In this document: positions 1-64,000 of the stretch, in pieces
How positions within the stretch are numbered: position 1 is the stretch's first letter
Layout of the letters: every line of letters begins with the position of its first letter
Assembly: GCA_001724265.1 (NCBI GenBank)
Contig: MEDY01000187.1
Span: 1-64,000, forward strand
Length of the DNA: 64,000 nucleotides
Direction of reading: 5' to 3'
Source: Rhizaria sp. SCN 62-66
Taxonomy: Eukaryota
Notes under the pieces: generated by a model
Databases searched by the model: none
The model's input: only the letters and a program-made list of their open reading frames with translations
What the model was told of the DNA's origin: nothing
Position numbers and translations under genes: made by a program

Positions 1-141
1 AGAGTTGAAAAAACAAGTTTCATACATGATATCAAAAATCTGTTTCATTTAACGGATGTTTGGCAAAGTTGTATGGATATTTAAAACCGCCCCTTCCAGC
101 GCGTTTTTGCGTTTTTCATAAACCTCTACATCAGGGGTACA

Positions 142-3100
142 TTAATATGGATCCAAAATGTGTACAATCCTGCCACTCCGCCGATTCAAAAATTGAAAGA
201 TGGAAAACAGCTGTGATTTGACCTGATAGTGTGATAATGTAAAGCCCCTGCGCGTTTGCCCATCACAATGCTGAGTCTCGAAATGAGTTAGTGCCACAGA
301 ATCAAAGGGATTCTCCTTGCTGTCGTGCTTCGAGGGCTCCTCGCCCGCTATGCACGACTTTACGCGACCAACAGGCACAGCGCCGCGCAGCAAGCGCGCC
401 GGGCAGGGCTTGAAGACGATGAACCACAAGATGTCTTGTGTGAGCGTGGAGGGCCGCCTCGCCTCTTGCGCAAACTCGCCGTCATCGTCGCGGTCGCGGT
501 CATCACAAGTGGGAATGACAGAGCGCGGGTACATCAGCACTGTACCGACGGGATAGATCACACCAGAGTCAATGTGCAGCGCCTTGTCAGCGAACCTTGT
601 AGCATCGCCCTCGTCATCGTTGTCGTCGTTATAAGCGGCGACAGTGGCCTTAGATCTCTTATCGGATGTGTCCTGTTTGAAATCTTTGGCGGTGACAGCA
701 GCGGCCGTGAAAGAATTGTACTCTCCGTAAATAATATCGTTATAAGGCAACGCCAACGGCGTCACACGACACTGTGACTTGCCGAGGGAGTTGTACAGTG
801 AGACATACGGCAGCGCCAAATCATCTGCACTCGCCCCAGCTGCAGCAGCAGTGCTGGAGGAGTCCAAGCTTGCACCTGCATGACCCTTGGGCACAAAGCA
901 GGTGTGCACACTACGCCCCAGCGCAGTACTCATCGCCGCCATGCGGAAGTGCGCAGCGTGACTCGGATATTTCTTATCGTTAAGCCAGATCACCATTGTA
1001 TAGTTAATAACCTCGTTCAGCTTCATGCCGCGGAATTGGAGGCTTGCAACAACGTCCGTTTCGCTCTGTTGAATGCTATCCGTAAACCCAAGCTTTTGCT
1101 GAGCACACAGAAGAATGCGTTCGCGCGCCCGGGCTTGCAACACACGCAGAGCAGCAGGAGAGGGGCTTTCACCATGGTCATAGATGCTCTGATCGACATA
1201 ACTAGTATTGGTGCTACTACTGCTAATATTGTTGCTGTTCTTGGCTGTCGGACGCATAGGCTTCGGAATGGGCACCCACTTGGAGGTCTTTTCACAATAC
1301 GTCAGCTTGCTTGGGTAACCAACCTCATCAAGCTCGCACGCAATATACGCATCGAATGCGGCTTGCCAGTCACCGTTGTGCTCTAAGGAGATATATGCAT
1401 TAAGTTCTTTCATCGTCCGCTGCACAGTCTCCTGTGTTACTGGTTTTGACTTTGACTTGGAATCAGAAAGTAAAGCGTGCAGTTGAGTTAGCTCTTTGAT
1501 GGCATCTGCTACCGTTCCGGCGTTTTCACCACCGCCATTGTTACCGTCTCCGTTATTGATGTTGTCCTCGTACAATGGTAGTTGCATGCAATCGATGTAG
1601 CGAAGAAGATCGAGCGCCTCAAGACCGCGATACTGTACGATTGCAGTCACAAAGGGATTCGCCGACTCATCCGCTTCTGTCTTGAACCCTGACTTGGAGT
1701 CGGCGTGAGAACTGACCCCTACCGTGCAGCACGTACGCAACACACGGAGCAGCCGTGTTATCGCCACAGTGGTGTCATTACACATCTTGTTTACCGGGCT
1801 TTTGGTGCCATCGTTGTTGATCGTGCTGCGATTGTTGCCGTTTTTGGTAATCTTGCGGTTGCCGCATGCCGTAGCCCTCAGCATCATAACGCAACACTTG
1901 ATGGCGGAACAGTCAAGCAGTTTCTGTGCTGTTTTGGACACGTTTGTTGCCGTCGACAGCATGCAGCCAAGCAAGCGCGCGGTGTTGCTGCGCAACGCGG
2001 GGAAGTTTTCGAGGTCAACCGACTCTCCGGATTGATAATGCGACAAAATGGTTATGAAAATGTTCTTAAGCCCTTCGCCGTGCCTCCCCTCAAGTAACAT
2101 CGGCGCAAAAGCGGGAAAGCAATCTGCAAGACTGGCTAACATCCCTAAAAGTGGTGTTACAGTCGTCTGTGAGATGTCAGTACCGTGGTCGGTGACCCAT
2201 TCGCTGATGCAAGGGAGCATCCGCTTCATAGTTTGCTTCAACATGATGCCATCTGCAGCAGAGGATTTGCTGCTACAAGAACTCATTTTTGCTTCGCTAC
2301 CAATGCCGTCGTCATTGCTGGCGGTATCATCGCTCATGTTGTTGCTGCTCTCGACAATGCCGTTCTGAGAAAGAGTTGTGACGGTGACGCAGAGATCAGT
2401 CAAAGACATTAAGTGCGGGTCACAGCACTAAACATCAGCCTTTATCATGTCAACCAACGCAACCTTCGAAAACTCATCACTTAGGCTGAACTTCACAATG
2501 TCATCCTTGTGGCAGTGCATCAGCACACTGTGCAGCACACTGTAGCAGAACGTGTGCAGCGACGAGCGCCGTGCCTCGTCCAACTTCGCATGGGCCCGGA
2601 TCTGAGACAATACCGGGGGGAGAAACGCACGGACGAGGCGGTATGGCGGAGGTGTTGACGGGGGCAGCGCGGGCTGCGCGTCGGCTCCTGCGATCGCCAC
2701 GGGGGCGCCAGAGCATAGACGGGCAATCATCAAGCACAGCAGATGATGGCGTAGTTGCACACGAAGGAAGTGCGGATCGTCCTCGGCGTCACCACGAGAC
2801 TCAATCTCGTCGTCGTCATAAGCACGAAACTCCACGTTTCCATGGTCGTCGTCTTCGTCGAAGTCAGCGTCAGTCATAACGCCATCGCTTTCGTTCTCAT
2901 GGGCGTCACTGTCGTGTTCTTCGCTGTCACCTTCTGCGTCACGGCCACTGTTGGCGAAGGGGTTTAACACTAGAACCTCATCTTCGACCGGGTTTCGCTT
3001 CATATACTCGAGCAAACATGCCAATACAGCGTGCCTCACAGCTGTTGTATCAGAAGACCACATTTGCTTTGATGTCAACACTGCTTGCATAATGCGCATC

Positions 3101-3783
3101 ACACGGTACGCCGTGCGCTTTGCGCCATACGTCGCGGTGTCAACGCGGTAGTTGCTACTGTCACTGTGGACACCACCAGAGGTACAGAGCAGGATGGTAC
3201 AGAGGCGCTCTAACAGATTAGGCGCCCCGCTGCAGTTACTCGCATGCGCCGCAACAGATTTTGCGAGGATATGGGCCCCGAATTTGTTGACAGCAACCGT
3301 GTCGTCATCGTCGATCAAGTCAATATCAGGCTCTTCGTACCGATATTCCTCCCTGATAACGTCAGAGGCAACGAGTGTCAGGAAAACTTGGAGGACGGCT
3401 TCAAGCAGCTTTCGATCGCCGAGGTTGTTGTCATTATCGGTGTCGCCGACGTTGTCGAACATCAAAAAACTGTTATTGCTGTCACTGTCATCGACATCGC
3501 CATCGTGGTTGTTGTCGTTGCCGTTGTCATTAGACGACTCATTCGCAGAAGGACCGCTGCGGGAGTGCGAGCTGGCGTAGTAGGATGCTGGCGAAAGCAG
3601 CTGCGACGCCAGGAACTCAAGCACACCACTCTCGCTCACAACAGCAAGGAACTTGGGCGTACGGCGGCACGAGTTTAGGACGCTGTTAAACTCATGCAAG
3701 CTTTTGATGAGGTCGGGCGGCGACGAGAGGGCGAAGATTGAGGCACACGCAGTGTGGAGTTGATGAAAATACTCACCCGACAT
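142..3783 (-). CDS. Hypothetical ~1213-aa protein, Leu-rich helical/ARM-like N-terminal half; one in-frame TAG at 2428-2430
   Basis: ORFs 2428..3783 and 142..2409 are in the same frame, joined by GAT GTT TAG TGC TGT GAC CCG CAC TTA ATG with no AT-rich intergenic gap. ATG at 3783, TAA at 142-144. No family recognised. Confidence 0.65.
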
Positions 3784-4405
3784 TGACAGGCTAAGCTTCA
3801 GGAACTTTTGGAAAACAACCCAGGAGTCGTTTACAAAGTCAGTTAGCCTGTACGCCGTCGTATTTTACGAGGTGAACGAAACTGTCCATGTGGACACGAT
3901 GAAGAGAGGCGCAAGGAGGGGCAAAAAAGATCATGTCAGTACGTCGACAAAACACAACATCAACAAAAGTTAGTGAATAAATAACAAAGACTAAGCAACT
4001 TTTACTTGCATGAACAACAGTAAATCCATTTTGACGATGAAACGACTGCATGACATTGCTTTTCGATCCGGCGACGCCAGCTCGACAAAAATCTGGATTG
4101 GGGGAGAGAAAAAGTATATCCAGATTTTTTCTGATCAACCACAAACATGTGGTTTTCGAATCACAACAAACATCTCACTTTAAGCTCGTCAGATCACGCA
4201 TATTCTGATATATTCACACGGAAATGCTACTTGAACGCTTTCCTATTTAATAGTATTGCGGCATTATCCTCATGTGCTCCTGAATATGTCTTTGAAGGAA
4301 GTGACTAGAGCTCCTGTGGTCACTTCCTTTGCCCCTTTCTCCGTTTCGCTCACCAGCACCTTCACACGACATCCCCCCTCTTTTGTATCCGCTTAGCTGA
4401 CTTGC

Positions 4406-5272
4406 ATGCGTCGTCTTGCGACCTTTGTGCGCCACATGTACGTTGTCAGTCTTTGTCTTCCGTTTCTGCGGGTCTCAGATATGAATCACCGCCATCCGTC
4501 TGCACTCTAGTCGCCCCTTCAAGCTCCACGACAACCCCCTAAACAAACTTAAATTAAGAGACCCACTCACAAATGTGTGCCAATACTAAAAAAATGTTGT
4601 ATACCCTTCTATAGCCGCGTCCCCGCATCTCCTTCCCCGCTTTTCGCTGCTCCCAGCGCCGCCGCCGCTGGCACCAGCAACTCCTCTGCCTTCTCTGCTT
4701 CTGCCCCTGCTGTGCCGACTGCGAGCTCTCCTTCCCGCTCTTTTCTCACCGCGCGCCCCTTGCCTTCCCCCGTCCTGCCCCGCACCGCGACCGCCACCGC
4801 GTTCCCCGAGGCCTCCGTGTCTCTGATGCTCGCTCCCGCAACTGTCTCCGCCTCAGTCGCCGCCACTGCCCCCGCCCGCGCGAGCAGCTCAACTGCCGCC
4901 CCCTCCGGCGCTGGCGCTGGCGCTGCTGCTGCTGCTGCTGGTGGTGGCGCTACGAAGACTCTGTTCACGGTAGCCGACGTGAAGCACCAGCCTACCGTGT
5001 TCAGCATCACCTCGACGACGGCGGGCGTCGTTTCGGTCGCCAAGGTCGAGTACGAGCTCGTCAAACCGGCCTCCCCCGCCTCGCCCATCGTGATGGACAT
5101 CACGCACACGCTCGTACCCGAGGCGTTCCGTGGACAGGGTGTCGCCAAGGTGCTTGTCGACGCCGCCGTGGCTTACGCGCGCGCCAACGGGATGAAGGTC
5201 AAGCCTACGTGCAGCTACGTGGCGGCCTACTTCAACAAGGCCGGCAAGGAGAACGCTGACCTTCTCGCGTAA
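4406..5272 (+). CDS. YjdJ/NATD1-type GNAT acetyltransferase (~229 aa) with probable mitochondrial presequence; exons 4406-4437, 4615-5272
   Basis: C-terminal motif MDITHTLVPEAFRGQGVAKVLVDAAVAYARANGMKVKPTCSYVAAYF. A phase-2 intron 4438-4614 (GTACGT...TATAG) gives the N-terminus MRRLATFVRHIRVP. Ends in TAA. Confidence 0.85.
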
Positions 5273-6528
5273 GTCAGCGCTACCCATGAATATGCAACAA
5301 CATTGAAGCTCAGTGTCTTCGGGGCTAAGTTAGCGCGTGCGTGATGGGCGCAAGCGCTCGACATTGGACTAACGCAAGCGGTTGTTTCGTGTTAAAATTG
5401 TAGCGCTTTGTTGTCTAAGATTGGATTGGATTGGATTGAGTTATCCATGTCTGACGTGGGTACAACTGTTGAAATAAGAAAATAAATACATAAGCACACA
5501 TATTTAGGAGCATGTGCGCAGAAGTTGCAAAGAAAAAAAGGAAGCTTTGTATCGAATAATAACAGCCTTGATAGCGTCGTCTCAGCGCACACAGTCACGA
5601 TACGGATGAAAGAAACGAGACTATGTTTGCATTATGCGGATGCGCTGTAGCGTGATCGTGGTTGCGCGCGCTTTTCACTTGGAGAAAAACGAACACACAC
5701 AGACACACAGACACACACACTTGTGAAGCGTCAGCTTGCACGGAAGACAGAATAGCAGCCCAAGGAGAAACAAACATAAACATATAATATTGCTGTTCAA
5801 AAAACAGTCTTAATACATAATATAATATAATATATAGCAGGCATCGCACTGATTTGCATGTTCATCTTATGAAGAAAAGCAAAGAGCACTTAAGTTATTT
5901 TTAGGGTTTTTTGGTTGTTGATGCGTTGAGTTGTGAGAGACGGAGAGGGTGATATTGATGGCAAGGCGAGCTTTTTTTGGTGGGGGCATGACGATCTGAG
6001 CATCGCAGCACAGTACGCAACACTACGAAAGCAACCACACCCAAACACAACAGCACCAGCGAGCGACAGTGAGTTGCGACACCAGTTCATCAAACGTCTG
6101 AACAAGAGCGTTTGCTTGAGACGTCGCAACGATTTTGAAGCTATTTTTGTGCCGATCGAAGTGAAAGTTGAGATGTTTTTTTTTGTTTCGTAATATCAGT
6201 GCTACGAGCTCTCATTGCTCCTCATACACCTACAAATCTAAAGGCCAACACGCGACGAATCGAAAGTGAGTGGCATTTGACTCGAAGGTATCAGAAGAAG
6301 CAACGTCAAATCAATGTGTTTTAAGCAATGAATTGAAACCGCGGCCCCCAGTTATACTCCTGAATAGGAGGAGGGGACGGTCCAACAACAGTAACAGTAA
6401 CGGAAACACGCGCACATCACATCGTACAAAGGTGTTTACAGTCAGTGTTTTTTAGTTTAGAAGCATGATGCAGAAAAGAAAAAACAAAGAGGAAAGTAAT
6501 AAAGTAACACGAAAGATAAAAGAAAGAT

Positions 6529-6552
6529 AGAGAGAGAGAGAGAAGAGAGAGA
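6529..6552. repeat. Imperfect (GA)n microsatellite
   Basis: agagagagagagagaagagagaga in the long non-coding stretch 5273-7282. Confidence 0.8.
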
Positions 6553-7282
6553 ATGAAAGGGAAAGAGATGGAGTTAAGTTAGTTAAACGCCTAAGTGTGA
6601 CGGCAGGGGTAGTAGCATTAATAAGTGTGAAGGAAAAAAGGGGAGAGCGGAATGCGGCGAGAAATGCATAAACAAAAGTTATGCATGAGCATAAATATGT
6701 GGGTGTGCGTGTTTAAAAAGCAACAACAACGAGGCAGACGTTGTTGTCGACAAAACAAAAACAAAAGACAAAAGAGGAAGCAAAGAGACAAAAGACACAA
6801 CAACACAAAGCAACACGAGCGAGCAAGCATGTTGGCAAGCAAGCAAGTACAGCAGCAACCGCAAGCTAAAGCAGGGACAGGCAAGCGTGACAACATCAGC
6901 ACCAGCGACAACCGTAGACACAGCTTTGGTAAACGCAGCAGTAGCAGCAAGAACAAAAACTCGCAGCCCAGCTAAAGCTAAGCGAAAGCAGGAACTTGGT
7001 AGAGCAGGATTATCGCGCATGTTTTGTTGCTGATGTAGTTTCACAGTTGTGCACGAGCTTTAGAAGGCGTGTTTTGTGTGTTTGCGAGTTTGTTTCCGCA
7101 TTCATCTGTCTGTGTTCATTGTTATTGTCGCGTCAATTTTGTCACGGTTCGTCGTGAGTGTTGTCGCTCTTTAGAGGCATTTCATAAGTATTTTCACGCA
7201 TAAGCACACGCATTCATTACAAAACACAGAATGGCATTATAAAAGTAGAGTGGGCAGTTAGAAAACAAAGCTGTTGGGCTTA

Positions 7283-7645
7283 TTAGTGTGAATTGAACGT
7301 ACCCGGGCCCTCGTCGTTCATCTGGAAGGAGAGGTCAACGACCGGGATGTCTGCGGCCTTCTGCACCAGCGTGGCGACAGCGGAGGGGCGCGACGACGTC
7401 ACGACCGAGTCAGAGCCGGAGCTGCTGTTGCTGGACGAGCCGAAGCCGGTGGTGACGTCGCCGGTTAGCAGCGTCGCGATCGACACGGTGGGGGCAGCGA
7501 CGACGACGATGTTGGCGTTGGCACCGCTCAGCAGCACGCTCTTGTTAGGAGCGCCCGTTGCACAGCGGGATGCCGAAGACAACGACGTCGCGAAGCCGCG
7601 AGAGGTCATCTTGGACGCAGCGCGTGTTACAGCGCGAGAAAACAT
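7283..7645 (-). CDS. Small (~120 aa) protein with mitochondrial presequence, function unknown
   Basis: MFSRAVTRAASKMTSRGFATS is Arg/Ser/Ala-rich with no acidic residues. GC-rich, coding-like codons inside AT-rich flanks. Ends TAA TAA if unspliced; a GTACGT donor at 7302 could give a different last exon. Confidence 0.65.
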   Translation of the reverse strand: MFSRAVTRAASKMTSRGFATSLSSASRCATGAPNKSVLLSGANANIVVVAAPTVSIATLLTGDVTTGFGSSSNSSSGSDSVVTSSRPSAVATLVQKAADIPVVDLSFQMNDEGPGTFNSH

Positions 7646-8349
7646 CCTCTGTATGTTCAGTATATGATCAGCAAGAACGTGGCAAAGGCGGGGCACGAGA
7701 AGTCGGTGAGCGTGGCTTGGAACGGGAGCAAAAATGAGGGTCAGTTGACGGGATGCGCGCCACCGATGCAAGTGTAATAATAGATTACGAGTCACAAGCG
7801 AGTATACAATACGGAGCAATTCTCAGAAGTCTTATTCGGACAGTATATGATGCATGCGGGCAAGACGCATTTCTGCGCCCGTTTGGGGGAAAGCGATAAA
7901 TCATTTTAGCCCTTTTTCGGTCCACCATACCGCACAACTCTCTTTCCTCGACTTTCCTCCGAGTATCACTCATTTTCAAAATAAAAATAAAGTCAAATGG
8001 ATTTTATAACATATGTATTAGTATAAAAACTGTGCGATTTTGCTATAGCCCTTGAAAATGTATCTTGAATAATCCTACATGCGACAAGATGACCACGCGG
8101 GGAGCTAGAGACATGCATTTTGTTGTTTTCTTGATGACCAATAAGTGAGTTCGCAATAATAATTGGAAACAGATGAAACAAGACACTTTCCAACATATAA
8201 TATCAGCATTTCAACGCGATTGAAGACACGTTTATCTATTTGTTAATTATAACTTAAAAAATAATTGTGACCACGTCACTCGGCCCGACTCAGGCTCATC
8301 ATACATTATCAAAGCCCCTCACTTGTTTGCACCCGTCCAAACGCTTCGC

Positions 8350-8966
8350 TCACACGTGGTTGCGGAAGTACATGATCACGGCCAGCAGCGCCCCAACCAG
8401 CGCCCCGAGAATGTAGTCTTCGTTGGGCAGGTACACGTCGCGGAACCAGCGCTGCAGCACGTGCATCGGCGAGTCGTCGTCGCGCGCGCCGCGGTTCGCG
8501 TCGCGACGCGCGATGTTATTGTTGTTGTTCTGCTGACGGGCATTGCGGCCACCGCGGTTCACCTCAGCAGGAGCAGGAGCAGCAGCGGCGGGAGCAGCAG
8601 CGGGAGCGGCGTTGTTGTTGTTGTTGGCGTTGACGCGGGCAGCCTCAGCCTCAGCGGCCACAGCCGCGGCCGCCGCAGCGGTCCCAACCTGCTGCTGCTG
8701 ACCGTTGCCATGCTCGTGGTATTGCTGCTGCGGAGGCCCAGGAAAGAAGTTGCTCTTGACATAGCCCCATGCCGCAGTGAAATCGGCGCCGGTCTCCCAC
8801 CAGCCCTTGAGCGCGCGTAAGGTAAGCCGCGCCCACAGTCCCCACAACGCGACCTCGACCGGCACGGCGGCGGCCGCGCTCTGGGTGGCCGCCAGGTCGT
8901 AGTAGCGCTTCGCCAGAGCAAAGTCCTGGCCCGGCAACAACGACTCACTGGACGAAACAACAACAA

Positions 8967-8999
<33 letters not shown>

Positions 9000-9606
9000 G
9001 AGCAGCAGAGTTGGCAGCAACGCCCTTAGACGGACGCGTCGTCGTAGTCTGCGCATTGGCAGTGTGAGCAGCAGCAACGTTGCCATTGGCGCCCGCGTGT
9101 CCCCAGCCGTGCTCGTACATGGCGGCCAGGTTGAACGTGGCCTCCGCGTCCCTGAGCTCGCTCGCGGCCTTGTACAGCCCATATGCGGCGCGCGGGTCGG
9201 CGCGGCCCGGCGAGAGCCCGACGCCACTGAAGGCCCAGTCGCCCAGCGTGCGCAGCGCGCCGATGTTGCCCTGCTCGGCCGCGCGGCGCAGCAGCTTCGC
9301 ACCCACGGTCAGGTGGTGCAGCGGCGCCAGCGCGCGCGGCACCGCGAAGTGCGCGGGCGCGTCCGCGACCGTAAGCAGCGCGTGCCCGAAGGCCTCAGCG
9401 GCGGACACGGGCGACGCTGCGGCAGAGCCGGCGATGTGCGCGACGGCGGAGTCGCTAGCAGCGGTGTCAGGGACAGGAGAGTAATAGGGCGAGACGAGGG
9501 CGATTGCGTGCGCGTCAGCGGCAGTCGCGGGGGCAGGGAACGCGTCGCTTGGCTGGCTCTGGGTGCTGAAATCGAAGTTACGCCGCTGCTGCTCATTCTT
9601 GTCCGA

Positions 9607-9637
<31 letters not shown>

Positions 9638-12600
9638 ATCTGACCACGCTTCACCTTGGCTGCAGCCTTTCTAGTCTCAGCAGCAGCACCATCGTTCCGC
9701 GTGCTCTGCTTCTGCTGCAAGATGTACTTATTGACGACGTCGCTCACAGTTTCAGTGACCGTGTCGACGACGGCCCCCACCGCGGCTTCCCATCCCATCC
9801 AGGCCCCAGTGACCGCGGCGGCGACGGCGCGGCTGGCCTCGCGGCCCAGGCGCGCCACGCCTGCGATCTGCCCGGGCGCGTGCACCGGGTCAAGCAGCCA
9901 CGCCGCGTTGGCCTGCGCCGACTCGTAGCCCAGCTCGCCACCCAGCGCGTAGCTCACCAGCGCCTCGTGGCCGCGGCCTGCGCGCGCGGCAGCGTATCCG
10001 CCCGTCAGAACCGCCGTCCAGGGCCCCGCCTCGGCGACCGTCTTGAGCAGCTTGATGCCCAGGTCGCAGGAGCGCGGGGCGCCGAGCCCGCTGAGGTAGA
10101 GCTGCGCCAGGTTGTACAGCGCGCGCATGTGGCCCTGCTGCGCGGCGCGCGTGAAGAGGTCGAACGCCGTGCTGTACGAGCGCTGGACCGAGAAGTTAGG
10201 TCGCCGGCTGCTGGACTGACTGTGGGCGCTGCGCTGGGCGTCGGCGATAATGTCCGAAGGCTTCTGATAACTTTGCTCACTGGTACTAGCAGAGTCAACA
10301 GCAGCAACTTTGTCGTCTTCAATGACCTTCATCGACTTGATCTCAACGTTGCCGTTCTTGGTGGTCTTGGTTGTAGTCATCACAGTATCCTTCTTGTTGT
10401 TATTCTTATTGTTCTTGTTACCATGCTTCGCAATGATGGAGTCAACGAGAGCGTTGATCGTGTCATCGTTGATGCGGCGCTGCTCCTGCGTGCCATGGTC
10501 GTCAATCTCAACAATATCGCCAATACCACCACCGCTGCTACTCACAGCACTAGACTGCTGCTGTTGCTGTTTGGTGGAAGGCTTAGCTTCTGTCGCCGCG
10601 GTCGCCGTCGCCGTCGCCGTCGCAGGCGGCTTGGCGTCGTGTTCCTCACTACTAGGGCCTTCCATGTACAGATTAGCCAGGTGGTACCGCGCAGTCGCGT
10701 AGCCGGCCTCGGCCGCGGCGAGCAGCGCGGTGTGCGCGAAACCCAGATCGCGCCGGACTCCGCTGCCGCCGTGCAGCGCGAGCAGCGCCGCGGCCGTGGC
10801 AAGCGGTGGCGACAGAGGTGGCAGCTTCGCCAGCACGGCCGCCGCGGCCTCCTTGCTGGCGATCGCCTCGGGTCGGTGCGCACGCGCCGCGTACATCCAG
10901 TTGTGCGGCGCAATGCGCACGTGGACGCTGACGGGCGTGACCGCGCGCGTAACGATGCGGACCAGCGCGGCGGGCAGCGGCACACGCTGGCGCATGAGAT
11001 ACAGAGCAAGCTCACCCGCGGCGTCCTCGTGGCCGCGCCGCGCGGCGTGCGAGAGCAGCGAGAGCGCGCGCGGCACGTCGCGGACGACGCCGCGGCCGCC
11101 GTAGAGGTGGATCATGCCCAGCGTGTAGAAGGACTTGAGGTTGCTGTCGCTAGAGTAGCGGCCCAGGTTTTGCGTGTGATACTCGACGATCTGCCGCAGC
11201 CCGTCGGGGTCGCTGTTGCCGTGGCCCGCGCCGCCGTCCGCCGCGCCGTGCCCACCCAGTAGCGCCTGCGAGCTCGTGTAGCCGAGGTTGAGCAGGTACG
11301 ACAGCGTCGAGTGGACCTCGTTGGCGAGCCGCGCCTTGGCGTCGCTGGCCCGCAGCCCGGGGTCGGGGACGTGCTCGCTCGCGGTGAGGTCCGTGACGGT
11401 GAGCTCGGCGACTTCGCCGTAGTACTGCATCGCGACGTCGCACGACTTGGGCACGCCGTAGCCCATGAGGTGCTTGTAGCCCAGCGCCAGCTTCGCCTCG
11501 GGGCTGCCCGCCATGGCCGCCGCCGTGTAATGCAGCACGGCGAGGTCCTCGCGCAGCAGCGCGCTGGTCGCCATGGCGGGCTCGGGGGCGAACTGCGTGA
11601 CCGCCGCCGAGACGATGGCGGCAGAGCTCGCACTCGCGCTCGCGCTCGCACTCGCACTGTTGGCACTGTGAGCGTTAGTGTGGGTGAGAGTATTTGGGGA
11701 TGTGGGCGTCAGCGCTGTGGTGACGAGTCCGAGGCTGTGCATGGCGCCCAGCAGGAAGTGCGCGTCCGCGTCGCCCACCGAGGCGGACTCGGCGAGGAAA
11801 GCCTCGGCCAGGGTGTAGTTGGCCGTGACTGTGATGCGCCGGTACGCACCACGGCTCGGCGCGACGAAACCAGGATTCGAACTCGCGACAGCGGTGCCAG
11901 AGCCAGAGCCAGAACTTGAGCTAAGACGGTCTGCAATGAAAGCGGGCAGGTACCCCATCACACGCGACACAACGCCCGAGTCAGAGTCAGGCTCCGCAGC
12001 GGCAGCGGTAGAGGCAGCATTACTGGGAGCGGGCTTGGGCACAGCTGTCGTGGGACTATAGACGGCCTCACCGTCGATGCCGAGCAGGAACAGTTCGCCC
12101 AGCAGCGTGGTGGCGTTGCGGACACCGCGCGCGTGCAGGCCGTGCAGCGTCTCCACCAGCGCCGCGGCCGACGCGGCCCAGGGACCAGTGGGCACGGGTT
12201 CCGGCGGCGACAGCGGCACGATCGACGGGGACACAGCAGACGCGCCGGCCCGCTTGCGCCCGCTGCCACGGCCGCGGTGACCAAAGAAGTAGCCCAAAAT
12301 GCTGCCGTCATCGTTGCTGTCACTGCCGTCGTCGCCAGCGATGCCGTCAAAGCTGCCGTCGTCGCTATCATGGTCGTCGTCGTCGTCGTCGTTTAGGGGC
12401 GAGAGGCCGGACACGAAGTCGACGAGGGAAGCAAAGAGCTGCGCACCGGGGGTGGTGCTGGAGCCCGCGGCCTCCCAGGCGGCCGTCGTCGTCGCCGCGG
12501 CTGCCGCCGCGCGCGCGTCCTGGCCCAGCCGCGCCTTGCGGAGGAAGGTGGCGATACTGTGCAGCGTCGCCAGCTCGACGGGCGCCAGCGGCACGCCCGT

Positions 12601-12813
12601 GTTGCGCAGAGGGGCCGTGCGCGCGAGCGAGCGCAGCGGCGCCGTGGGCGGCAACGCCAGCGGGGGCGCGTCGGGCGAGAGCACAATGCTCAGGGGCGCA
12701 GCCAGCACCGAGTGAGCGGGCACATGCGATGCTGATGATGAGGCTGCAGTAGTAGCTGCGGCAGCCAGGGCGGAGGCGAATACAGCCAAGAAGAGCAGCG
12801 ACAGGCGCGTCAT
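8350..12813 (-). CDS. SEL1L: SEL1L/Hrd3-like ERAD component (Sel1 repeats, signal peptide, C-terminal TM helix), ~1487 aa, no introns
   Basis: Signal peptide MTRLSLLFLAVFASALAAA. Sel1 repeats ALGYKHLMGYGVPKSCDVAMQYY, ALYNLAQLYLSGLGAPRSC, GYESAQANAAWLLD, EATFNLAAMYEHGWG, DFALAKRYYDLA. TM helix YILGALVGALLAVIMYF. Ends in TGA. Confidence 0.88.
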
Positions 12814-13397
12814 GGCGGAAAAGAGTGCCGGAAAGCCCGGGGAGAGACGGGGCGCCGATGAGGCCCTTGGCGCGGGGCGGGGGGCTCGCGGGAACGGGGG
12901 AGGGTGAGGGGCAACCACAAGCGGATCTCAGCCAACGGAAAAACAACCTTAGTGTCTCTGCGCCAACGTTAAATGAAAAGAATTAAGAATGTTGGGTTAG
13001 ATCAGCACTAATTCTTACTGAGTTACCATATTAAATCTCAACCAACTATGATTTCACTCTGAAGCAGTCATTGCAGACTGTCGCTGACGTGGGCCAAGAG
13101 GAGAGCTCGACACTCTCGCGATCGACAAGACGACCGAGAAAGCACACCGACCGACAAGAGTCCGCTGCGCACCGGCCCTTCTCGAGCTCGACCCAACGCC
13201 TTGTCTCTTCATAACCACTCTTCTGGATTTGCATAACAACAACAAATCACAGTTTTCTAACTATTGCGTAAATTATAGACTCACCGTCGACCGCCTTCGT
13301 TGTCTCCCACCACTAGTTCAACCTCTCCACTCTGACTGGTTTGCGCCGCACCCCCCGTCCGCTCTGACCCGCGCCCAGCCTAGTCGTCGCCCTCGCC

Positions 13398-15773
13398 ATG
13401 CTTTCCCGCCGCGCCACCGGCGCCGTGGCCCGCGCTGCGCTCTCGCTGCCCGTCGCCGCGCCCGCCGCGGCCCGCAGCGCTCTCACAGCCCTCGCAGCCC
13501 TCACAGTCATCCCGGCGATATCGGCTCTGCCGCACCGCGCTTTCGCCTCCGCCTCTGGCTCCTCAGCCAAGGGCGCCCCCCGCGCTCGCACGCGCACCGC
13601 TGCGGCCGCCGCAGCCGCCGTTACCGCAGCCGCGGCCAGCGCTAACGCCGCCGCTAACAGCGGCAGCAGCAGCGGGACCAAGGGCAGCCGCAGCCGCGCC
13701 GCTGAGTCGGCCGCCGCCGTCGCCGCCGCCGCCGCCGCCGCGGAGGCGCCCGAGTCCTCTGCCCCCACCCCGCTGTCGACCCCGCGCGCGTCTCCGCTGA
13801 CGAGCGTCTCCGCGTCGTTCGTGCCGGTGGGCAAGGCGGCCCCGTTCGCGGCGGGCGTGACGGCCCGCGCGGGCGCCGCCGTCTCGGGCGCAGGCACCGC
13901 GCCCGGCGCCGTCGACGACTACGCGAGTCTCGGAGACCTTCTGGACGGGGCCGACATCGATAATCTGTTGCAGCACCAGCTCGCGCGCCGCGCGCGGGAG
14001 GACCTGGAGCGCGCCGCAGACGCGGAGGCCGCCGCCTCCGCCAATGCCGCCGCCGCAGACGCCGTCCACGCCGCCGCTGCTGGTGCTGCTGGAGGCAACG
14101 ACGCCATTCTCGCGCTGACGCGGGGGCAGCAGGAGGTGTTGAAGGCTGCGCGCAAGCATCAAGGCCTCAAGACCTCTCCGGACAGCGCCCACATCAGCAC
14201 CGGTCCCAGCAACATCGCGACTGGTAAGGGCGGCAAATCCAAGAAGGCCGCCACCGCCGGCAAGACTGAGCAGCAGGGCCAGTTACACTGGCAGTCCCAT
14301 GCCCACACACAGTCGCAGGGCTCGGAGTCCCCGTACTTCGTCGATGACGTGACGGCCGGCCTCACACTCGAGTCCGAGCTCGCCAACTCATACGGTAGTT
14401 TCAACAACGACGACGGCAACGTCGACGTCGCCGCCACGATCACCGCCGCCGGCCCCGCGGCCGCGGCCGCCGAGGCGCGCCGGCTGTCCGTCCTGGATGC
14501 TGCGCGGCTCTCGGTGGCGACCGGCGGCCTCGCCGACCCCGCGGCCCGGGGCGTCGCGGGCGTCGCTGCGGCCGCCGTGACGCCCACCGACGCGATGCTG
14601 TCCGCGCTGATCCGGCAGAAGACGCTGTTCGACCAGGCCAGCCGCGTGCGCGAGTACCGCGCCGCGCTGCGCAAGGCTGTGGTGGACCAGTACCAGGCGC
14701 TGCGCTCTCTGCCGCGCTTCACCATGTCAGGATTGCTGGCTCTGCTCGAGTGCATGGAGCAGCCCAACCGGACCGAGATCGCCATGTACGGCATGGCCGC
14801 CACGCCCGCCGCCGCCGGCTTTGACGAGCACGCGGCGATGCGGCTCACGGTCTTTGCGCGCTGCCCCAACGAAGAGATCATGTATCTCGTCACAGATGTT
14901 ATCACGCGGTAAGTTGGCTTGGTGTATATACGCCGCGGAGATTCATGTTTGTTTATAAAAGAAGGAATGTAATTTAATGAACTTCTAAAATCTAAAAAAT
15001 GAAAGTTCATGATATCTTATCTCACGTTTGTATCTCCTACTTTACTTTGCTTTGTTTAGTCTTGCGCAAGAGAAGAAGATCGTCGCGAACCAGCCCGTGT
15101 CGTTCCTGGTGACAGGCTACGAGGTCGACCCCTGGGTCATGATCGACCTGGGCACCGCTGTCGTCCACCTCTCGCTGGGCTCCGCGCGCACGGTATTCGG
15201 CGCCGAGGAGCTGCTCGCCAAGGAGCGGATCTCGCAGACCGACTATGAGCGCTTCGTGGGCGGCATGGGTGACCAGGTGGCCTTCTCGCGCTGCTCGCTC
15301 GTGTCACGGACGCGCAACGTCGACTCGACGATGAAGGGCAAGAAGTTCACCGTGCAGATGCTTATCAAGGAGCTCGAGGAGGCACAGGGCGCCACTGCGG
15401 AGCGCGTCAAGGCCAGGTACGCCGTGAAAACAACAGCGTCATGTAAACTTCAAATCTTGCAATATGAGAGATATTTTGATGCTATGGACTTATATCAACA
15501 TGCTTCGATGTTGTTATGGTGAGAGATTGTATATTTTACGTTTTATTCTGTCTTTGAACCCCAAACCTCACATATCATGTTCATGTCCCGTCTTTTGTGC
15601 TGTTTTGCGATATCAGGGCGATGAGTGAGGCACACGGCGGCCGCGACGACGAGGACTTCGAGGGCACCACGGGCGGCAGCGGCGCCAGCCCGGGCGGGAT
15701 GTTCGACGAGGTCTACAGGCAGTCACAGCACATGCAGGTGCAGCACATGGGCATGAGCAAGCGCCGCCGATGA
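13398..15773 (+). CDS. RsfS/MALSU1 (Iojap)-like ribosome-silencing factor, mitochondrion-targeted, ~674 aa; exons 13398-14908, 15060-15416, 15617-15773
   Basis: Presequence MLSRRATGAVARAAL. WVMIDLGTAVVHL resembles the RsfS WxxxDxGxxvvH motif. Two phase-compatible introns (GTAAGT, 151 nt; GTACGC, 200 nt). Ends in TGA. Confidence 0.6.
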
Positions 15774-15974
15774 GTGTGAACGCAAAATCGATGTCTTTAT
15801 ATTTAACTTCTGGTGTGTGGTGATATGAAAATGGCCAGGTTGCGTGGCATAGATAGTTGTATTTCGGATTAATAAAACTGTTTCTCTATTTAATCATTAG
15901 TATTGTATATCATATTCAAAAATATTAGCGAATGACGATAGTATATCCCATAAAAGCTATTGATTGGTGCTCTC

Positions 15975-16086
15975 AAAAGGTCGTACCCCCCGGCTTAACC
16001 AGGCGACCAGGGACTCGAATCGCCCGCCCATAAGGCTTAGGGATGACTTCAGCCCGGGACTCCGCCTGGCACTCTAGGCCACGACC
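15975..16086 (-). ncRNA. Candidate RNA polymerase III structured small RNA (~108 nt plus U4 tail; vault/Y-RNA-like layout)
   Basis: Minus strand reads GGTCGTGGCCTAGAGTG...GATTCGAGTCCC...TACGACC-TTTT: terminal stem GGTCGT/ACGACC, A-box-like and B-box-like motifs, T4 terminator, internal helix CCAGGCG/CGCCTGG. Confidence 0.55.
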
Positions 16087-16512
16087 GTGGTAATGCCAGG
16101 AACAGAATTAACGACACACGACGCAGATGCGTTTTAGAATCGATATCTTGATTTGAGTTGACAGATGGTTCATGCGTCAGATATGAGGAAAGCGCGTCCC
16201 CCCAAACCCTACACTGTCGACTCTCCCCGAGCTTTAAGCACGCATAGCGCCTTAAAAACATTTTTTTCTGATTTATCATTTCCACATTTTGGGTCTAAAA
16301 TTTAGTGTGTTGTTATCTACATCACTCATTTTTAAACTCACATCATATTTTGTCCTCTGTCTTCAATCCTGTTCCTGTCGTCCAGCCCTCGAGCACAGCC
16401 TTGCTGAGGCTTTCCTTCTTTTCCTCCCCCCAGCGCTCGCACCCGACTCAGCACACCACCCCCGCTCCGCAGCGCGCCGCCCGGACCGGTCGCCCCGTTA
16501 TTTGCGCCCGCG

Positions 16513-19500
16513 ATGGACTCGAAGCGCGCGCGCCTCGTCTCCGCGACTGCGCCCCCTTCCCAGCCCACCAGCACCAACACTGGCACCAGCACTGGCCAGC
16601 CGGCTTTCGGGGCGACTGCTGCTGCCGCTGGTGTTGCTGTAGCTCCAGCGACGCTCACTGGCACACAGCAGTCCATGGGCGTCCAGTCCCCCGCCGCCCT
16701 CGCCCCACCTCAGCAGCAGCTTGGCTTCACCCCGGCACATCAGCAGCAGTACCAGCAGCAGCAGCAGCCGCGGTCTCTCTCGCGGCAGCAGCGCCAACAA
16801 CGCCACGGCAGCGGCGGCGGCGGCAGTGGCAGGCTGAGCCGGAGAGCTGTTAGAATGGGCGACGGCGATGACGATGACGATGATGCCGACGACGCCGACG
16901 CCAGCAACATCTCTGCTGCTGCTGCTGGTGCTGCAGGTGTGAACCACAGCTACACCGCCGGCTCTAGCTTCAGCTCCAGCTCTGCCTCCGTTTCACACCG
17001 CTCTCGCAGCTCTGCTGCCGACGGCCAGAGTGACCGTGAGCAGCCGGGTGACGGTGAGCACGAGCAGCAGCACTGTCTGCCGATAAGTCAGGCCGCCTGG
17101 TCAGTGGTCCGCACGACCCCGCTGGCCAGCCACATCGCGCGGCCTGCCAACGCCGACGACACGCTCCCCACCGGTTCCCTCACGAGCTCTCTTACAGGTA
17201 CTGCTGCCGCAGGGACGCAGGCTTATAGTAACCCCAATAGCGCGAAGAGTAGAGGCGTTGGCGTTGGCGGCAGCATGGTGACGGGCTGTGCGCTCGGCAG
17301 CATTCCCGAGCGCGGCGCCTACGTCGAGAGCACCTGCACTGGGGGCACTTACACCGCGGGCACTTACACTTCGAGAGACAGCGCCGGCAGGAGCGCCCCC
17401 GCGAGCGCTCTGGTCGGTGACGGCGGCGCCACGACGACTGGCGGCGGCGTGGCGACGGGCGGCGGCGTGGCCATGACTGCGACCCCGGCCCACGCCCCCG
17501 CGACTACTGCCGCTCACGGTCACTGCGAGTCCCACATCACCGGCGCCGGCACTGGCGTCACTGGCACCGGCACTACCGGCTCTGGTTTCGGTTTGTTTCC
17601 CCCCGTCGAGGCGGCAGCCGCAGCCGCAGGCAAGCACCTCGCCGACACTATGACCGCGAGCAAGCTGTTCCACAATCCCGTTGACGGCCGGAGTCGCAGT
17701 CTCATCACTGCCGCACCCGCCACAGCCACCGCCGCGGCCCCCCACGGCTTCGCGGTGGATCCCAACGCTCTGGGCTCGCTGTACAAGCAGCAGACCAAAG
17801 GCGGCGATGCCACGGCGACGACTGACGGTCTAAGTGGTCACGACGACAGTCTAAGTGGCGACCAGGAGCAGCAGCAGCAGTACTTAGACGTGCTCGACGT
17901 GACGACGGCGTCAACGCTGCCGCCACTTACATCCGAGTCGGGGTACTTACACGGGCACGGACACTCGTTCTCCAAGTCGGACGCGTTCTCAGAGACAGGC
18001 CGGCGCCGCAGTGGCGCCGGCGGCCAGGGCGCTGGCGGCAGTGACGCGGGCTTAGTCACGGGAGCCATCCACGAGGAGAGCGAGGTGACCGAGGGCATGA
18101 GCAGTTTGCACAGCAGCAGTTTCGAGGGCAGTGCGCTGGCCCCGCTCTCGCTGACGACCGACCACGGTCACTACGCAGACAGCAACGCTCACGGCGCCAT
18201 AGCTGCCGCAGCGCTCAGCCAGTTGCTGCCCCATGACGACCCTCTGAACGCCTCAACAGTCTCCGCGCTCTCGGTCTCCGCGCTCACGGCCGCTGACGGC
18301 GCTAGCGTCGGCCGGGACACCACTCGCTCCGCCGCCGGGAACGCGGGCGTCAACACGACTACCGGCGTCAGCACCGTTGCGGGCGTCGGGAGTGACGGCA
18401 GCGTGTACCGTCGCCGCCGCCGCGCCGCCGCCGACATGACCGCAACTATGAACGACGACTATGACAACAACGGTGCAGAGGACTCCGTCAACGGTCGCGG
18501 CCGTCGCCATGGCGCGAACCCTGTCTCTAGCGCTGCCCACGTCACTGCGACTGCAACTGCGGCGGCCGCCGCCGCTGCCGCTGCCACTGGCGCTGCCACC
18601 CAGACTGACGTCTACACCGCGCCCCACACCACCGCGCCCCAGACTGCCCCTCTGACCGCGCCCCAGACGCAGGTCTTCGCGGGCCCCCGCGCGGCGCCTG
18701 TCGCGCCCCCGGCCCCGCAGCGGCGCGCCCCCGGCCGCAGCGGCGGCGCCCGCTACGGCTCTAGCAGCAGCGACAGCGGCCGCGGGGGCTGGGGCCGTCC
18801 GCTGGCGCCCGCGATCGCTCTCGACGCCACTGGCGCTCGCGGCTCCTGCAGCGCCCACCCCGCCGGCGGATGCGATTGCGTCGCTGCCGACCCAAGCGGC
18901 AGCGGGGGCGACTGCAGCGACGACTGCGACGGCGGCGGCGGCGGCGACCTGAGCCCCGGGAGCCGTAGCTACAGCGACCTGCGCGACCCCGCCGGGCTGG
19001 ACCTCAGCGGCATGCGCGGCAACGCGACGCTCGTCGACCAGCACCTGCGGTCGCTGCGCCACGCTGAGGCCCCGCAGCTCAGCACCGACGCGCTCGCGCG
19101 CATGCTCATCGCGTCCAACGCCAACGCCAGCGCCAGTGCCAATGGCAACGCTAGTGGCGACAAAGGCGGCAGTGCGGGGCCGCGGCCGCGCGTGCAGTTC
19201 CTGGGCACTGCCGCGCCGCCGCCCACACCGCGGCTGCCGGGCCAGACTGAAGCGCAGTACCAGGAGCAGGTCCAGCGGGCGCTGTCGCCGCAGCACCAGC
19301 AGCTGCTGCACGCGCAGTCGCCCGAGCCGCTGGTGACATCGCCCGCCGTGCTGAGCTTCTGCGGCGAGAAGCTGGTCCAGTGGATTGTCGGCTACTGCAA
19401 GTCGCAGCTGGCCACCGCGGACACGATCCACCACGCCGTGCGCCTTTTCGATGCGGCGCTCGCGCGCGCGCTGTACCGCCGCAGCGACATCCGCAAGCTC

Positions 19501-20910
19501 GCAGTGGGCTGTCTGCTGATCGCGTACAAGTTTAACGAGGCGGCGGACCGCGTGCCGCGCATCCCGGACCTGGTGGCGACGTGCTGCAGCTTCACCAGCG
19601 TCTTCGACGCGGCGCTGTGCGAGACGCAGCTGATGCAGAGCATTTTCGCCTGGAACGTCAGCTTCGTGACGGTGACGCACTTTCTAAACGCGTTCGTGCA
19701 AAAGGGGTTTATCTTCGTCACCGACAAGGTCACCATCACACACTCGTCTGCTATCTCCGCAGCCAACGCCCACAACACTGCTGTTTCTAGCTCCGCGTCC
19801 TCGTCCCCGTCCGCGGGCTCGGTCACGGTCCCGGCCGACGCGCGCACGGTGCGGCACGCGCGGCGCCTGTGCGACCTGCTGGCCGAGCTCTCGCTGTCAC
19901 TGCCGGTGCTGCGCCACGCGCTGCCGTCCATCGCCGCGGCCGCGTGCGTGGCCGTCACGCGCCGCGCGCTGCGCGTGGCGCCCGCCTGGTGCGCCGAGGT
20001 CGAGGCGCTCGTGGGCCACACCGAACAGACGGTGCGGCCGCTCGCCGACGTCCTGCTGGCGCACTTCGTCGAGGCCTGCCCCGCAGAGGCGCGGCCGGTC
20101 CGAGAGGAGCAGGAGCAGCAGCAGCGACAGCTGCTGCAGCTGCGTCAGCAGCAGGAACAGAAACAGCAGGAGCAGCAGCAGGAACAGCAGCACCAGCAGC
20201 GGCAGCGTCAGCGGCAGCTCGAGGAGGACGAGGCCGCTGCGGCGGCGCTGGCCGCGGCGGTGGCGGCCGCCGTAGTGACCCCGATGACCTCGGTCGCCTC
20301 CGCGGGAGCTACGCTCGCCGCGCACGGTGCCACCGCCGCCGGTGCCGGGGCGGGGGCTGGGGCGCGGGTGGCGAACCCTTACAATCTGAGTACCCACCAC
20401 GGCTCTCGGAGCCACAGCAGCAACGGGAATGCCTTCACGGCTCAGGCGCAGCAGCGCGCGGCTGACTCCGCGTGGCCGAGCAACACTCGCGCGGACTCCA
20501 GTGCGTATGCAGTGAAGAAGACCTCTGCGACTGCCGCGGTCGGCGCTGGCTCCAACGCGAGCAAGAGCGCGCGCGTCGTCGTCGGCGCCGGCACCGTGGT
20601 CAGCACTCGGGGCGCCTACAGCAGCGCGGGCGGCCACAGCGACGCTACCCACGGTCGCTCGGTCTCGCTTTCTCACGGCCACGGCCACGGTCAGTACACG
20701 CGCGGCGTACCCACCCCGCTGGGCGCCACCGCCCCGGTCTTCACTGGCAGCGGTGCGAACGCTGTGACCAACGGCAGCGGCGCCGGCTCTGCCGCTGGCG
20801 CGGCCGGTGCGAGCGGCAGCGGCGCGGCGATGTCCGACGAGCCTGCGACCGTGAGCACCGACACGGGCGCGGGCTGCAACTACTACATCTACCCCTCAGA
20901 CATGGGCTAA
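16513..20910 (+). CDS. Cyclin-box protein (cyclin J-like), 1465 aa with very long low-complexity termini
   Basis: LVQWIVGYC...TIHHAVRLFD...KLAVGCLLIAYKFNEAADRVPRIPDL...ETQLMQSIFAWNVSFVTVTHFL, followed by the second fold LPSIAAAACVAVTRRAL...PAW. Ends in TAA. Confidence 0.85.
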   Translation: MDSKRARLVSATAPPSQPTSTNTGTSTGQPAFGATAAAAGVAVAPATLTGTQQSMGVQSPAALAPPQQQLGFTPAHQQQYQQQQQPRSLSRQQRQQRHGSGGGGSGRLSRRAVRMGDGDDDDDDADDADASNISAAAAGAAGVNHSYTAGSSFSSSSASVSHRSRSSAADGQSDREQPGDGEHEQQHCLPISQAAWSVVRTTPLASHIARPANADDTLPTGSLTSSLTGTAAAGTQAYSNPNSAKSRGVGVGGSMVTGCALGSIPERGAYVESTCTGGTYTAGTYTSRDSAGRSAPASALVGDGGATTTGGGVATGGGVAMTATPAHAPATTAAHGHCESHITGAGTGVTGTGTTGSGFGLFPPVEAAAAAAGKHLADTMTASKLFHNPVDGRSRSLITAAPATATAAAPHGFAVDPNALGSLYKQQTKGGDATATTDGLSGHDDSLSGDQEQQQQYLDVLDVTTASTLPPLTSESGYLHGHGHSFSKSDAFSETGRRRSGAGGQGAGGSDAGLVTGAIHEESEVTEGMSSLHSSSFEGSALAPLSLTTDHGHYADSNAHGAIAAAALSQLLPHDDPLNASTVSALSVSALTAADGASVGRDTTRSAAGNAGVNTTTGVSTVAGVGSDGSVYRRRRRAAADMTATMNDDYDNNGAEDSVNGRGRRHGANPVSSAAHVTATATAAAAAAAAATGAATQTDVYTAPHTTAPQTAPLTAPQTQVFAGPRAAPVAPPAPQRRAPGRSGGARYGSSSSDSGRGGWGRPLAPAIALDATGARGSCSAHPAGGCDCVAADPSGSGGDCSDDCDGGGGGDLSPGSRSYSDLRDPAGLDLSGMRGNATLVDQHLRSLRHAEAPQLSTDALARMLIASNANASASANGNASGDKGGSAGPRPRVQFLGTAAPPPTPRLPGQTEAQYQEQVQRALSPQHQQLLHAQSPEPLVTSPAVLSFCGEKLVQWIVGYCKSQLATADTIHHAVRLFDAALARALYRRSDIRKLAVGCLLIAYKFNEAADRVPRIPDLVATCCSFTSVFDAALCETQLMQSIFAWNVSFVTVTHFLNAFVQKGFIFVTDKVTITHSSAISAANAHNTAVSSSASSSPSAGSVTVPADARTVRHARRLCDLLAELSLSLPVLRHALPSIAAAACVAVTRRALRVAPAWCAEVEALVGHTEQTVRPLADVLLAHFVEACPAEARPVREEQEQQQRQLLQLRQQQEQKQQEQQQEQQHQQRQRQRQLEEDEAAAAALAAAVAAAVVTPMTSVASAGATLAAHGATAAGAGAGAGARVANPYNLSTHHGSRSHSSNGNAFTAQAQQRAADSAWPSNTRADSSAYAVKKTSATAAVGAGSNASKSARVVVGAGTVVSTRGAYSSAGGHSDATHGRSVSLSHGHGHGQYTRGVPTPLGATAPVFTGSGANAVTNGSGAGSAAGAAGASGSGAAMSDEPATVSTDTGAGCNYYIYPSDMG

Positions 20911-21323
20911 ACTGGCGTAAGTGGCGCTTATATCGTCAGTTCGCGATCTGTCTGAGTTTGTTTCGACTTCTTCTTCTTTTTGGATCATATTTTCAGTGTT
21001 TTATATCTATATAGCATGTGGTTGACTTTTCTTTTCGCTCTAGCATTCATGACTAATCATCACAACAATAGCTTGTCCGTTGCACGCTATTGTACACGTT
21101 CATATGTTCGTGTAGTTTCCCTACCTAGTTCTTCGTAATACATACCTTAAACTCATTTTTGTTTCGACGTCTTATCACAAAATAATTAGATGTGTATGTG
21201 CCGGTATTATACATGTAAATAAGTCTCATAACAAAGGGCAACTATACACGACGACCGCAGTCGTATTTACTTTCGTTATGCAGCCCAGAAGCCATGTTAG
21301 ACCGTGCGGCGCAAAGTGCGCGC

Positions 21324-23232
21324 TTACGCGGTCTTGGCGAGAGCGTGGACCTGGTTCTCGAGGATGTCGACGAACTGGGCGGCGTGCTTGGGCTGGAAGG
21401 TGAGGAAGGGGCGCATGCGGATGGTTTGCGAGCCGCAGCCGCCGATCTCGACGCCGGCCATCTTGAGCTTGCCGAGCAGCGCGTCGCGGATCGCGGGGGT
21501 CGGCGAGTCGAAGGCAATGAGCGTGCCCTGGCCGCGGACAGAGTGGATCACGCCGGGGTACTTGTCCGCGATGGCGTTGAGCGCCTGGGGTTGGGCGAGT
21601 GAAGAGAGCGCAGTCAAAGAAAAGAAAGATTGGTGAGATAAGCGTTTTGGAGGATATGAGGTAACGATATGACAATTGAGGAAAACGAGTCGAGTAAAAA
21701 AATTAAATCACGAGTTTAAAACAGAATTCAACAAACGCGTGTGTGAGCTCTTCTGAAGCCTTACAGACTACGAGTTCATGTTTTAAGCGTTCGTTGCTTT
21801 GTTGCGTACCTTCATGGTGTAGTCACCGACCTGGCGGACGCCCTCGATGAGGTTGTCCTTCTTGACAGTCTTGACAACGGCCTCAAGCTGGACGATCTTG
21901 GTCGGGTCGCCCATCCACGTGTTGAAGATGCGGTACGGCATGTCGGTGCGCAGGTGGGGCGCGTAGTAGAACCCGCCGGTCATCATCTTCTTGGAGAAGG
22001 TGACCATGTCGGGCGGCGAGGGGAGGTTCCAGGACTCGTGCGCCCACTGGACGCCGGCGTTGCCGCCGCCGGTCTGGACCTCGTCGACGATGAAGACGGC
22101 GCCGTTCTCCTTGATGATCTTCTGCAGGCCGGCGAAGAAGGCCGGCGAGGCGTGGTTGTCGCCGCCCTCGGCCTGAATGGGCTCCACGACCACGGCCGCG
22201 ACGGGCGCCTTGTTGGCCCACGACTTGAACAGGGACGCGACCTCAGCGAGGCAGCGTTCCTCCTCGGCCTTGTTCTCGGCCGCGTGCGCCGCGAGTGGGT
22301 ACTTGAGCTTGGGGAAGGGAGCCATGGGCCAGTCGAAGGACGGGAAATCGAGCTTGTGGACCCACTTGGAGCGCGTGGTCGACAGGCAGCCGAACATGCG
22401 GCCGTGGAAGGCGCCGTTGAAGGACATCACGGACAGCTTGGGGGAGCCGGGCTCCTACAGAATGAGCAGGGAGACACATGATCGGTTTTACGTGAGAGTA
22501 TGCAAGTGAGACTGAGTGAACATAAAGAAAATGTGCTACATTTTCACAAACCGAGAGCCGAACCGCCAGACATAATAGTTTGACATATATTTCTCGTGTG
22601 GAAGGGAGGTTTTGTCGTACCTGGTTAAGCATGCAGGAGGAGAGGTCCTCAGCGGAGGGGGGCTTGCCGCCGCGGCGGACGGACTGGTACCACATCATGG
22701 CCTGCTTGTACGCGTTCTCGTTGGAGCACGAGCCGCACATCATGGTGGTGACCTCGGAAAGGCCCTTAGGCGCGACGGCGACGAGGGTGTTGTTGATGCG
22801 GTCGACCCAGTCGGCGGGGGGGATGTTGCCGAGAGCGGGGCGGTGCATGAGCAGGGACAGGTTCTTGGGGTCCGTGAGCGCGGAGATCATCGCGGGGTGG
22901 TTGTAGCCAAGGGGAAGCGAGGAGATCTGCGAGTAGACGTCGAGGAACGTGTTACCATCGACGTCGGTGAGGTAGTTGCCCTGGGAGTTCTCGTAGTCAG
23001 CGAAGAAGTGAACAGCTCCAGACTCGGAAATCTTGTTCATCTTGGCGAGGAGGTCCTTAGACTTAGGGCCAGGCACGGTTGCGGTAAGGATCTTGGGGGC
23101 GGTGGGCTCGTTGGCGTGATCCGGAATCAGGGACGCGGGCACGGCAGGGCGAGCGGTGGCGGAGAAGGCACGGAGCGAGGCCGAAGCCGAGGCAACGGAG
23201 GCCTTGGAGACGACGCGGCGAAGAGACTGCAT
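21324..23232 (-). CDS. ABAT: 4-aminobutyrate (GABA) aminotransferase, mitochondrial, animal/fungal type, ~505 aa; exons 23232-22621, 22454-21810, 21584-21324
   Basis: Motifs SQISSLPLGYNHP, CGSCSNENAYK, AFHGR, EPIQAEGGDN, DEVQTGG, FSKK (PLP lysine), RIFNTWMGDP, RGQGT. Two phase-0 GT-AG introns. Ends in TAA. Confidence 0.96.
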
Positions 23233-23853
23233 CGGACTATGTGGTACAGTAGATAATCGCGGCAAATAAAACAGTAGACCCAGGGGGCAGTGCTATCAAC
23301 GTGAGCGTATGCGAATGTGATGCCATACAGAGGCGTACGGAGGACGCGTAATGGAGGAGGGCGTTAAAGAGGTGATGACGAACTGGACTGACTCCAGAAT
23401 GGACAGCGTGCACCACATGCGAGGGCTTAAGTCATGACAAATTGGACTAAGTAAAAAACCGTTGTTGTGCCGCATATCAGTCTGTTTGCATTTCAAATCA
23501 GTGGTCATACGAACCTCTAGAGGCATACCAAAACTCGCATTCGTTGCCCCCTGCCACACGCCGCCCCTCGCCGTCGGTGTGACCGTGAGCTCTGTCAACA
23601 GTGGTACACAGTCACACTGTCAAACAACGAGAAAAGCACGCATAAGGACATCGTAGATGAGCTCTAGTAACAGGAATTAATGAGTAGTTTGTGTATTGTG
23701 CATTGGTTTGTTGTTGTAACATGTAAATATAGCTGGTTTGTCGTGATCATGGCATATGAAGCTTAACTTAAAAAATCAAGTTTTGGAGTTGCGAGGCACC
23801 TCGTGCGGATACTGCGTCAACTTAAACTGATGTGGGATTCGTGATTTAGACGA

Positions 23854-26800
23854 TTAGATGAAGATACTGGACGTGGTTTGCATGTCTTCGCAGGCCTTGG
23901 TCAGCACGTCGCGCGTCACCGCGGCCAGCTCGGCGCGTAGCACGAGCTCCCGCGCGATGACGCGGATCGACTGCGCCAGCGACTGCGCGAACGCGAACTC
24001 GCCGCCGTTGTCCCCACGAGCGCCCGCGCTGAAGCCAGAGCCCGCGCTGGCGTTGCTGTTGATGGGCACGGCGGCGCAGACGGCCAGCGCGGGCTCAATG
24101 TCGCGCTGCAGCAGGCGGCCTAGCTTGCCCGCGAACGTGTGCGCGTCCTTGGCCAGCGCGTCCAGCGCACGTGCACACGCGCGCAGCGTGTCAACGCCGA
24201 GCCCGTAGTGCGCCGACGCGGCGTGGATTAGGCCAACGCTGCCCGCGCCAGCGGCAGCGGTGCCCGAGGCAGCGGCGGCAGCGGCGGCCGCGGCGGCGAC
24301 AGCGGCGGCGCCGCCGCGGGACTGGATGTCCGAAGCTTCGATACTCGCGAGGTACACGTGGGCGGGCAGAAGCGTGAGGCCAGCGAGCGAGTGCGTCAGG
24401 CTGCGTGTGCTCGCGCCACCCTGCTGCTGCTGCAGCTGTTGCTGCTGCGAGGCGCCCCCGCGCGCGGCCGCGGCGGCCTGCTTCTGGTGCTGCTTCTGCG
24501 ACTGGAAGGCGGCCGTGATGGCGATGATCGTGTCCTGCAGGTACACGATGAACATGCGTGCGGAGACCGGAATCGCGCCCACGCCGGCGACGACGGCGTC
24601 CTCAGAGTCGTTACTGACGGCGCCGGTGAGGCTGGCGAGCCCGGCATAGGTGTTGTAGTCGCCGCTACCGACGCCGCCGATGCTGCTGCTGGCCGCCGCG
24701 GCCGTGGTGGCGGCGGCGGAGCGCGTGAGCGTGCGCAGCAACACGGTCGAGTGCGCCCAGAGCACGTACAGCCCCGTTTCGAGCAGCGAGCGCAGGGAGC
24801 CGTTCATCGACAGCACGGCCGCCAGGTCGCCGCTCAGCACAAGCGCGGCGCCGGCGCCGGCGCCCGCGGCTACAGAGGCCGCGGCGGAGCCGGAGCTGGC
24901 GCTGCTGTTAGCGAGCGCGGGTACGGGGGGGCGCGAGAGGGCGAAGAGCGGACGGTGAACCGAGTCGAAGCCGGTCACGGCAGCGGCGCTCACCGCGGGC
25001 TTGGCGCCCGCCGCGGGGGCCGCTGAGCCGGGCGAGAGACGCGCGGCGGCGAGGTGCAGGTCGCAGAGGGCGGAGCACACGAACTTGATGCTCTCGACCA
25101 CGGCCGACAGCGCGGGCGCGCGGCGGCCACCGGAGGCCAGCGCGCGCGCACTGCTGTTGCTACCAGCGCCGCTGCCAGTAGCGTTGGAGCCAGCGATCGT
25201 GAGAGGGTAGTTAGTGCGGCCCGAGGGGAGCTCGCCGGGGGGCATCGTGGACGCCGAGTACATGACGACCGCGCCGCTGTTGCTGCCACCGCTGCCCGAT
25301 TTAGCGCCGCCGCTGCCGCCGCTGAGGACGAGCGAGGCGGGCGCTGCCATCTCAGCGATGGCAGCGTTCTCGGCCGCGACGACGCCGCCCTGCTCGGCGT
25401 GCAGCTCCGACACCGCCACGAGCGGGTTAAAGCGCAGACTAAAGGGCAGCGGCGCGACGCCAAACGCGGAGACGGACGACGTGGGCGCGGCGCTGGCGGC
25501 GGCCGCGGCATTGGCGGCGACGGCGATGCTGGCCGAGGAGAGCGCAGTGGCGGCGGACTGCGCGGCGAGGGCGCGGCGCGTGGTGAGCGCGATGTGCGTC
25601 GTGCAGGCTGCCAGGAGCTCCCACAGTGCGCGCTGCACAGTGCCCATGAACCTACATCGGAGAACAAAGTCGACAAATAGAGACACATATGTGAGGATGA
25701 AGCAAGATAATGCGGACATTAGAAAAAAATTATGAAATCGAAGTTCAATGAAATACACACATTTGAGATACAAAAGATAGTTTGCGGAATGAACGACGTA
25801 CCTAGCTCCAGTCGAGCTGTTTGCGTTAGCGCTGCTGTTGTTGAGCGCGGCGAGCGTGGGGGCGAAGCGCAGGAGCGCGTTGGCGACGGGCCGCTGCGCG
25901 AGCGCGGACCAGGCCAAGCCCAGCCCGGCGATACCTGCGCCAGACCCTCCCGTCGCGGCGGCGGCAGCAGCGGCGGCGGCGGCGGCGGCCGCGGAGGCGG
26001 CGGAGGACGGCGACGAGAGCAGCGAGCCCAGCCCCGCGAGGCCGGGGCGCGAGGAGGGCAGCCCGCCCGCGGAGCCGTCGGCGCCCGCCGCGCTGCCGGC
26101 CGCGGTCGAGCGGGTCTTGGGCGCGAACATGGAGCTGCGCGCCTCGGCGACGAGCCCGCGCGTGGCGAGCCCACCGGCGCCTGCGGTGACGCTCGCAGTG
26201 GCCGCGGCCGAGGGGCCCGAGGAGGCCGACACGACGGGGGACCCGGGGGGCGCACCCGAGAAGGCGGACAACCCGCCGGCAGCGATCGAGCCGCGGCGCT
26301 TGGGCGTCGCGGGGCCCGCGTTGGCAGCCGAGTTGGCGGCGGCGCTCTTGGCGGCGGCGCGCGAGATCGCGTTGAAGCTGGTGCCGCTGCTGCCCGCGGA
26401 GTTGTAGTTGTTGTACGCGACGCTGTTGGCGTTGCTGCTGTTGACGGCGAGCGCGCGCTCGTGCTGCGTCACCGCAATGCAGCGCGCCTTAAGCGCCGTC
26501 TCGTCGCCCAGCAGCACGGTGACGACCTCGACGAGCGAGGCGAGGCGCGCGGAGACGACGGCCGCGAGCGGCGCGGCGGCCGAGGCGCGCCAGCGCGGCT
26601 GCGTGGCGTCGAGCGTGTGCAGCAGGCGCGCCGCCGCGGTTGTCTCGGCCACAGACTGCAGGCTCACCAGCGCAAGCGAGCAGGGCCGCAGGGTCAGCGT
26701 CAGCCGCGCGCGGTGCGCGTGGACAAAGCCGCCGACCGCGGTGGGTACCAGCGACCGCGCCAGCGCCTGCGCGCGGGCGTCGCCGCTCGCGCTTGCGCTT

Positions 26801-29800
26801 GCGCCGCTGCTGGCAGCGCTGTTACCGCTGCTGCTGTACGAGTGGAGCAGCGAGGTGAGCAGGCCGAGCGTGGCGAGCCAGGCGCTGTGCCACGGGTTGG
26901 TGTGACCGGCCGCGGTGTAGGCGAAATGCGGCGCCAGCAGCGGGACCATACCCGCAGTGTTCGCCTTTGCTGCGGCACCAGCCAGGCCAGCGTTGCTCGC
27001 CCTGGCGCTGCTGCTGTTGCCGTTGGTGTGGTTGTTCGCAATGAGCGAGTGGAGACGAGATTTGGGGTTGTTGATGAGCGCCGACAGAACGCGGTTGCTG
27101 TGCGTCGCAAACGCGCCCGCGCTAGCCGCCGCGCCGACCGCAGCGGCGCCGGCGCCCGCGGTGGCCGCAGCGGTGGCCGCCGCGGTAGCAGCATGCTTGC
27201 CTGATGCTGTGTCGGCAAAGGCGAGCAGCGCCGACAGCTGCGCGCTGAAGGGCAGCTCGGCCGCAGTGGTGGGGATCTGGATCGAGCGCAGCTCAGTGGC
27301 GATATTGACCCCCGCACGGACACTACCGGCGCCGGCTGCCGCGGCGGGCTTGGCGGAGGACGCAGCGGCGCCCGTGGCCGTCGAGGAGGCCGAGGACGGG
27401 AGCGAGGCGATGGAGGGCGCGACGACCCAGCGCAGCACGGGGTCGTTGCTCACGGCCGCCGCGGACAGCATCGGCATCGCATACGCCGCTGAGGAGACTG
27501 ACAGCGACATGACGCCGCCGGCACCGACGCCGACGCCAGCGCCGACGCTCTTGGCGACCGCGCCGAAGACGCTGCTGCCGCCGGCGGCCGCGCTGACGCC
27601 CACGGCGGACTCGGCCCCGGCAGCGCCGGCGTTGACGGGCGTGGTGCGCAGCGGGGCCGCGGCACAGACGGCGGAGGCGGCCAGGAACGCGGGCAGCTTG
27701 GTGAGGCGCGTGACGACGGCCACCAGCGCGGGCTCCGACAGCGCCGGGCGCGACAGCGGGCGCACCGCGGTGGCGAACGCGGGAGCGAGCGCGCACAGCG
27801 CGCTGAGGCTCGCGCTGCTGGTGCTGTTGGCGCAGCCGCTGCTGGCGGCGGGCGCGAGCGTGAGCAGCGCGACGAGGTCGAGGATGGCGGTGACGCGGTG
27901 GCCCTGCGCGGGCGACGCGCCCATGGCGAGCGTGAGCAGCAGCGGCGTGAACACGGCCACCTCGCCCAGCGCCGCCGTCGCCAGGCGGCGGATGCGCGTG
28001 AGCGCCAGGATGTCCGTGTGCAGCGCGGAGACCACGCCGGAGACCGCGGATGACACGCTGCCGCTGCTCGCGCTGCCGCTGGAGCTGGCAGTGGAGGCGG
28101 ACAGCGCGGCGGCGGCCGCGTTGCTGAGCAGCGTCGAGTAGAGCGCGTGCGCGGAAGTGAGGCCGCGCAGCAGCAGCGGGAGCATCTGCAGCGCGAGGTC
28201 ACACAGCCCCGGGACGGCGATGAGCGTGGTAACGAACGGCACCAGCGACGCGCAAACCGTCACGAAGCTCGACCCGCGCAGCAGCGAGACGAGCCCGAGG
28301 CCCTGCACGGCGCCCGTGACGCTCACCGTGGCCGCAGCACCGGAGCTGGAACGCGCGAGCGCGGCGGCGGCGGCGCGGTCGTGCAGCTCCACCATGGCGC
28401 GCACCAGCGGCAGGAGCGCGTTGACCAGCGCCGACACGACGGGCAGCAGCGCGGCGGGCACGGCGGGGCCGCGCGCGGCGGTCGCGGCCGCAGACAGCGG
28501 CACACCGTCGGGTGACGCGACCGTGCTCGTGGCGGCGGCCGCGACGCGGGCGGCGGCGGCGGCGCGCGCGGCAGTAAGCGCGGCCAGGGCCGCGGCGCGG
28601 GGGTTCGACGCCGCGGTCGTGACCGTGCTCACGGTCTTGACAGCGTCAGAGACCGTCAGCGCGGTGCTCATCTTAGCACCGCCAGCGTTCGCACTGTTGC
28701 TGCTGTTAGAGGACGCAGCGAGCATGTCGCAGGCGTTGGTGTCGTGGCGCGCGGTGGCGGCCTGCGTCTCGCGCGCGAGCGTGACGAGCGCGGCGAACGG
28801 CGCGGTCGCCAGCGCCGCCGCGGCGGCGCCGGCGTCGGACGAGAACAGCGCGGAGAAGCGCGAGTGGGCGGTGTACCGGGCGTCGCTGCCGTCGTCGGCA
28901 CTGCCGCCAGCCGCGCAGCTGTCGCTGTCTGCGTTGGTGGCGTCGGTGTCGAAGCAGTAGCCCTCGTCGATGTCGTCGTCGTCCAGCGCAGCAGCGCTGT
29001 TGCCGTGACCACTACCGCTGCTGTTGCGGTGCGAGTGCGTGCTGGTCATCGTAGTGAGCGAGCCGAGGTCGAGACTGCCGATGTCGCTGCGGGCGAGCGC
29101 GACGAGCGTGGGCGCGCAGGGGTGGCCCGACGACGGCAACGCGACCGACTGCAGCACGGCGACCGAGACGGAGGTCAGGCCGTGCACGAGCGACGCCAGC
29201 TCGGCCATCACGGCGCTCGTCGCGGACGCGGACCGCGGCAGGTAGCCCTGGCTGCCGTCGGCGCCAGCGGCAGAGGCGCCGCGGTTGGGGCTGCTCGCGC
29301 TGCCCGAGGTGGCGGCGGCGGCGGCCGTGGCAGTGGCGTTCATGTCCGAGAGCAGCGACTGGAAGAAGACGGACCAGCGCGGCGACATGAGCAGCGCCGT
29401 CAGCGGCGCCGCGTCCTCCGCGTTACCGCCCAGGAGGCTCGCGACGAGCGCCGCGGCCTGCGGTTGCGTCGCGGGGACCAGCGCAGGCGACAGCAGCGCG
29501 GCCGGCGCGGCGGGCTCGGCCGCGGGCGCGGGGGCCGGCGCAGCGGCGGCGGCGGCGGCCGGGTCTGAGGGCGCGAGCAGGAAGGAGCTGTGCACGAGCA
29601 GCAGCGAGGACATGTCCTGCAGCATCGCGGTGCCGAAGGGGCCGGTGCCCGCAAAGGGCGCCTGCGCCTGCGCCATGGCCTTGATCAGCCGGCGCACGTA
29701 GACGATCGGCATCGGGCTCACGCTATTGGTGCTGACGCCTGCGCTGCTGGCGATGATGCTGTTGAGCGTCATCGTCGCGCTTGGCGCCAGCGAAGGCAGC

Positions 29801-32800
29801 GGCAGACTACTCGAGCTGGAGCTGGAGCCGCGGCCGGAGACGGGGGACGCGGGCGCGGCGGAGATACCGAGCGGGGGCGGCGGGAGCGCGCCGAGGCCAA
29901 TAAGCCCGGGCTGCTTCGCCAGCAGCACCTGCACCATCGAGCCCCACTGGCTGACGAACGTCACGCGGGCGTCGTTGGCGCGCGCGACGCGCGAAGAGCG
30001 CAACACGAGCGAGAGCAGACGAAGCGACTGCGCGGCGCGCGCGGCGACGCGGACGAGCACGGCGGGGTGCGAGGCCCGGACGCCGAGCGCGGCGAGATGA
30101 AACAGCACGAAGAGCGCGTCGGTGCCGGCAACAGCGTAGAGCTCCGCCAGGTGCGACGCCGCCAGGAAGCGCGGCGCAGCCTGCACGCGCGCGGCCGCCG
30201 CGGGCGTCCAGAGCGGGCAGTGCGGCGACAGCAGCGCGCGGCGCAGCGCGTGGCACGTCGTCAGCCGCGTCTGCGCCTGCGTGGCCGCGGACACGGGCAC
30301 AACGCCACCTCTGCTCTTGCCACCGTCGTCGTCCATCGCGGAGCCGGCGCTGCTGGCACTGCTGCCGCTGGCGCTGCTGCTCGAGGTCGAGGTGAAGGGG
30401 TTGACGACGGCGGTGGAGCGCGAGCTGCCCACGGCCAGCATCGCGGCCTGCCAGCGCGACATCCACAGCGACACGCTGGGCACCGCGGCGCCGCTGCTGT
30501 CCCTCGCCACGGAGGCGTCCTTGCTCTCGTCCTCGAAGCTGTCAGACATCGCGCCGATGCCGCTGGCCTTGCTGGCGGCGCTGTCACTGTCGCCGCCGCT
30601 GTTGTACGTGTTGTCGTAGTCGGTCGCGATGAACGCGGACAACGCGTCGACGCCAGACATGCCGCCCAGGTACTGCATCGGGGCCGCAGTCGCAGACGCC
30701 GCGGCAGCGCTGGCGGCGGCGGAGGCGGCGACGGTGAAGTACATGGCCATCTCGCTGGCCCAGAACACCTCGTCGTGTACGAGCCCGTCAGGGCCCAGGC
30801 CGGCACAGGCTGCGGCGGCATTAGCAGCGTCGGCGTGAGCGGCGCCGTCGTCCTCGTCGTCGTTGCCGTCAGCGTTGTTGGCATGCGCACCGCTGCGGGC
30901 AGCGAAGAGGGCCTCGCCGTCGTCGTCGCCGGCTGCGTGGCCGCCACGCGCGCTGCCACCGCCGATGCCGGCGAAGGCAAAGGACGAGCTTGCGCCAACG
31001 TCGCCGCCCTCGGCCGCGGCCGCCGCAGCAGCCGTGGCCGCCGCGGCGCGCGCCTGCGCCTCGGCGGCGACGAGAACGGCGCGCTGCGGGGCCGCCGGGT
31101 ACGCGCTGCGCCAGACAGACACCACGCCGCTGGCGTTGACCGGCGCAGAGGCAGAGGCCGTAGCGGTGGCGGCGGCGGTGGCGACGGGGCACGAGGCGAG
31201 CACGTTGGCGGCCTCGGCCGCGGCGTCGTCGACGTCGAGGGCCGTGAAGGCCCAGCCCTGGCGCAGCCAGAGACCGGCCTCGAGCTCAGCCTCAGCCTCG
31301 GCCTCGACCTCACCGGAGTCGGCGCCGCCCGCGGCCGCAGGCGCGAGCGTGCTCGTGGTGGAGAGCGCGGACGAGGCGCGCGTGAAGGCGAAGCGGCCGG
31401 CGCCGGGCCACTCCTCGTTCGCGGCGGCGGCGAGCGCGGCCGCGGCGGAGCCGTTGCCGTTGGGGGTGATGGGAGCGCCGTCAACAGCGAAGGACGGTGG
31501 GTAGGCGAAGGAAAAGTCCACGTTGCTGCCTGCAATGCCGCTACTGCCTGCGCTGGCGCTGCTGCCACCGAGGAGCGACTCGTCGATGTCGCTGCCCTCC
31601 TGCTGCTGCTCCAGCTTCTGCTGCTGACTCAGCAGCAGCGCGAGGACGAGCGCGTCGAGCACGGCCGTGCGGTGGCTGTTAAGCCCCTTGGCCAGCGCCA
31701 CCACGTCGCGGTCCAGCGCGCGCCGCAGGGCCCTGACGTTGACTAAGGGTGAGGCGCGCGCGTCCCAGGACCAGAGCGAGGGCGCGGCGGGCAGCGCGGC
31801 GGCGGGCGCGTAGCGCGACAGCGACACGCCGAGCTCGCGCGCGCATTGGACGAGCGCGGCGTCGCCGGCGTGCGCGGTGACGTTGGTCGCGGCGTTAGGC
31901 GGCAGCAGCGTGAGGTGCGTGAGCCACGAGTGGTGCAGGCCCGTGCGTACGAGCTCGCCCAGCGCGGACCGCAGCTCCGACGGCAGCAGCGAGCGCGAGC
32001 CCGCGGCGGCGGACGCGGCGGCGGCGGCGGCCACGTGCGACGCCGGCTGCGCGCGCGCGCGGGCGGCCTCGGCGACGACGATGCGCATGGCGGCCGTGGC
32101 GCAGTGCGTGTTGAGCGTGTACAGGTCGCAGCCGCGGTCCCAGCTCGTCGCCAGCTCCAGCGACGGCGCGGTCGCCAGCGAGTGCGCGGGTGCCGTCGTG
32201 GGCAGGTGCGTGACGGCGTGCGCGAGCGCGGGCACCGACGGCGGGCGCAGCGCGTACGGGTCGGCGTCGGCCAGCGTGTGCGTCGGGTGCATGTACGAGA
32301 CGGTGAAGGACCAGAACGACGGCTCTGCGGCCAGCGCCGTGCGCGCCGTGGCCAGCGCGCGTGTGCTGGCGATGACACCGACCAGGGTCAGCGCCTGCAG
32401 TGCCAGCGCGCGGCGCGACGCGAGCGCAATGGGCTCGGCGCCCAGGTACAGCGTCGGCACGGTCGCGGAGTCGGACGCGAGGCGCTCGCGCGCGCCGTCG
32501 GCAATGATGCCGACGATCGCGGGAACGATGTTGGCGTTGTTCGCCGCGGAGGCATGGTTGTTGTTGTTGCTGCCGGCGGCGGCGGGCGGGATGCGGAGCA
32601 GCGCGCCGAGCAGGGGCGGGCATGCGTGCGCGGCGGCGAGTAGCAGCTCCAGCGCCGACTGGCGCAGGTGCACGTGCGCGCGCGCGGACGCCACCACGGG
32701 CGCCAGCGAGGTGCGCAGCGCGGCGCTCATGGCTGACATCGTCAGCAGTGCGAACGTGTTCACGCGCGCGCTGGCGCCAGCGTCAGCGCTGTTGAGCGCA

Positions 32801-35800
32801 GCGGCGGCGGAGGCGGCGGTGGGCGCGGTGGGTAGTGGGCCCGAGCGGAGCAGCAGCGCGAGCGAGCGGTAGACGAGCGCCTTGAGCTCGGTGGTGATGC
32901 TGCCGGCGAGCACGGTCACGAGTAGCGAGACCAGGCCGACGGGCGCGTGGGGGCCCGCCAGAGCGCCCGCGCCCGCCGAGGTGAGAGCGCTGGGCGCAGC
33001 CGAGGCGCCCGCGGGGACGGTGACCGCGAGCAGAGCCGACAGCACCGACGGGGTCGCGCTGGCCGACGACAGCAGCGGCGGCAACGAGGCCACCGTGACC
33101 GTATTCCCCGCGCTACTGTTGCTGCTGCCGCTGCTGCTGCTGGCCGGGATGGTGAAGGTGAGTGGGGCCGGGGGCGCGGGCGCGAAGGGAGACTCCTTGC
33201 TCATGGCCACGTACACATTGCCAGCCGCCACAGTTGCCGCGGACGCAGCCGCAGCAGCCGTCGCCGAGGCAGTGCTACTGTTCGCAGCAGCACTGTTGGG
33301 CGCGACGACGGCCGATGCGTTCTGCAGCGAGACGACCGCGTGCAGCAGCGTGAGCGCCTGCGACGCAGCGGCAGAGCACGCGGAGGCGATGGCGCGGTCG
33401 CCGGCGCGGACGGAGGCCGAGGACGCCGCGGCGGCAGCGGCAGCGGCGGCGGCAGCAGCGGCGGCGGCAGCCGCACCGCTGGCGGAGGTGCCCGCGGCCG
33501 AGGCGGCGGCGGCGGCAGCGGCGGCGGCGGCAGAAGGAGTCAGCAAAGGCTGCGGCAGCGAAGCGAGCGCGCGCAGCAGGACCGTGAAGAAAGCCGTCTG
33601 CGCGGCGCCGGGCTCGCACAGCAGGCTGAAAAGCAGCTGGCGCGGGTCCGCCGCGGCGGCGGCGCTGTCGGCCGTGGCGCTCGTGGCCGCGGCCGCGGTG
33701 TTGAGTGCCGTGGCGGCGTCCTCAGACATGGGCAGAGAGAGCACGGTGTTGAACACGGCGAGGAGCTCGCTCACGGTGTGCCAGTACTGCACCTGGCTCT
33801 CATAGTCGCCCGCGGTCGTGGAGGCGGCGCCGCTGTTGGCGGCAGAGCCCGCGATGGTGTCGCGCGCGAGCGAGACGAGGACCGTGCGTGCGAGCAGCAG
33901 AGTCAGGCCGCACGCCTCGGTCAGGCTGACGTGCGCGGCGATGCTGCGGGGCACGCGCACAGTGCTCTTAGCGCCGATCGAAGCAGTACCACTGCGAGCT
34001 GTACTACCGCTGCCAACGGTGCTGCTGTTGGGGGTGGCAACAGTGAGAGGGTAGAACTGGCCGTTGCTAGACGTGCTGCTGATGTCGACCATGGCGCCCG
34101 CGCTCGAGTCGCTCCACCGCAACTGCGGCTGCTGCAGCTGCTGCTGCTGCTGCTGCTGCTCGGCACTGCCGGCGTTTTGCGCCGCGCCGAGCGCGTGCGT
34201 GGCGGCGGTGACGAGCGGGTCGTAGCTGGGCTCGAGCAGCGCCGTGCGCGCGCGGCGACAGTCCTCGAGCAGCGTCGCGGCCGTCGCCACGGCCATGCGC
34301 GTGACGTCGAACGCGCACAGCGGCGCCTCGACCGCGCTGCACAGCGCCGCCACGGCGTCCGTGAAAGACAGCACCGCGGCCGACGCGGCGCCGCCGTTGC
34401 CGACGCCGCTGCCCGTGGAGCCCGCGCCCAGCGCGCCGCGCGCGGTGCCGGCGGCGCTGGTCAGCAGGCCGCTGATGCCGCCATAGCCGACAGCGCTCGC
34501 GGTGAAGTGAGTTGTCGCGTTGCTATTGCTGCTGCTGTTCTTGCCACGGAGACCGATGCCAGCGCCGACGCCGACGTTGTTGCCGCCGTTGTTGACGGAA
34601 GCGAAGGCGGAGGAGGGCGCGGGGGCGGCGACGCGCGCAGCCATGGGCATGACTGCGACGAGCGCGCGCACGAACGCGGGCGCGTCGGCCGTCGCCGCGG
34701 CGGAGAGAATGGCCAGCGCGCTGTGCGCGGCGCGGTAGACGAGCGCGGGGCCGCACTCCAGGCCGGGCACCGCGGTGACGACGGGGAGCGACACAGCAGC
34801 GGCGCCGACGACGGAGGCGGCCGCGGCGGTGGCGGAGGCAGCAGCGGCCGCGGACGCAACGGCGGGGACTTCGCTGGCGCTGTAGCCGTTGCCGTAGTTG
34901 CCGTAACCGTTGAACTGAGAAGCAGAGAGCGCAGCAGCGGGGATCATAACGCCACGCGCGGTGGCCGCGGCCACAGCGGCAGCGCCGCCGGAGCCAGCGG
35001 TGGCGAGAGATGACACGTACGCGGCGCGTGCGGCGGCGGCGGTGGCGCCCGCAGCGAGACTGCCGCTGGCACTGGCTGTGTAGAGGCTGCTGTAGTCGGA
35101 AGCGCCGCCGTCGCTCATCGCGTCGCCGGCACCGGCGGCGTCGCTGCTGGCCGAGGCGGCCGCGGCGGCGGAGGCCGAGGCGGAGGCAGCGACGAGACGC
35201 AGCAGGCGCGCGGTGATGGAAGTGACCGTGAGCGCGCTCTTGGTGTTCTCGTCGAAAAGATAGGCCGCAGTGAGCGCGTCGCGGGTGCCGTGAGTGTACG
35301 TGGCCGAGACGGACTTGACGTGCGTGTCGATGCGGGCCAGCAGCTCGGGCTCGGCAGTCGTGACGCGCGCCAGCAGGTGCGCGAACGCGGTCAGAAAGGT
35401 CAGGTCCACGGCGGGGATCGAACTCACGTCGACGCCCAGGCGCGTAGACAGCAGGATGTGGTGCGCCCACGACAGGAACAGCGGCCACGCGGACCAGGAC
35501 AGCGACCACTGCACCAGACGCACCTTGCCGTCTGGACTGGCGCTGCTGTTGGCCCTGTTCCCCGCGTTGTTGTGGATGTGGATGGAGCTGTAGTCGTCGC
35601 CGTCGTCGTAGTAGTGGCTCGCCTCGGGGTTGTTGTAGTCGTCCTCGCCGTTGCCGTTGTTGTAGTAGCTGTTCTGGTAGCTGCTGCTGCCGACCACGCT
35701 GCTCTCGCTCACGGTCGACTGCAGCGACAGCAGAGAGGACGGCTTGAAGCCGCCGCTCTTGCCCATCGGCGCCCCCGCCGCGCCCGGCGTCACGCCTACG

Positions 35801-38593
35801 CCCGCGGCCGCACCAGCAGCGGCGGCGGCGGCAGCGGCGGCTGACGCAGTCGCGGGGAGCAGCGTGGGATCCAGCGCCGAGCCGACCGTGCCGGCGGGGA
35901 CAAGCACGCCGCACGGCGCGCGCCAGGGCTTCGTGAGCACGGCGCGCGTCGTGTCCGCGGGGTCCACCGACAGGTGCGACAGCGGTGGCATCGGGGTCGT
36001 CAGCGACGGCACGGCCTGCAGGAACGCGCACACGCGGCGCGCACAGGCAGCGGCCACGGCCGCCGGGTTCGCGGCCGCGGCGGCGTCGTTGGACATGAGG
36101 TTCGCGTTGCAGCTGTCACCGTCGTCGCCGTCGTCGTCGCTCTCACCGTCGTCGGGACTGCCGCCGCTGCGGGCGCCACGCACGGCGTTGCTGTTGTAGC
36201 TCCAGTCGAACGCCGTCTCCAGCCCCGCGTCAGCGACCGCGGTAGACAGCAGCGCGGCGGGCACGGCGTCGCGCAGGCGGCGCTGGCCACGGTCAATGCT
36301 GCGGACGCAGTCGCCGGCCACAGCGGCGGCCGAGGCGCGCAGCAGCGTCTCGTAGTCGAGCACGGCCGAGTCCTTGGCGTCGGCGACCGAGAGCGCGCCG
36401 AGCAGTGGCGGCGCAGCGGCGCCCGTGGCCGAGGGCGCGGTGAGCGGCCCGCTGAGCGCGGTGAGCAGCTGCAGCAGGCGGGTCGCGCCCGACGGGCACG
36501 AGGGCAGGGCCGCGGTGAGCAGGGCCTCGTCCACCAGATGGAACTGCACCGAACCAGTGCCCGAGGTCGCGCTGGAGCCGACGGCGGCGGCGGCGGCGGC
36601 AGGGGCGCTGTTGGCGACGGTGAGCGGGAGCGAGGCCCAGAACTGGCGGCACAGCGTGCTGTCACCAGTCACCAGCGCGTTGAAGAGCGCGAACATGTGG
36701 TTGTAGGCCACGGTGGTGAGCGAGGACAGCGACTGCGCGCCGGCACGGAGCGCGGACGCGCACTGGGACTCGAAGAAGCCGCGGATGAGGCCCGACACGA
36801 CGGCCTTGAGCAGGGGCGCCACACGCAGGTCGCTGCCGCTGCTGTTGCCGCTGCTGATGCTGACTGCGTTGCCGTTGCCGTTCCCGGCGGCGGCGGCGAG
36901 CGCGGCGCTCGTGTGGCGCAGCGTCACGCCCACGGTCGCGGCCGCGGTGGAGAGCAGGCGCGCGAGCGAGGCGGCCGTGGTGACCGTGAGCGCAGACGAC
37001 CCAGAAGCGGGGACAGTCACCGCAAAGCTCGCACTCGCGCTCGCGCTGGCGGAACTGCTGTTGTTCGCAGTGTTGATGACGGCGGCGCCGTTGCAGAGGC
37101 GGTACTGCATGGTGAAGTTGGTCAACGTGGCGATGGCGCCGAGCTTGACGGCCGTGGTGAGCCGCTCGGCCACGACCTTCATCTCGCCGACCTTCTGCTG
37201 TGATTTGGCCGACTCGGCCGCGACGTCTGCGCGCGACTTGCCGTCCTTGACCGCGGTCACGAGGTCTTGGAGCTCGAAGAAAAGCGCGATGTACGTCGCC
37301 CACGCGAGTTGCAGAGGCCCGTGGCACGGCAGCGTCGTCCAGTCGTAGGTGAAAAAGACTTCGTCCAGGTACTGCAGCGCCGCCGGCTGGTTCAGCGGCG
37401 CGGCGGCGATGGCGGCCGCGGTCGACAGGAACAGGCGCGCGGCAGGCCCGCGGGTCGCGCCAGACAGAGAGCTAGAGCTAGAGCTTGCGCTAGAGCTGCT
37501 GCTGCTGTTGGCGGTGCGCTGTTGCTGCTGCTGCTCGCGGTCCGCGGCGTCGTAAAGCGCGTGCGCACGGGAAAGCGCCTCGATGTCGAGCAGCTCGATC
37601 AGTAGCAGCGACAGCAGCGAGGCAGTGCGCTCCGTGACCGCGACGCCGTGCGGCGACAGGAACGACGACAGCGGCTGCGACGCCGCGGACGCGAACGCGC
37701 TCGACTGGCACAGCGTCGCGAACGTGATGAACGGGCTCGCGTCCGCGCTCTTGTTCGCCGAGTTGGCGGAGATGGCGCCGACAGCGGCCGGACGCGGGAC
37801 GCCTGCGGCGGCGGCGGCGGCGCCAGAGCCGGCGGTGCTGTTGTTGTCGTAGTGGAGCCAGGCGAGCGTCTGCACGAGCGAGAGCTGCTCCTCGACGCGG
37901 GAGTCGGCGCAGAGCGTCAGGAAGTCGCTCTGGGCGTGGAAGTCGAGCTGCTGGGGGGTCGGCACCAGGGGCGCGAGCAGCGACGCGCGCAGGCTGTCGA
38001 GCAGCACGGACGGCAGGCCGCCCGCGACGAGGCTGGTGAGCAGCTTGGCAGCGGCGTCGTGGTAAAAGTGCGCGGGCGAGTGCGCTGCGCTGACGATGGC
38101 CTGCAGCAGAGAGAGCAGTGCCGCGCGCTCGGTGAAGTAGTACATGGCGATCGTGGTCTTGGTGACGAGCGTATCGCCGGCGAGCGTGGGCGCCAGCGAG
38201 AGCACGCCGCGCACGAGCGCCGTGTACGTCGTCCACTCGTCCACGTGTAACAAGGAACTCATAGTGCTCACGGTCGCCTGCCACGACGCGTGCAGCTTGC
38301 CTTTCTCCGCGGTGTACTTGTCGCTCGCGCCGCCGGCCGGGGCGGGGAACGCGCTATTGGCGCTGCCAACGCCCGCGGTAGAGCTGCTGCTGCTGGTGCT
38401 GCTGGTGTTGGCGAGGCTGGAGAGCGGCGCCAGGAACGCCGGCTGCAGACTTTCTAGCAGGGTTGCCATCGCCGCGGGCGCAAGGGTGGCACCCTCGAAC
38501 TGGCTCAGGGTCTCCGAGAACGGGGGGTACTTGGCCTTGCTGTTGCTCGAGACGGGCGGCAGAGCGGCGCCGGCGCCGGCACCGCCGCTGCTG

Positions 38594-38644
<51 letters not shown>

Positions 38645-39195
38645 CTGCCGTTGTTCGCCGCGGCAGCGGCAGCGGCACGGGGGTTGAACACGTTGAGCTT
38701 CACCGGCGCCACCGACGCAGCCGCAGCCGCAGAGGCAGCAGCGGGAGCAGGCGCGGGCGCGGAAAGCGACGAGGACGTCGGCGCAGCGCCAGCGGCAGCC
38801 GGGGCGGTGGAGAGGGGTTTGACGGGCGCGATAGGGCTAGGGCTCGCGGCGGCTGTGCCCGTCGCGGTCTTGGTGGGCGTCAGCACGGGGGCCACAAGCG
38901 GAGTCCCGGCGCCGGAAGCGGCTGCAGCCGGGGGCTTCGCGGCGGTGGTGCCGAAGCTGAACCCACCGGCGGGCTTGGCCGGGGCCAGTGCGGCGGCGGC
39001 AGGGGCAGCAGCAGCGGCAGGAGCAGCAGCGGGGGCTGCGGCGGCCGCGGTGGGGGCGAAAGTGAAGCCGCCAGCGGGCTTAGCAACGGAGGCACTGGCC
39101 GCGGGAGCGGCAGTTGTGGGTCCGAACGAGAAGCCGCCAGCGGGCTTGGCCGCGGCGCCAGCGGGGGCGGAGGCACCGCCGAAAGTGAAGTTCAT
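23854..39195 (-). CDS. Giant Nup188-like nucleoporin (~5063 aa) with N-terminal FxFG-type repeats; exons 39195-25802, 25651-23854
   Basis: N-terminal FTFG and GGFSFG repeats. MYYFTERAALLSLLQAIV...HFYHDAA and GPLQLAWA recall the Nup188/Nup205 N-terminal solenoid. AT-rich 150-nt GTACGT...TGTAG intron at 25652-25801. Ends in TAA. Confidence 0.6.
38587..38640 (-). repeat. (AGC)n coding trinucleotide repeat encoding poly-Ser
   Basis: Near-perfect ctg run on the plus strand; about 18 consecutive Ser in the nucleoporin ORF. Confidence 0.9.
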
Positions 39196-40058
39196 GTGTG
39201 GCGGGTGAGCGGAGTGCTCAGGGGCGCGGACAAAGGCGGGCTTTGTGTGTCAAGTAAGAGGAGCCGCAAACAGAAACAAACACCCGCGTGTGCGAGGCGT
39301 TACTAAATAAGCGTGGTCGCGCTGATCGGAGCGAGGAGCGCACAAGCTAGGCGCGAACGGTTGAGTCGGGGTTGACGCGGCGACAAGGCGGGAGGAAGCA
39401 CAAAGAGTGTTTAGAGACACAGGAGAGTGAGAGACAGTAAAAAAAATGGCGGACAAATACGGGGGCAACACCAGAATGCAATATAGGACCACGACCTGCA
39501 GTTGGAGCCTTAGGCGTGGTCTCTAGCTTCGAAGCTGTTTGCCAGCGGACAGATCAGTTGGGTGGTTGAAGGTCAATCTCATGCACGAGGCAACGAGCAA
39601 TAGTGCTGTGACACAACACCAATATAAAAAACACAACGGACTACCAGGTTCATGAACTTAAATCTCAAACCACTCACGGTTACCCTTCCGCAATCAAATT
39701 GGAGTGAACGAACTCCGACCTCGGTCCGCAGCGTTGACCGCGCACGGCTGGCGCGCCTGGTTCCTAAAAATCCAGTCAGGTCGGACCGATTGATCACTTT
39801 GACCACCCTCATCCGCAATAATACGATCGTCAATAAAATCAAAAGGGGTGTCTTAGGACATATAACGTTTTATTTGCTATATTTATTGACTTACGTGCTC
39901 ACTCGTGCTAATCTTTCTGTACATCTCACTCCTCCCCCGCAATTCCATCGCCACAGGTTTGCTTGACCAGACCAGACTCTCGCCGCCACACCATAGCTCA
40001 TCGTCCTCTCGCTTGTAAGCGACCCCACTACGGCACGAGAGCCGACTGCTCTGGTGCT

Positions 40059-43000
40059 ATGCTCTTCTCAGGTGCTGTGGCTACAAACCCTCACGGCCCT
40101 CCGCTGCCGCCTGCAGACAGCGCAGCTCCGGTCCCTGCGCCCACTTCATCGTCCTCGTCTTCTCTCTCCGCCACCGCGGCCACAACATCGCCTCATGCAA
40201 CAACGACATCGCCAGACGTCTCCACACCTCACTCACGCATGGCGAAGCCCCACGCGACAGCTGCCGACGCTTCTGCTGCAGAGACTGCTGCGCGGTATTC
40301 CCCGGCGGCCCTGTGGCGCCGCGCGTCGCGCTATGTCCGGGCGACGCCCATCTTCCAGTTCTACTCCTACCTCTACCACCGCCGCCCGCGGCTGCTGCTC
40401 GCCTCTATCCTCGTTAACTACGCGCTGCCCATTGCCATGGAGGCGCTCCCGTGGTTCCTTTCCCTCCGCAAGCTCGCCTCGGCGCTGCGGTCGACGCGCA
40501 ACGCGCTGCAGCACGACGTCGTCGCAGCGCGCCCGCTCTCGCAGACGGCAATGGCGGCATACGCGCTCATGGCGCTCGCGCACACGGCGATCCAGACGAC
40601 GGAGAACACCCTGCGCAACCGGGTTGACTACGAGCTCCGCCTCGTCGTTCGCAGGCTCGTGCTCGAGAAAGTCGTATTTTCCGAGCTGGGCGCGCTCCAG
40701 AGGTCCTACGTGCGCGCATTCAACGAGACGGTCAACCCCGTGCTGCTTGAGGCGCGCATCTCGCTTGATCTGTACGATACGCTGTATTTGTTCAACTTTT
40801 TGATCCCGAATATCCTCCGCGGCTCAGTGGCAGTGATGCAGACCTTCAGCGAGCTGCTCACGCTTCCGCCGCCAGTCAACGCCAACAACAACACTGGCAT
40901 TGGCTCGAGTGCAAGTAACGCGAATGCGAGCTTGCGTGCTCATCGTGTTGTCCCAGGCTTTTCTTCACAGCAACAACCACAGCCACAACAAGCTCCAGCA
41001 GCGACAGCAGAAGTCACAACAACAGTGACAGCTGACACACCGCAGTCACAATCGTCGTCGTCATCGTCGTCTTTGCTCAAGTCTTTGCAAGCGCAATCAC
41101 AACAGCCACAAGTCCCGGCGATACAATCACAGTCACACGTTCTGGCCTCACCGTCACAGGTTCCGTCGCCGCCGCAGCTCGCGTCGCCGGCGGGCGAGCT
41201 GCTGCCCCTGCGGGCGGGCATCTGGGCGGCGCCCGCGACGCTGATTCGGCCCCTCGTCATCGGCGTGCTGGGCGAGGTCGTTGACTCTGTGCGCGCGCGC
41301 TACGGCCGCGACGCGCGCACTACGGCCGCGCAGGCCACCGACGCCGCCATGGGGCAGGTGCTTGCCGACGCCGTAGACGGGCTCGCGGAAGTGCAGGTAT
41401 GTCTAATGGACTCTCGCAGTGAGGATTGTCACGTACCATATTAGAACTCCATGTTATTGCTTATTGTCTATATCACTTGTGTAGGGAATATTTTCTGTTC
41501 ATTTCAACTTTATTTTTGCTGATTTATCCCTTCTTTTATAAACTTAGGCGAACAATCTGCAGGAGCACATCCTGTCGGTGATGGACCGCGTCTCTGTCGC
41601 GGATGTCAGCAACGCCCACGGCCTCCGCGCGGCGGCAGACCGCGCCGTGCAGAACTACGCCTCGCGCGGCGTGTTTGACCTGCTGAGCGAGCTCTGGGTT
41701 ACGCAGAGCGTGATGAAGGAGCACGGCATCGACCACGAGGCGTACCGCAAGCTGGCGCTCGACGTTGGCGCGGTAACCGGCACGGTGCGCAAGCTGTACA
41801 ATCAGTGCCTGCAGGTAAAGAGCGTGTTTGAGTCGCAGACGCGGCTGATGACGCTGCTGGGGATGCCCTCGTTTCAGCACGAGGAGGACCGGCACGCCTG
41901 GCGCAAGAGGCTGCAACTGAAGCATAAGACGGAATCACGCGCAGAAAGTGTTCCTAATAGTGCCAACGATGACGCGGATGATTGTGGCAATGATGATACC
42001 ATCGTCGATTTCGAGGTTCTGACGATCGGTCGGCTTAACTTCGCGTTCCCCCGCATGCCCACGGTCACTTCCGACCCCGACAAGGCCGACCGCAACTTGG
42101 CCAAGGAAGCGCGCAAAGCTCACTTGTACGCTTTATCTCTTGATGATAGCGACGGCGTTGACAAAATCACCCATAACACCGATCTCCCGGCTGCTGACTC
42201 GGAATCAGACACAGAACCCGAGACTGAGGCCGACAACAACAAAGCTGACAACTCTATCGTCGATAACACTGGTTCCAACAATGTTACAAGTAGCAAGCGC
42301 CAGCGGCAGCGGCGGCGGCTTGCACTGTGCATCAACGGTGTCCCGCCCACCTCCATCGCATCGTCACCAGCCTCTTCGTCACTGGCTCAGACACCTCTCC
42401 AGGCACGGTCGGCTCGACGCGACCCGCTAGAGTTCCGCCGCGGCCGCGCATACGCCGTCATGGGCGCCAACCGCAGTGGCAAGTCGACGCTTGTTAAGAT
42501 TATTACTCGCCTTATTGCGCCACTGCCTCTTGACGCTATCTCAGACGCACGTCTCATTGCAGCGACTCCTGAGAATGTTGCCTGCGGTACCAATGCTACT
42601 GCCGCAGGCGATCACCTCGAGTTCGACTCCGCTTTTGCCCCCGCTTTGTCCCGCTATCCGCTGCTGCTTAACGGCCGGCCCTTCGCCTCAGTCCCGCGGC
42701 GCGCGTGGCGGCGCGCGTTGTCCTATGTTAGCCAGCGGCCGTACCTCTTCCCGGGCACGGTCGAAGACAACATTCGCTGCGGACTCCGCGGCAAGACGCG
42801 GGCCGAGGTGGCGCTGGCGGCCGAGATGGCGGGGCTGCTGCTCAGCAATAACGACAATGACAACGACGGCGACGACGCTGGCGATAACAACCACCACAAC
42901 GCCGACAATGGTCAAGAGGCGAGTCGCATGTCTGATGGCTCTGCGGCTGTTTCTGCTGGTGGCGCCAATGGGGTCGTCACTGATGATCAGAGCGCCTCTA

Positions 43001-44217
43001 GCGCTACGGCTGCCAAGCCTTACAGGCCTTGGGAGAAGCGTAACCTTGACACCCTTACACGTGCTGTCGGAGTACTCACATCCGCGGCTGGGCTATTAAC
43101 ATCTAAGATCTCGACTGCGACCGACACCGTAACGACAGCGATCATCGGCAGCGCACCGCAAGCGACAACAGTGAATAGCAATAGTCCTCACACTGCTAAT
43201 GTGACTAGAACAAACGTAGGCGATGCTATTATGAGTAGTGACGATGGTATTTCGAGCAGTGGCGGGTTACTGGGTTGGCTTGATAGCAAGCTTTTGCTCT
43301 CAGTTCCAAACTTTGACACAAGCGCCACTTGCGTGAATCCCACCGACGGCGACAGCGTGATCAGTCAGAGTAACACTGCGCATAGCGTACACTCTTACAC
43401 CATCCACGGCAGTACTTGTACGGTGAAGCCCACTTCTACTTTGTTTGACCCTCTCGTTAGCATGAGCTCTAGTGCGACTGCAACTGCGAACGCGAGCTAC
43501 AATCAACACAACACGGACTACTCGAGCAGTCTGCTGCCGAGCCCGACAGATGAGCTGGTAACGACGGCTAGAGGAACGCTTCGAGTTGCTATCGACACTT
43601 GGGATCTCTCAGCCACGAAGGCTGAGGCAGAGACAGATGCAGAGGCTGGCGCTGAGGCAGAGATTAGTCCTGCTGCTGATGCGAGGGTTGAGAGATTGGG
43701 CATTGATTGCGATGCGGTTGCAACACCAACATCGAGCCAGCGTCTCAACCAACACAAGTACACCGTCACTCCAATCAAGGGCTTTAACATCAGCAATGCG
43801 GCTCACACAGAGGAGAGCACTGCTGACCCAGCTTTTGCCTTTGCTCACGCTGACTTAAGTAAGAACACTATTAGCCGCCGCGCAGGCCGCTTGCTGGCGA
43901 CACCCATTGCGCCGAACGGGAGCAACATTTCCGGCGGATTTGCACAGTCCATCGCCCTTGCGCGCGTGTTTTTGCGCACCAGTGCACAAATAATCATTTT
44001 AGACGAGGCCTTCAGCCAGATGGACCCCCGCAAAGTGGCATTTGTGGTGCCCAATGTGGCGCGGTTCGCGAAGCAGCAAAACGCGATGCTTCTTGTTGTG
44101 ACCCACCATATCGAGCCTCTTAAGGGCTACTTGGACACTGTCGTCGAGATGGAGGGCGGGAAGGTGGCCAAGGTGGTGCCTGCTGCAGAGTACACGGCGC
44201 CGTCAGGGTGCACGTGA
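40059..44217 (+). CDS. ABC half-transporter-like protein (divergent membrane domain + NBD), ~1335 aa; exons 40059-41396, 41548-44217
   Basis: Walker A GANRSGKST, Q-loop LSYVSQRPYLFPGTVEDNI, signature ISGGFAQSIALAR, Walker B IIILDEAFSQMD, switch VVTHH. 151-nt GTATGT...TTAG intron. Start codon uncertain (40059 or 40239). Ends in TGA. Confidence 0.85.
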
Positions 44218-44656
44218 CTGCGTGGCAATATGTCGCCGAGATGAGAGCAGCCAAGTAATGTTCCCCGGGATGCGCCAGTTTCCAAAAAGAGTTACATAGT
44301 TCAATAATTTATTTAGTTGTCTTGATTACAATACACGTCTGTCCACATCCATGAGGAGTGCAATTCGTAAAACCTCAACAGGCAATTGAAGAATCGACGT
44401 CTCCAAGTGTGTTTTAACTCAGATTGTGGAATCATACAAATGAAAATCTTGGGATTACTCTATTTCTTCTTATGTATGACACAACATAACATCATATTGT
44501 TACTTGCTAAAATATAACTATAAAAACATAATCATGTTCATGCGAGAACGTCATCATTTGCGCAACATCACACTTAAACATTTAAACAAAACAACAGTTC
44601 GCCAGCGACATTTCCAGTGAGTTGGGTGAACCCACTTGCTTGCTGCAGCCCACCGC

Positions 44657-46046
44657 TTACTGCGCCCCGCCCGCCGCGGGCTCGAGCCGCTCCTCGTGCC
44701 TGAGCGCGCTGATGAATGAGTCAGCGGCCTTCTTGTTGGACTTGCCCAGCGCCATGCCCTTGATGGGCTTCTTGGCGGCCAGCGACTGCTGCTGCTGCGC
44801 CAGCATCGCGCCTTCGTGTTGCTGCCGCTGCACCTGCTCGGACCGCAGCGCGGTCACGGCCGCCGCAGCCACGCTGCTCGCTGCCGTCGCCGCGGCCGCG
44901 GACTGCGCGTATTGCTGCTGCTGCTGGGACGGCTGATGGTGCTGCAGCTGCTGCTGGCGGTCGCCGCCGTCGTCGCCGTGCACGCCCGCGGCGCCCGCAG
45001 CGGCCGCGGCCTCGTACTCCGCGTCCTCGGGGAAGAGCGCAGCGTACGGGTTGACCTCCTCCTGGTCCGTGGAGCCAAACCCGCGGTAGTCGTTGCCGCT
45101 GCCCAGCCCGCCGTCGTAGCCCTCGCGGCCGGACGCGCCCGCCTCACGTAGCTGGTCCTTGCGCCTGTCGATCTCTTCCGCGCGCGCCTGCATGATGCGC
45201 TCGACTTCCTGAGAGCGGTGTTGATGAACATAGAGGAAAACAGGACATACAAGATGTGAGGGATTGATCGTCAAACGACACAGATAGGTACGTCCATGCT
45301 ATAGGGGTAATATGAAAGCAAATTAACTATTATGAACACATATTATAAATGCATTACCACAAAACCTACCTGCATGAGCGACTTTTGGTTGATTTTCTGG
45401 AGACGCTCCTCGTGCGAGTCCATTTCGAGGAACGAGTGTACCTGCTGCACCGTCAGCGGCTCCTTGTACCCGCTCGTGATCACCTCGTCAAACGCAAAGA
45501 AGATGTTGAAGGCCGACTGCGTGACAAGCTCGGGGGAGGGGCAATCGCCACACTCCTCTGTGACGAGCGCGCAAAGCAGGCGCAGCGTGTCGAGGTCCTC
45601 CATGATGTCACTGTTCTTGTTCGTGATGAGCAGCACGACGACTTCGTCGAGGTTCTGGTACACGTAACGCACTTGGTCTGTCTCGATGAACGTGTGCTGA
45701 GAAGAGGCGTCCAGGAGCTTAGGGAAAGCCTGCGAGGAGGAAAGCAAAGCAAAGCAAAGCAAAGATTCAACCACACACGGTACACTAAGTGAGATTTCAT
45801 ATTGCGGATCGTCATGTGGACGAGTGCTGTTGGAGTGTGGTAAATAATGTGAAATTTAATACCGTTTAAAAACACGCCGGATGATCAACAATATGAATAC
45901 ATTGACGTAGAGAGTGGTTTGTTGGGATCTGGGCGGACCTGAAGCAGCGACTCGATGCGAACCTTAGGCATCGGGATAAACTGGCGCGAGAAGAGCACAG
46001 CATTCTTGCGACCCTTCTCCAGAATAGAAGCGGCAAGGACGACCAT
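44657..46046 (-). CDS. ARCN1: Coatomer delta subunit (longin domain + helix, no mu-homology domain), ~339 aa; exons 46046-45939, 45729-45370, 45208-44657
   Basis: MVVLAASI...SRQF...RIESLLQAFPKL...QHTFIETDQVRYVYQ...LLITNKNSDIMEDLDTLRL...FAFDEVITSGYKE...EMDSHEERL and KGMALGK match delta-COP. Two phase-0 introns. Confidence 0.92.
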
Positions 46047-46742
46047 TGTGGGCAGGTGCTTGCGGTGAGAGTGGGCTAGTGCCGAGGGCTGGGTGGCTTC
46101 GCGAGGAAGGGCAAGGGAGCGGAGGCTGCCTCAGTCGAGCGAGTGAACGAAACGAGCTGCTTGGAGGACACAAGAGTGGCCTTGTTAAGGGTAGCTAAAC
46201 AAAGAAGATGATGCATAGGATGATATGTACATGTGAGTCCCTGGAAGCACTCAGTGGATGATTTGACCTCTCTGGCAATGGTCTGAAGGGAAGATCAGAG
46301 GTCATGACGAGGAGACGAAGCATGTCATCAAGTCTGGGTATGGCTGGACACATTGGTTTCTCCAGGCGCATGTTTCGTAGTCAATATATATACAAAAACA
46401 CAACGAAGAAACATACAACGAAGAAAAAAAGGACGTGACGTTAAGATGATCGAGATATCCACCACTTTAGCCTGCTGACAAGATAGAGTTGGTAGACTCA
46501 AATGAATTTATTTTTTCGGTCCATGTGCTTAGCCCCGTCAACCAGTCACCCATCTGATTTTGAGTGACATCCAAGGATCATGAAGGAGTGAACCAACACA
46601 TAATGTATTTTCTAACTAATCAATCACGTTTAAAATCTACGCAGAGATTCTATCACATTGTTAAGTCCGATTATAGCGCTCAAAGCGCCTCTCGGTGACT
46701 TCAGCCACTGAGTTACAGCGATGTTCAATCTCAAATCTCGTC

Positions 46743-49700
46743 TCAATTGCTGTTCTCCGTGCCCCCTGCCGGCTCACACAGCGTCAGCGCGGGCCCCAGC
46801 GTCACCTTGAGCCTCTGGTGCATGGCTGCGAGCCCGTCCGGCGCGCCCTCCCTGCTCCAGTCGCCCTGGTACCCGCGGTACGCGTGCTGCTGGTGCGCCT
46901 CGATCGCGCCGCGCAGCGACAGGTGTGCCGGCTGCTGCGCCCACAGCGAGCCCGCCAGCCCGCCGTGCAGCGCCGTCATCGCCCACGCGCGCGTCGCGTC
47001 CGCGGCCAGCGGGTCCCGGTCCTCCGGAGCCCAGCCCACGCCGAGCACCTGTTCACCGATCACAGCGTTGCCCCCACCAGCCGCCCCGGCCGCCCCAGTC
47101 GCGACAGCGGAGGCGGAGGCAGCAGCAGCAGTTGGGTCGGCGGTGGACTTGCGGACGGGCGCGGTGGCAAACAGGGCGCTGTTGCGCGCGGCAGCCGCGT
47201 TGCCGTAGATCTGACCGCCATTTCCGCCACTAGCGGCATTGGTGGGCGAGGTGACCGGTGACTCGAGCCCGGCCGCGGCGGCCGCGGCGGCTGCGGCCGC
47301 GGCTGCGGCGGCCGCGGCGTGCGCGCTGCCCGTGCCCGCGGCGACGGACGCGCGGTGTGCGGCGAACTGGCGCAGCTGCTGCCGCCGCAGCAGAATGGCG
47401 TCCTGGCGGCGCAGGTGGCGGTCCTGCGAGAGCACGCTCGTGTCGAGGCCCATGGGCGTCGCGAGGGTCAGGCTGCAGTTGTAATGCGGCGGGAGCAGGT
47501 TGAGCCGCTTCAAGTGCGTGTGCAGGGCGGGGAAGCGCGTCTCATCGAACACGTCCTCCAGGTAGTATCCCAGCACCGAGCTCATGTCGCTGCTGATGTG
47601 GTGGCCGCCGCCGCCGCCGCCGCTGCTGCCATGCCCGCTGCCGCCGTGGCCGCCGGCCCCCTTGGCCTTGTCCTTGCCGCCCTTGTCCTTGCTGCCGGCC
47701 GCGGCGCTGCTGCCGCCTTTCTTGCCGTCGTTGCCGGGGTGGTTCTGCAGGTTGTGGTGCTCCCGCGCGGCCGCGAGCTCCGCTCTGACCGCCGCGGCCT
47801 CGGCCTTAAGCTTCGAGATCTCCCCCTTGGCGATCATGAGCTCTGTGCGCAGACCGACCTTCTCGCGCAGGATCGCCGCCGCGTCGTCGCGGTGGCGCCG
47901 GGCCGCGGCCTCGGCAAAGGCCGTCGCGTTGTTGGCCTCGCGCACCTGGGCCTCGGTGTAGGCGCGCATCAGCTCCAGGTCAGACCTCGGGGCGGCCTAC
48001 TCGCCAGGCGAGAATGGAACGAATAAAATATGGCATATGAGAACAAAGTAGGATACAAATATTCATGAAAAATAAAGAGATATAATACAGAAGTTAAAAC
48101 TCAATCGATATGCAATGTTTTAGAGTTATCTAAGAGAATCTATAGGATATGTACTCGTTTATGTTTGCGACGTACCAGTGCGGCGACTTGCGGCGAGACG
48201 AAGGACGCGATCGCGGCGCGCAGCTTGACCTGGTCGAGCAGCTGCGCGTCGCGGTTGCCACCGCCGGGCCCGCCGGAGGCCAGCGCGGCGGGGTTGCTCT
48301 GGAACGTGGGTGGGACGGCGTGCGAGAACGAGCGCGTGCGCGCGCTGTTATTATGATAGCTACTCATCGTCGCTGCACTGCTCGGAGACAGCGCCGCAGC
48401 AGTGCTGCTGCCGTCGCTACTGGCCGAGTCCGACGGGCCCAGCGACGGCGACGGGGACACGTGCGACAACACGTTCCCGCGGCGCTGGTGGGAGGCGCCC
48501 GTTGCGGCGCCAACGGCAGCGCTGCGGGAGCCGCCGGGCGTCCCGGGGCCGGGGCCAGGCCCGGGGCTGGGGCTGGCCGCGAGCGCGGGCGTGGACGCCG
48601 TGGGGGGCGTCAAGGTCCCGGTCGCGGGGCCGAGGCTGGGGATCGCAGTCGGCACCGGCGTCGTCGTCGCGTTCGCGGCCGCGGTCGCGAGAGACAGCGA
48701 GGCGAGGGACACGGAGACGCTCTTGGCGGAGACGGAGGTGCTGGCGGGGGGCTGCTGCTTGCGGAACCAGGTCTTGGCCGCCGAGTCTGCGGTGCTCGTG
48801 CTGGCGTCAGAGTCAGAAACAGGGGAGTCAGCGATGGTATTGCGAATGCTATTGCACGCGCTTGCGAGGGCGAGAGTGATCGTAATGCGGTCGCTGTCGC
48901 TGACTGCAGCGGGAATCGAGCTGAGACACGGGTATGCAGGCTTAGCGTTGGCGCTGACAAAAGCAGCAGTGCTCTCCAGAGCATCGGCACTAGCATCCGC
49001 CGCACTAGCAGCAGTCGCACCGTTGTTGCTGCCGCTGCTGCCCCCGTGCTCTGCGACAGTCGGCAGTTTCCCCCCGGCACCGAGTCCAGCGGAGCCCGTG
49101 GCGGCGCCCAGGACGCCCGCGGCCGCCGCCAAGGGGCCTACGCCGCCGCGGCGGCCTTTGGTGCCGAGCCCGGCGCGCTCGCGCTCGACCCCGCGCGCGC
49201 GCGCCTCCCTGGCGGCCAGCGACTCCGAGGTAAGCTCGAACAGCGTCGGCCGCCGGTTGCCGAGCACGGCGTCGGCGCGCTTCAGCAGCGAGCACTGCAG
49301 CCACGGGCCCGGCGCGGACGCGGCGGCAGACGCCACAGCGGCCGCGGCCGCAGCAGCCGCGGCCGAGCCGGCGGTCGTGACGGGAGCAACGCCAGCGGCG
49401 GCGGCGGCGGCGGCGGCGGTTTCACTGGTAGAGACCGCGGGGACCGTGGGGCGGACGGCGACCGCGACGGGCCACAGCATTCCGGGCGGCAGAGTGACCG
49501 TGAGCGCCATGAAGGCGTGCGGCGAGTCGACCGCGTTCAGGAAGGTAAGCCGCCCGCCGTCGCGGACGCTGTTAGGCCGCGACGGCTTGGATTCCGGAGG
49601 CGCGGCGTGGGCGAACACGACGGGAGTGGTGCGGACGCTGCCGCCGGCGCCAGCACCAGCGCCAGCGGAGCCGGCGCCGCCGTGGACCCCGCTGCCGCTG

Positions 49701-52482
49701 CTGTGTGCCGCCCCGCTGGCGGAGTGAGTCGCAGCGCCGGCGAGGCCCGCAGCGCTGCCGCCGGCGCCGGAGTGCGAGTGAGCGCCCGCGGAGGGCGCGG
49801 TGTGGCTGACGGTCTTGACCGTGGCCATGATCAGCCCCACGGCGGGGGCGTAGCCAAGCAGCGGCGTGCCGAGGCCGAGGCTGCGCGGGAGGGCGATCTT
49901 GGTTATGCCGCCGATGTCTCTCCGCGGGTCTTTGCCCGCGCCCGCCTCTTTACTATGGAGCGCGCGCAGGTCGATGAGCTGCAGCGACCAGTCGAGCTGC
50001 CGCGACGCCGCCAGCACCACGAGTTGGCGGCTGCGGTAGCGGCTGATGAGAGGGCGCGCGCTGCGGGAATCTAAGGGGGTACTTACGGTCGCAGATGAAA
50101 ATCCAGTAACTTTTGTCATGGAAGATAATGAAGGCAAATAGACCGAACGACTCGCGTTACGAGTCGCCACTGCATGGACGTCGCCGCTGTCCCTGCTATC
50201 ACTTGAGCTTTTGCTGTCAGTCTCGCCAGCGTTGTCATCGTCGTCATCAGCAGACTCGAACGCAGTGCCTTGCGTGGCGTCCTGAGTCCACAGCAGCGCC
50301 GAGCCGCGGCTCGCACCGGCCAGGGCAACTGCCGCCACCACAGCGCCATACACGACATCACTACCCGCATCAGCATCGTCAGCAGCTGCAGCTGCAGGAG
50401 ATAAAGCACGCATCGAAGAAGCGCCACGGAGACGCGGGTCCCAGACCCTCAGCACGCCGTCGCCGTAGGTGACTGCAAGCAGCGCGCCGCAGGGGGACCA
50501 CGCCATCGCGGCCGCGGGGCCGGACGGGTGCGACTCCCATTGTAACAAGGCGGGGGACGCTGTCGGGACTTGGCACAGGAGCGCAAGGAGTGTGTTTGTG
50601 TCGATATCCCAGACGCCGACAACGCCGCTCGTCGCGGTCACGGTGCTTGCTGAGGACGTATTCACCGTTGACGCAGCGGTCGCAGCGCTGATCGCGGCGG
50701 CTGCGGGGGCCGGTGCGGGCGCGGGGCAGGGGCACGCCACGGTCTTGTAGCTCACGGCGACCAGCGACGGGATGTACGGGTGCGGCGACAGCAGATCGGG
50801 GGTCAAGTGCCTTAGCTCCAGCGACGATAGCGCATGCTGCGGCGAGTTCGCAACATTTGCACTGGAGCTTGCAGTCGGCAAGTGAAGTGCAGCCCTCAGC
50901 GCGGCGTTGATGCCCGCAGACACAGGTGACACGCAGCCCACAACCGTCGCACTGGCACAGGCACTCGTACTGGTACTGGTACCGGAGCTTTCAGCAGCGA
51001 CGGACTCTAAATGGGCGCTTAGCCCGAGATCGAATGCCTTGAGGTTGCCGTCGCTGAGGACTGCCCAGACGCGCCTGTGCGCGCCGAGCGCGGAGTCAGC
51101 GGGGCCCGTGGCCAGGGCCAGCACGGCCTCTTTCGCGCCGTAGTGACCGTGACCGTGACCGTGAGCGTGGGCGCGAGGGGGGCTGGAGCTGCTGCTTACC
51201 GCAGCAGCGGAGCTCGAGTTCGAGCTGTTGTCGGAGTTTGTCCTCGCGTTATGAGTAAACGCATGGAACTTAAACGGCTGTAACGCCACCGTCTTGACAG
51301 CTTCACTAGAGCTTGTGCTGGAGTTGTTGTTGTTGCTGGGTGCCACAGTTGTGCTGTTTTCGGCGAGTTTGTACGTGGCCGTCTCTAGGGGTGCCGCGAC
51401 AATGTAAGGGCCGAGCGAGCTCACAGCCCACGACGCGGTGCTGGGGGCGCTGCCGCCGCCACCACTTCCATCAGCCGATGCAGAGGACGGTGCCAGCACC
51501 AGCGCGGGCGACTCCGAGCGAAGCGGGATGCCGGCCAGCGCGATGCCGGCAACGCCGCTGCTACTGCTCACGGCAACCGGCGACACGGGCGCAGGCACGA
51601 CGCCGCTGCCCGTGCTGGAGGCTGATGCTGAGGCCGAGGCTGAGACTGAGGTTGCGACGGAGGCTGCGGAAGTGACCGTGAGCGGAAGCGAGAGCGGGTG
51701 GCCATGGGTGTCGACGAAGACGGCCCGGGCGCGGTCCTCGGACGCGAACAGCGGCCTCAGCGACACGCCTTCGGGCGCGACCAGCGACTGCAGCTGCGCC
51801 TGTTGTTGCGCCTGTTGTTGCGCCTGCAACTGCAACTGCGACGGCAGCTGTGACGGCAACGGGGAGACAGGGGAGCTGGACACAGCGGCCGGACCGCTTG
51901 AAACAGCAGCAGGCGCCGCAACAGCAGCGTTTGCAGAGCTAACTGGAGCTGCTACCGAGCTGAGACTGGTGACAGCGCTAGACGTGACGTTAGAGCTTGT
52001 GCTACCAGTACTGGTCACACTTGAAGCCGCAATTGTGGCCGTTGTGTTGGTGGTCGCGAGGGGGTTGGGCGTGTTGCGGAAGATGGCGAGCGCCGCGGGG
52101 CGGGCGCCGGATGGCTTGATGACGCCTGCAGCATCCGGCTTCGCACCCGCGGACTCAGCGGCCTCGGCGCCAGTGGCGGGCGCGGCTGCTGAGGACGATG
52201 AGGCAGCGGTAGCAGCAGGCGCGGGCGTGGACGCGGCGGCGGGCGCGGGGGGAATGCCAAGCTTGCGCTGTTCCTCAGCGCAGCCAAAACGGCTCACCCA
52301 CTATGGATAAGCGTGCAAACACATCAATATTATCAATATCATGTTATTATGGTGAGTTAGAACATCGCGAAAGGTCAGGAGTGCTCCACATGCGTTGGAG
52401 GGAGGTTACAGAGAGACCGTTGAAGTCAGCTTAGGATGCAGAAACATACCATGTTGACACGCGATGACTTGGGAGAGGACAT
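46743..52482 (-). CDS. Coronin-like WD40 protein with C-terminal coiled coil, ~1803 aa; exons 52482-52450, 52300-48176, 47996-46743
   Basis: HPYIPSLVAVS, VGVWDIDT, AMAWSPCGALLAVTYGDGVLRVWDPR, LQLIDLR, then coiled coil LRTELMIAKGEISKLKAEAAAVRAEL. Phase-0 introns of 149 and 179 nt. Exon 1 is inferred. Ends in TGA. Confidence 0.6.
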
Positions 52483-53156
52483 CGTCCGTGCTCTAAGGGC
52501 TTCCAAAAAGGAAGTGTGGTCGTTTAGATCGGCCTGTGCTGCTTGGTAGGAAAAACAAGGCCTGGCTCGCGAAGCGAAACTCTGAGTTGTCTAAAAGGAG
52601 GCGGCAGAAAGGTGAGACACAGGTTGCAAGCAAAACACAAGAAGGATCAATAAGAGAACAGCAAGGGACAACTTGATAAAAGAGACAAGCATCAAACCAC
52701 GACGAGAAGGCGGCCAAAACCTGTGCCCGAAATCACATTCAACTCGGTCTCCAGCCTGCTCACGGTCACCAGACCGTGACCGAGTTCGACAAGAGACGTG
52801 GTGGAGGCTGGGGGACTGACGGCTCGAGAGAATGAGCGCACCTTTCGTGCAAAAGTTTGTTGCCTTTGAAGGGTGATGTTGCCGAGATACGGACTGTTAT
52901 AACACTAACGCGAGTATATGATCATCTTTTTACAAGGGCATACCAACGGAAGTCTGTTGATTCGAAATCCAAAGATTGTTAGCGGAGCCGTGGCTCCGCC
53001 TGCGTGCGCTCTTCCCTCCTGACTTGCCCCGACCTTGCCACACACTTGCTCACCCGACCTGCTCTCTAAACCTTCTGTGCCCGGCTACAGACCCCCTTTT
53101 CTCCCTAAGACGCCGACCGTTGGCTTCGTGCAGCTGGTACAACCGCTTCTGAAGCC

Positions 53157-56100
53157 ATGTCATCCGGTGCCGCCGCTGGGGACCTCCTCAGAGCGCCCTC
53201 GGCCAACACACTGCGCTACTTCTGGGGCCGCCCCGGCGCGCTCGTCAACGGCTCCGTCCAGGCCTCGGGCGGCAAACCCGTGAAGCCGGTGGACAACAAG
53301 CAACGCGTTAAGGACGAAATGTGGCTCAACCGCGAGATCTCCAAGGGCCAGGATATTGTGGACCGCAGCAACCAGAAGGCCACGACGCCCGGCGTCCGCG
53401 CCCTCGAGTCGTGCCCGCCGCCGACGCGCCTGCACCCGCAGTTCCTCCTCTCGGGCTACCTTGCCGTCCGCAACACGGGCGACTGGTCTCGCAAGTGGAC
53501 GCTGCGCTACTGCCTGCTGACGACGCACCACCTGTACATCTTCAAGCGCGCGCCCCCCGCGCTATCGGGCTTCGACGCCGCCGCGGGCGCCGAGGACGCC
53601 TCGGGTCTCACGCCCGGCGCGCCCGGCTCCGCCGCCGCCGCCTCCTCCTCCGCCGCCGCCGCGAGCAGCAACAGCAACAACAGCAACGGCGGCGTCGCCG
53701 GCACGCCCATGCGCCTGCGCGTCCCCTCCTCGTCGCTCAACTCGCCGCTGCAGCCGTCGTCGCCCACGTCAACCTTCTCCGCCGCCGCCTCGCCCTCCGC
53801 CGCCGCGGTCCCCGGCTCCTGCGCCGCCGCCGCCGCCCTGTCCGGCGCCGCGTCCCCGTCGGTCGCGTCGCCATACGCGCCGTCGACTAACCGCGCCCCC
53901 TCGTCCGCTGTAGCAACATCTCTCGGCTTCGCCCCGCGCGCGCTGCCCTTCTCCCCGACGACGGCACCGATCGCCTACACATCGCCGCCAGCGTACCCGA
54001 ACCTGGCCGCGGACCCGGCGTCGGAGCTCTTCGGCGAATACCGCGATCGTGTGCCCGTGGACGACCGGCTCGCCGTCATCGACGTCACGGCCTCGGGCGC
54101 TGCCGAGCCCCTCGTCTTCCAGCTCTCGCACCCCGACAAGCACATGACGCTCTTCCGCGCCGTCAACGCGCGTCAGTGCGGGCTGTGGACCAGCGTGCTG
54201 CGCACCGCGGCCCTCATGACTTCGCACGTCTTCGCCGGTCAACCCCTGTCGCGGCCCTTGGACCACGCCGCCCCGGTCTGCGCGCCCGCCGCTCTGACCG
54301 CGCTCGCCGCCGCCTCGGGCTACGCGCAGCCCGCGCCGGGCCCCGCTGGCGCTGGCTCTGCGGCCTCTGGTGCCGCCACCTCGTCGTCCTCGGCCTCTGG
54401 CGCCCCCGCACCCGCCGCTGCCGCTGTGGCGCCGCTGGTGGGCTACCCCGTACTGCCCTGGCCCAGCCAGTGGCCCGCATCCTGGCTCACCTCCAACGCC
54501 TCCTGGTTCCCGCAGGTCCGTCCAATCGTCAATGTGGATATATTGTTTATATTTTTCTTTTGTTTTACGTTTTGTATTTAAAGTGTATTTTCATATTTGT
54601 GCCCATCGCTCACTATATCCTGATATTTTCTCTTCCTTTCTCACTGCCTTTGACTCCACATCCCAGGCTCCTCACGTCAATGCGTTGATCCCTGCATACT
54701 GCGACCGCTCCACCGAGGTCGTCAACGTCCTCTACCTCCCGGCGCCGTCCTCCCCGACGTGTTCCGCGGCCGCCAGCCCCACCGCGGGCCTCGGCACGGT
54801 CATCAGCGGCGGCGCCGAGTGGACCGACCGCGTCTACGCCGTCCTCCCGTCCCGCACCACCGCCGCCACGGCGTCCTCCGCCAGCGCCAGCGCCGGCAGC
54901 AAGCGCGGCGCCGCGGCGGCCGCGTCCGCGCCCCGCGGCGTGGTGACGGTGTCACTGGGCGACGGCGGCCAGGTGGAGCTCGACGTGCACGCACTGTGGG
55001 TTCACCACCAGACCGCCGTGTCGGCCGGGCAGTGCGAGACGCTGCCCACGGTCCTGGCCGAGGGCACCGAAGTGAAGCCGCCCGTCGGCTGCACCGTCGA
55101 GAGCGAGCGCAAGTTCGTGCACGCCAACTTCGCCGTCATGGACTCGTTCTACAACGCTGACATGCACCTCGCGTGGTCCTTCGAGACCGTCACTCTGGCC
55201 TGCGCCCCCTGCGCCCCCGCCGCCCCCGCTGCTGCCGCGGTTCCTGTCTCTGCGCCTGCGGCTGCGCCCGCGGCGTCGACTGCAGCCGCAGAGACGGGCG
55301 ACGTGGTGTGCGGGCCGAATGCCGCCGTCGTCTCCGCGGTTGAGCACTCGCTGCTCGCCGTCGTGTACACACAGCCGCCCGCGGCGCGCGTCGCACTGGG
55401 CCTCGTCTTCACACTGCTCGCGCACTGCTCCATTACGCCCGAGCTCACCGCCACCGGCGGGCTCAGCGGCCGCGCGCTGCTGCAAGCAGCCACGCTTCTG
55501 CTGGCCACCGCCATCGGCGCTGTGATCGCCGTCGACGCGCTGCGCACCCCGCCCAAGCCCTGCAAGGCGCCCGCCAGTGTCTCCAATAAGCCCGTCGCCG
55601 CTGCCGCCAAGGCCCCCGTCGCCGCCGCCGCCGTCGCCTCCGCTGCCCTATCTACGCCTGCCGCGGCCACTGCTGCGGCTAGAGTGAGCGAGCCCGTGAC
55701 CGTGCACTTGCTGACGCTCATCCCGGTGCGCCTGAGCGACCGCCACTCGCCGTCGGGTCCCACGCTGCTCAACGGCGCGCCGCTCGACGCGCGCGAGTGG
55801 CCGCCGCTGCCGCGCACCACGGTCTTCTGCACTGCCGCCGCGGGCGCGACGGTCGGCGCCTCTGCCGGCGCGCGCCGCGCGGCTTACGCGTCCTCTCTCG
55901 CCGGCAGCGGCGGCGCCGCAGCCAACGGCGCGGCAGGCGGCGATGATGCTCCAGCAGGCCATGGGCGTGCGCTCGGTCGTCCCGCTCGCACCCGCCACGG
56001 CCTCTTCCCCGCGCGCGGGCCTCCTCTCCGCCTCTGGCGGCGCCGGCGGCTCCCATGCTGCACTGGGCGGTCTGTCTGGGCTCGGCGTCGCCGTCCCCGG

Positions 56101-57283
56101 CGGCGGCAGCGCGGGCGACGCAACCGCGAGACCCGTGGCCCGCGGCGCCAGCGCCGACCGCAACGACGCCTTCTCCGACAACGACGAGTCGGGCGACGAG
56201 GACACCGGCAGCGACCTCGAACTCACCGGCGGCGCCGCTGCCGGCGCGGGCACGGGCGCGGGCGCTAGATCCGGCCACACGCGCAGCAGCAGAGGCAGCA
56301 CCGACGCGTCGGCCGCCACCGCGCACTCCGCCGCTGCGGCCGCCGCGACCGCTGCCGCCGCGGCCGACGGATCGATCCCGTCCGCGGCCGCCGCCAACGC
56401 CGCCGCGGCGGCCGCGACGGCGCCGGCCGTGGTGCGCGAGGACCCTAACTGCGGCAACGTGTACTTTGCTCCCTGGGGTGCGTGGTGCCAGTCAGATTAC
56501 CGGCCGCTAGTGCTGCGCGGGCCTGACTACCTGACCAACAAGAAGAAGCCCAAGGTGCCCGCGACACCTTTCCGGTTCGAGTCGTGCCACTGCGAGATCG
56601 TGGCGGTGCGCAAGATGCGCGCGCACGACGCCGCGCGCCGCAACAGCTACTTCAACCAGCAGCTCAACATGATCAAGGAGCACGGCCGCGAGGCTGAGTG
56701 GGCGCTGGGCACGCCGCTCAAGTTTATGCTGGTCAACTTTATGGTGCCCGGGTCGCCGCAGTACAACTTCGTCATGTACTTCCGCAACCCGTACATCAGC
56801 CCGTCGCCGTACCCTGAGCACGCACATGGGCTGGCCCCGGGCAGCTTCACGCCCACGGTCAACTACCCTGAGGGCGACCCCTTCTTCGACCTCATGGACC
56901 GCTTCGTTAACGGCACCGACGAGTTCCGCACGAGCCGCTTCAAGTACATCCCCAACGTCGCCGTAGGCAGCTGGATCGTCAAGCGCGGCGTCGGCCAGAC
57001 GCCCGTCATCCTCGGCAACAAGCTCAAACAGCGCTACTACCAGGACGCGAACAAGCAGTACATGGAGATCGACGTCGACGTGTCGTCGTCCTCGGTCGCT
57101 GGCTCCGTGCTCAAGCTCGTCAAGGGCTACGCCAAGACGCTCGAGATCGACCTCAACTTCCTGCTCGAGCCGCACGCCAACGATGAGCTGCCCGAGGCGC
57201 TATGGGGCGGCGTCCGCATTTGCAACGTCGACCTGCTCAACATCAAGATTTCCGAGGACGAAATCGAGGAGAACGACCAGTGA
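53157..57283 (+). CDS. PH-domain + hydrophobic hairpin + EDR2 C-terminal (DUF1336) protein; intron 54516-54666; +1 frame break near 55900-55940
   Basis: PH motif LLSGYLAVRNTGDWSRKWTLRYCLLTTHHLYIFK...CGLWTSVLR. EDR2-C motifs LRGPDYLTNKKK, VNFMVPG, FRTSRFKYIPNVAVGSWIVKRGVG, YMEIDVDVSSS, ELPEALWG. Spliced length is 3n+1. Ends in TGA. Confidence 0.8.
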
Positions 57284-58351
57284 GCGGCCGGCCCACGCGC
57301 TGTAGCGTCATCAGCGGCAGTGGCAGTTGCGGTGAGCAGTGACGACTGCGAGCAGTGACTGTGTTGATTGACGGACTGCTGTTTTTTTGTTTTTGTTTAC
57401 ATGTGTTCATTTTTCATATTTTTTGACTTTGTTTTAGTGAAAGAAACATTGACCTATTTTGTTGTTGCTGCTGTTTGCTTGTTCATTTGCACATGTTTAT
57501 GTCTTAAGAAATGCCAGCAAAAATCTTTTATTTGAACTTGGTTTCTTTTGTGTTGTGTGCTTTGGTTGATGCTGAGGTGCGTGTCCACGAAGAACGAGAT
57601 GAATAGATCCACATCACTAGAGGATGTAGGTAATTGTTATTGTTTTTGTCTTTGTAAATTGTTAGCAACATCAACATCATATTCATCGTTGTCGTCAACC
57701 TCGAGTGTTGAAATGTGTTGTTGCTCTCACGATAAGCCATTATGACCTGCGGAATTGCACACGCATTCGGTAAATTCTTTTATTTTGTTCTTTCGGCAAC
57801 CGTGTTTCTTTTCACATATCTTTTTAATACATTTAATCACTGTTAAAATATCTCTGGCGTTCATGTATGTTTGTCTGGCCGCAAGCTAGATGCTTGCTGT
57901 ATTGGGTCGCTGCTGATAAGAGCTACTGACCTCCAGCGTTGCGGCCAGTACCGATATACTCAACGTTGCATTCATTTATATTGTGCAGGATGTGTCCCGT
58001 TAAGTTGAGACCGTAGTGCTATGATTTCAAGTCACAACCCTCGTCAGTAACCAGATGTTATCTTACACTTCGAGTTCATACACGTGTGATTTGACAGATT
58101 TTGCGATTTCGAAACGTACCTCTCGAAAAAGGTGCGATTTTGACTGCATGCCAGCATTATCTATGTCTTTAAATGACTCCTCACGCATACACTATGTCTT
58201 TTCATGTTTGTGTCCTCCATCATACAGTGTGCTTTTTCTTCAGCCCACCCAGTCTTGTGTCAGTTTGAGATTGTTTATATCTCGCTCAAAAGTCCGTCAA
58301 TAGAGCTTTACTACGTGCAAGCGCGTGTCCGTTTTACGACACACCTGGATA

Positions 58352-61300
58352 ATGTCAAATGATTCATCTGACGACGATTTTCTTAGTGTTAGTCCTGCGC
58401 TTCAGAAGCGGTTAGATGCGGTCCAGCAGCAGGTCAACGAGCGCCTTCTTTCCGAGGCTCGTGCACGCCAAGACGCTGCCGACGCCTCTGCCGCTCGCAC
58501 CCATGCCGCTGCCTTACGTAAAAACGAACGTTATTTGAAGAAGCATGGGAAGCAGCCTTCTGGCGTGAGTCAAAACGCTGTCCTTGCCGCAGCGGCCACT
58601 TCTGCGGCACCCATTGCAAGGCAACGGAAAGAGTTCGTCTTAGACCCCACCACGAACAAATTTTACCGCACGACCGTCACATCACTGCCACCAAGTAGTT
58701 CGCTTGCGGGCAATTGCGTCCTCGTTGCTACAGCTAACGACAGCCTTGCGATCAGCGAGCCTCCCGCCGCCCCGTCTGCAGTGCCCATCACGACCGCGCT
58801 CGCAGCTCGGCGGTGCGCTTCGCAGTGTGCTTCCCAGGCTTCATCTCTCTCAACGAGCGGCTCCGCGACTGCGAGGCCACAGTACGGCCCCATCGCGGTT
58901 GCCGTGCATTCGGCCGTCGCGACGCCGCTGAACCTGGCTGCGCCGGGAACCGGCACGCTGCCCGTGCTCGCCGCCACCGTCGCCACCGTTGCCGCCGCCG
59001 CCGCCGCCGACCGCAACCACGCCCATCACGCCCACACTCGAGCTGACATCGCCAGCAGGCTCACCCCGCCTGCTTCACCGCCGCACGCGGCGCCGCGCCT
59101 GTCAGCTGCCGGCGCCGCAGCGTTTGAGCGCACGACTGCGCGCGCCGCTGCCTGCGGGCAGGCGTTTGGCTCCGCGCTCTGGTTCCCCGCGCCGCGCCCG
59201 TGGCCGCAGCGGCCGACAGGGCTTCAAGTTGCGCCGGCGACAGGTGCGTCCGCTTTTATAACGATCTTCCACCATATATTGAATGACTTGCACGTTTATG
59301 TGATTCTCTACGGCTCTGCCCTTGGTGTTGCATCTTTCGTTTACATACCAGCGTGCCGATGTGCACAATGATTACTGATTGTGCTTCACGGACTCATTTC
59401 ACATTTTATCCAACGTTTTAACATCGTTTTTCCTTGTATAGATGTGATTGTGCGCGCGCTTGGTTTCAACCTGACTGCAACACCATCCGACAGCCATGTT
59501 GGTCACAGCAACACCACGCTGCTTAATAGCCGTGGTCATCGAAGCATGTGCGCCATTGATACTACTCATACGGTGGCTCACACTGAAACTGCGTCGCCGT
59601 CGACACTTACAGTGTCATTTCTTGGTCAATCTGCCGATTTCTCTGTGTTGCGCAAGCCCTTACAAATGCACCAAGCATCTGCGAGCTTTAGTAACGCTAA
59701 TAGTGTATTAGTAATCCCTGATTTGTCGCTGTTGCAGACTCACCCGGTCCGTCGGCTGCTGAACAACAGCACGGCTGCTCGAAGTCATAGTAATATTGGC
59801 CGCGATAACAGTCAGCAGTCGCACGGTCAGCGCTCTCACCCTCAGCAGTTGCACAGTGAACTCTCTCAACGCTCGCACGGTCCGCACGGCGTGCGCGTGC
59901 ACTCACGAGGCGGCGCCGCTCATAGTCATTCACAAAGGTAGAGTGCTCGCCACGCGGAGGCAGACAGCGCAGACTCTGACGATGCCGATGAACAGGAGCG
60001 GGAGCGAGAGTTCTACCAACAGCACTTCGCGACGCCGGAGGTTCCGATTTGCTCCGTTTTGCACTTGTCCAACAGTGTACTATGTACATTTCAATCCTAC
60101 AGCACCACTTGCACTCACCCGCTGAATCAACGAACTGATGAAGAACAGTCGCGAAACTCAAACAACAATAACAATCCTACTAACAATAACAATAATAACC
60201 GCAATCGTAACTCGAACACTCCGAGTGGTAACATAACGCAAGCACCTGCTGCATCAGCTAATCTAGCTGGCCTCGACACGCGGTACAGCTGGGACGTGCC
60301 CTCCGCGGCCGCGCGGCGCCGGGTGCTGCTGGCGTGGCGCCGCGAGAGCGCGATCGCGAGCGACCTGGACAACGCCGGTGGAGCACGTGCTGCTAACGCT
60401 GAGGCTCGGAGTCGTCACAGTGGCGCCACACAGACTACGGACACTCCGAGCGGCAGCATGACTGCCGCGGAGAGTGTCGCAGGGTCTGCATCTTCAGCAG
60501 CGTTGAAGCCATTGCTTTCGTCTTTGTCATCGCAGTCGCGGGTGCTTACGACGAGTCGGCTCTTGTCGACTGTCGCCGAGCTTGGTGCTGCGGACTCCGT
60601 GGCTGCTCTTGACTTAAACGATGCCAACTTGGCCTCGACATGTGTCGACATGAGCAAGGATGATGATGTGTCGCCCCCACACGCAGTCGACGCAACGTAC
60701 GACATGAGCGTGACCCCGACATTTGAGTTTCTTCCTCTACGTCGCAGTGAGTTTTTTTCGAACAGTCGGCGCCATCAGTCTTGCGGGGCTCCGAGCAACG
60801 CCGCGAACGTTCTCGAACATCGTCTTCCACAGTCCGACCCGTTACCCGTGATTATGCGCGCATTCACTGGCGAATTCACGCCCGATGGCACTGGTGGCTG
60901 GGTCGAGATCATTACTCCGACAACAACCCCACCTGCATCACGGGGGGCCCATGCCACGGACGCTGCTCCCACAGTCACTGCGATGCCGCCGACCTGGTCG
61001 ATCGTCGCTCGCGTCCCTTTCCCCGGCCGCGCAGTCGCAGACGCCGTGATTGCGTGGCCGCACACTGCGCGCGCGGCAGCGCTTGTGCGGTGGGCCGAGG
61101 GGGTGATCGCCGCCCGCAGTGCTAAGTGTCGCATCCATGGCCTCAATTCGTGCAGCAGCGACGGTACATGTGACTGTGAGCTGCGGTGGGCTGTGCTGCG
61201 TAAATGGGGAGACAAACACGGAGTAGCGGTAAACTCTTCTGTGTCATGTGACTCCCATTCGCACACTAAGTCTGCGGTTACCACGGCGGACAGCACGATC

Positions 61301-63181
61301 GACGTGTTTGTCGCGGCTGACAAAGCTGTCTGTCACGTCCAGTGGCACAGTCAAACACCCACTACGACTTCACACAGCACTTCCCAGTCGCAACAGCAGC
61401 GCGGACAGCAGCGCCAGCCGCAACATCAGCAACGGCAACATCCGCAGCCGAGCCGCCGCCCCCGCGTCCGCACTCTCGCGCTGGCGGACAGCGCCGTCCT
61501 GCGCCTCGCGCCGGCCGCGCCGCAGACAAGGTGGCGCGGCTGCGTGCTCACAGCGCGGCGCGACGGCGCAGTGCAGCTCGTCGACCCGCGGGCACCGCCC
61601 GCAAGGCACCATGGCTCCGAGAAACCCAGTGCCGCGCTGAGTCAGGCGGGCGGTGCTGGTGCTGGTGCCGGCGCTGTTGTGGCGCATTTGGCGCAGTTGG
61701 GCGGCGCCGTGACGTGGCTACACGCGTTTGGCGAGGCCGACGCCACAGCGGCGTGCGCGCGTGCTGTGCTGGGAGGCGACTGCAGGCGAGGGCGACGTGC
61801 GGTGAAGCGCAGCAGCCATGGTCAGCAGCTTGGACACCATCGTGTGAGCCATCACGTGAGCGATTCCGAGAGCGACAGCGATGAACGCGATGGTGATATC
61901 GACTCCGACCGCGAGAATGAGTCCTGGTATGATGTGACAAAGGTTTATCGCGACAGTGACACACGCGCGACGCCACCATTTGCGTCAACACAGGCCACAC
62001 CAACCCCTAGCAGTGCATGCGATAGACTGAGCGGTGTCGGCAATCCACACTGGTTTGCTGCTGCGTCCACCGACGGCACTGTCTGCATTGGCGACATCCG
62101 TCGCGGTTCCTCGCCATTGGACAGCACCGCGAGCGCAATCGCCCCCACTCAATCCGAGCATATCACGCCGTCGTCGCCGCTCTGGGGGCTGGCGCGCGCT
62201 CCTACCGCCTCAGAGCGCGCGCAGTCGCAGCCGTCAGTGCTGTATTCGCTGCGCGGCCATCCCAGCTCCGTGCTGCCGTTGCGCGGTGCTGTGAACACGC
62301 GGGAGACGGCAGTGTTTCTGGGCGGTGGCGACGGCGTCGTGCGGGCGTGGGACGTGGCCACGGGGCTCTCCGTCGCTGAAGTGGCCGCGATTCCCGTGTC
62401 ATGGCTCTCGAGTAGCATGCAGCCTAAACCGAGTTTCATTGGAAGCAATGCACACAACAAAAGCGAGAGCTCCCGGACATCGCTATTTGGGAATGTTCCG
62501 ACAGATTCAGTGACTCTGGCACGTACACACCCGGCTCAAGCGTGGCAGCAGGCCCCGTCGCCTGCCGTCGTGCTCGACAACATTCGCACGGCCCCCTGGG
62601 CGTAGGGCCAGACATCGGACAGCGACAGACTTGGCACGATCGAGACTGGCACATGGTTGAACTCGAACAGCTCTCGCCACTGCCCAGTACACTCTACTGC
62701 TGCTGATGACCGACCCACTCGCGCTAGCAACGCTACAATGCATTCTTCGCATTCTTCACTTACGTGCCCCGGTTGCCGATTGGCTGTCGCAGCTGCTGAA
62801 GCTGAGTGCCGAGCTCGGGGACAGTGGGCGGGTGCGATTGGCCGTGTTATGAACACTCTTGCAACCACTGATGCAGATGCTGTGCGCACACAGATGAGCA
62901 TCAGTCGCAAAGACAAGGTCGCTGGTAAGAATGCAAGCGATGCGCCCAGTGACGACGTGACGCCACAATTTCAACCGCCGCGTGTCTCGTTTGCACTCGC
63001 GTGGGATCCCTCATGGCAAGGGCTGTTTGTGGCGCACGAGGTCGAGCACTGTGCAGTGTCGGTGCCCCCACGTGCGAGTGACCGCGCGAATGATCATCGC
63101 AACGGCGAGAGCGCAAGTGGAGCAACCACAGCTGTAGTGATGAAAGGTGGCATCTCTGCATTCCACTTTCCCGGACTTTGA
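58352..63181 (+). CDS. DCAF4/WDR21-like WD40 protein, ~1543 codons; exons 58352-59243, 59442-63181; in-frame TAG at 59939-59941 and 62603-62605
   Basis: N-terminal FVLDPTTNKFYR and WD40 motifs TARRDGAVQLVDPR, AASTDGTVCIGDIR, LRGHPSSVLPL...GGGDGVVRAWDV follow the DCAF4 order. Phase-1 intron 59244-59441 (GTGCGT...TATAG). ORFs 59381, 60059 and 62657 share one frame. Ends in TGA. Confidence 0.7.
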
Positions 63182-63463
63182 GTTCTTTTCAACGCATCAT
63201 GAAGTGATTTAAGACGAAATTAAAATCATATTTTATTCTTTACTTTAAAACAGCTATATTAGACGTGAAACATACTTAGAGTTGTCTCATAATGAGATAC
63301 ATAGTGACTCGCATATGATTGCAGCAAAATACACTCTTAAGCAATTAAGGAACAAACTCAAACAAAATCAAACTCAGTCTGGTTCAATTAGTGATCCCAA
63401 CGAAAATCAGAACAGATCAACATGACAAACTTATACTCGTTCAAAAAAGAAGCATTTAACAAC

Positions 63464-64000
63464 TTACTCGGCGGCGGGGTCAAGCGAGCCGAGAGCACGC
63501 ATGCTACCGTCACCGCACACCACGAGCACACTGATCGCGCCGTTCGCAGCGTTGGCGCAGACAACCTGCTTGACACCAAGGGGGAAGCCACCGCCGGCAG
63601 CGTGCGCCGCGAGCAGCGCCGCGAGGCCCGTCACACCAGACGCGTCCTTGCGCGTCGCCGAGCTCGAGCTCTCCTTGCTGGCGTCCTTGCCGGCGGCAGG
63701 GCCGTCCGCGAGAGAGGACACCGCGGCGGTTGCGTGCGTGTACACGTGCTGCAGACGCAGACCGGGGCCGATGGCGACACCGCTGTTCGCGAGGTACAAA
63801 GCCATGCTGACGCACTCATCGTCATCATCGCCGCCGTTGGCACCAGCAAGCGCAGCATCAACGACAGTCTGCACGGATAGCAAAGCCGCAGCAGTGGCGG
63901 CCCGTGTGGAAGAAGTCGACGTGGTGTTCTGCGCCGCGTTGGCACCGTCACCGCCGCTGCTGCCGCTGGATTTGTTGCGCTGCTGCGGCTGCTGCAGGTC
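63464..64000 (-). CDS. 3' end of a gene running off the window (possibly a beta-propeller C-terminus)
   Basis: Open, GC-rich frame from the window edge to TAA at 63464-63466; VLVVCGDGSMRAL looks like a WD40 strand pair. Confidence 0.6.
   Translation of the reverse strand, partial: DLQQPQQRNKSSGSSGGDGANAAQNTTSTSSTRAATAAALLSVQTVVDAALAGANGGDDDDECVSMALYLANSGVAIGPGLRLQHVYTHATAAVSSLADGPAAGKDASKESSSSATRKDASGVTGLAALLAAHAAGGGFPLGVKQVVCANAANGAISVLVVCGDGSMRALGSLDPAAE

Follow-up and report, generated by a model that had tools for sequence, protein, structure and literature searches.

In the nuclear genome of this rhizarian UAG is almost certainly a rare sense codon, with UAA and UGA as the stops. An in-frame TAG near one end of the analysed DNA (the window, 64,000 nucleotides) is very probably translated, giving one protein of 1213 amino acids; the preference for translation over splicing is drawn from sequence comparison. 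The best overall explanation, and on balance a probable one, is a variant code in which UAG specifies glutamate by way of a tRNA(CUA) with the body of a tRNA-Glu, UAA and UGA being kept as stops. To our knowledge, UAA and UAG hardly ever differ in meaning within a nuclear genome. The features on which the argument turns are these:

142..3783, minus strand: single 1213-codon gene, a member of a large paralog family (by frame, profile and fold)
2431..3783, minus strand: the 451 codons preceding the focal TAG
2428..2430, minus strand: the focal in-frame TAG, codon 452, inferred to specify an amino acid, most likely glutamate
142..2427, minus strand: the 761 codons past the focal TAG
145..1200, minus strand: C-terminal cyclophilin-like fold (predicted model, mean pLDDT 61.8)
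142..144, minus strand: TAA, the genuine stop codon of the gene
59939..59941, plus strand: the window's second in-frame TAG, scoring 0.2 as a splice acceptor
62603..62605, plus strand: the window's third in-frame TAG, scoring 4.0 as a splice acceptor
G000:C84:76008-76080, minus strand: intact tRNA with a CUA anticodon, the one gene found

The frame of the focal gene opens with the ATG at 3783-3781 (minus strand), and its sole internal stop is the TAG at 2428-2430 (...IKADV*CCDPHLMSL). The initial annotation had described ORFs of 451 and 755 amino acids sharing a frame and split by this TAG plus six sense codons (18 nt); that arrangement is confirmed, on the minus strand, and the 755-aa half is found in the database as protein P0001. 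Two further in-frame TAGs that had been claimed for the window are found at 59939 and 62603 (plus strand). The second of these is the less secure, because its acceptor score of 4.0 leaves room for splicing; the frame beyond it continues for ~190 codons to a TGA at 63181. The focal gene is also, as had been judged by eye, among the least GC-biased (GC3 0.64 before the TAG and 0.59 after it, most long genes of the window lying at 0.75-0.93), and two more ORFs in the window, at 58352-59371 (0.63) and 41581-44217 (0.65), are equally low. Pfam gave no match for the window protein that had been named 'DCAF4-like'.

Sequencing error had been listed among the ways in which the reading might fail. Contigs from two other studies rule it out: one from run X4 (study P3) covers 137-2692 with six differences, none of them at 2428-2430, and one of 178 nt from X5 (study P4) covers 2357-2534 with no differences. 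Past the TAG, the strain differences in X4 are synonymous in five cases out of five (P about 0.001). None of the RNA contigs searched across 2428-2430 spans the codon. A 315-nt contig of X7 lies at 1301-1615 with a depth of 2.6 and may be DNA; run X6 is probably DNA.

The two halves of the protein are covered, in order, by one family profile, built from 28 relatives with the query left out: residues 221-440, before the TAG, match profile positions 87-237 (E 3.6e-11) and residues 524-811, after it, match positions 272-515 (E 3.6e-47). The layout is that of a helical repeat-like N-terminal and middle region with a divergent, predicted cyclophilin-fold domain at the C-terminus, and the fusion of helical repeat region and cyclophilin-like domain recurs in about a hundred paralogs. 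That the C-terminal domain is a cyclophilin fold is the verdict of a structural model, for which the best 35 rows of matches to known structures (best Z 8.9, rmsd 3.5, 147 aligned, 10-18% identity) are cyclophilins or cyclophilin-like folds, judged by their titles. The fold is what the model has in common with cyclophilins; at the level of sequence the region has no Pfam match at E 0.01 and no PDB match. A Foldseek search with the model yielded no match at E 0.001, cyclophilins ranking first and third. At what we take to be the positions of the catalytic Arg and His of CypA, both residues look replaced by eye. Folding from a single sequence gave a pLDDT of only 31.6, and the Atlas matches all fell below threshold, with ARM/HEAT-type clusters as leads.

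Twenty-two frames of this paralog family contain 16 TAG and neither TAA nor TGA; the chance of this under random nonsense changes is ~1e-5, a figure limited by the frames having been partly selected for being open. Some paralogs hold 3-4 TAGs within one frame. Broken paralogs exist as well, for example L201 and L222, which are in two frames.

The same selectivity for TAG is found across the genome. A scan of 1.02 Mb for candidates with coding sequence on both sides found coding-like flanks at 16 of 1945 TAGs, 0 of 1490 TAAs and 3 of 8500 TGAs; training of the model on GC-biased genes explains why the focal TAG is missing from these 16. Confident gene ends, in a small sample (n=48) taken with our own gene finder from 640 kb, comprise 28 TAA, 19 TGA and one TAG, which lies in a polyQ run. 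Among 133 kinase matches, nine contain TAG only, one TAA only, none TGA only and four a mixture; of the nine TAGs, five are codons inside the gene, scoring -6.1 to 2.0 as acceptors, and the other four, at 4.6-7.5, are genuine splice acceptors. Comparable searches with DEAD (one TAG in 43 matches), kinesin (one in 51) and ABC (none in 20) families gave no usable site: the DEAD and kinesin TAGs resemble acceptors and follow low-complexity sequence at the border of the match. When 22 more TAG candidates were scanned against Pfam, a single domain match resulted. In-frame TAG thus occurs in intact conserved genes (eRF1, a Ubc6-type E2 and five kinases) as well as in the paralog family. These sites, the near-absence of TAG at gene ends and the tRNA(CUA) support the UAG decoding first proposed for the focal gene, although not as the 'independent instance' for which it had been taken: one genome-wide code accounts for it, rather than a local event.

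The tRNA(CUA) scores 58.0 bits against the Rfam model (tRNA-Glu(CUC), 58.3), with all of its pairs standard, and a T run follows; its contig also bears kinase and kinesin genes. Free folding recovers the acceptor and anticodon stems only (z -1.5). In a comparison with 22 other isoacceptors it is identical to Glu-CUC at 47 of 73 positions, to Glu-UUC at 40, to Gln-CUG at 33 and to Gln-UUG at 27, and its first five acceptor pairs are those of both Glu tRNAs. It is presumably expressed and charged with glutamate. The 'Pyl' label assigned by ARAGORN depends on the anticodon alone; pyrrolysine is rejected, the tRNA having U1-A72 and a Glu body, whereas the identity of tRNA-Pyl is described as the G1-C72 pair and G73 (PMC9976931). 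A fixed-spacing pattern for tRNA(UUA) found none among 29 matches in an assembly that may be incomplete, its single TTA-like match being tRNA-Lys(UUU).

Three eRF1 family candidates were scored; one is an eRF1 locus, and the other two are fragments of a Pelota-like gene. The sole eRF1 gene found (GC3 0.90; 441 codons) carries an in-frame TAG as codon 111, which aligns without gaps to human E107, in a column with E in 106 of 117 homologs, D in ten, V in one and Q in none; by eye, the Guttulinopsis and exLh proteins have E there. The codon after the TAG is the only AAA of the gene (chance about 0.06-0.08). The N domain carries the changes T32S and G57S (human numbering) and retains E55, NIKS, S70 and YxCxxxF. 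The same TAG is present in another assembly, L230, which is genomic and may be of the same source. In the closest eRF1 relative, P0020 (84%), position 107 is V, and a metagenome scan for further relatives gave 34 loci, one an identical genomic contig and 33 distant.

The residue inserted at UAG is probably glutamate. Summed Pfam bits over six TAG sites put E first of seven residues (375.0), followed by K (373.4), Q (373.1), S (370.2), Y (365.5), L (362.9) and W (361.5); the lead over Q and K is 1.6-1.9 bits, and Leu, Tyr and Trp, at 9.5-13.5 bits below Glu, are rejected. The eRF1 column and the body of the tRNA(CUA) also favour glutamate. Glutamine, the pattern of table 15, is the strongest competitor and a decidedly less probable one. 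It would be inserted either by a Glu-bodied tRNA(CUA) charged by GlnRS, the amber anticodon being a known route to GlnRS recognition in E. coli (PMC9976931), or by a Gln-derived tRNA(CUA) missing from the assembly. In its favour, TAG flanks are enriched 3.7-fold for Q and 1.25-fold for E, and several TAGs lie within polyQ stretches; at the TAG site of kinase L093 the 16 closest homologs most often have Q (Q 6, K 4, E 1); and of 29 paralog columns Q leads in 6 and E in 2. Q-like contexts are expected under either meaning, however, because CAG to TAG is a transition. The 29 columns together give an E-Q score of -4, which fits neither residue (+52 at true E sites, -46 at true Q sites). Against glutamine stand the limited identity of the tRNA(CUA) to the two Gln tRNAs, the want of a Gln-bodied CUA tRNA of suitable pattern among 40 of 42 matches examined (35 through ARAGORN and five Ile/Leu copies by their letters), and the eRF1 column without Q. 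A mutation-weighted model allowed Q at most 0.009 in eight of eight settings, but this model is unstable: together with the paralog column test it named no residue, and the outcome shifted with the subset.

In the mechanism that we favour, the one tRNA(CUA) with its tRNA-Glu body would decode UAG, most likely as glutamate, and the changed N domain of eRF1 (T32S, G57S) may weaken recognition of UAG, a relevance that its sequence suggests. Decoding is probably costly, with one tRNA(CUA) gene found and at least eight for Glu-CUC. This cost may be why UAG stands near 0.5% of GAG (31 TAG and 6026 GAG in 170,552 predicted codons) and gathers in weakly biased genes, such as the focal one. The proposal that UAG is used mainly in such genes holds to the extent that the weakly biased paralog family is enriched (16 in 16,213, ~10 per 10,000 codons, as against 1.3-2.9 in predicted exons), but not for the strongly biased eRF1 gene.

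UAG might also be ambiguous, the tRNA(CUA) competing with an eRF1 that still partly stops at UAG, or delivering a mixture of Glu and Gln. This we regard as unlikely, although the great rarity of TAG, the retained motifs of eRF1, the mixed residue signals and the presence in eRF1, at so high a GC3, of a TAG followed by the sole AAA codon all speak for it. Under ambiguity the TAG of eRF1 would act as negative feedback on the level of eRF1, comparable, in a eukaryote, to the RF2 frameshift of bacteria. On the other side, TAG is at no secure gene end, and some paralog frames accommodate 3-4 of them. P0020 has no conserved stop at the position of the eRF1 TAG, and the context of programmed readthrough is absent: UAG-CARYYA is one 3' context that promotes programmed stop-codon readthrough, and CARYYA follows none of 44 TAG sites (+4 base C 20, G 10, T 7, A 7). 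The composite proposal is put forward as an unlikely outcome as well: a UAG=Glu code with UAA and UGA stops that arose in Sainouroidea, in a genome rich in GC, independently of exLh, and whose usage is kept very low because its one tRNA-Glu(CUA) has to compete with an eRF1 still partly competent for UAG and regulated by feedback through its own UAG, making a living 'ambiguous intermediate'.

Less probable still is a real code change in which the focal TAG itself closes an in-frame intron of 27 or 36 nt. Homology is nearly neutral here: removal of 9 or 12 codons changes the family profile score from 180.9 bits to 180.3 and 179.3, the family consensus being ~11 residues shorter than the focal protein at this site. 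Moreover, acceptors in this genome often read TAG (15 of 42 high-confidence introns), and CTGAT lies 7 nt upstream. But the acceptor score at the focal site (-1.0) is below those of all 42 introns (lowest true score -0.3), and the short-intron donors, at -2.3 and -0.3, are in the bottom 0-2%. Introns of 124-636 nt make up 38 of the 42, the four shorter calls having poor sites; the paralogs are single open frames across the region, and the focal protein has other, larger insertions relative to the profile elsewhere. Splice-site scores and the sizes of known introns therefore speak against both the 27-nt intron and the 36-nt one that had been named as a potential refutation. The other intron so named, 207 nt at 2428-2634 (donor score 4.9), is rejected: it would remove the family-matching, conserved residues 384-452 and lower the score by 23 bits, to 157.5. 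A standard code, under which the focal TAG would be a sequencing error, would terminate a gene of its own or would be a nonsense allele in a paralog undergoing decay, is scarcely credible in spite of the broken paralogs, given the TAG retained in X4 and X5, the wholly synonymous strain differences downstream, the single profile spanning both halves, an eRF1 that would end at codon 111 (with the same TAG in L230) and the contradiction posed by eRF1 TAG and tRNA(CUA) together.

Comparison of eRF1 motifs points to a cercozoan near Guttulinopsis (Sainouroidea): by eye, eight of eight short motifs are also in Guttulinopsis vulgaris, and five of these eight occur in just one of 117 other eRF1s, P0020. 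GABA-transaminase homologs include four relatives at 75-80%. The rhizarian exLh (Sainouroidea), probably of the same clade, likewise reassigns UAG alone, but to Leu, with UAA and UGA as stops (PMC5304391). Here, Leu is 12 bits below Glu over the six sites, the tRNA(CUA) has a short variable loop and Glu body rather than a Leu-type structure, UAG usage is far lower, and G57 of eRF1 is changed to Ser instead of Ala. Guttulinopsis, seemingly the closer relative, most likely uses the standard code (PMC5304391), and the change here would therefore be a second, independent one in the clade.

Glutamate at UAG has precedents. In Oligohymenophorea sp. PL0344 (UAG=Glu, UAA=Lys; PMC10553269) the tRNA(CUA) is also derived from tRNA-Glu (69-93% identical to it, 64% here), but UAA is sense there; in the present genome it is the commonest stop (28 of 48), and the pattern search for a tRNA(UUA) gave none. 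Blastocrithidia and peritrich ciliates read UAR as Glu (PMC12153298, PMC5304391); as here, they have tRNA-Glu(CUA) and avoid reassigned codons in highly expressed genes, but their UAA is coupled to UAG, Blastocrithidia recodes UGA too, and their genomes are described as AT-driven, in contrast to a GC3 near 0.8 here. UAG alone is sense, with UAA and UGA as stops, in the unrelated Iotanema spirale, Hartmannula sinica and Trochilia petrani (Gln), TARA phyllopharyngeans (Leu) and Scotinosphaera (Ser) (PMC5304391, PMC11687900), the residue here being probably Glu. T32 of eRF1 is also changed in Iotanema, to Gly (here Ser), and 78-91% of phyllopharyngean genes use UAG, as against a small minority here. 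The literature searches turned up no code that reassigns only UAG to Glu and keeps UAA and UGA as stops.

UAG as an amino acid codon, probably for glutamate and with a dedicated tRNA, beside UAA and UGA stops may thus be undescribed in a nucleus; in the exceptions known for UAG alone the codon stands for Leu, Gln or Ser, and with Glu the code would be a new one. Annotation under the standard code truncates the proteins of this organism, as with P0001. The present genome supplies the tRNA gene as well as eRF1, whereas the transcriptome study of exLh was without the tRNA, and very low usage together with a UAG in eRF1 makes the question of codon capture versus ambiguous intermediate testable. 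If one cercozoan clade has changed its code twice, Sainouroidea would count as a hot spot of code change outside the ciliates.

On the minus strand from 3783 to 142 the window carries a single frame of 1213 codons, closed by TAA and broken only by a TAG at 2428-2430 (codon 452), with six sense codons between that TAG and the ATG of the 755-aa ORF. GC3 is 0.64 on one side of the break and 0.59 on the other. A family profile made from 28 relatives, the query left out, runs colinearly along both flanks (profile positions 87-237 with residues 221-440, 272-515 with residues 524-811), and on this sequence evidence the two halves read as one gene. The base itself holds when checked in contigs of other sequencing runs, X4 (study P3; six differences over 137-2692, TAG unaffected) and X5 (study P4; a short contig, no differences). 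The X4 differences downstream of the TAG are all synonymous (5/5, P ~0.001); among the eight upstream, three are synonymous and five alter four codons. The assembly is eukaryotic, 34.9 Mb in 714 contigs, with spliceosomal introns and GC-rich exons, and the window is the beginning of contig C187. Features referred to are:

1-139: contig start, right behind the focal stop; repeated sequence of high depth in X4 (up to 583), also matching a contig of run X7; probably a mobile or repeated element
142..3783, minus strand: focal gene
4615-57283: GNAT, Sel1-repeat protein, cyclin, GABA transaminase, ABC protein, EDR2-like protein and (by eye) a delta-COP-like gene; all predicted ends TAA or TGA
23854-39195, minus strand: 5113-aa ORF, perhaps a giant nucleoporin because of FG-type repeats at its start; no Pfam match when scanned as two overlapping pieces
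59546-63181, plus strand: low-GC3 gene with two TAGs
G000:C84:76008-76080: tRNA(CUA) gene, from a pattern search

The focal TAG appears to be one instance of a genome-wide variant code. All three candidates scored in the eRF1 family search resolve into a single eRF1 gene plus a Pelota-like gene present as two pieces, and the eRF1 gene has its own TAG at codon 111 of 441, aligned without gaps to human E107. Among 133 kinase matches, nine hold TAG only, one TAA only, none TGA only and four a mixture; in a Ubc6-type E2 the TAG faces Asp of yeast Ubc6. Coding context on both sides (1.02 Mb) marks 16 of 1945 TAG candidates, 0 of 1490 TAA and 3 of 8500 TGA, and, counted together, 22 of the 23 long frames among the paralogs contain 16 TAG, with TAA and TGA absent (the 23rd continues into non-coding DNA and was excluded from the count). 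Confident gene ends (n = 48) are TAA in 28 cases, TGA in 19 and TAG in one, within a polyQ run. TAG is used sparingly: the 170,552 predicted codons include 31 TAG, 6026 GAG, 836 GAA, 5931 CAG and 1020 CAA, and the weakly biased paralog family has about 10 TAG per 10,000 codons. The initial annotation, which had this TAG decoded and such TAGs favouring weakly biased genes, is thus supported.

The tRNA(CUA) scores 58.0 bits against Rfam with all pairs standard, comparable to tRNA-Glu(CUC) at 58.3, and a T run lies directly 3' of its gene. It shares 47 of 73 positions with Glu-CUC, 40 with each of Glu-UUC and Gly-CCC, and 33 and 27 with Gln tRNAs; its first five acceptor pairs are those of both Glu tRNAs and its T stem that of Glu-CUC. 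The loop reads A36-A37-A38 where Glu tRNAs carry C38; such a triplet is the isopentenylation site typical of tRNAs for U-starting codons, and would point to adaptation. One gene copy was found, against eight Glu-CUC matches in a pattern search that returned no tRNA(UUA).

That UAG means Glu is fairly probable. Pfam bit sums over six TAG sites rank E (375.0) ahead of K (373.4), Q (373.1), S (370.2), Y (365.5), L (362.9) and W (361.5), and the eRF1 column at the TAG (117 homologs) has E 106 times, D 10, V once and Q never. According to PMC10553269 and PMC12153298, Glu ancestry of the tRNA agrees with codon meaning in PL0344 and in Blastocrithidia. Gln is less likely but a serious rival, with its own sites: the 16 closest homologs at the L093 kinase locus show Q six times, K four and E once, and TAG flanks are Q-rich (3.7-fold). 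Against it stand the empty Q count in the eRF1 column and a mutation-weighted model that disfavours Q throughout (E being favoured solely in the 16 long-frame sites); moreover, a transition suffices to turn CAG into TAG, and Q-like contexts would therefore be no surprise under a Glu meaning. In the paralog TAG columns (n = 29) neither residue fits. A Glu/Gln mixture is quite improbable.

Splicing was judged against 42 introns (one counted twice) forced by a frameshift or stop, from a purpose-written gene finder: 38 measure 124-636 nt, GTACGT is the commonest donor and 15 end in TAG. That the focal TAG is the 3' end of a tiny in-frame intron is very improbable. The family consensus lacks some 11 residues there, and deletions of 9 or 12 codons match the profile as well as the full protein, but the acceptor score (-1.0) lies below all 42 and the donors score -2.3 (27 nt) and -0.3 (36 nt); the model gives four true kinase TAG acceptors 4.6-7.5 and five internal TAG codons -6.1 to 2.0. 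Of the introns first proposed, the 36-nt one thus scores poorly yet fits the profile equally, and the 207-nt one is rejected: its donor is fair (4.9), yet conserved residues are lost (-23 bits). The TAG at 62603 may be spliced, its acceptor score (4.0) being near the tenth percentile of true acceptors.

The eRF1 carries T32S and G57S (each 0/117 homologs), T58K (1/117), L124M and K130Q, and retains E55, NIKS, S70 and YxCxxxF. By-eye counts in Fig. S2 of PMC5304391 give G57 in 26/26 standard-code taxa and S57 in 14/22 UAR=Gln taxa, many related; exLh, the rhizarian code with UAG as Leu, has A57 in place of the S57 found here. That paper has T32 forming a bond with the G at the third position of UAG. 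The near-normal activity of human T32S in vitro (PMC3632111) and the presence of T58K in five ciliates with the standard code argue against a simple eRF1 story. The nearest relative, P0020 (84% identical), shares T58K, keeps T32 and G57, has Val at 107 and may represent a standard-code sister lineage. The eRF1 TAG (L032:1594-1596 on G000:C63, minus strand; GC3 0.90, strongly biased) is immediately followed by the gene's only AAA codon (chance ~0.06-0.08); autoregulation through it is possible.

Searched with the C-terminal 352 residues of the focal protein, the genome yields 175 matches; most genes account for two, hence about 100 paralogs, many close to contig ends and some split over two frames. 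Together they mark an extensive, lineage-specific expansion built on a degenerate cyclophilin domain. Database relatives number 14 (684-981 aa). An AlphaFold model of the C-terminal part, built from 14 sequences (pLDDT 61.8), has structural matches among cyclophilin folds (Z 8.9, rmsd 3.5, 147 aligned), and N-terminal leads are ARM/HEAT-type, all sub-threshold; we infer a predicted helical scaffold with a C-terminal protein-binding cyclophilin domain, probably inactive, to judge from its catalytic residues compared by eye with CypA motifs. Four relatives (P0004, P0007, P0008, P0010) share the C-terminus and start, by eye, with a B-box-like zinc motif and coiled-coil-like stretch in place of the helical repeats, a layout resembling TRIMCyp fusions.

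Eight short eRF1 motifs common to Guttulinopsis vulgaris (by eye, supplement of PMC5304391), five of them present in just one of 117 other eRF1s, point to placement in Sainouroidea (Cercozoa). The 18S rRNA gene (L035:1503-5930) is very divergent, with three large insertions (~1.5 kb, 0.46 kb and 0.55 kb), probably group I introns, the first of which apparently contains an ORF that may encode a homing endonuclease. As Guttulinopsis most likely uses the standard code and one Rosculus gene ends in UAG (both from the same paper), the change would have arisen independently of exLh. In its Discussion, PMC11687900 gives Leu, Gln and Ser as the meanings of UAG-only codes, with UAG as Glu solely alongside UAA as Lys, and the literature searched, which lacked most subscription journals and bioRxiv supplements, held no earlier account of a UAG-only Glu code or of a second sainouroid code. 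One in-frame TAG thus appears to open onto a genome-wide variant code with its tRNA identified, in which the residue is probably Glu.

Follow-up and report, generated by a model that had tools for sequence, protein, structure and literature searches.

Three in-frame TAG codons interrupt two otherwise open genes, G12 and G1 (Table 1), in the window, i.e. the whole 64-kb stretch of genomic DNA that was analysed. We tentatively favour the reading that UAG is translated at least part of the time in this organism, with decoding that is incipient or inefficient; the probability of fixed nonsense mutations is only slightly lower. UAG is much rarer than a settled reassignment would allow. The source is an uncultured GC-rich eukaryote from wastewater and bioreactor metagenomes, known from metagenome contigs only; at least four studies (P1, P2, P3 and P5) include runs in which it occurs, from bioreactors, wastewater and activated sludge. 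The contig is GC-rich with many genes, and its intergenic spacers, rich in AT, extend over hundreds of bases. Neither tRNA genes nor Rfam matches were found in the 64-kb window, which also contains no eRF1 gene, and the six X-masked frames of positions 5273–8349 gave no Pfam match. An Atlas comparison of a GABA-aminotransferase exon gave no pointer to taxonomy.

The initial annotation had described two TAGs within a single G12 frame that is otherwise open and closed by TGA, with an intron upstream of the main frame, and both points hold. The frame 59372–63181 (+) has exactly two internal stops, both TAG, and yields same-frame ORFs of 189, 887 and 191 codons. Removal of intron 1 leaves the frame open, and the spliced model comprises 1,544 codons, in which the two TAGs are again the only internal stops. 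The other two frames of G12 contain 109 stops in 3,084 codons (3.5% per codon). A stop-free flank of ~190 codons has p ~0.001; there are two such flanks, in frame with the 887-codon ORF, and the G12 frame with its two TAGs is far beyond chance. Composition is coding-like across both codons, as had been claimed: the translation 3′ of TAG#1 is an acidic run of coding-like character, and the position-specific GC content also remains coding-like after TAG#1. The placing of TAG#1 between the N-terminal part and the WD-like body was likewise correct, with the N-terminal motif in exon 1.

Table 1. Coordinates of the features of G12 and G1 discussed in the text
Feature	Position	Strand	Remarks
G12 exon 1	58352..59243	+	start ATG at 58352; contains motif FVLDPTTNKFYR
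G12 intron 1	59244..59441	+	198 nt, GTGCGT..TATAG, GC 0.41, one in-frame TGA at 59369
G12 exon 2	59442..63181	+	single frame with two TAGs inside, TGA at 63179-63181; split codon at 5′ end
TAG#1 (G12)	59939..59941	+	CAA AGG TAG AGT GCT; ..SHSQR*SARHAEADS..
G12 Asn-rich AAC/AAT repeat	60150..60215	+	just 3′ of TAG#1; 18-nt in-frame length difference between strains
G12 WD40 repeat unit	62240..62368	+	LYSLRGHPSS..GDGVVRAWDVATGL; matches designed WD repeat protein Ika8, E 1.5e-7
TAG#2 (G12)	62603..62605	+	TGG GCG TAG GGC CAG; ..TAPWA*GQTSDS..; TCG in related strain
G12 conserved C-terminal tail	62954..63172	+	PRVSFALAWDPSWQGLFVAHEVE .. AVVMKGGISAFHFP; 57% identity to P0004
G1 (second gene)	142..3864	-	1,240-codon frame, one in-frame stop; 3′ end uncertain
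TAG#3 (G1)	2428..2430	-	GAT GTT TAG TGC TGT

Both G12 TAGs are real: they are also present in L001, a JGI contig that was assembled independently and matches the window without a difference over 3,343 nt. L001 was the single match in a scan of metagenome contigs. Both TAGs are carried by run X3 as well. Scans of genome_contigs and viral_contigs gave no match. The codon in G1 (TAG#3) is additional to the original observation and turned up in the same window. TAG#1 is common to two strains from different studies, being retained in a related strain (X4, contig 59441–60259), where the only differences lie at 59483 and 60143 and in the loss of 18 nt, in frame, at 60164, the sole indel between the strains. 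At TAG#2, X4 (DNA-like contig 62077–63668) has A>C at position 62604, giving TCG (Ser), and a polyA-RNA run (X6, contig 62409–62679) also reads TCG; this difference between strains is the sole substitution seen at any TAG site. A protein variant with one residue changed (P0008) begins at the same Met just after TAG#3, which suggests that a second variant has the stop too, i.e. that TAG#3 is probably common to two variants. The 11 listed sites at which strains differ in G12 comprise five first, two second and four third codon positions. With no third-position excess in either G12 or G10, purifying selection 3′ of TAG#1 is not demonstrated.

The models of 13 genes comprise 16,676 codons, among which TAG occurs in frame three times and TAA and TGA never. 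The three fall in two of the 13 genes (G1 and G12); these numbers are small. The 12 well-supported terminators in the window are six TAA and six TGA, the thirteenth gene end (G1) being uncertain and kept out of the count. Ordinary terminal use of TAG, which the initial annotation had named as refuting its proposal, was not seen within the 64-kb window (0/12); under a normal code in which TAG closes 20% of genes, this outcome would have a probability of 0.07, and with 10%, of 0.28. Apparent terminal TAGs of the ORFs ending at 41442 and 48140 were rejected, as both lie inside AT-rich introns whose splicing out restores long open frames. An early reading of TAA as the terminator of G4 was also rejected. 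The frequency of TAG is not that of a sense codon: position-specific composition predicts ~150 in the 13 genes against the three observed, a ~50-fold shortfall, and neighbouring sense codons occur at 0.4–2 times expectation. In G1 and G12 together, three were observed where ~34 were expected; in the other 11 genes there were none where ~116 were expected.

G12 had been called a DCAF4-like gene with WD40 repeats. One repeat unit is clear, and further repeats find no support in the sequence; the Pfam WD40 score is 17 bits against a cut-off of 27. The DCAF4 label is a language-model resemblance, with no Pfam match behind it. The closest Atlas clusters are DCAF4 (score 0.94, 173 shared features) and DCAF4-like 1 (0.93, 171), with an Atlas recognition of 1689 for the DCAF4 match, below the 2300 mark, and PF23761 (Beta-prop_DCAF4) had no match in G12 at E up to 10. 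Proteins of these clusters have ~400–450 aa, whereas that of G12 has ~1,544 aa and is full of low-complexity inserts. We retain DCAF4 as a lead only; presumably the N-terminal F-x-x-D-P..K-x-Y-R motif and the C-terminal beta-strand end also resemble DCAF4. The pieces of G12 matched no Pfam family at E up to 10, and G1 matched no Pfam family either. A PDB search with G12 exon 1 produced no meaningful match, and an AF2 single-sequence model of 60830–63178 (pLDDT 37.9) was unusable. Homologue searches with the read-through G12, G1 and shorter pieces returned the window's own ORF calls and a generic WD40 protein (P0009), and no orthologue spanning any of the three TAG sites. A HMMER search across 1.84 billion representatives found self matches and P0004, nothing else. 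P0004 is a 111-aa ORF of a relative, on contigs whose length reaches 21,025 nt, to which the tail 3′ of TAG#2 is identical at 44 of 77 residues; conservation at this level points to functional coding sequence. The P0004 ORF is bounded upstream on the 21-kb contig, so there is some interruption before the tail in the relative too.

Splicing of cryptic small in-frame introns at the TAGs would leave the code unchanged, and we consider it improbable. The eight reference introns of this genome are 150–225 nt long, with GC of 0.32–0.43, G at +5 and a pyrimidine-rich 3′ end; among all modelled introns, G at +5 is found in 11/11. The candidates at the three sites are all bounded by GT..AG and a multiple of three in length, and real introns of such lengths exist (150, 198 and 225 nt). 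The candidate at TAG#1 (59938–60102, 165 nt) falls in the length range, with a good acceptor (TTTCAATCCTACAG), but its GC is 0.55. Those at TAG#2 (62602–62670, GC 0.57) and in G1 (GTTTAG..TCTCAG, GC 0.48, beginning 2 nt upstream of TAG#3) are just 69 nt long. The donors at the three sites are GTAGAG, GTAGGG and GTTTAG. Judged by length, GC, +5 and 3′ end, the two in-frame introns that the initial annotation had named as possible in G12 are not intron-like. Of all GT..AG candidates, none satisfied the four criteria together (0/846 at TAG#1, 0/683 at TAG#2 and 0/856 at TAG#3; 0/2,385 overall). The coding-like acidic run and position-specific GC after TAG#1 also argue against an intron there; the upstream boundary of the P0004 ORF in the relative would fit one before the tail. 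In the RNA, the X6 contig that reads TCG is contiguous across the 69-nt candidate at TAG#2, which is weak evidence, as the run includes unspliced sequence: its contig 58901–59260 extends 17 nt into intron 1, indicating some unspliced RNA or DNA. X6 depth is 0 in 59348–59931 and 0.21 in 59932–60515, with no cover at TAG#1, and is uninformative there either way. Still less probable is a standard code with site-specific programmed readthrough, or with the pieces expressed separately (e.g. from Met 60458). The frame does continue past each TAG, and gene callers treated the parts 3′ of the TAGs as ORFs in their own right (P0002, P0003 and P0005). Against readthrough, the contexts TAG AGT GCT, TAG GGC CAG and TAG TGC TGT have no common motif, and none fits the leaky stop contexts known to us, which include UAG-CARYYA. 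Against separate expression, the downstream pieces are preceded by no AT-rich promoter-like gap, in contrast to the long AT-rich intergenic spacers, and the part 3′ of TAG#2 would be a 147–191-aa fragment without a domain of its own.

The serious competitor, to which we give somewhat over a third of our belief, is that UAG simply ends translation, the TAGs being nonsense mutations that are either fixed or still segregating, with G12 a young unitary pseudogene. TAG#1 would then have arisen before the strain split and TAG#2 later, from TCG, in the window's lineage; TAG#3 would be an independent premature stop in G1, with the downstream frames open through too little time having elapsed. The polymorphism at 62604 is as expected of a recent nonsense allele, and the depletion of TAG is stop-codon-like. 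From codon usage, about half of random nonsense mutations in G1 and G12 would yield TAG, such that three TAGs out of three has p ~0.12 by chance. Both genes are orphans without a Pfam family, and may be dispensable, and their GC3 values (0.61 and 0.63) lie below those of all other genes in the window (0.67–0.91); prolonged decay cannot explain the low GC3, given how few stops are present. The codon positions of the strain differences in G12 look neutral, and the ~15 substitutions 3′ of TAG#1 would, if neutral, give about one new stop, the number seen. What a history of nonsense mutation accommodates less well is that TAG alone appears, in two of 13 genes, with zero frameshifts in ~4.6 kb (G12) and ~3.7 kb (G1) of frame and the sole strain indel in frame; that TAG#1, and probably TAG#3, are common to variants from different studies and years; that no terminator is TAG; and that the tail 3′ of TAG#2 is conserved in a relative.

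Partial decoding of UAG is consistent with the exclusive use of TAG among in-frame stops, its absence from gene ends, the unintron-like candidates, the conserved tail, the sharing of TAG#1, and probably TAG#3, between variants and the qualitative likeness to exLh; the rarity of TAG, the TCG at TAG#2, the small sample of terminators, the chance of drawing three TAGs, the lack of a third-position excess among strain differences and the absence of tRNA genes and Rfam matches from the window count against it. Against a settled reassignment in particular stand the ~50-fold depletion and the TCG at TAG#2 in the related strain. The initial proposal of UAG as a rare sense codon is upheld in part: the TAGs are real, a third was found and none of 12 terminators is TAG, but the depletion is unlike the known UAG-only codes, and the TCG polymorphism suits a recent nonsense allele just as well. 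Its preference for Gln is without support. The sole hint at an amino acid is the TAG/TCG (Ser) difference between strains, and decoding by a tRNA-Ser would be a simple route in mechanistic terms, since recognition by seryl-tRNA synthetase does not involve the anticodon. If UAG is decoded, the three TAGs would be rare sense or suppressed codons in the two least codon-biased genes. Ribosomes may pass the codon with the help of a CUA-anticodon tRNA, of an eRF1 with poor recognition of UAG, or of both. Such passage would lead to UAG being purged from gene ends, leaving UAA and UGA, and UAG may be starting to appear within weakly expressed, weakly constrained genes. The state would be an incipient or inefficient 'ambiguous intermediate'. 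A more specific version, which we think unlikely, is that UAG means Ser, through a tRNA-Ser whose CGA anticodon has become CUA, in a UAG-only change that has only just begun. The TAG/TCG difference between strains would then be synonymous.

Few nuclear codes are known to reassign UAG alone (exLh, Iotanema and some ciliates), and all are reported to have been found with the codon already common. Partial decoding of UAG here, if true, would be a natural case of the early ambiguous stage of a code change, with a ~50-fold under-used UAG, in a GC-rich lineage whose material is obtainable from wastewater-type sources. To our knowledge, that stage has been postulated by theories of code change but not so far seen. 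The literature searched gave no fitting report of a wastewater eukaryote with reassigned UAG. Were UAG to mean Ser, no earlier nuclear code would share that meaning, and no reassignment would previously have been seen near zero codon usage; were the TAGs nonsense alleles, the finding would be ordinary. In either case, gene calling from ORFs breaks these genes up on such contigs, as in P0002, P0003 and P0005, and apparent terminal TAGs can be intronic.

The closest comparison is with exLh, an insect-associated cercozoan known from transcripts, in which UAG is Leu. Its report gives 384 in-frame UAGs in 71 genes, in-frame stops that are exclusively UAG, and terminators of UAA (56), UGA (15) and UAG (0), with UAG scarcer in highly expressed genes and the amino acid fixed from conserved alignment columns (Panek et al. 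2017, PMC5304391). On these points, our window resembles exLh in that in-frame stops are only UAG, terminators are only UAA and UGA (six each) and UAG is absent from strongly codon-biased genes; it differs in having three UAGs in 13 genes (16,676 codons), and no orthologue over any TAG site in place of alignment columns. For Iotanema spirale, with UAG as Gln, the same source records that, among the 81 transcripts with UAG as the first stop past the region of homology, the UAG was judged to be sense in every one, and it records a change in the GTS motif of eRF1 (PMC5304391). The likeness would lie in a reassigned UAG with UAA still a stop; the difference is that Gln has no support here.

UAG-only reassignments are also reported from phyllopharyngean and other ciliates (PMC11687900, PMC10553269). 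They would share with our case the uncoupling of the meanings of UAG and UAA. The contig here is GC-rich with many genes and AT-rich introns of 150–225 nt, and is in these respects unlike ciliate genomes as generally described. With a unitary pseudogene or premature stop, G12 and G1 share a long frame with point nonsense codons, one of them polymorphic between strains. They differ from such cases in the lack of frameshifts, the use of TAG alone, the presence of two affected genes in 64 kb and the occurrence of two of the three stops in variants from different studies.

The frame scan of G12, the gene with two in-frame TAG codons, confirmed what the initial annotation had described: one frame (59442-63181) is broken only by TAGs at 59939 and 62603, and is closed by a TGA (at 63179). 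From its start codon, ATG 58352, the gene runs to an AT-rich intron (GTGCGT..TATAG), after which coding resumes at 59442; the spliced model of 1,544 codons has exactly two internal stops, both TAG. The two other frames hold 109 stops in 3,084 codons; with an off-frame stop about every 28 codons, the 189- and 191-codon open stretches on either side of an 887-codon core, and in its phase, are not due to chance. Both TAGs recur in L001, an identical, separately assembled contig, and in sequencing run X3. The sole relative found, the 111-aa protein P0004, shares 57% identity with the final 77 residues of G12, downstream of the second TAG, so this tail is real, conserved coding sequence. Contigs that encode P0004 reach 21 kb, and the upstream limit of P0004 is therefore not a contig end. 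As to identity, the 'DCAF4-like' label of the initial annotation stands as a lead: DCAF4 clusters are the language-model look-alikes, but no Pfam membership was found, and this low-complexity-rich orphan has one WD40 unit backed by sequence.

A further TAG is the sole stop in the frame of G1. Over the 16,676 modelled codons of the window there are three in-frame TAGs and neither TAA nor TGA. G1 and G12 have the lowest GC3 of the modelled genes (0.61 and 0.63, versus 0.67-0.91 elsewhere). From position-specific base composition, ~34 TAGs would be expected in these two genes, against the three observed, and ~116 in the other modelled genes, against none; neighbouring codons (TTG, TCG, TGG, TAC, CAG and others) occur at 0.4-2 times expectation. 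Given the codon usage of G1 and G12, ~49% of random nonsense mutations would produce TAG, and p is ~0.12 for all three in-frame stops being TAG by such mutation.

Thirteen genes were modelled. For G4, G6 (a class-III aminotransferase), G7, G8, G9 and G10, removal of AT-rich GT..AG introns reopens long frames. G7 is giant, Ala/Ser-rich and of GC3 0.90; its one intron (150 nt, AT-rich) is in frame and stop-free, and appears as hydrophobic junk in an ORF translation. G4 has three exons, the first a long Ala-rich N-terminal exon and the second with a weak match to RsfS/ribosomal-silencing factor (E 0.0034). The intron set is uniform (150-225 nt, GC 0.32-0.43) and contrasts sharply with the exons (GC 0.6-0.75). 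Length, GC and the pyrimidine-rich 3' end were measured on eight reference introns; G at donor +5 is present in 11/11 modelled introns (these eight and three more), and donors are mostly GTNCGY (GTACGT, GTACGC, GTGCGT, GTCCGT and others). This signature is usable in gene prediction, and perhaps helps to place the lineage.

Coordinates of genes, in-frame TAGs, introns and other features in the window
Feature	Position (strand)	Length	Detail
G1 frame	142-3864 (-)	1,240 codons	
G1 TAG	2428-2430 (-)		
AT-rich stretch	5273-8349	~3 kb	
ORF in AT-rich stretch	7283-7822 (-)	179 codons	
G4	13368-15773 (+)		
G7	23854-39249 (-)	5,082 codons	after splicing
G12 frame	59372-63181 (+)		two stops only
G12 first TAG	59939-59941 (+)		
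G12 second TAG	62603-62605 (+)		
Intron	14909-15059		
Intron	15417-15616		
Intron	21585-21809		
Intron	22455-22620		
Intron	25652-25801	150 nt	G7
Intron	41397-41547		
Intron	45209-45369		
Intron	45730-45938		
Intron	47997-48175		
Intron	54516-54666		
Intron	59244-59441	198 nt	G12
Candidate intron, first TAG	59938-60102	165 nt	GTAGAG; GC 0.55
Candidate intron, second TAG	62602-62670	69 nt	GTAGGG; GC 0.57
Candidate intron, G1 TAG	starts 2 nt upstream of TAG	69 nt	GTTTAG; GC 0.48

Twelve gene ends are well supported, six with TAA (G2, G5, G6, G7, G9, G13) and six with TGA (G3, G4, G8, G10, G11, G12); the uncertain end of G1 lies outside this set. Near-complete Acetyltransf_CG and complete EDR2_C matches support the ends of G2 and G11, respectively. 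Terminal TAG use elsewhere, named by the initial annotation as counter-evidence, is thus seen at 0/12 well-supported terminators within the window, for which P = 0.07 if TAG normally ends 20% of genes and 0.28 if it ends 10%. Two apparent terminal TAGs (41442-41444 and 48140-48142) were rejected as the first in-frame stops within introns 41397-41547 and 47997-48175; ORF-based (prokaryote-style) calls are therefore misleading here on stop-codon use. TAA 14910 was also rejected, as part of a GTAAGT donor. G directly follows 8/12 terminators (TAA-G in G2, G6 and G9; TGA-G in G3, G4, G10, G11 and G12), and A, G and T follow the three in-frame TAGs.

The spliceosomal introns make the window eukaryotic. 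Its genes are GC-rich (0.6-0.75), with AT-rich spacers between them; 5273-8349 gave no Pfam match (six X-masked frames) and is a long spacer if not a stretch of orphan genes, with one ORF whose N-terminus is presequence-like. The stretch 58300-63300 is present in bioreactor, wastewater and activated-sludge runs from several studies, and the contig therefore comes from an uncultured protist. The same organism or close strains appear to occur in runs X1-X11 (2015-2025, seven studies, including microbial-fuel-cell runs), four of which were compared with the window by sequence.

A related strain, ~0.3-2% different from the window, is represented by two runs of one study, X4 (DNA-like) and X6 (polyA-RNA). 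It keeps the first TAG of G12, where the X4 contig 59441-60259 departs from the window only by two base changes and the loss, in frame, of 18 nt; the second site reads TCG (Ser; 62604 A>C) in both runs. The listed strain differences have no third-position excess in G12 or G10, so selection cannot be read from them. X4 differs from the window at 10 positions in 475 nt of coding G10 (49692-50166), and at fewer (7 in 2,211 nt) in the largely intergenic 56665-58876; the higher divergence could reflect low-complexity coding sequence whose evolution is diversifying or relaxed, or else paralogue reads. P0008, a G1 variant with one residue different, begins at the same Met just after the G1 TAG, which suggests that a second G1 variant shares this TAG.

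We tentatively favour UAG decoding in the organism, incipient or inefficient. Only TAG interrupts the frame, a further TAG lies in a second gene and no terminator is TAG; these three independent lines are as UAG decoding predicts. Nearly as likely is that the in-frame TAGs are nonsense alleles that have become fixed, or that a young pseudogene lies behind them: ordinary nonsense alleles predict both the extreme rarity of TAG, as observed, and a TAG/TCG polymorphism at the second site. The remaining probability, beyond the readings weighed here, belongs to causes that we have not thought of.

Cryptic introns containing the TAGs are improbable, as the candidates are unlike the genome's introns in composition, size and donor, and by these measures the intron escape fails. 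Neither intron proposed in the initial annotation (165 and 69 nt) fits the reference introns, nor does the 69-nt candidate at the G1 TAG. Among GT..AG pairs that would remove the first (846), second (683) or G1 (856) TAG, none combines the reference values of length, GC, G at +5 and a pyrimidine-rich 3' end. The sequence downstream of the first TAG encodes an acidic, coding-like run. The X6 polyA-RNA contig 62409-62679 is unbroken across the 69-nt stretch, which is weak evidence since this run also extends 17 nt into the genuine intron at 59244-59441. Slightly less likely again is that readthrough acts at these particular sites, or that the pieces are expressed separately. Under UAG decoding, the Gln meaning favoured by the initial annotation finds no support; TCG at the second site would hint, weakly, at Ser, the sole amino acid to which any of the data point.

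The composition-based expectation for TAG, of which the observed count falls far short, rules out a mature reassignment like that of exLh or Iotanema. The exLh report gives 384 UAG across 71 genes, unlike the three in-frame TAGs in the 13 genes of the window (PMC5304391).
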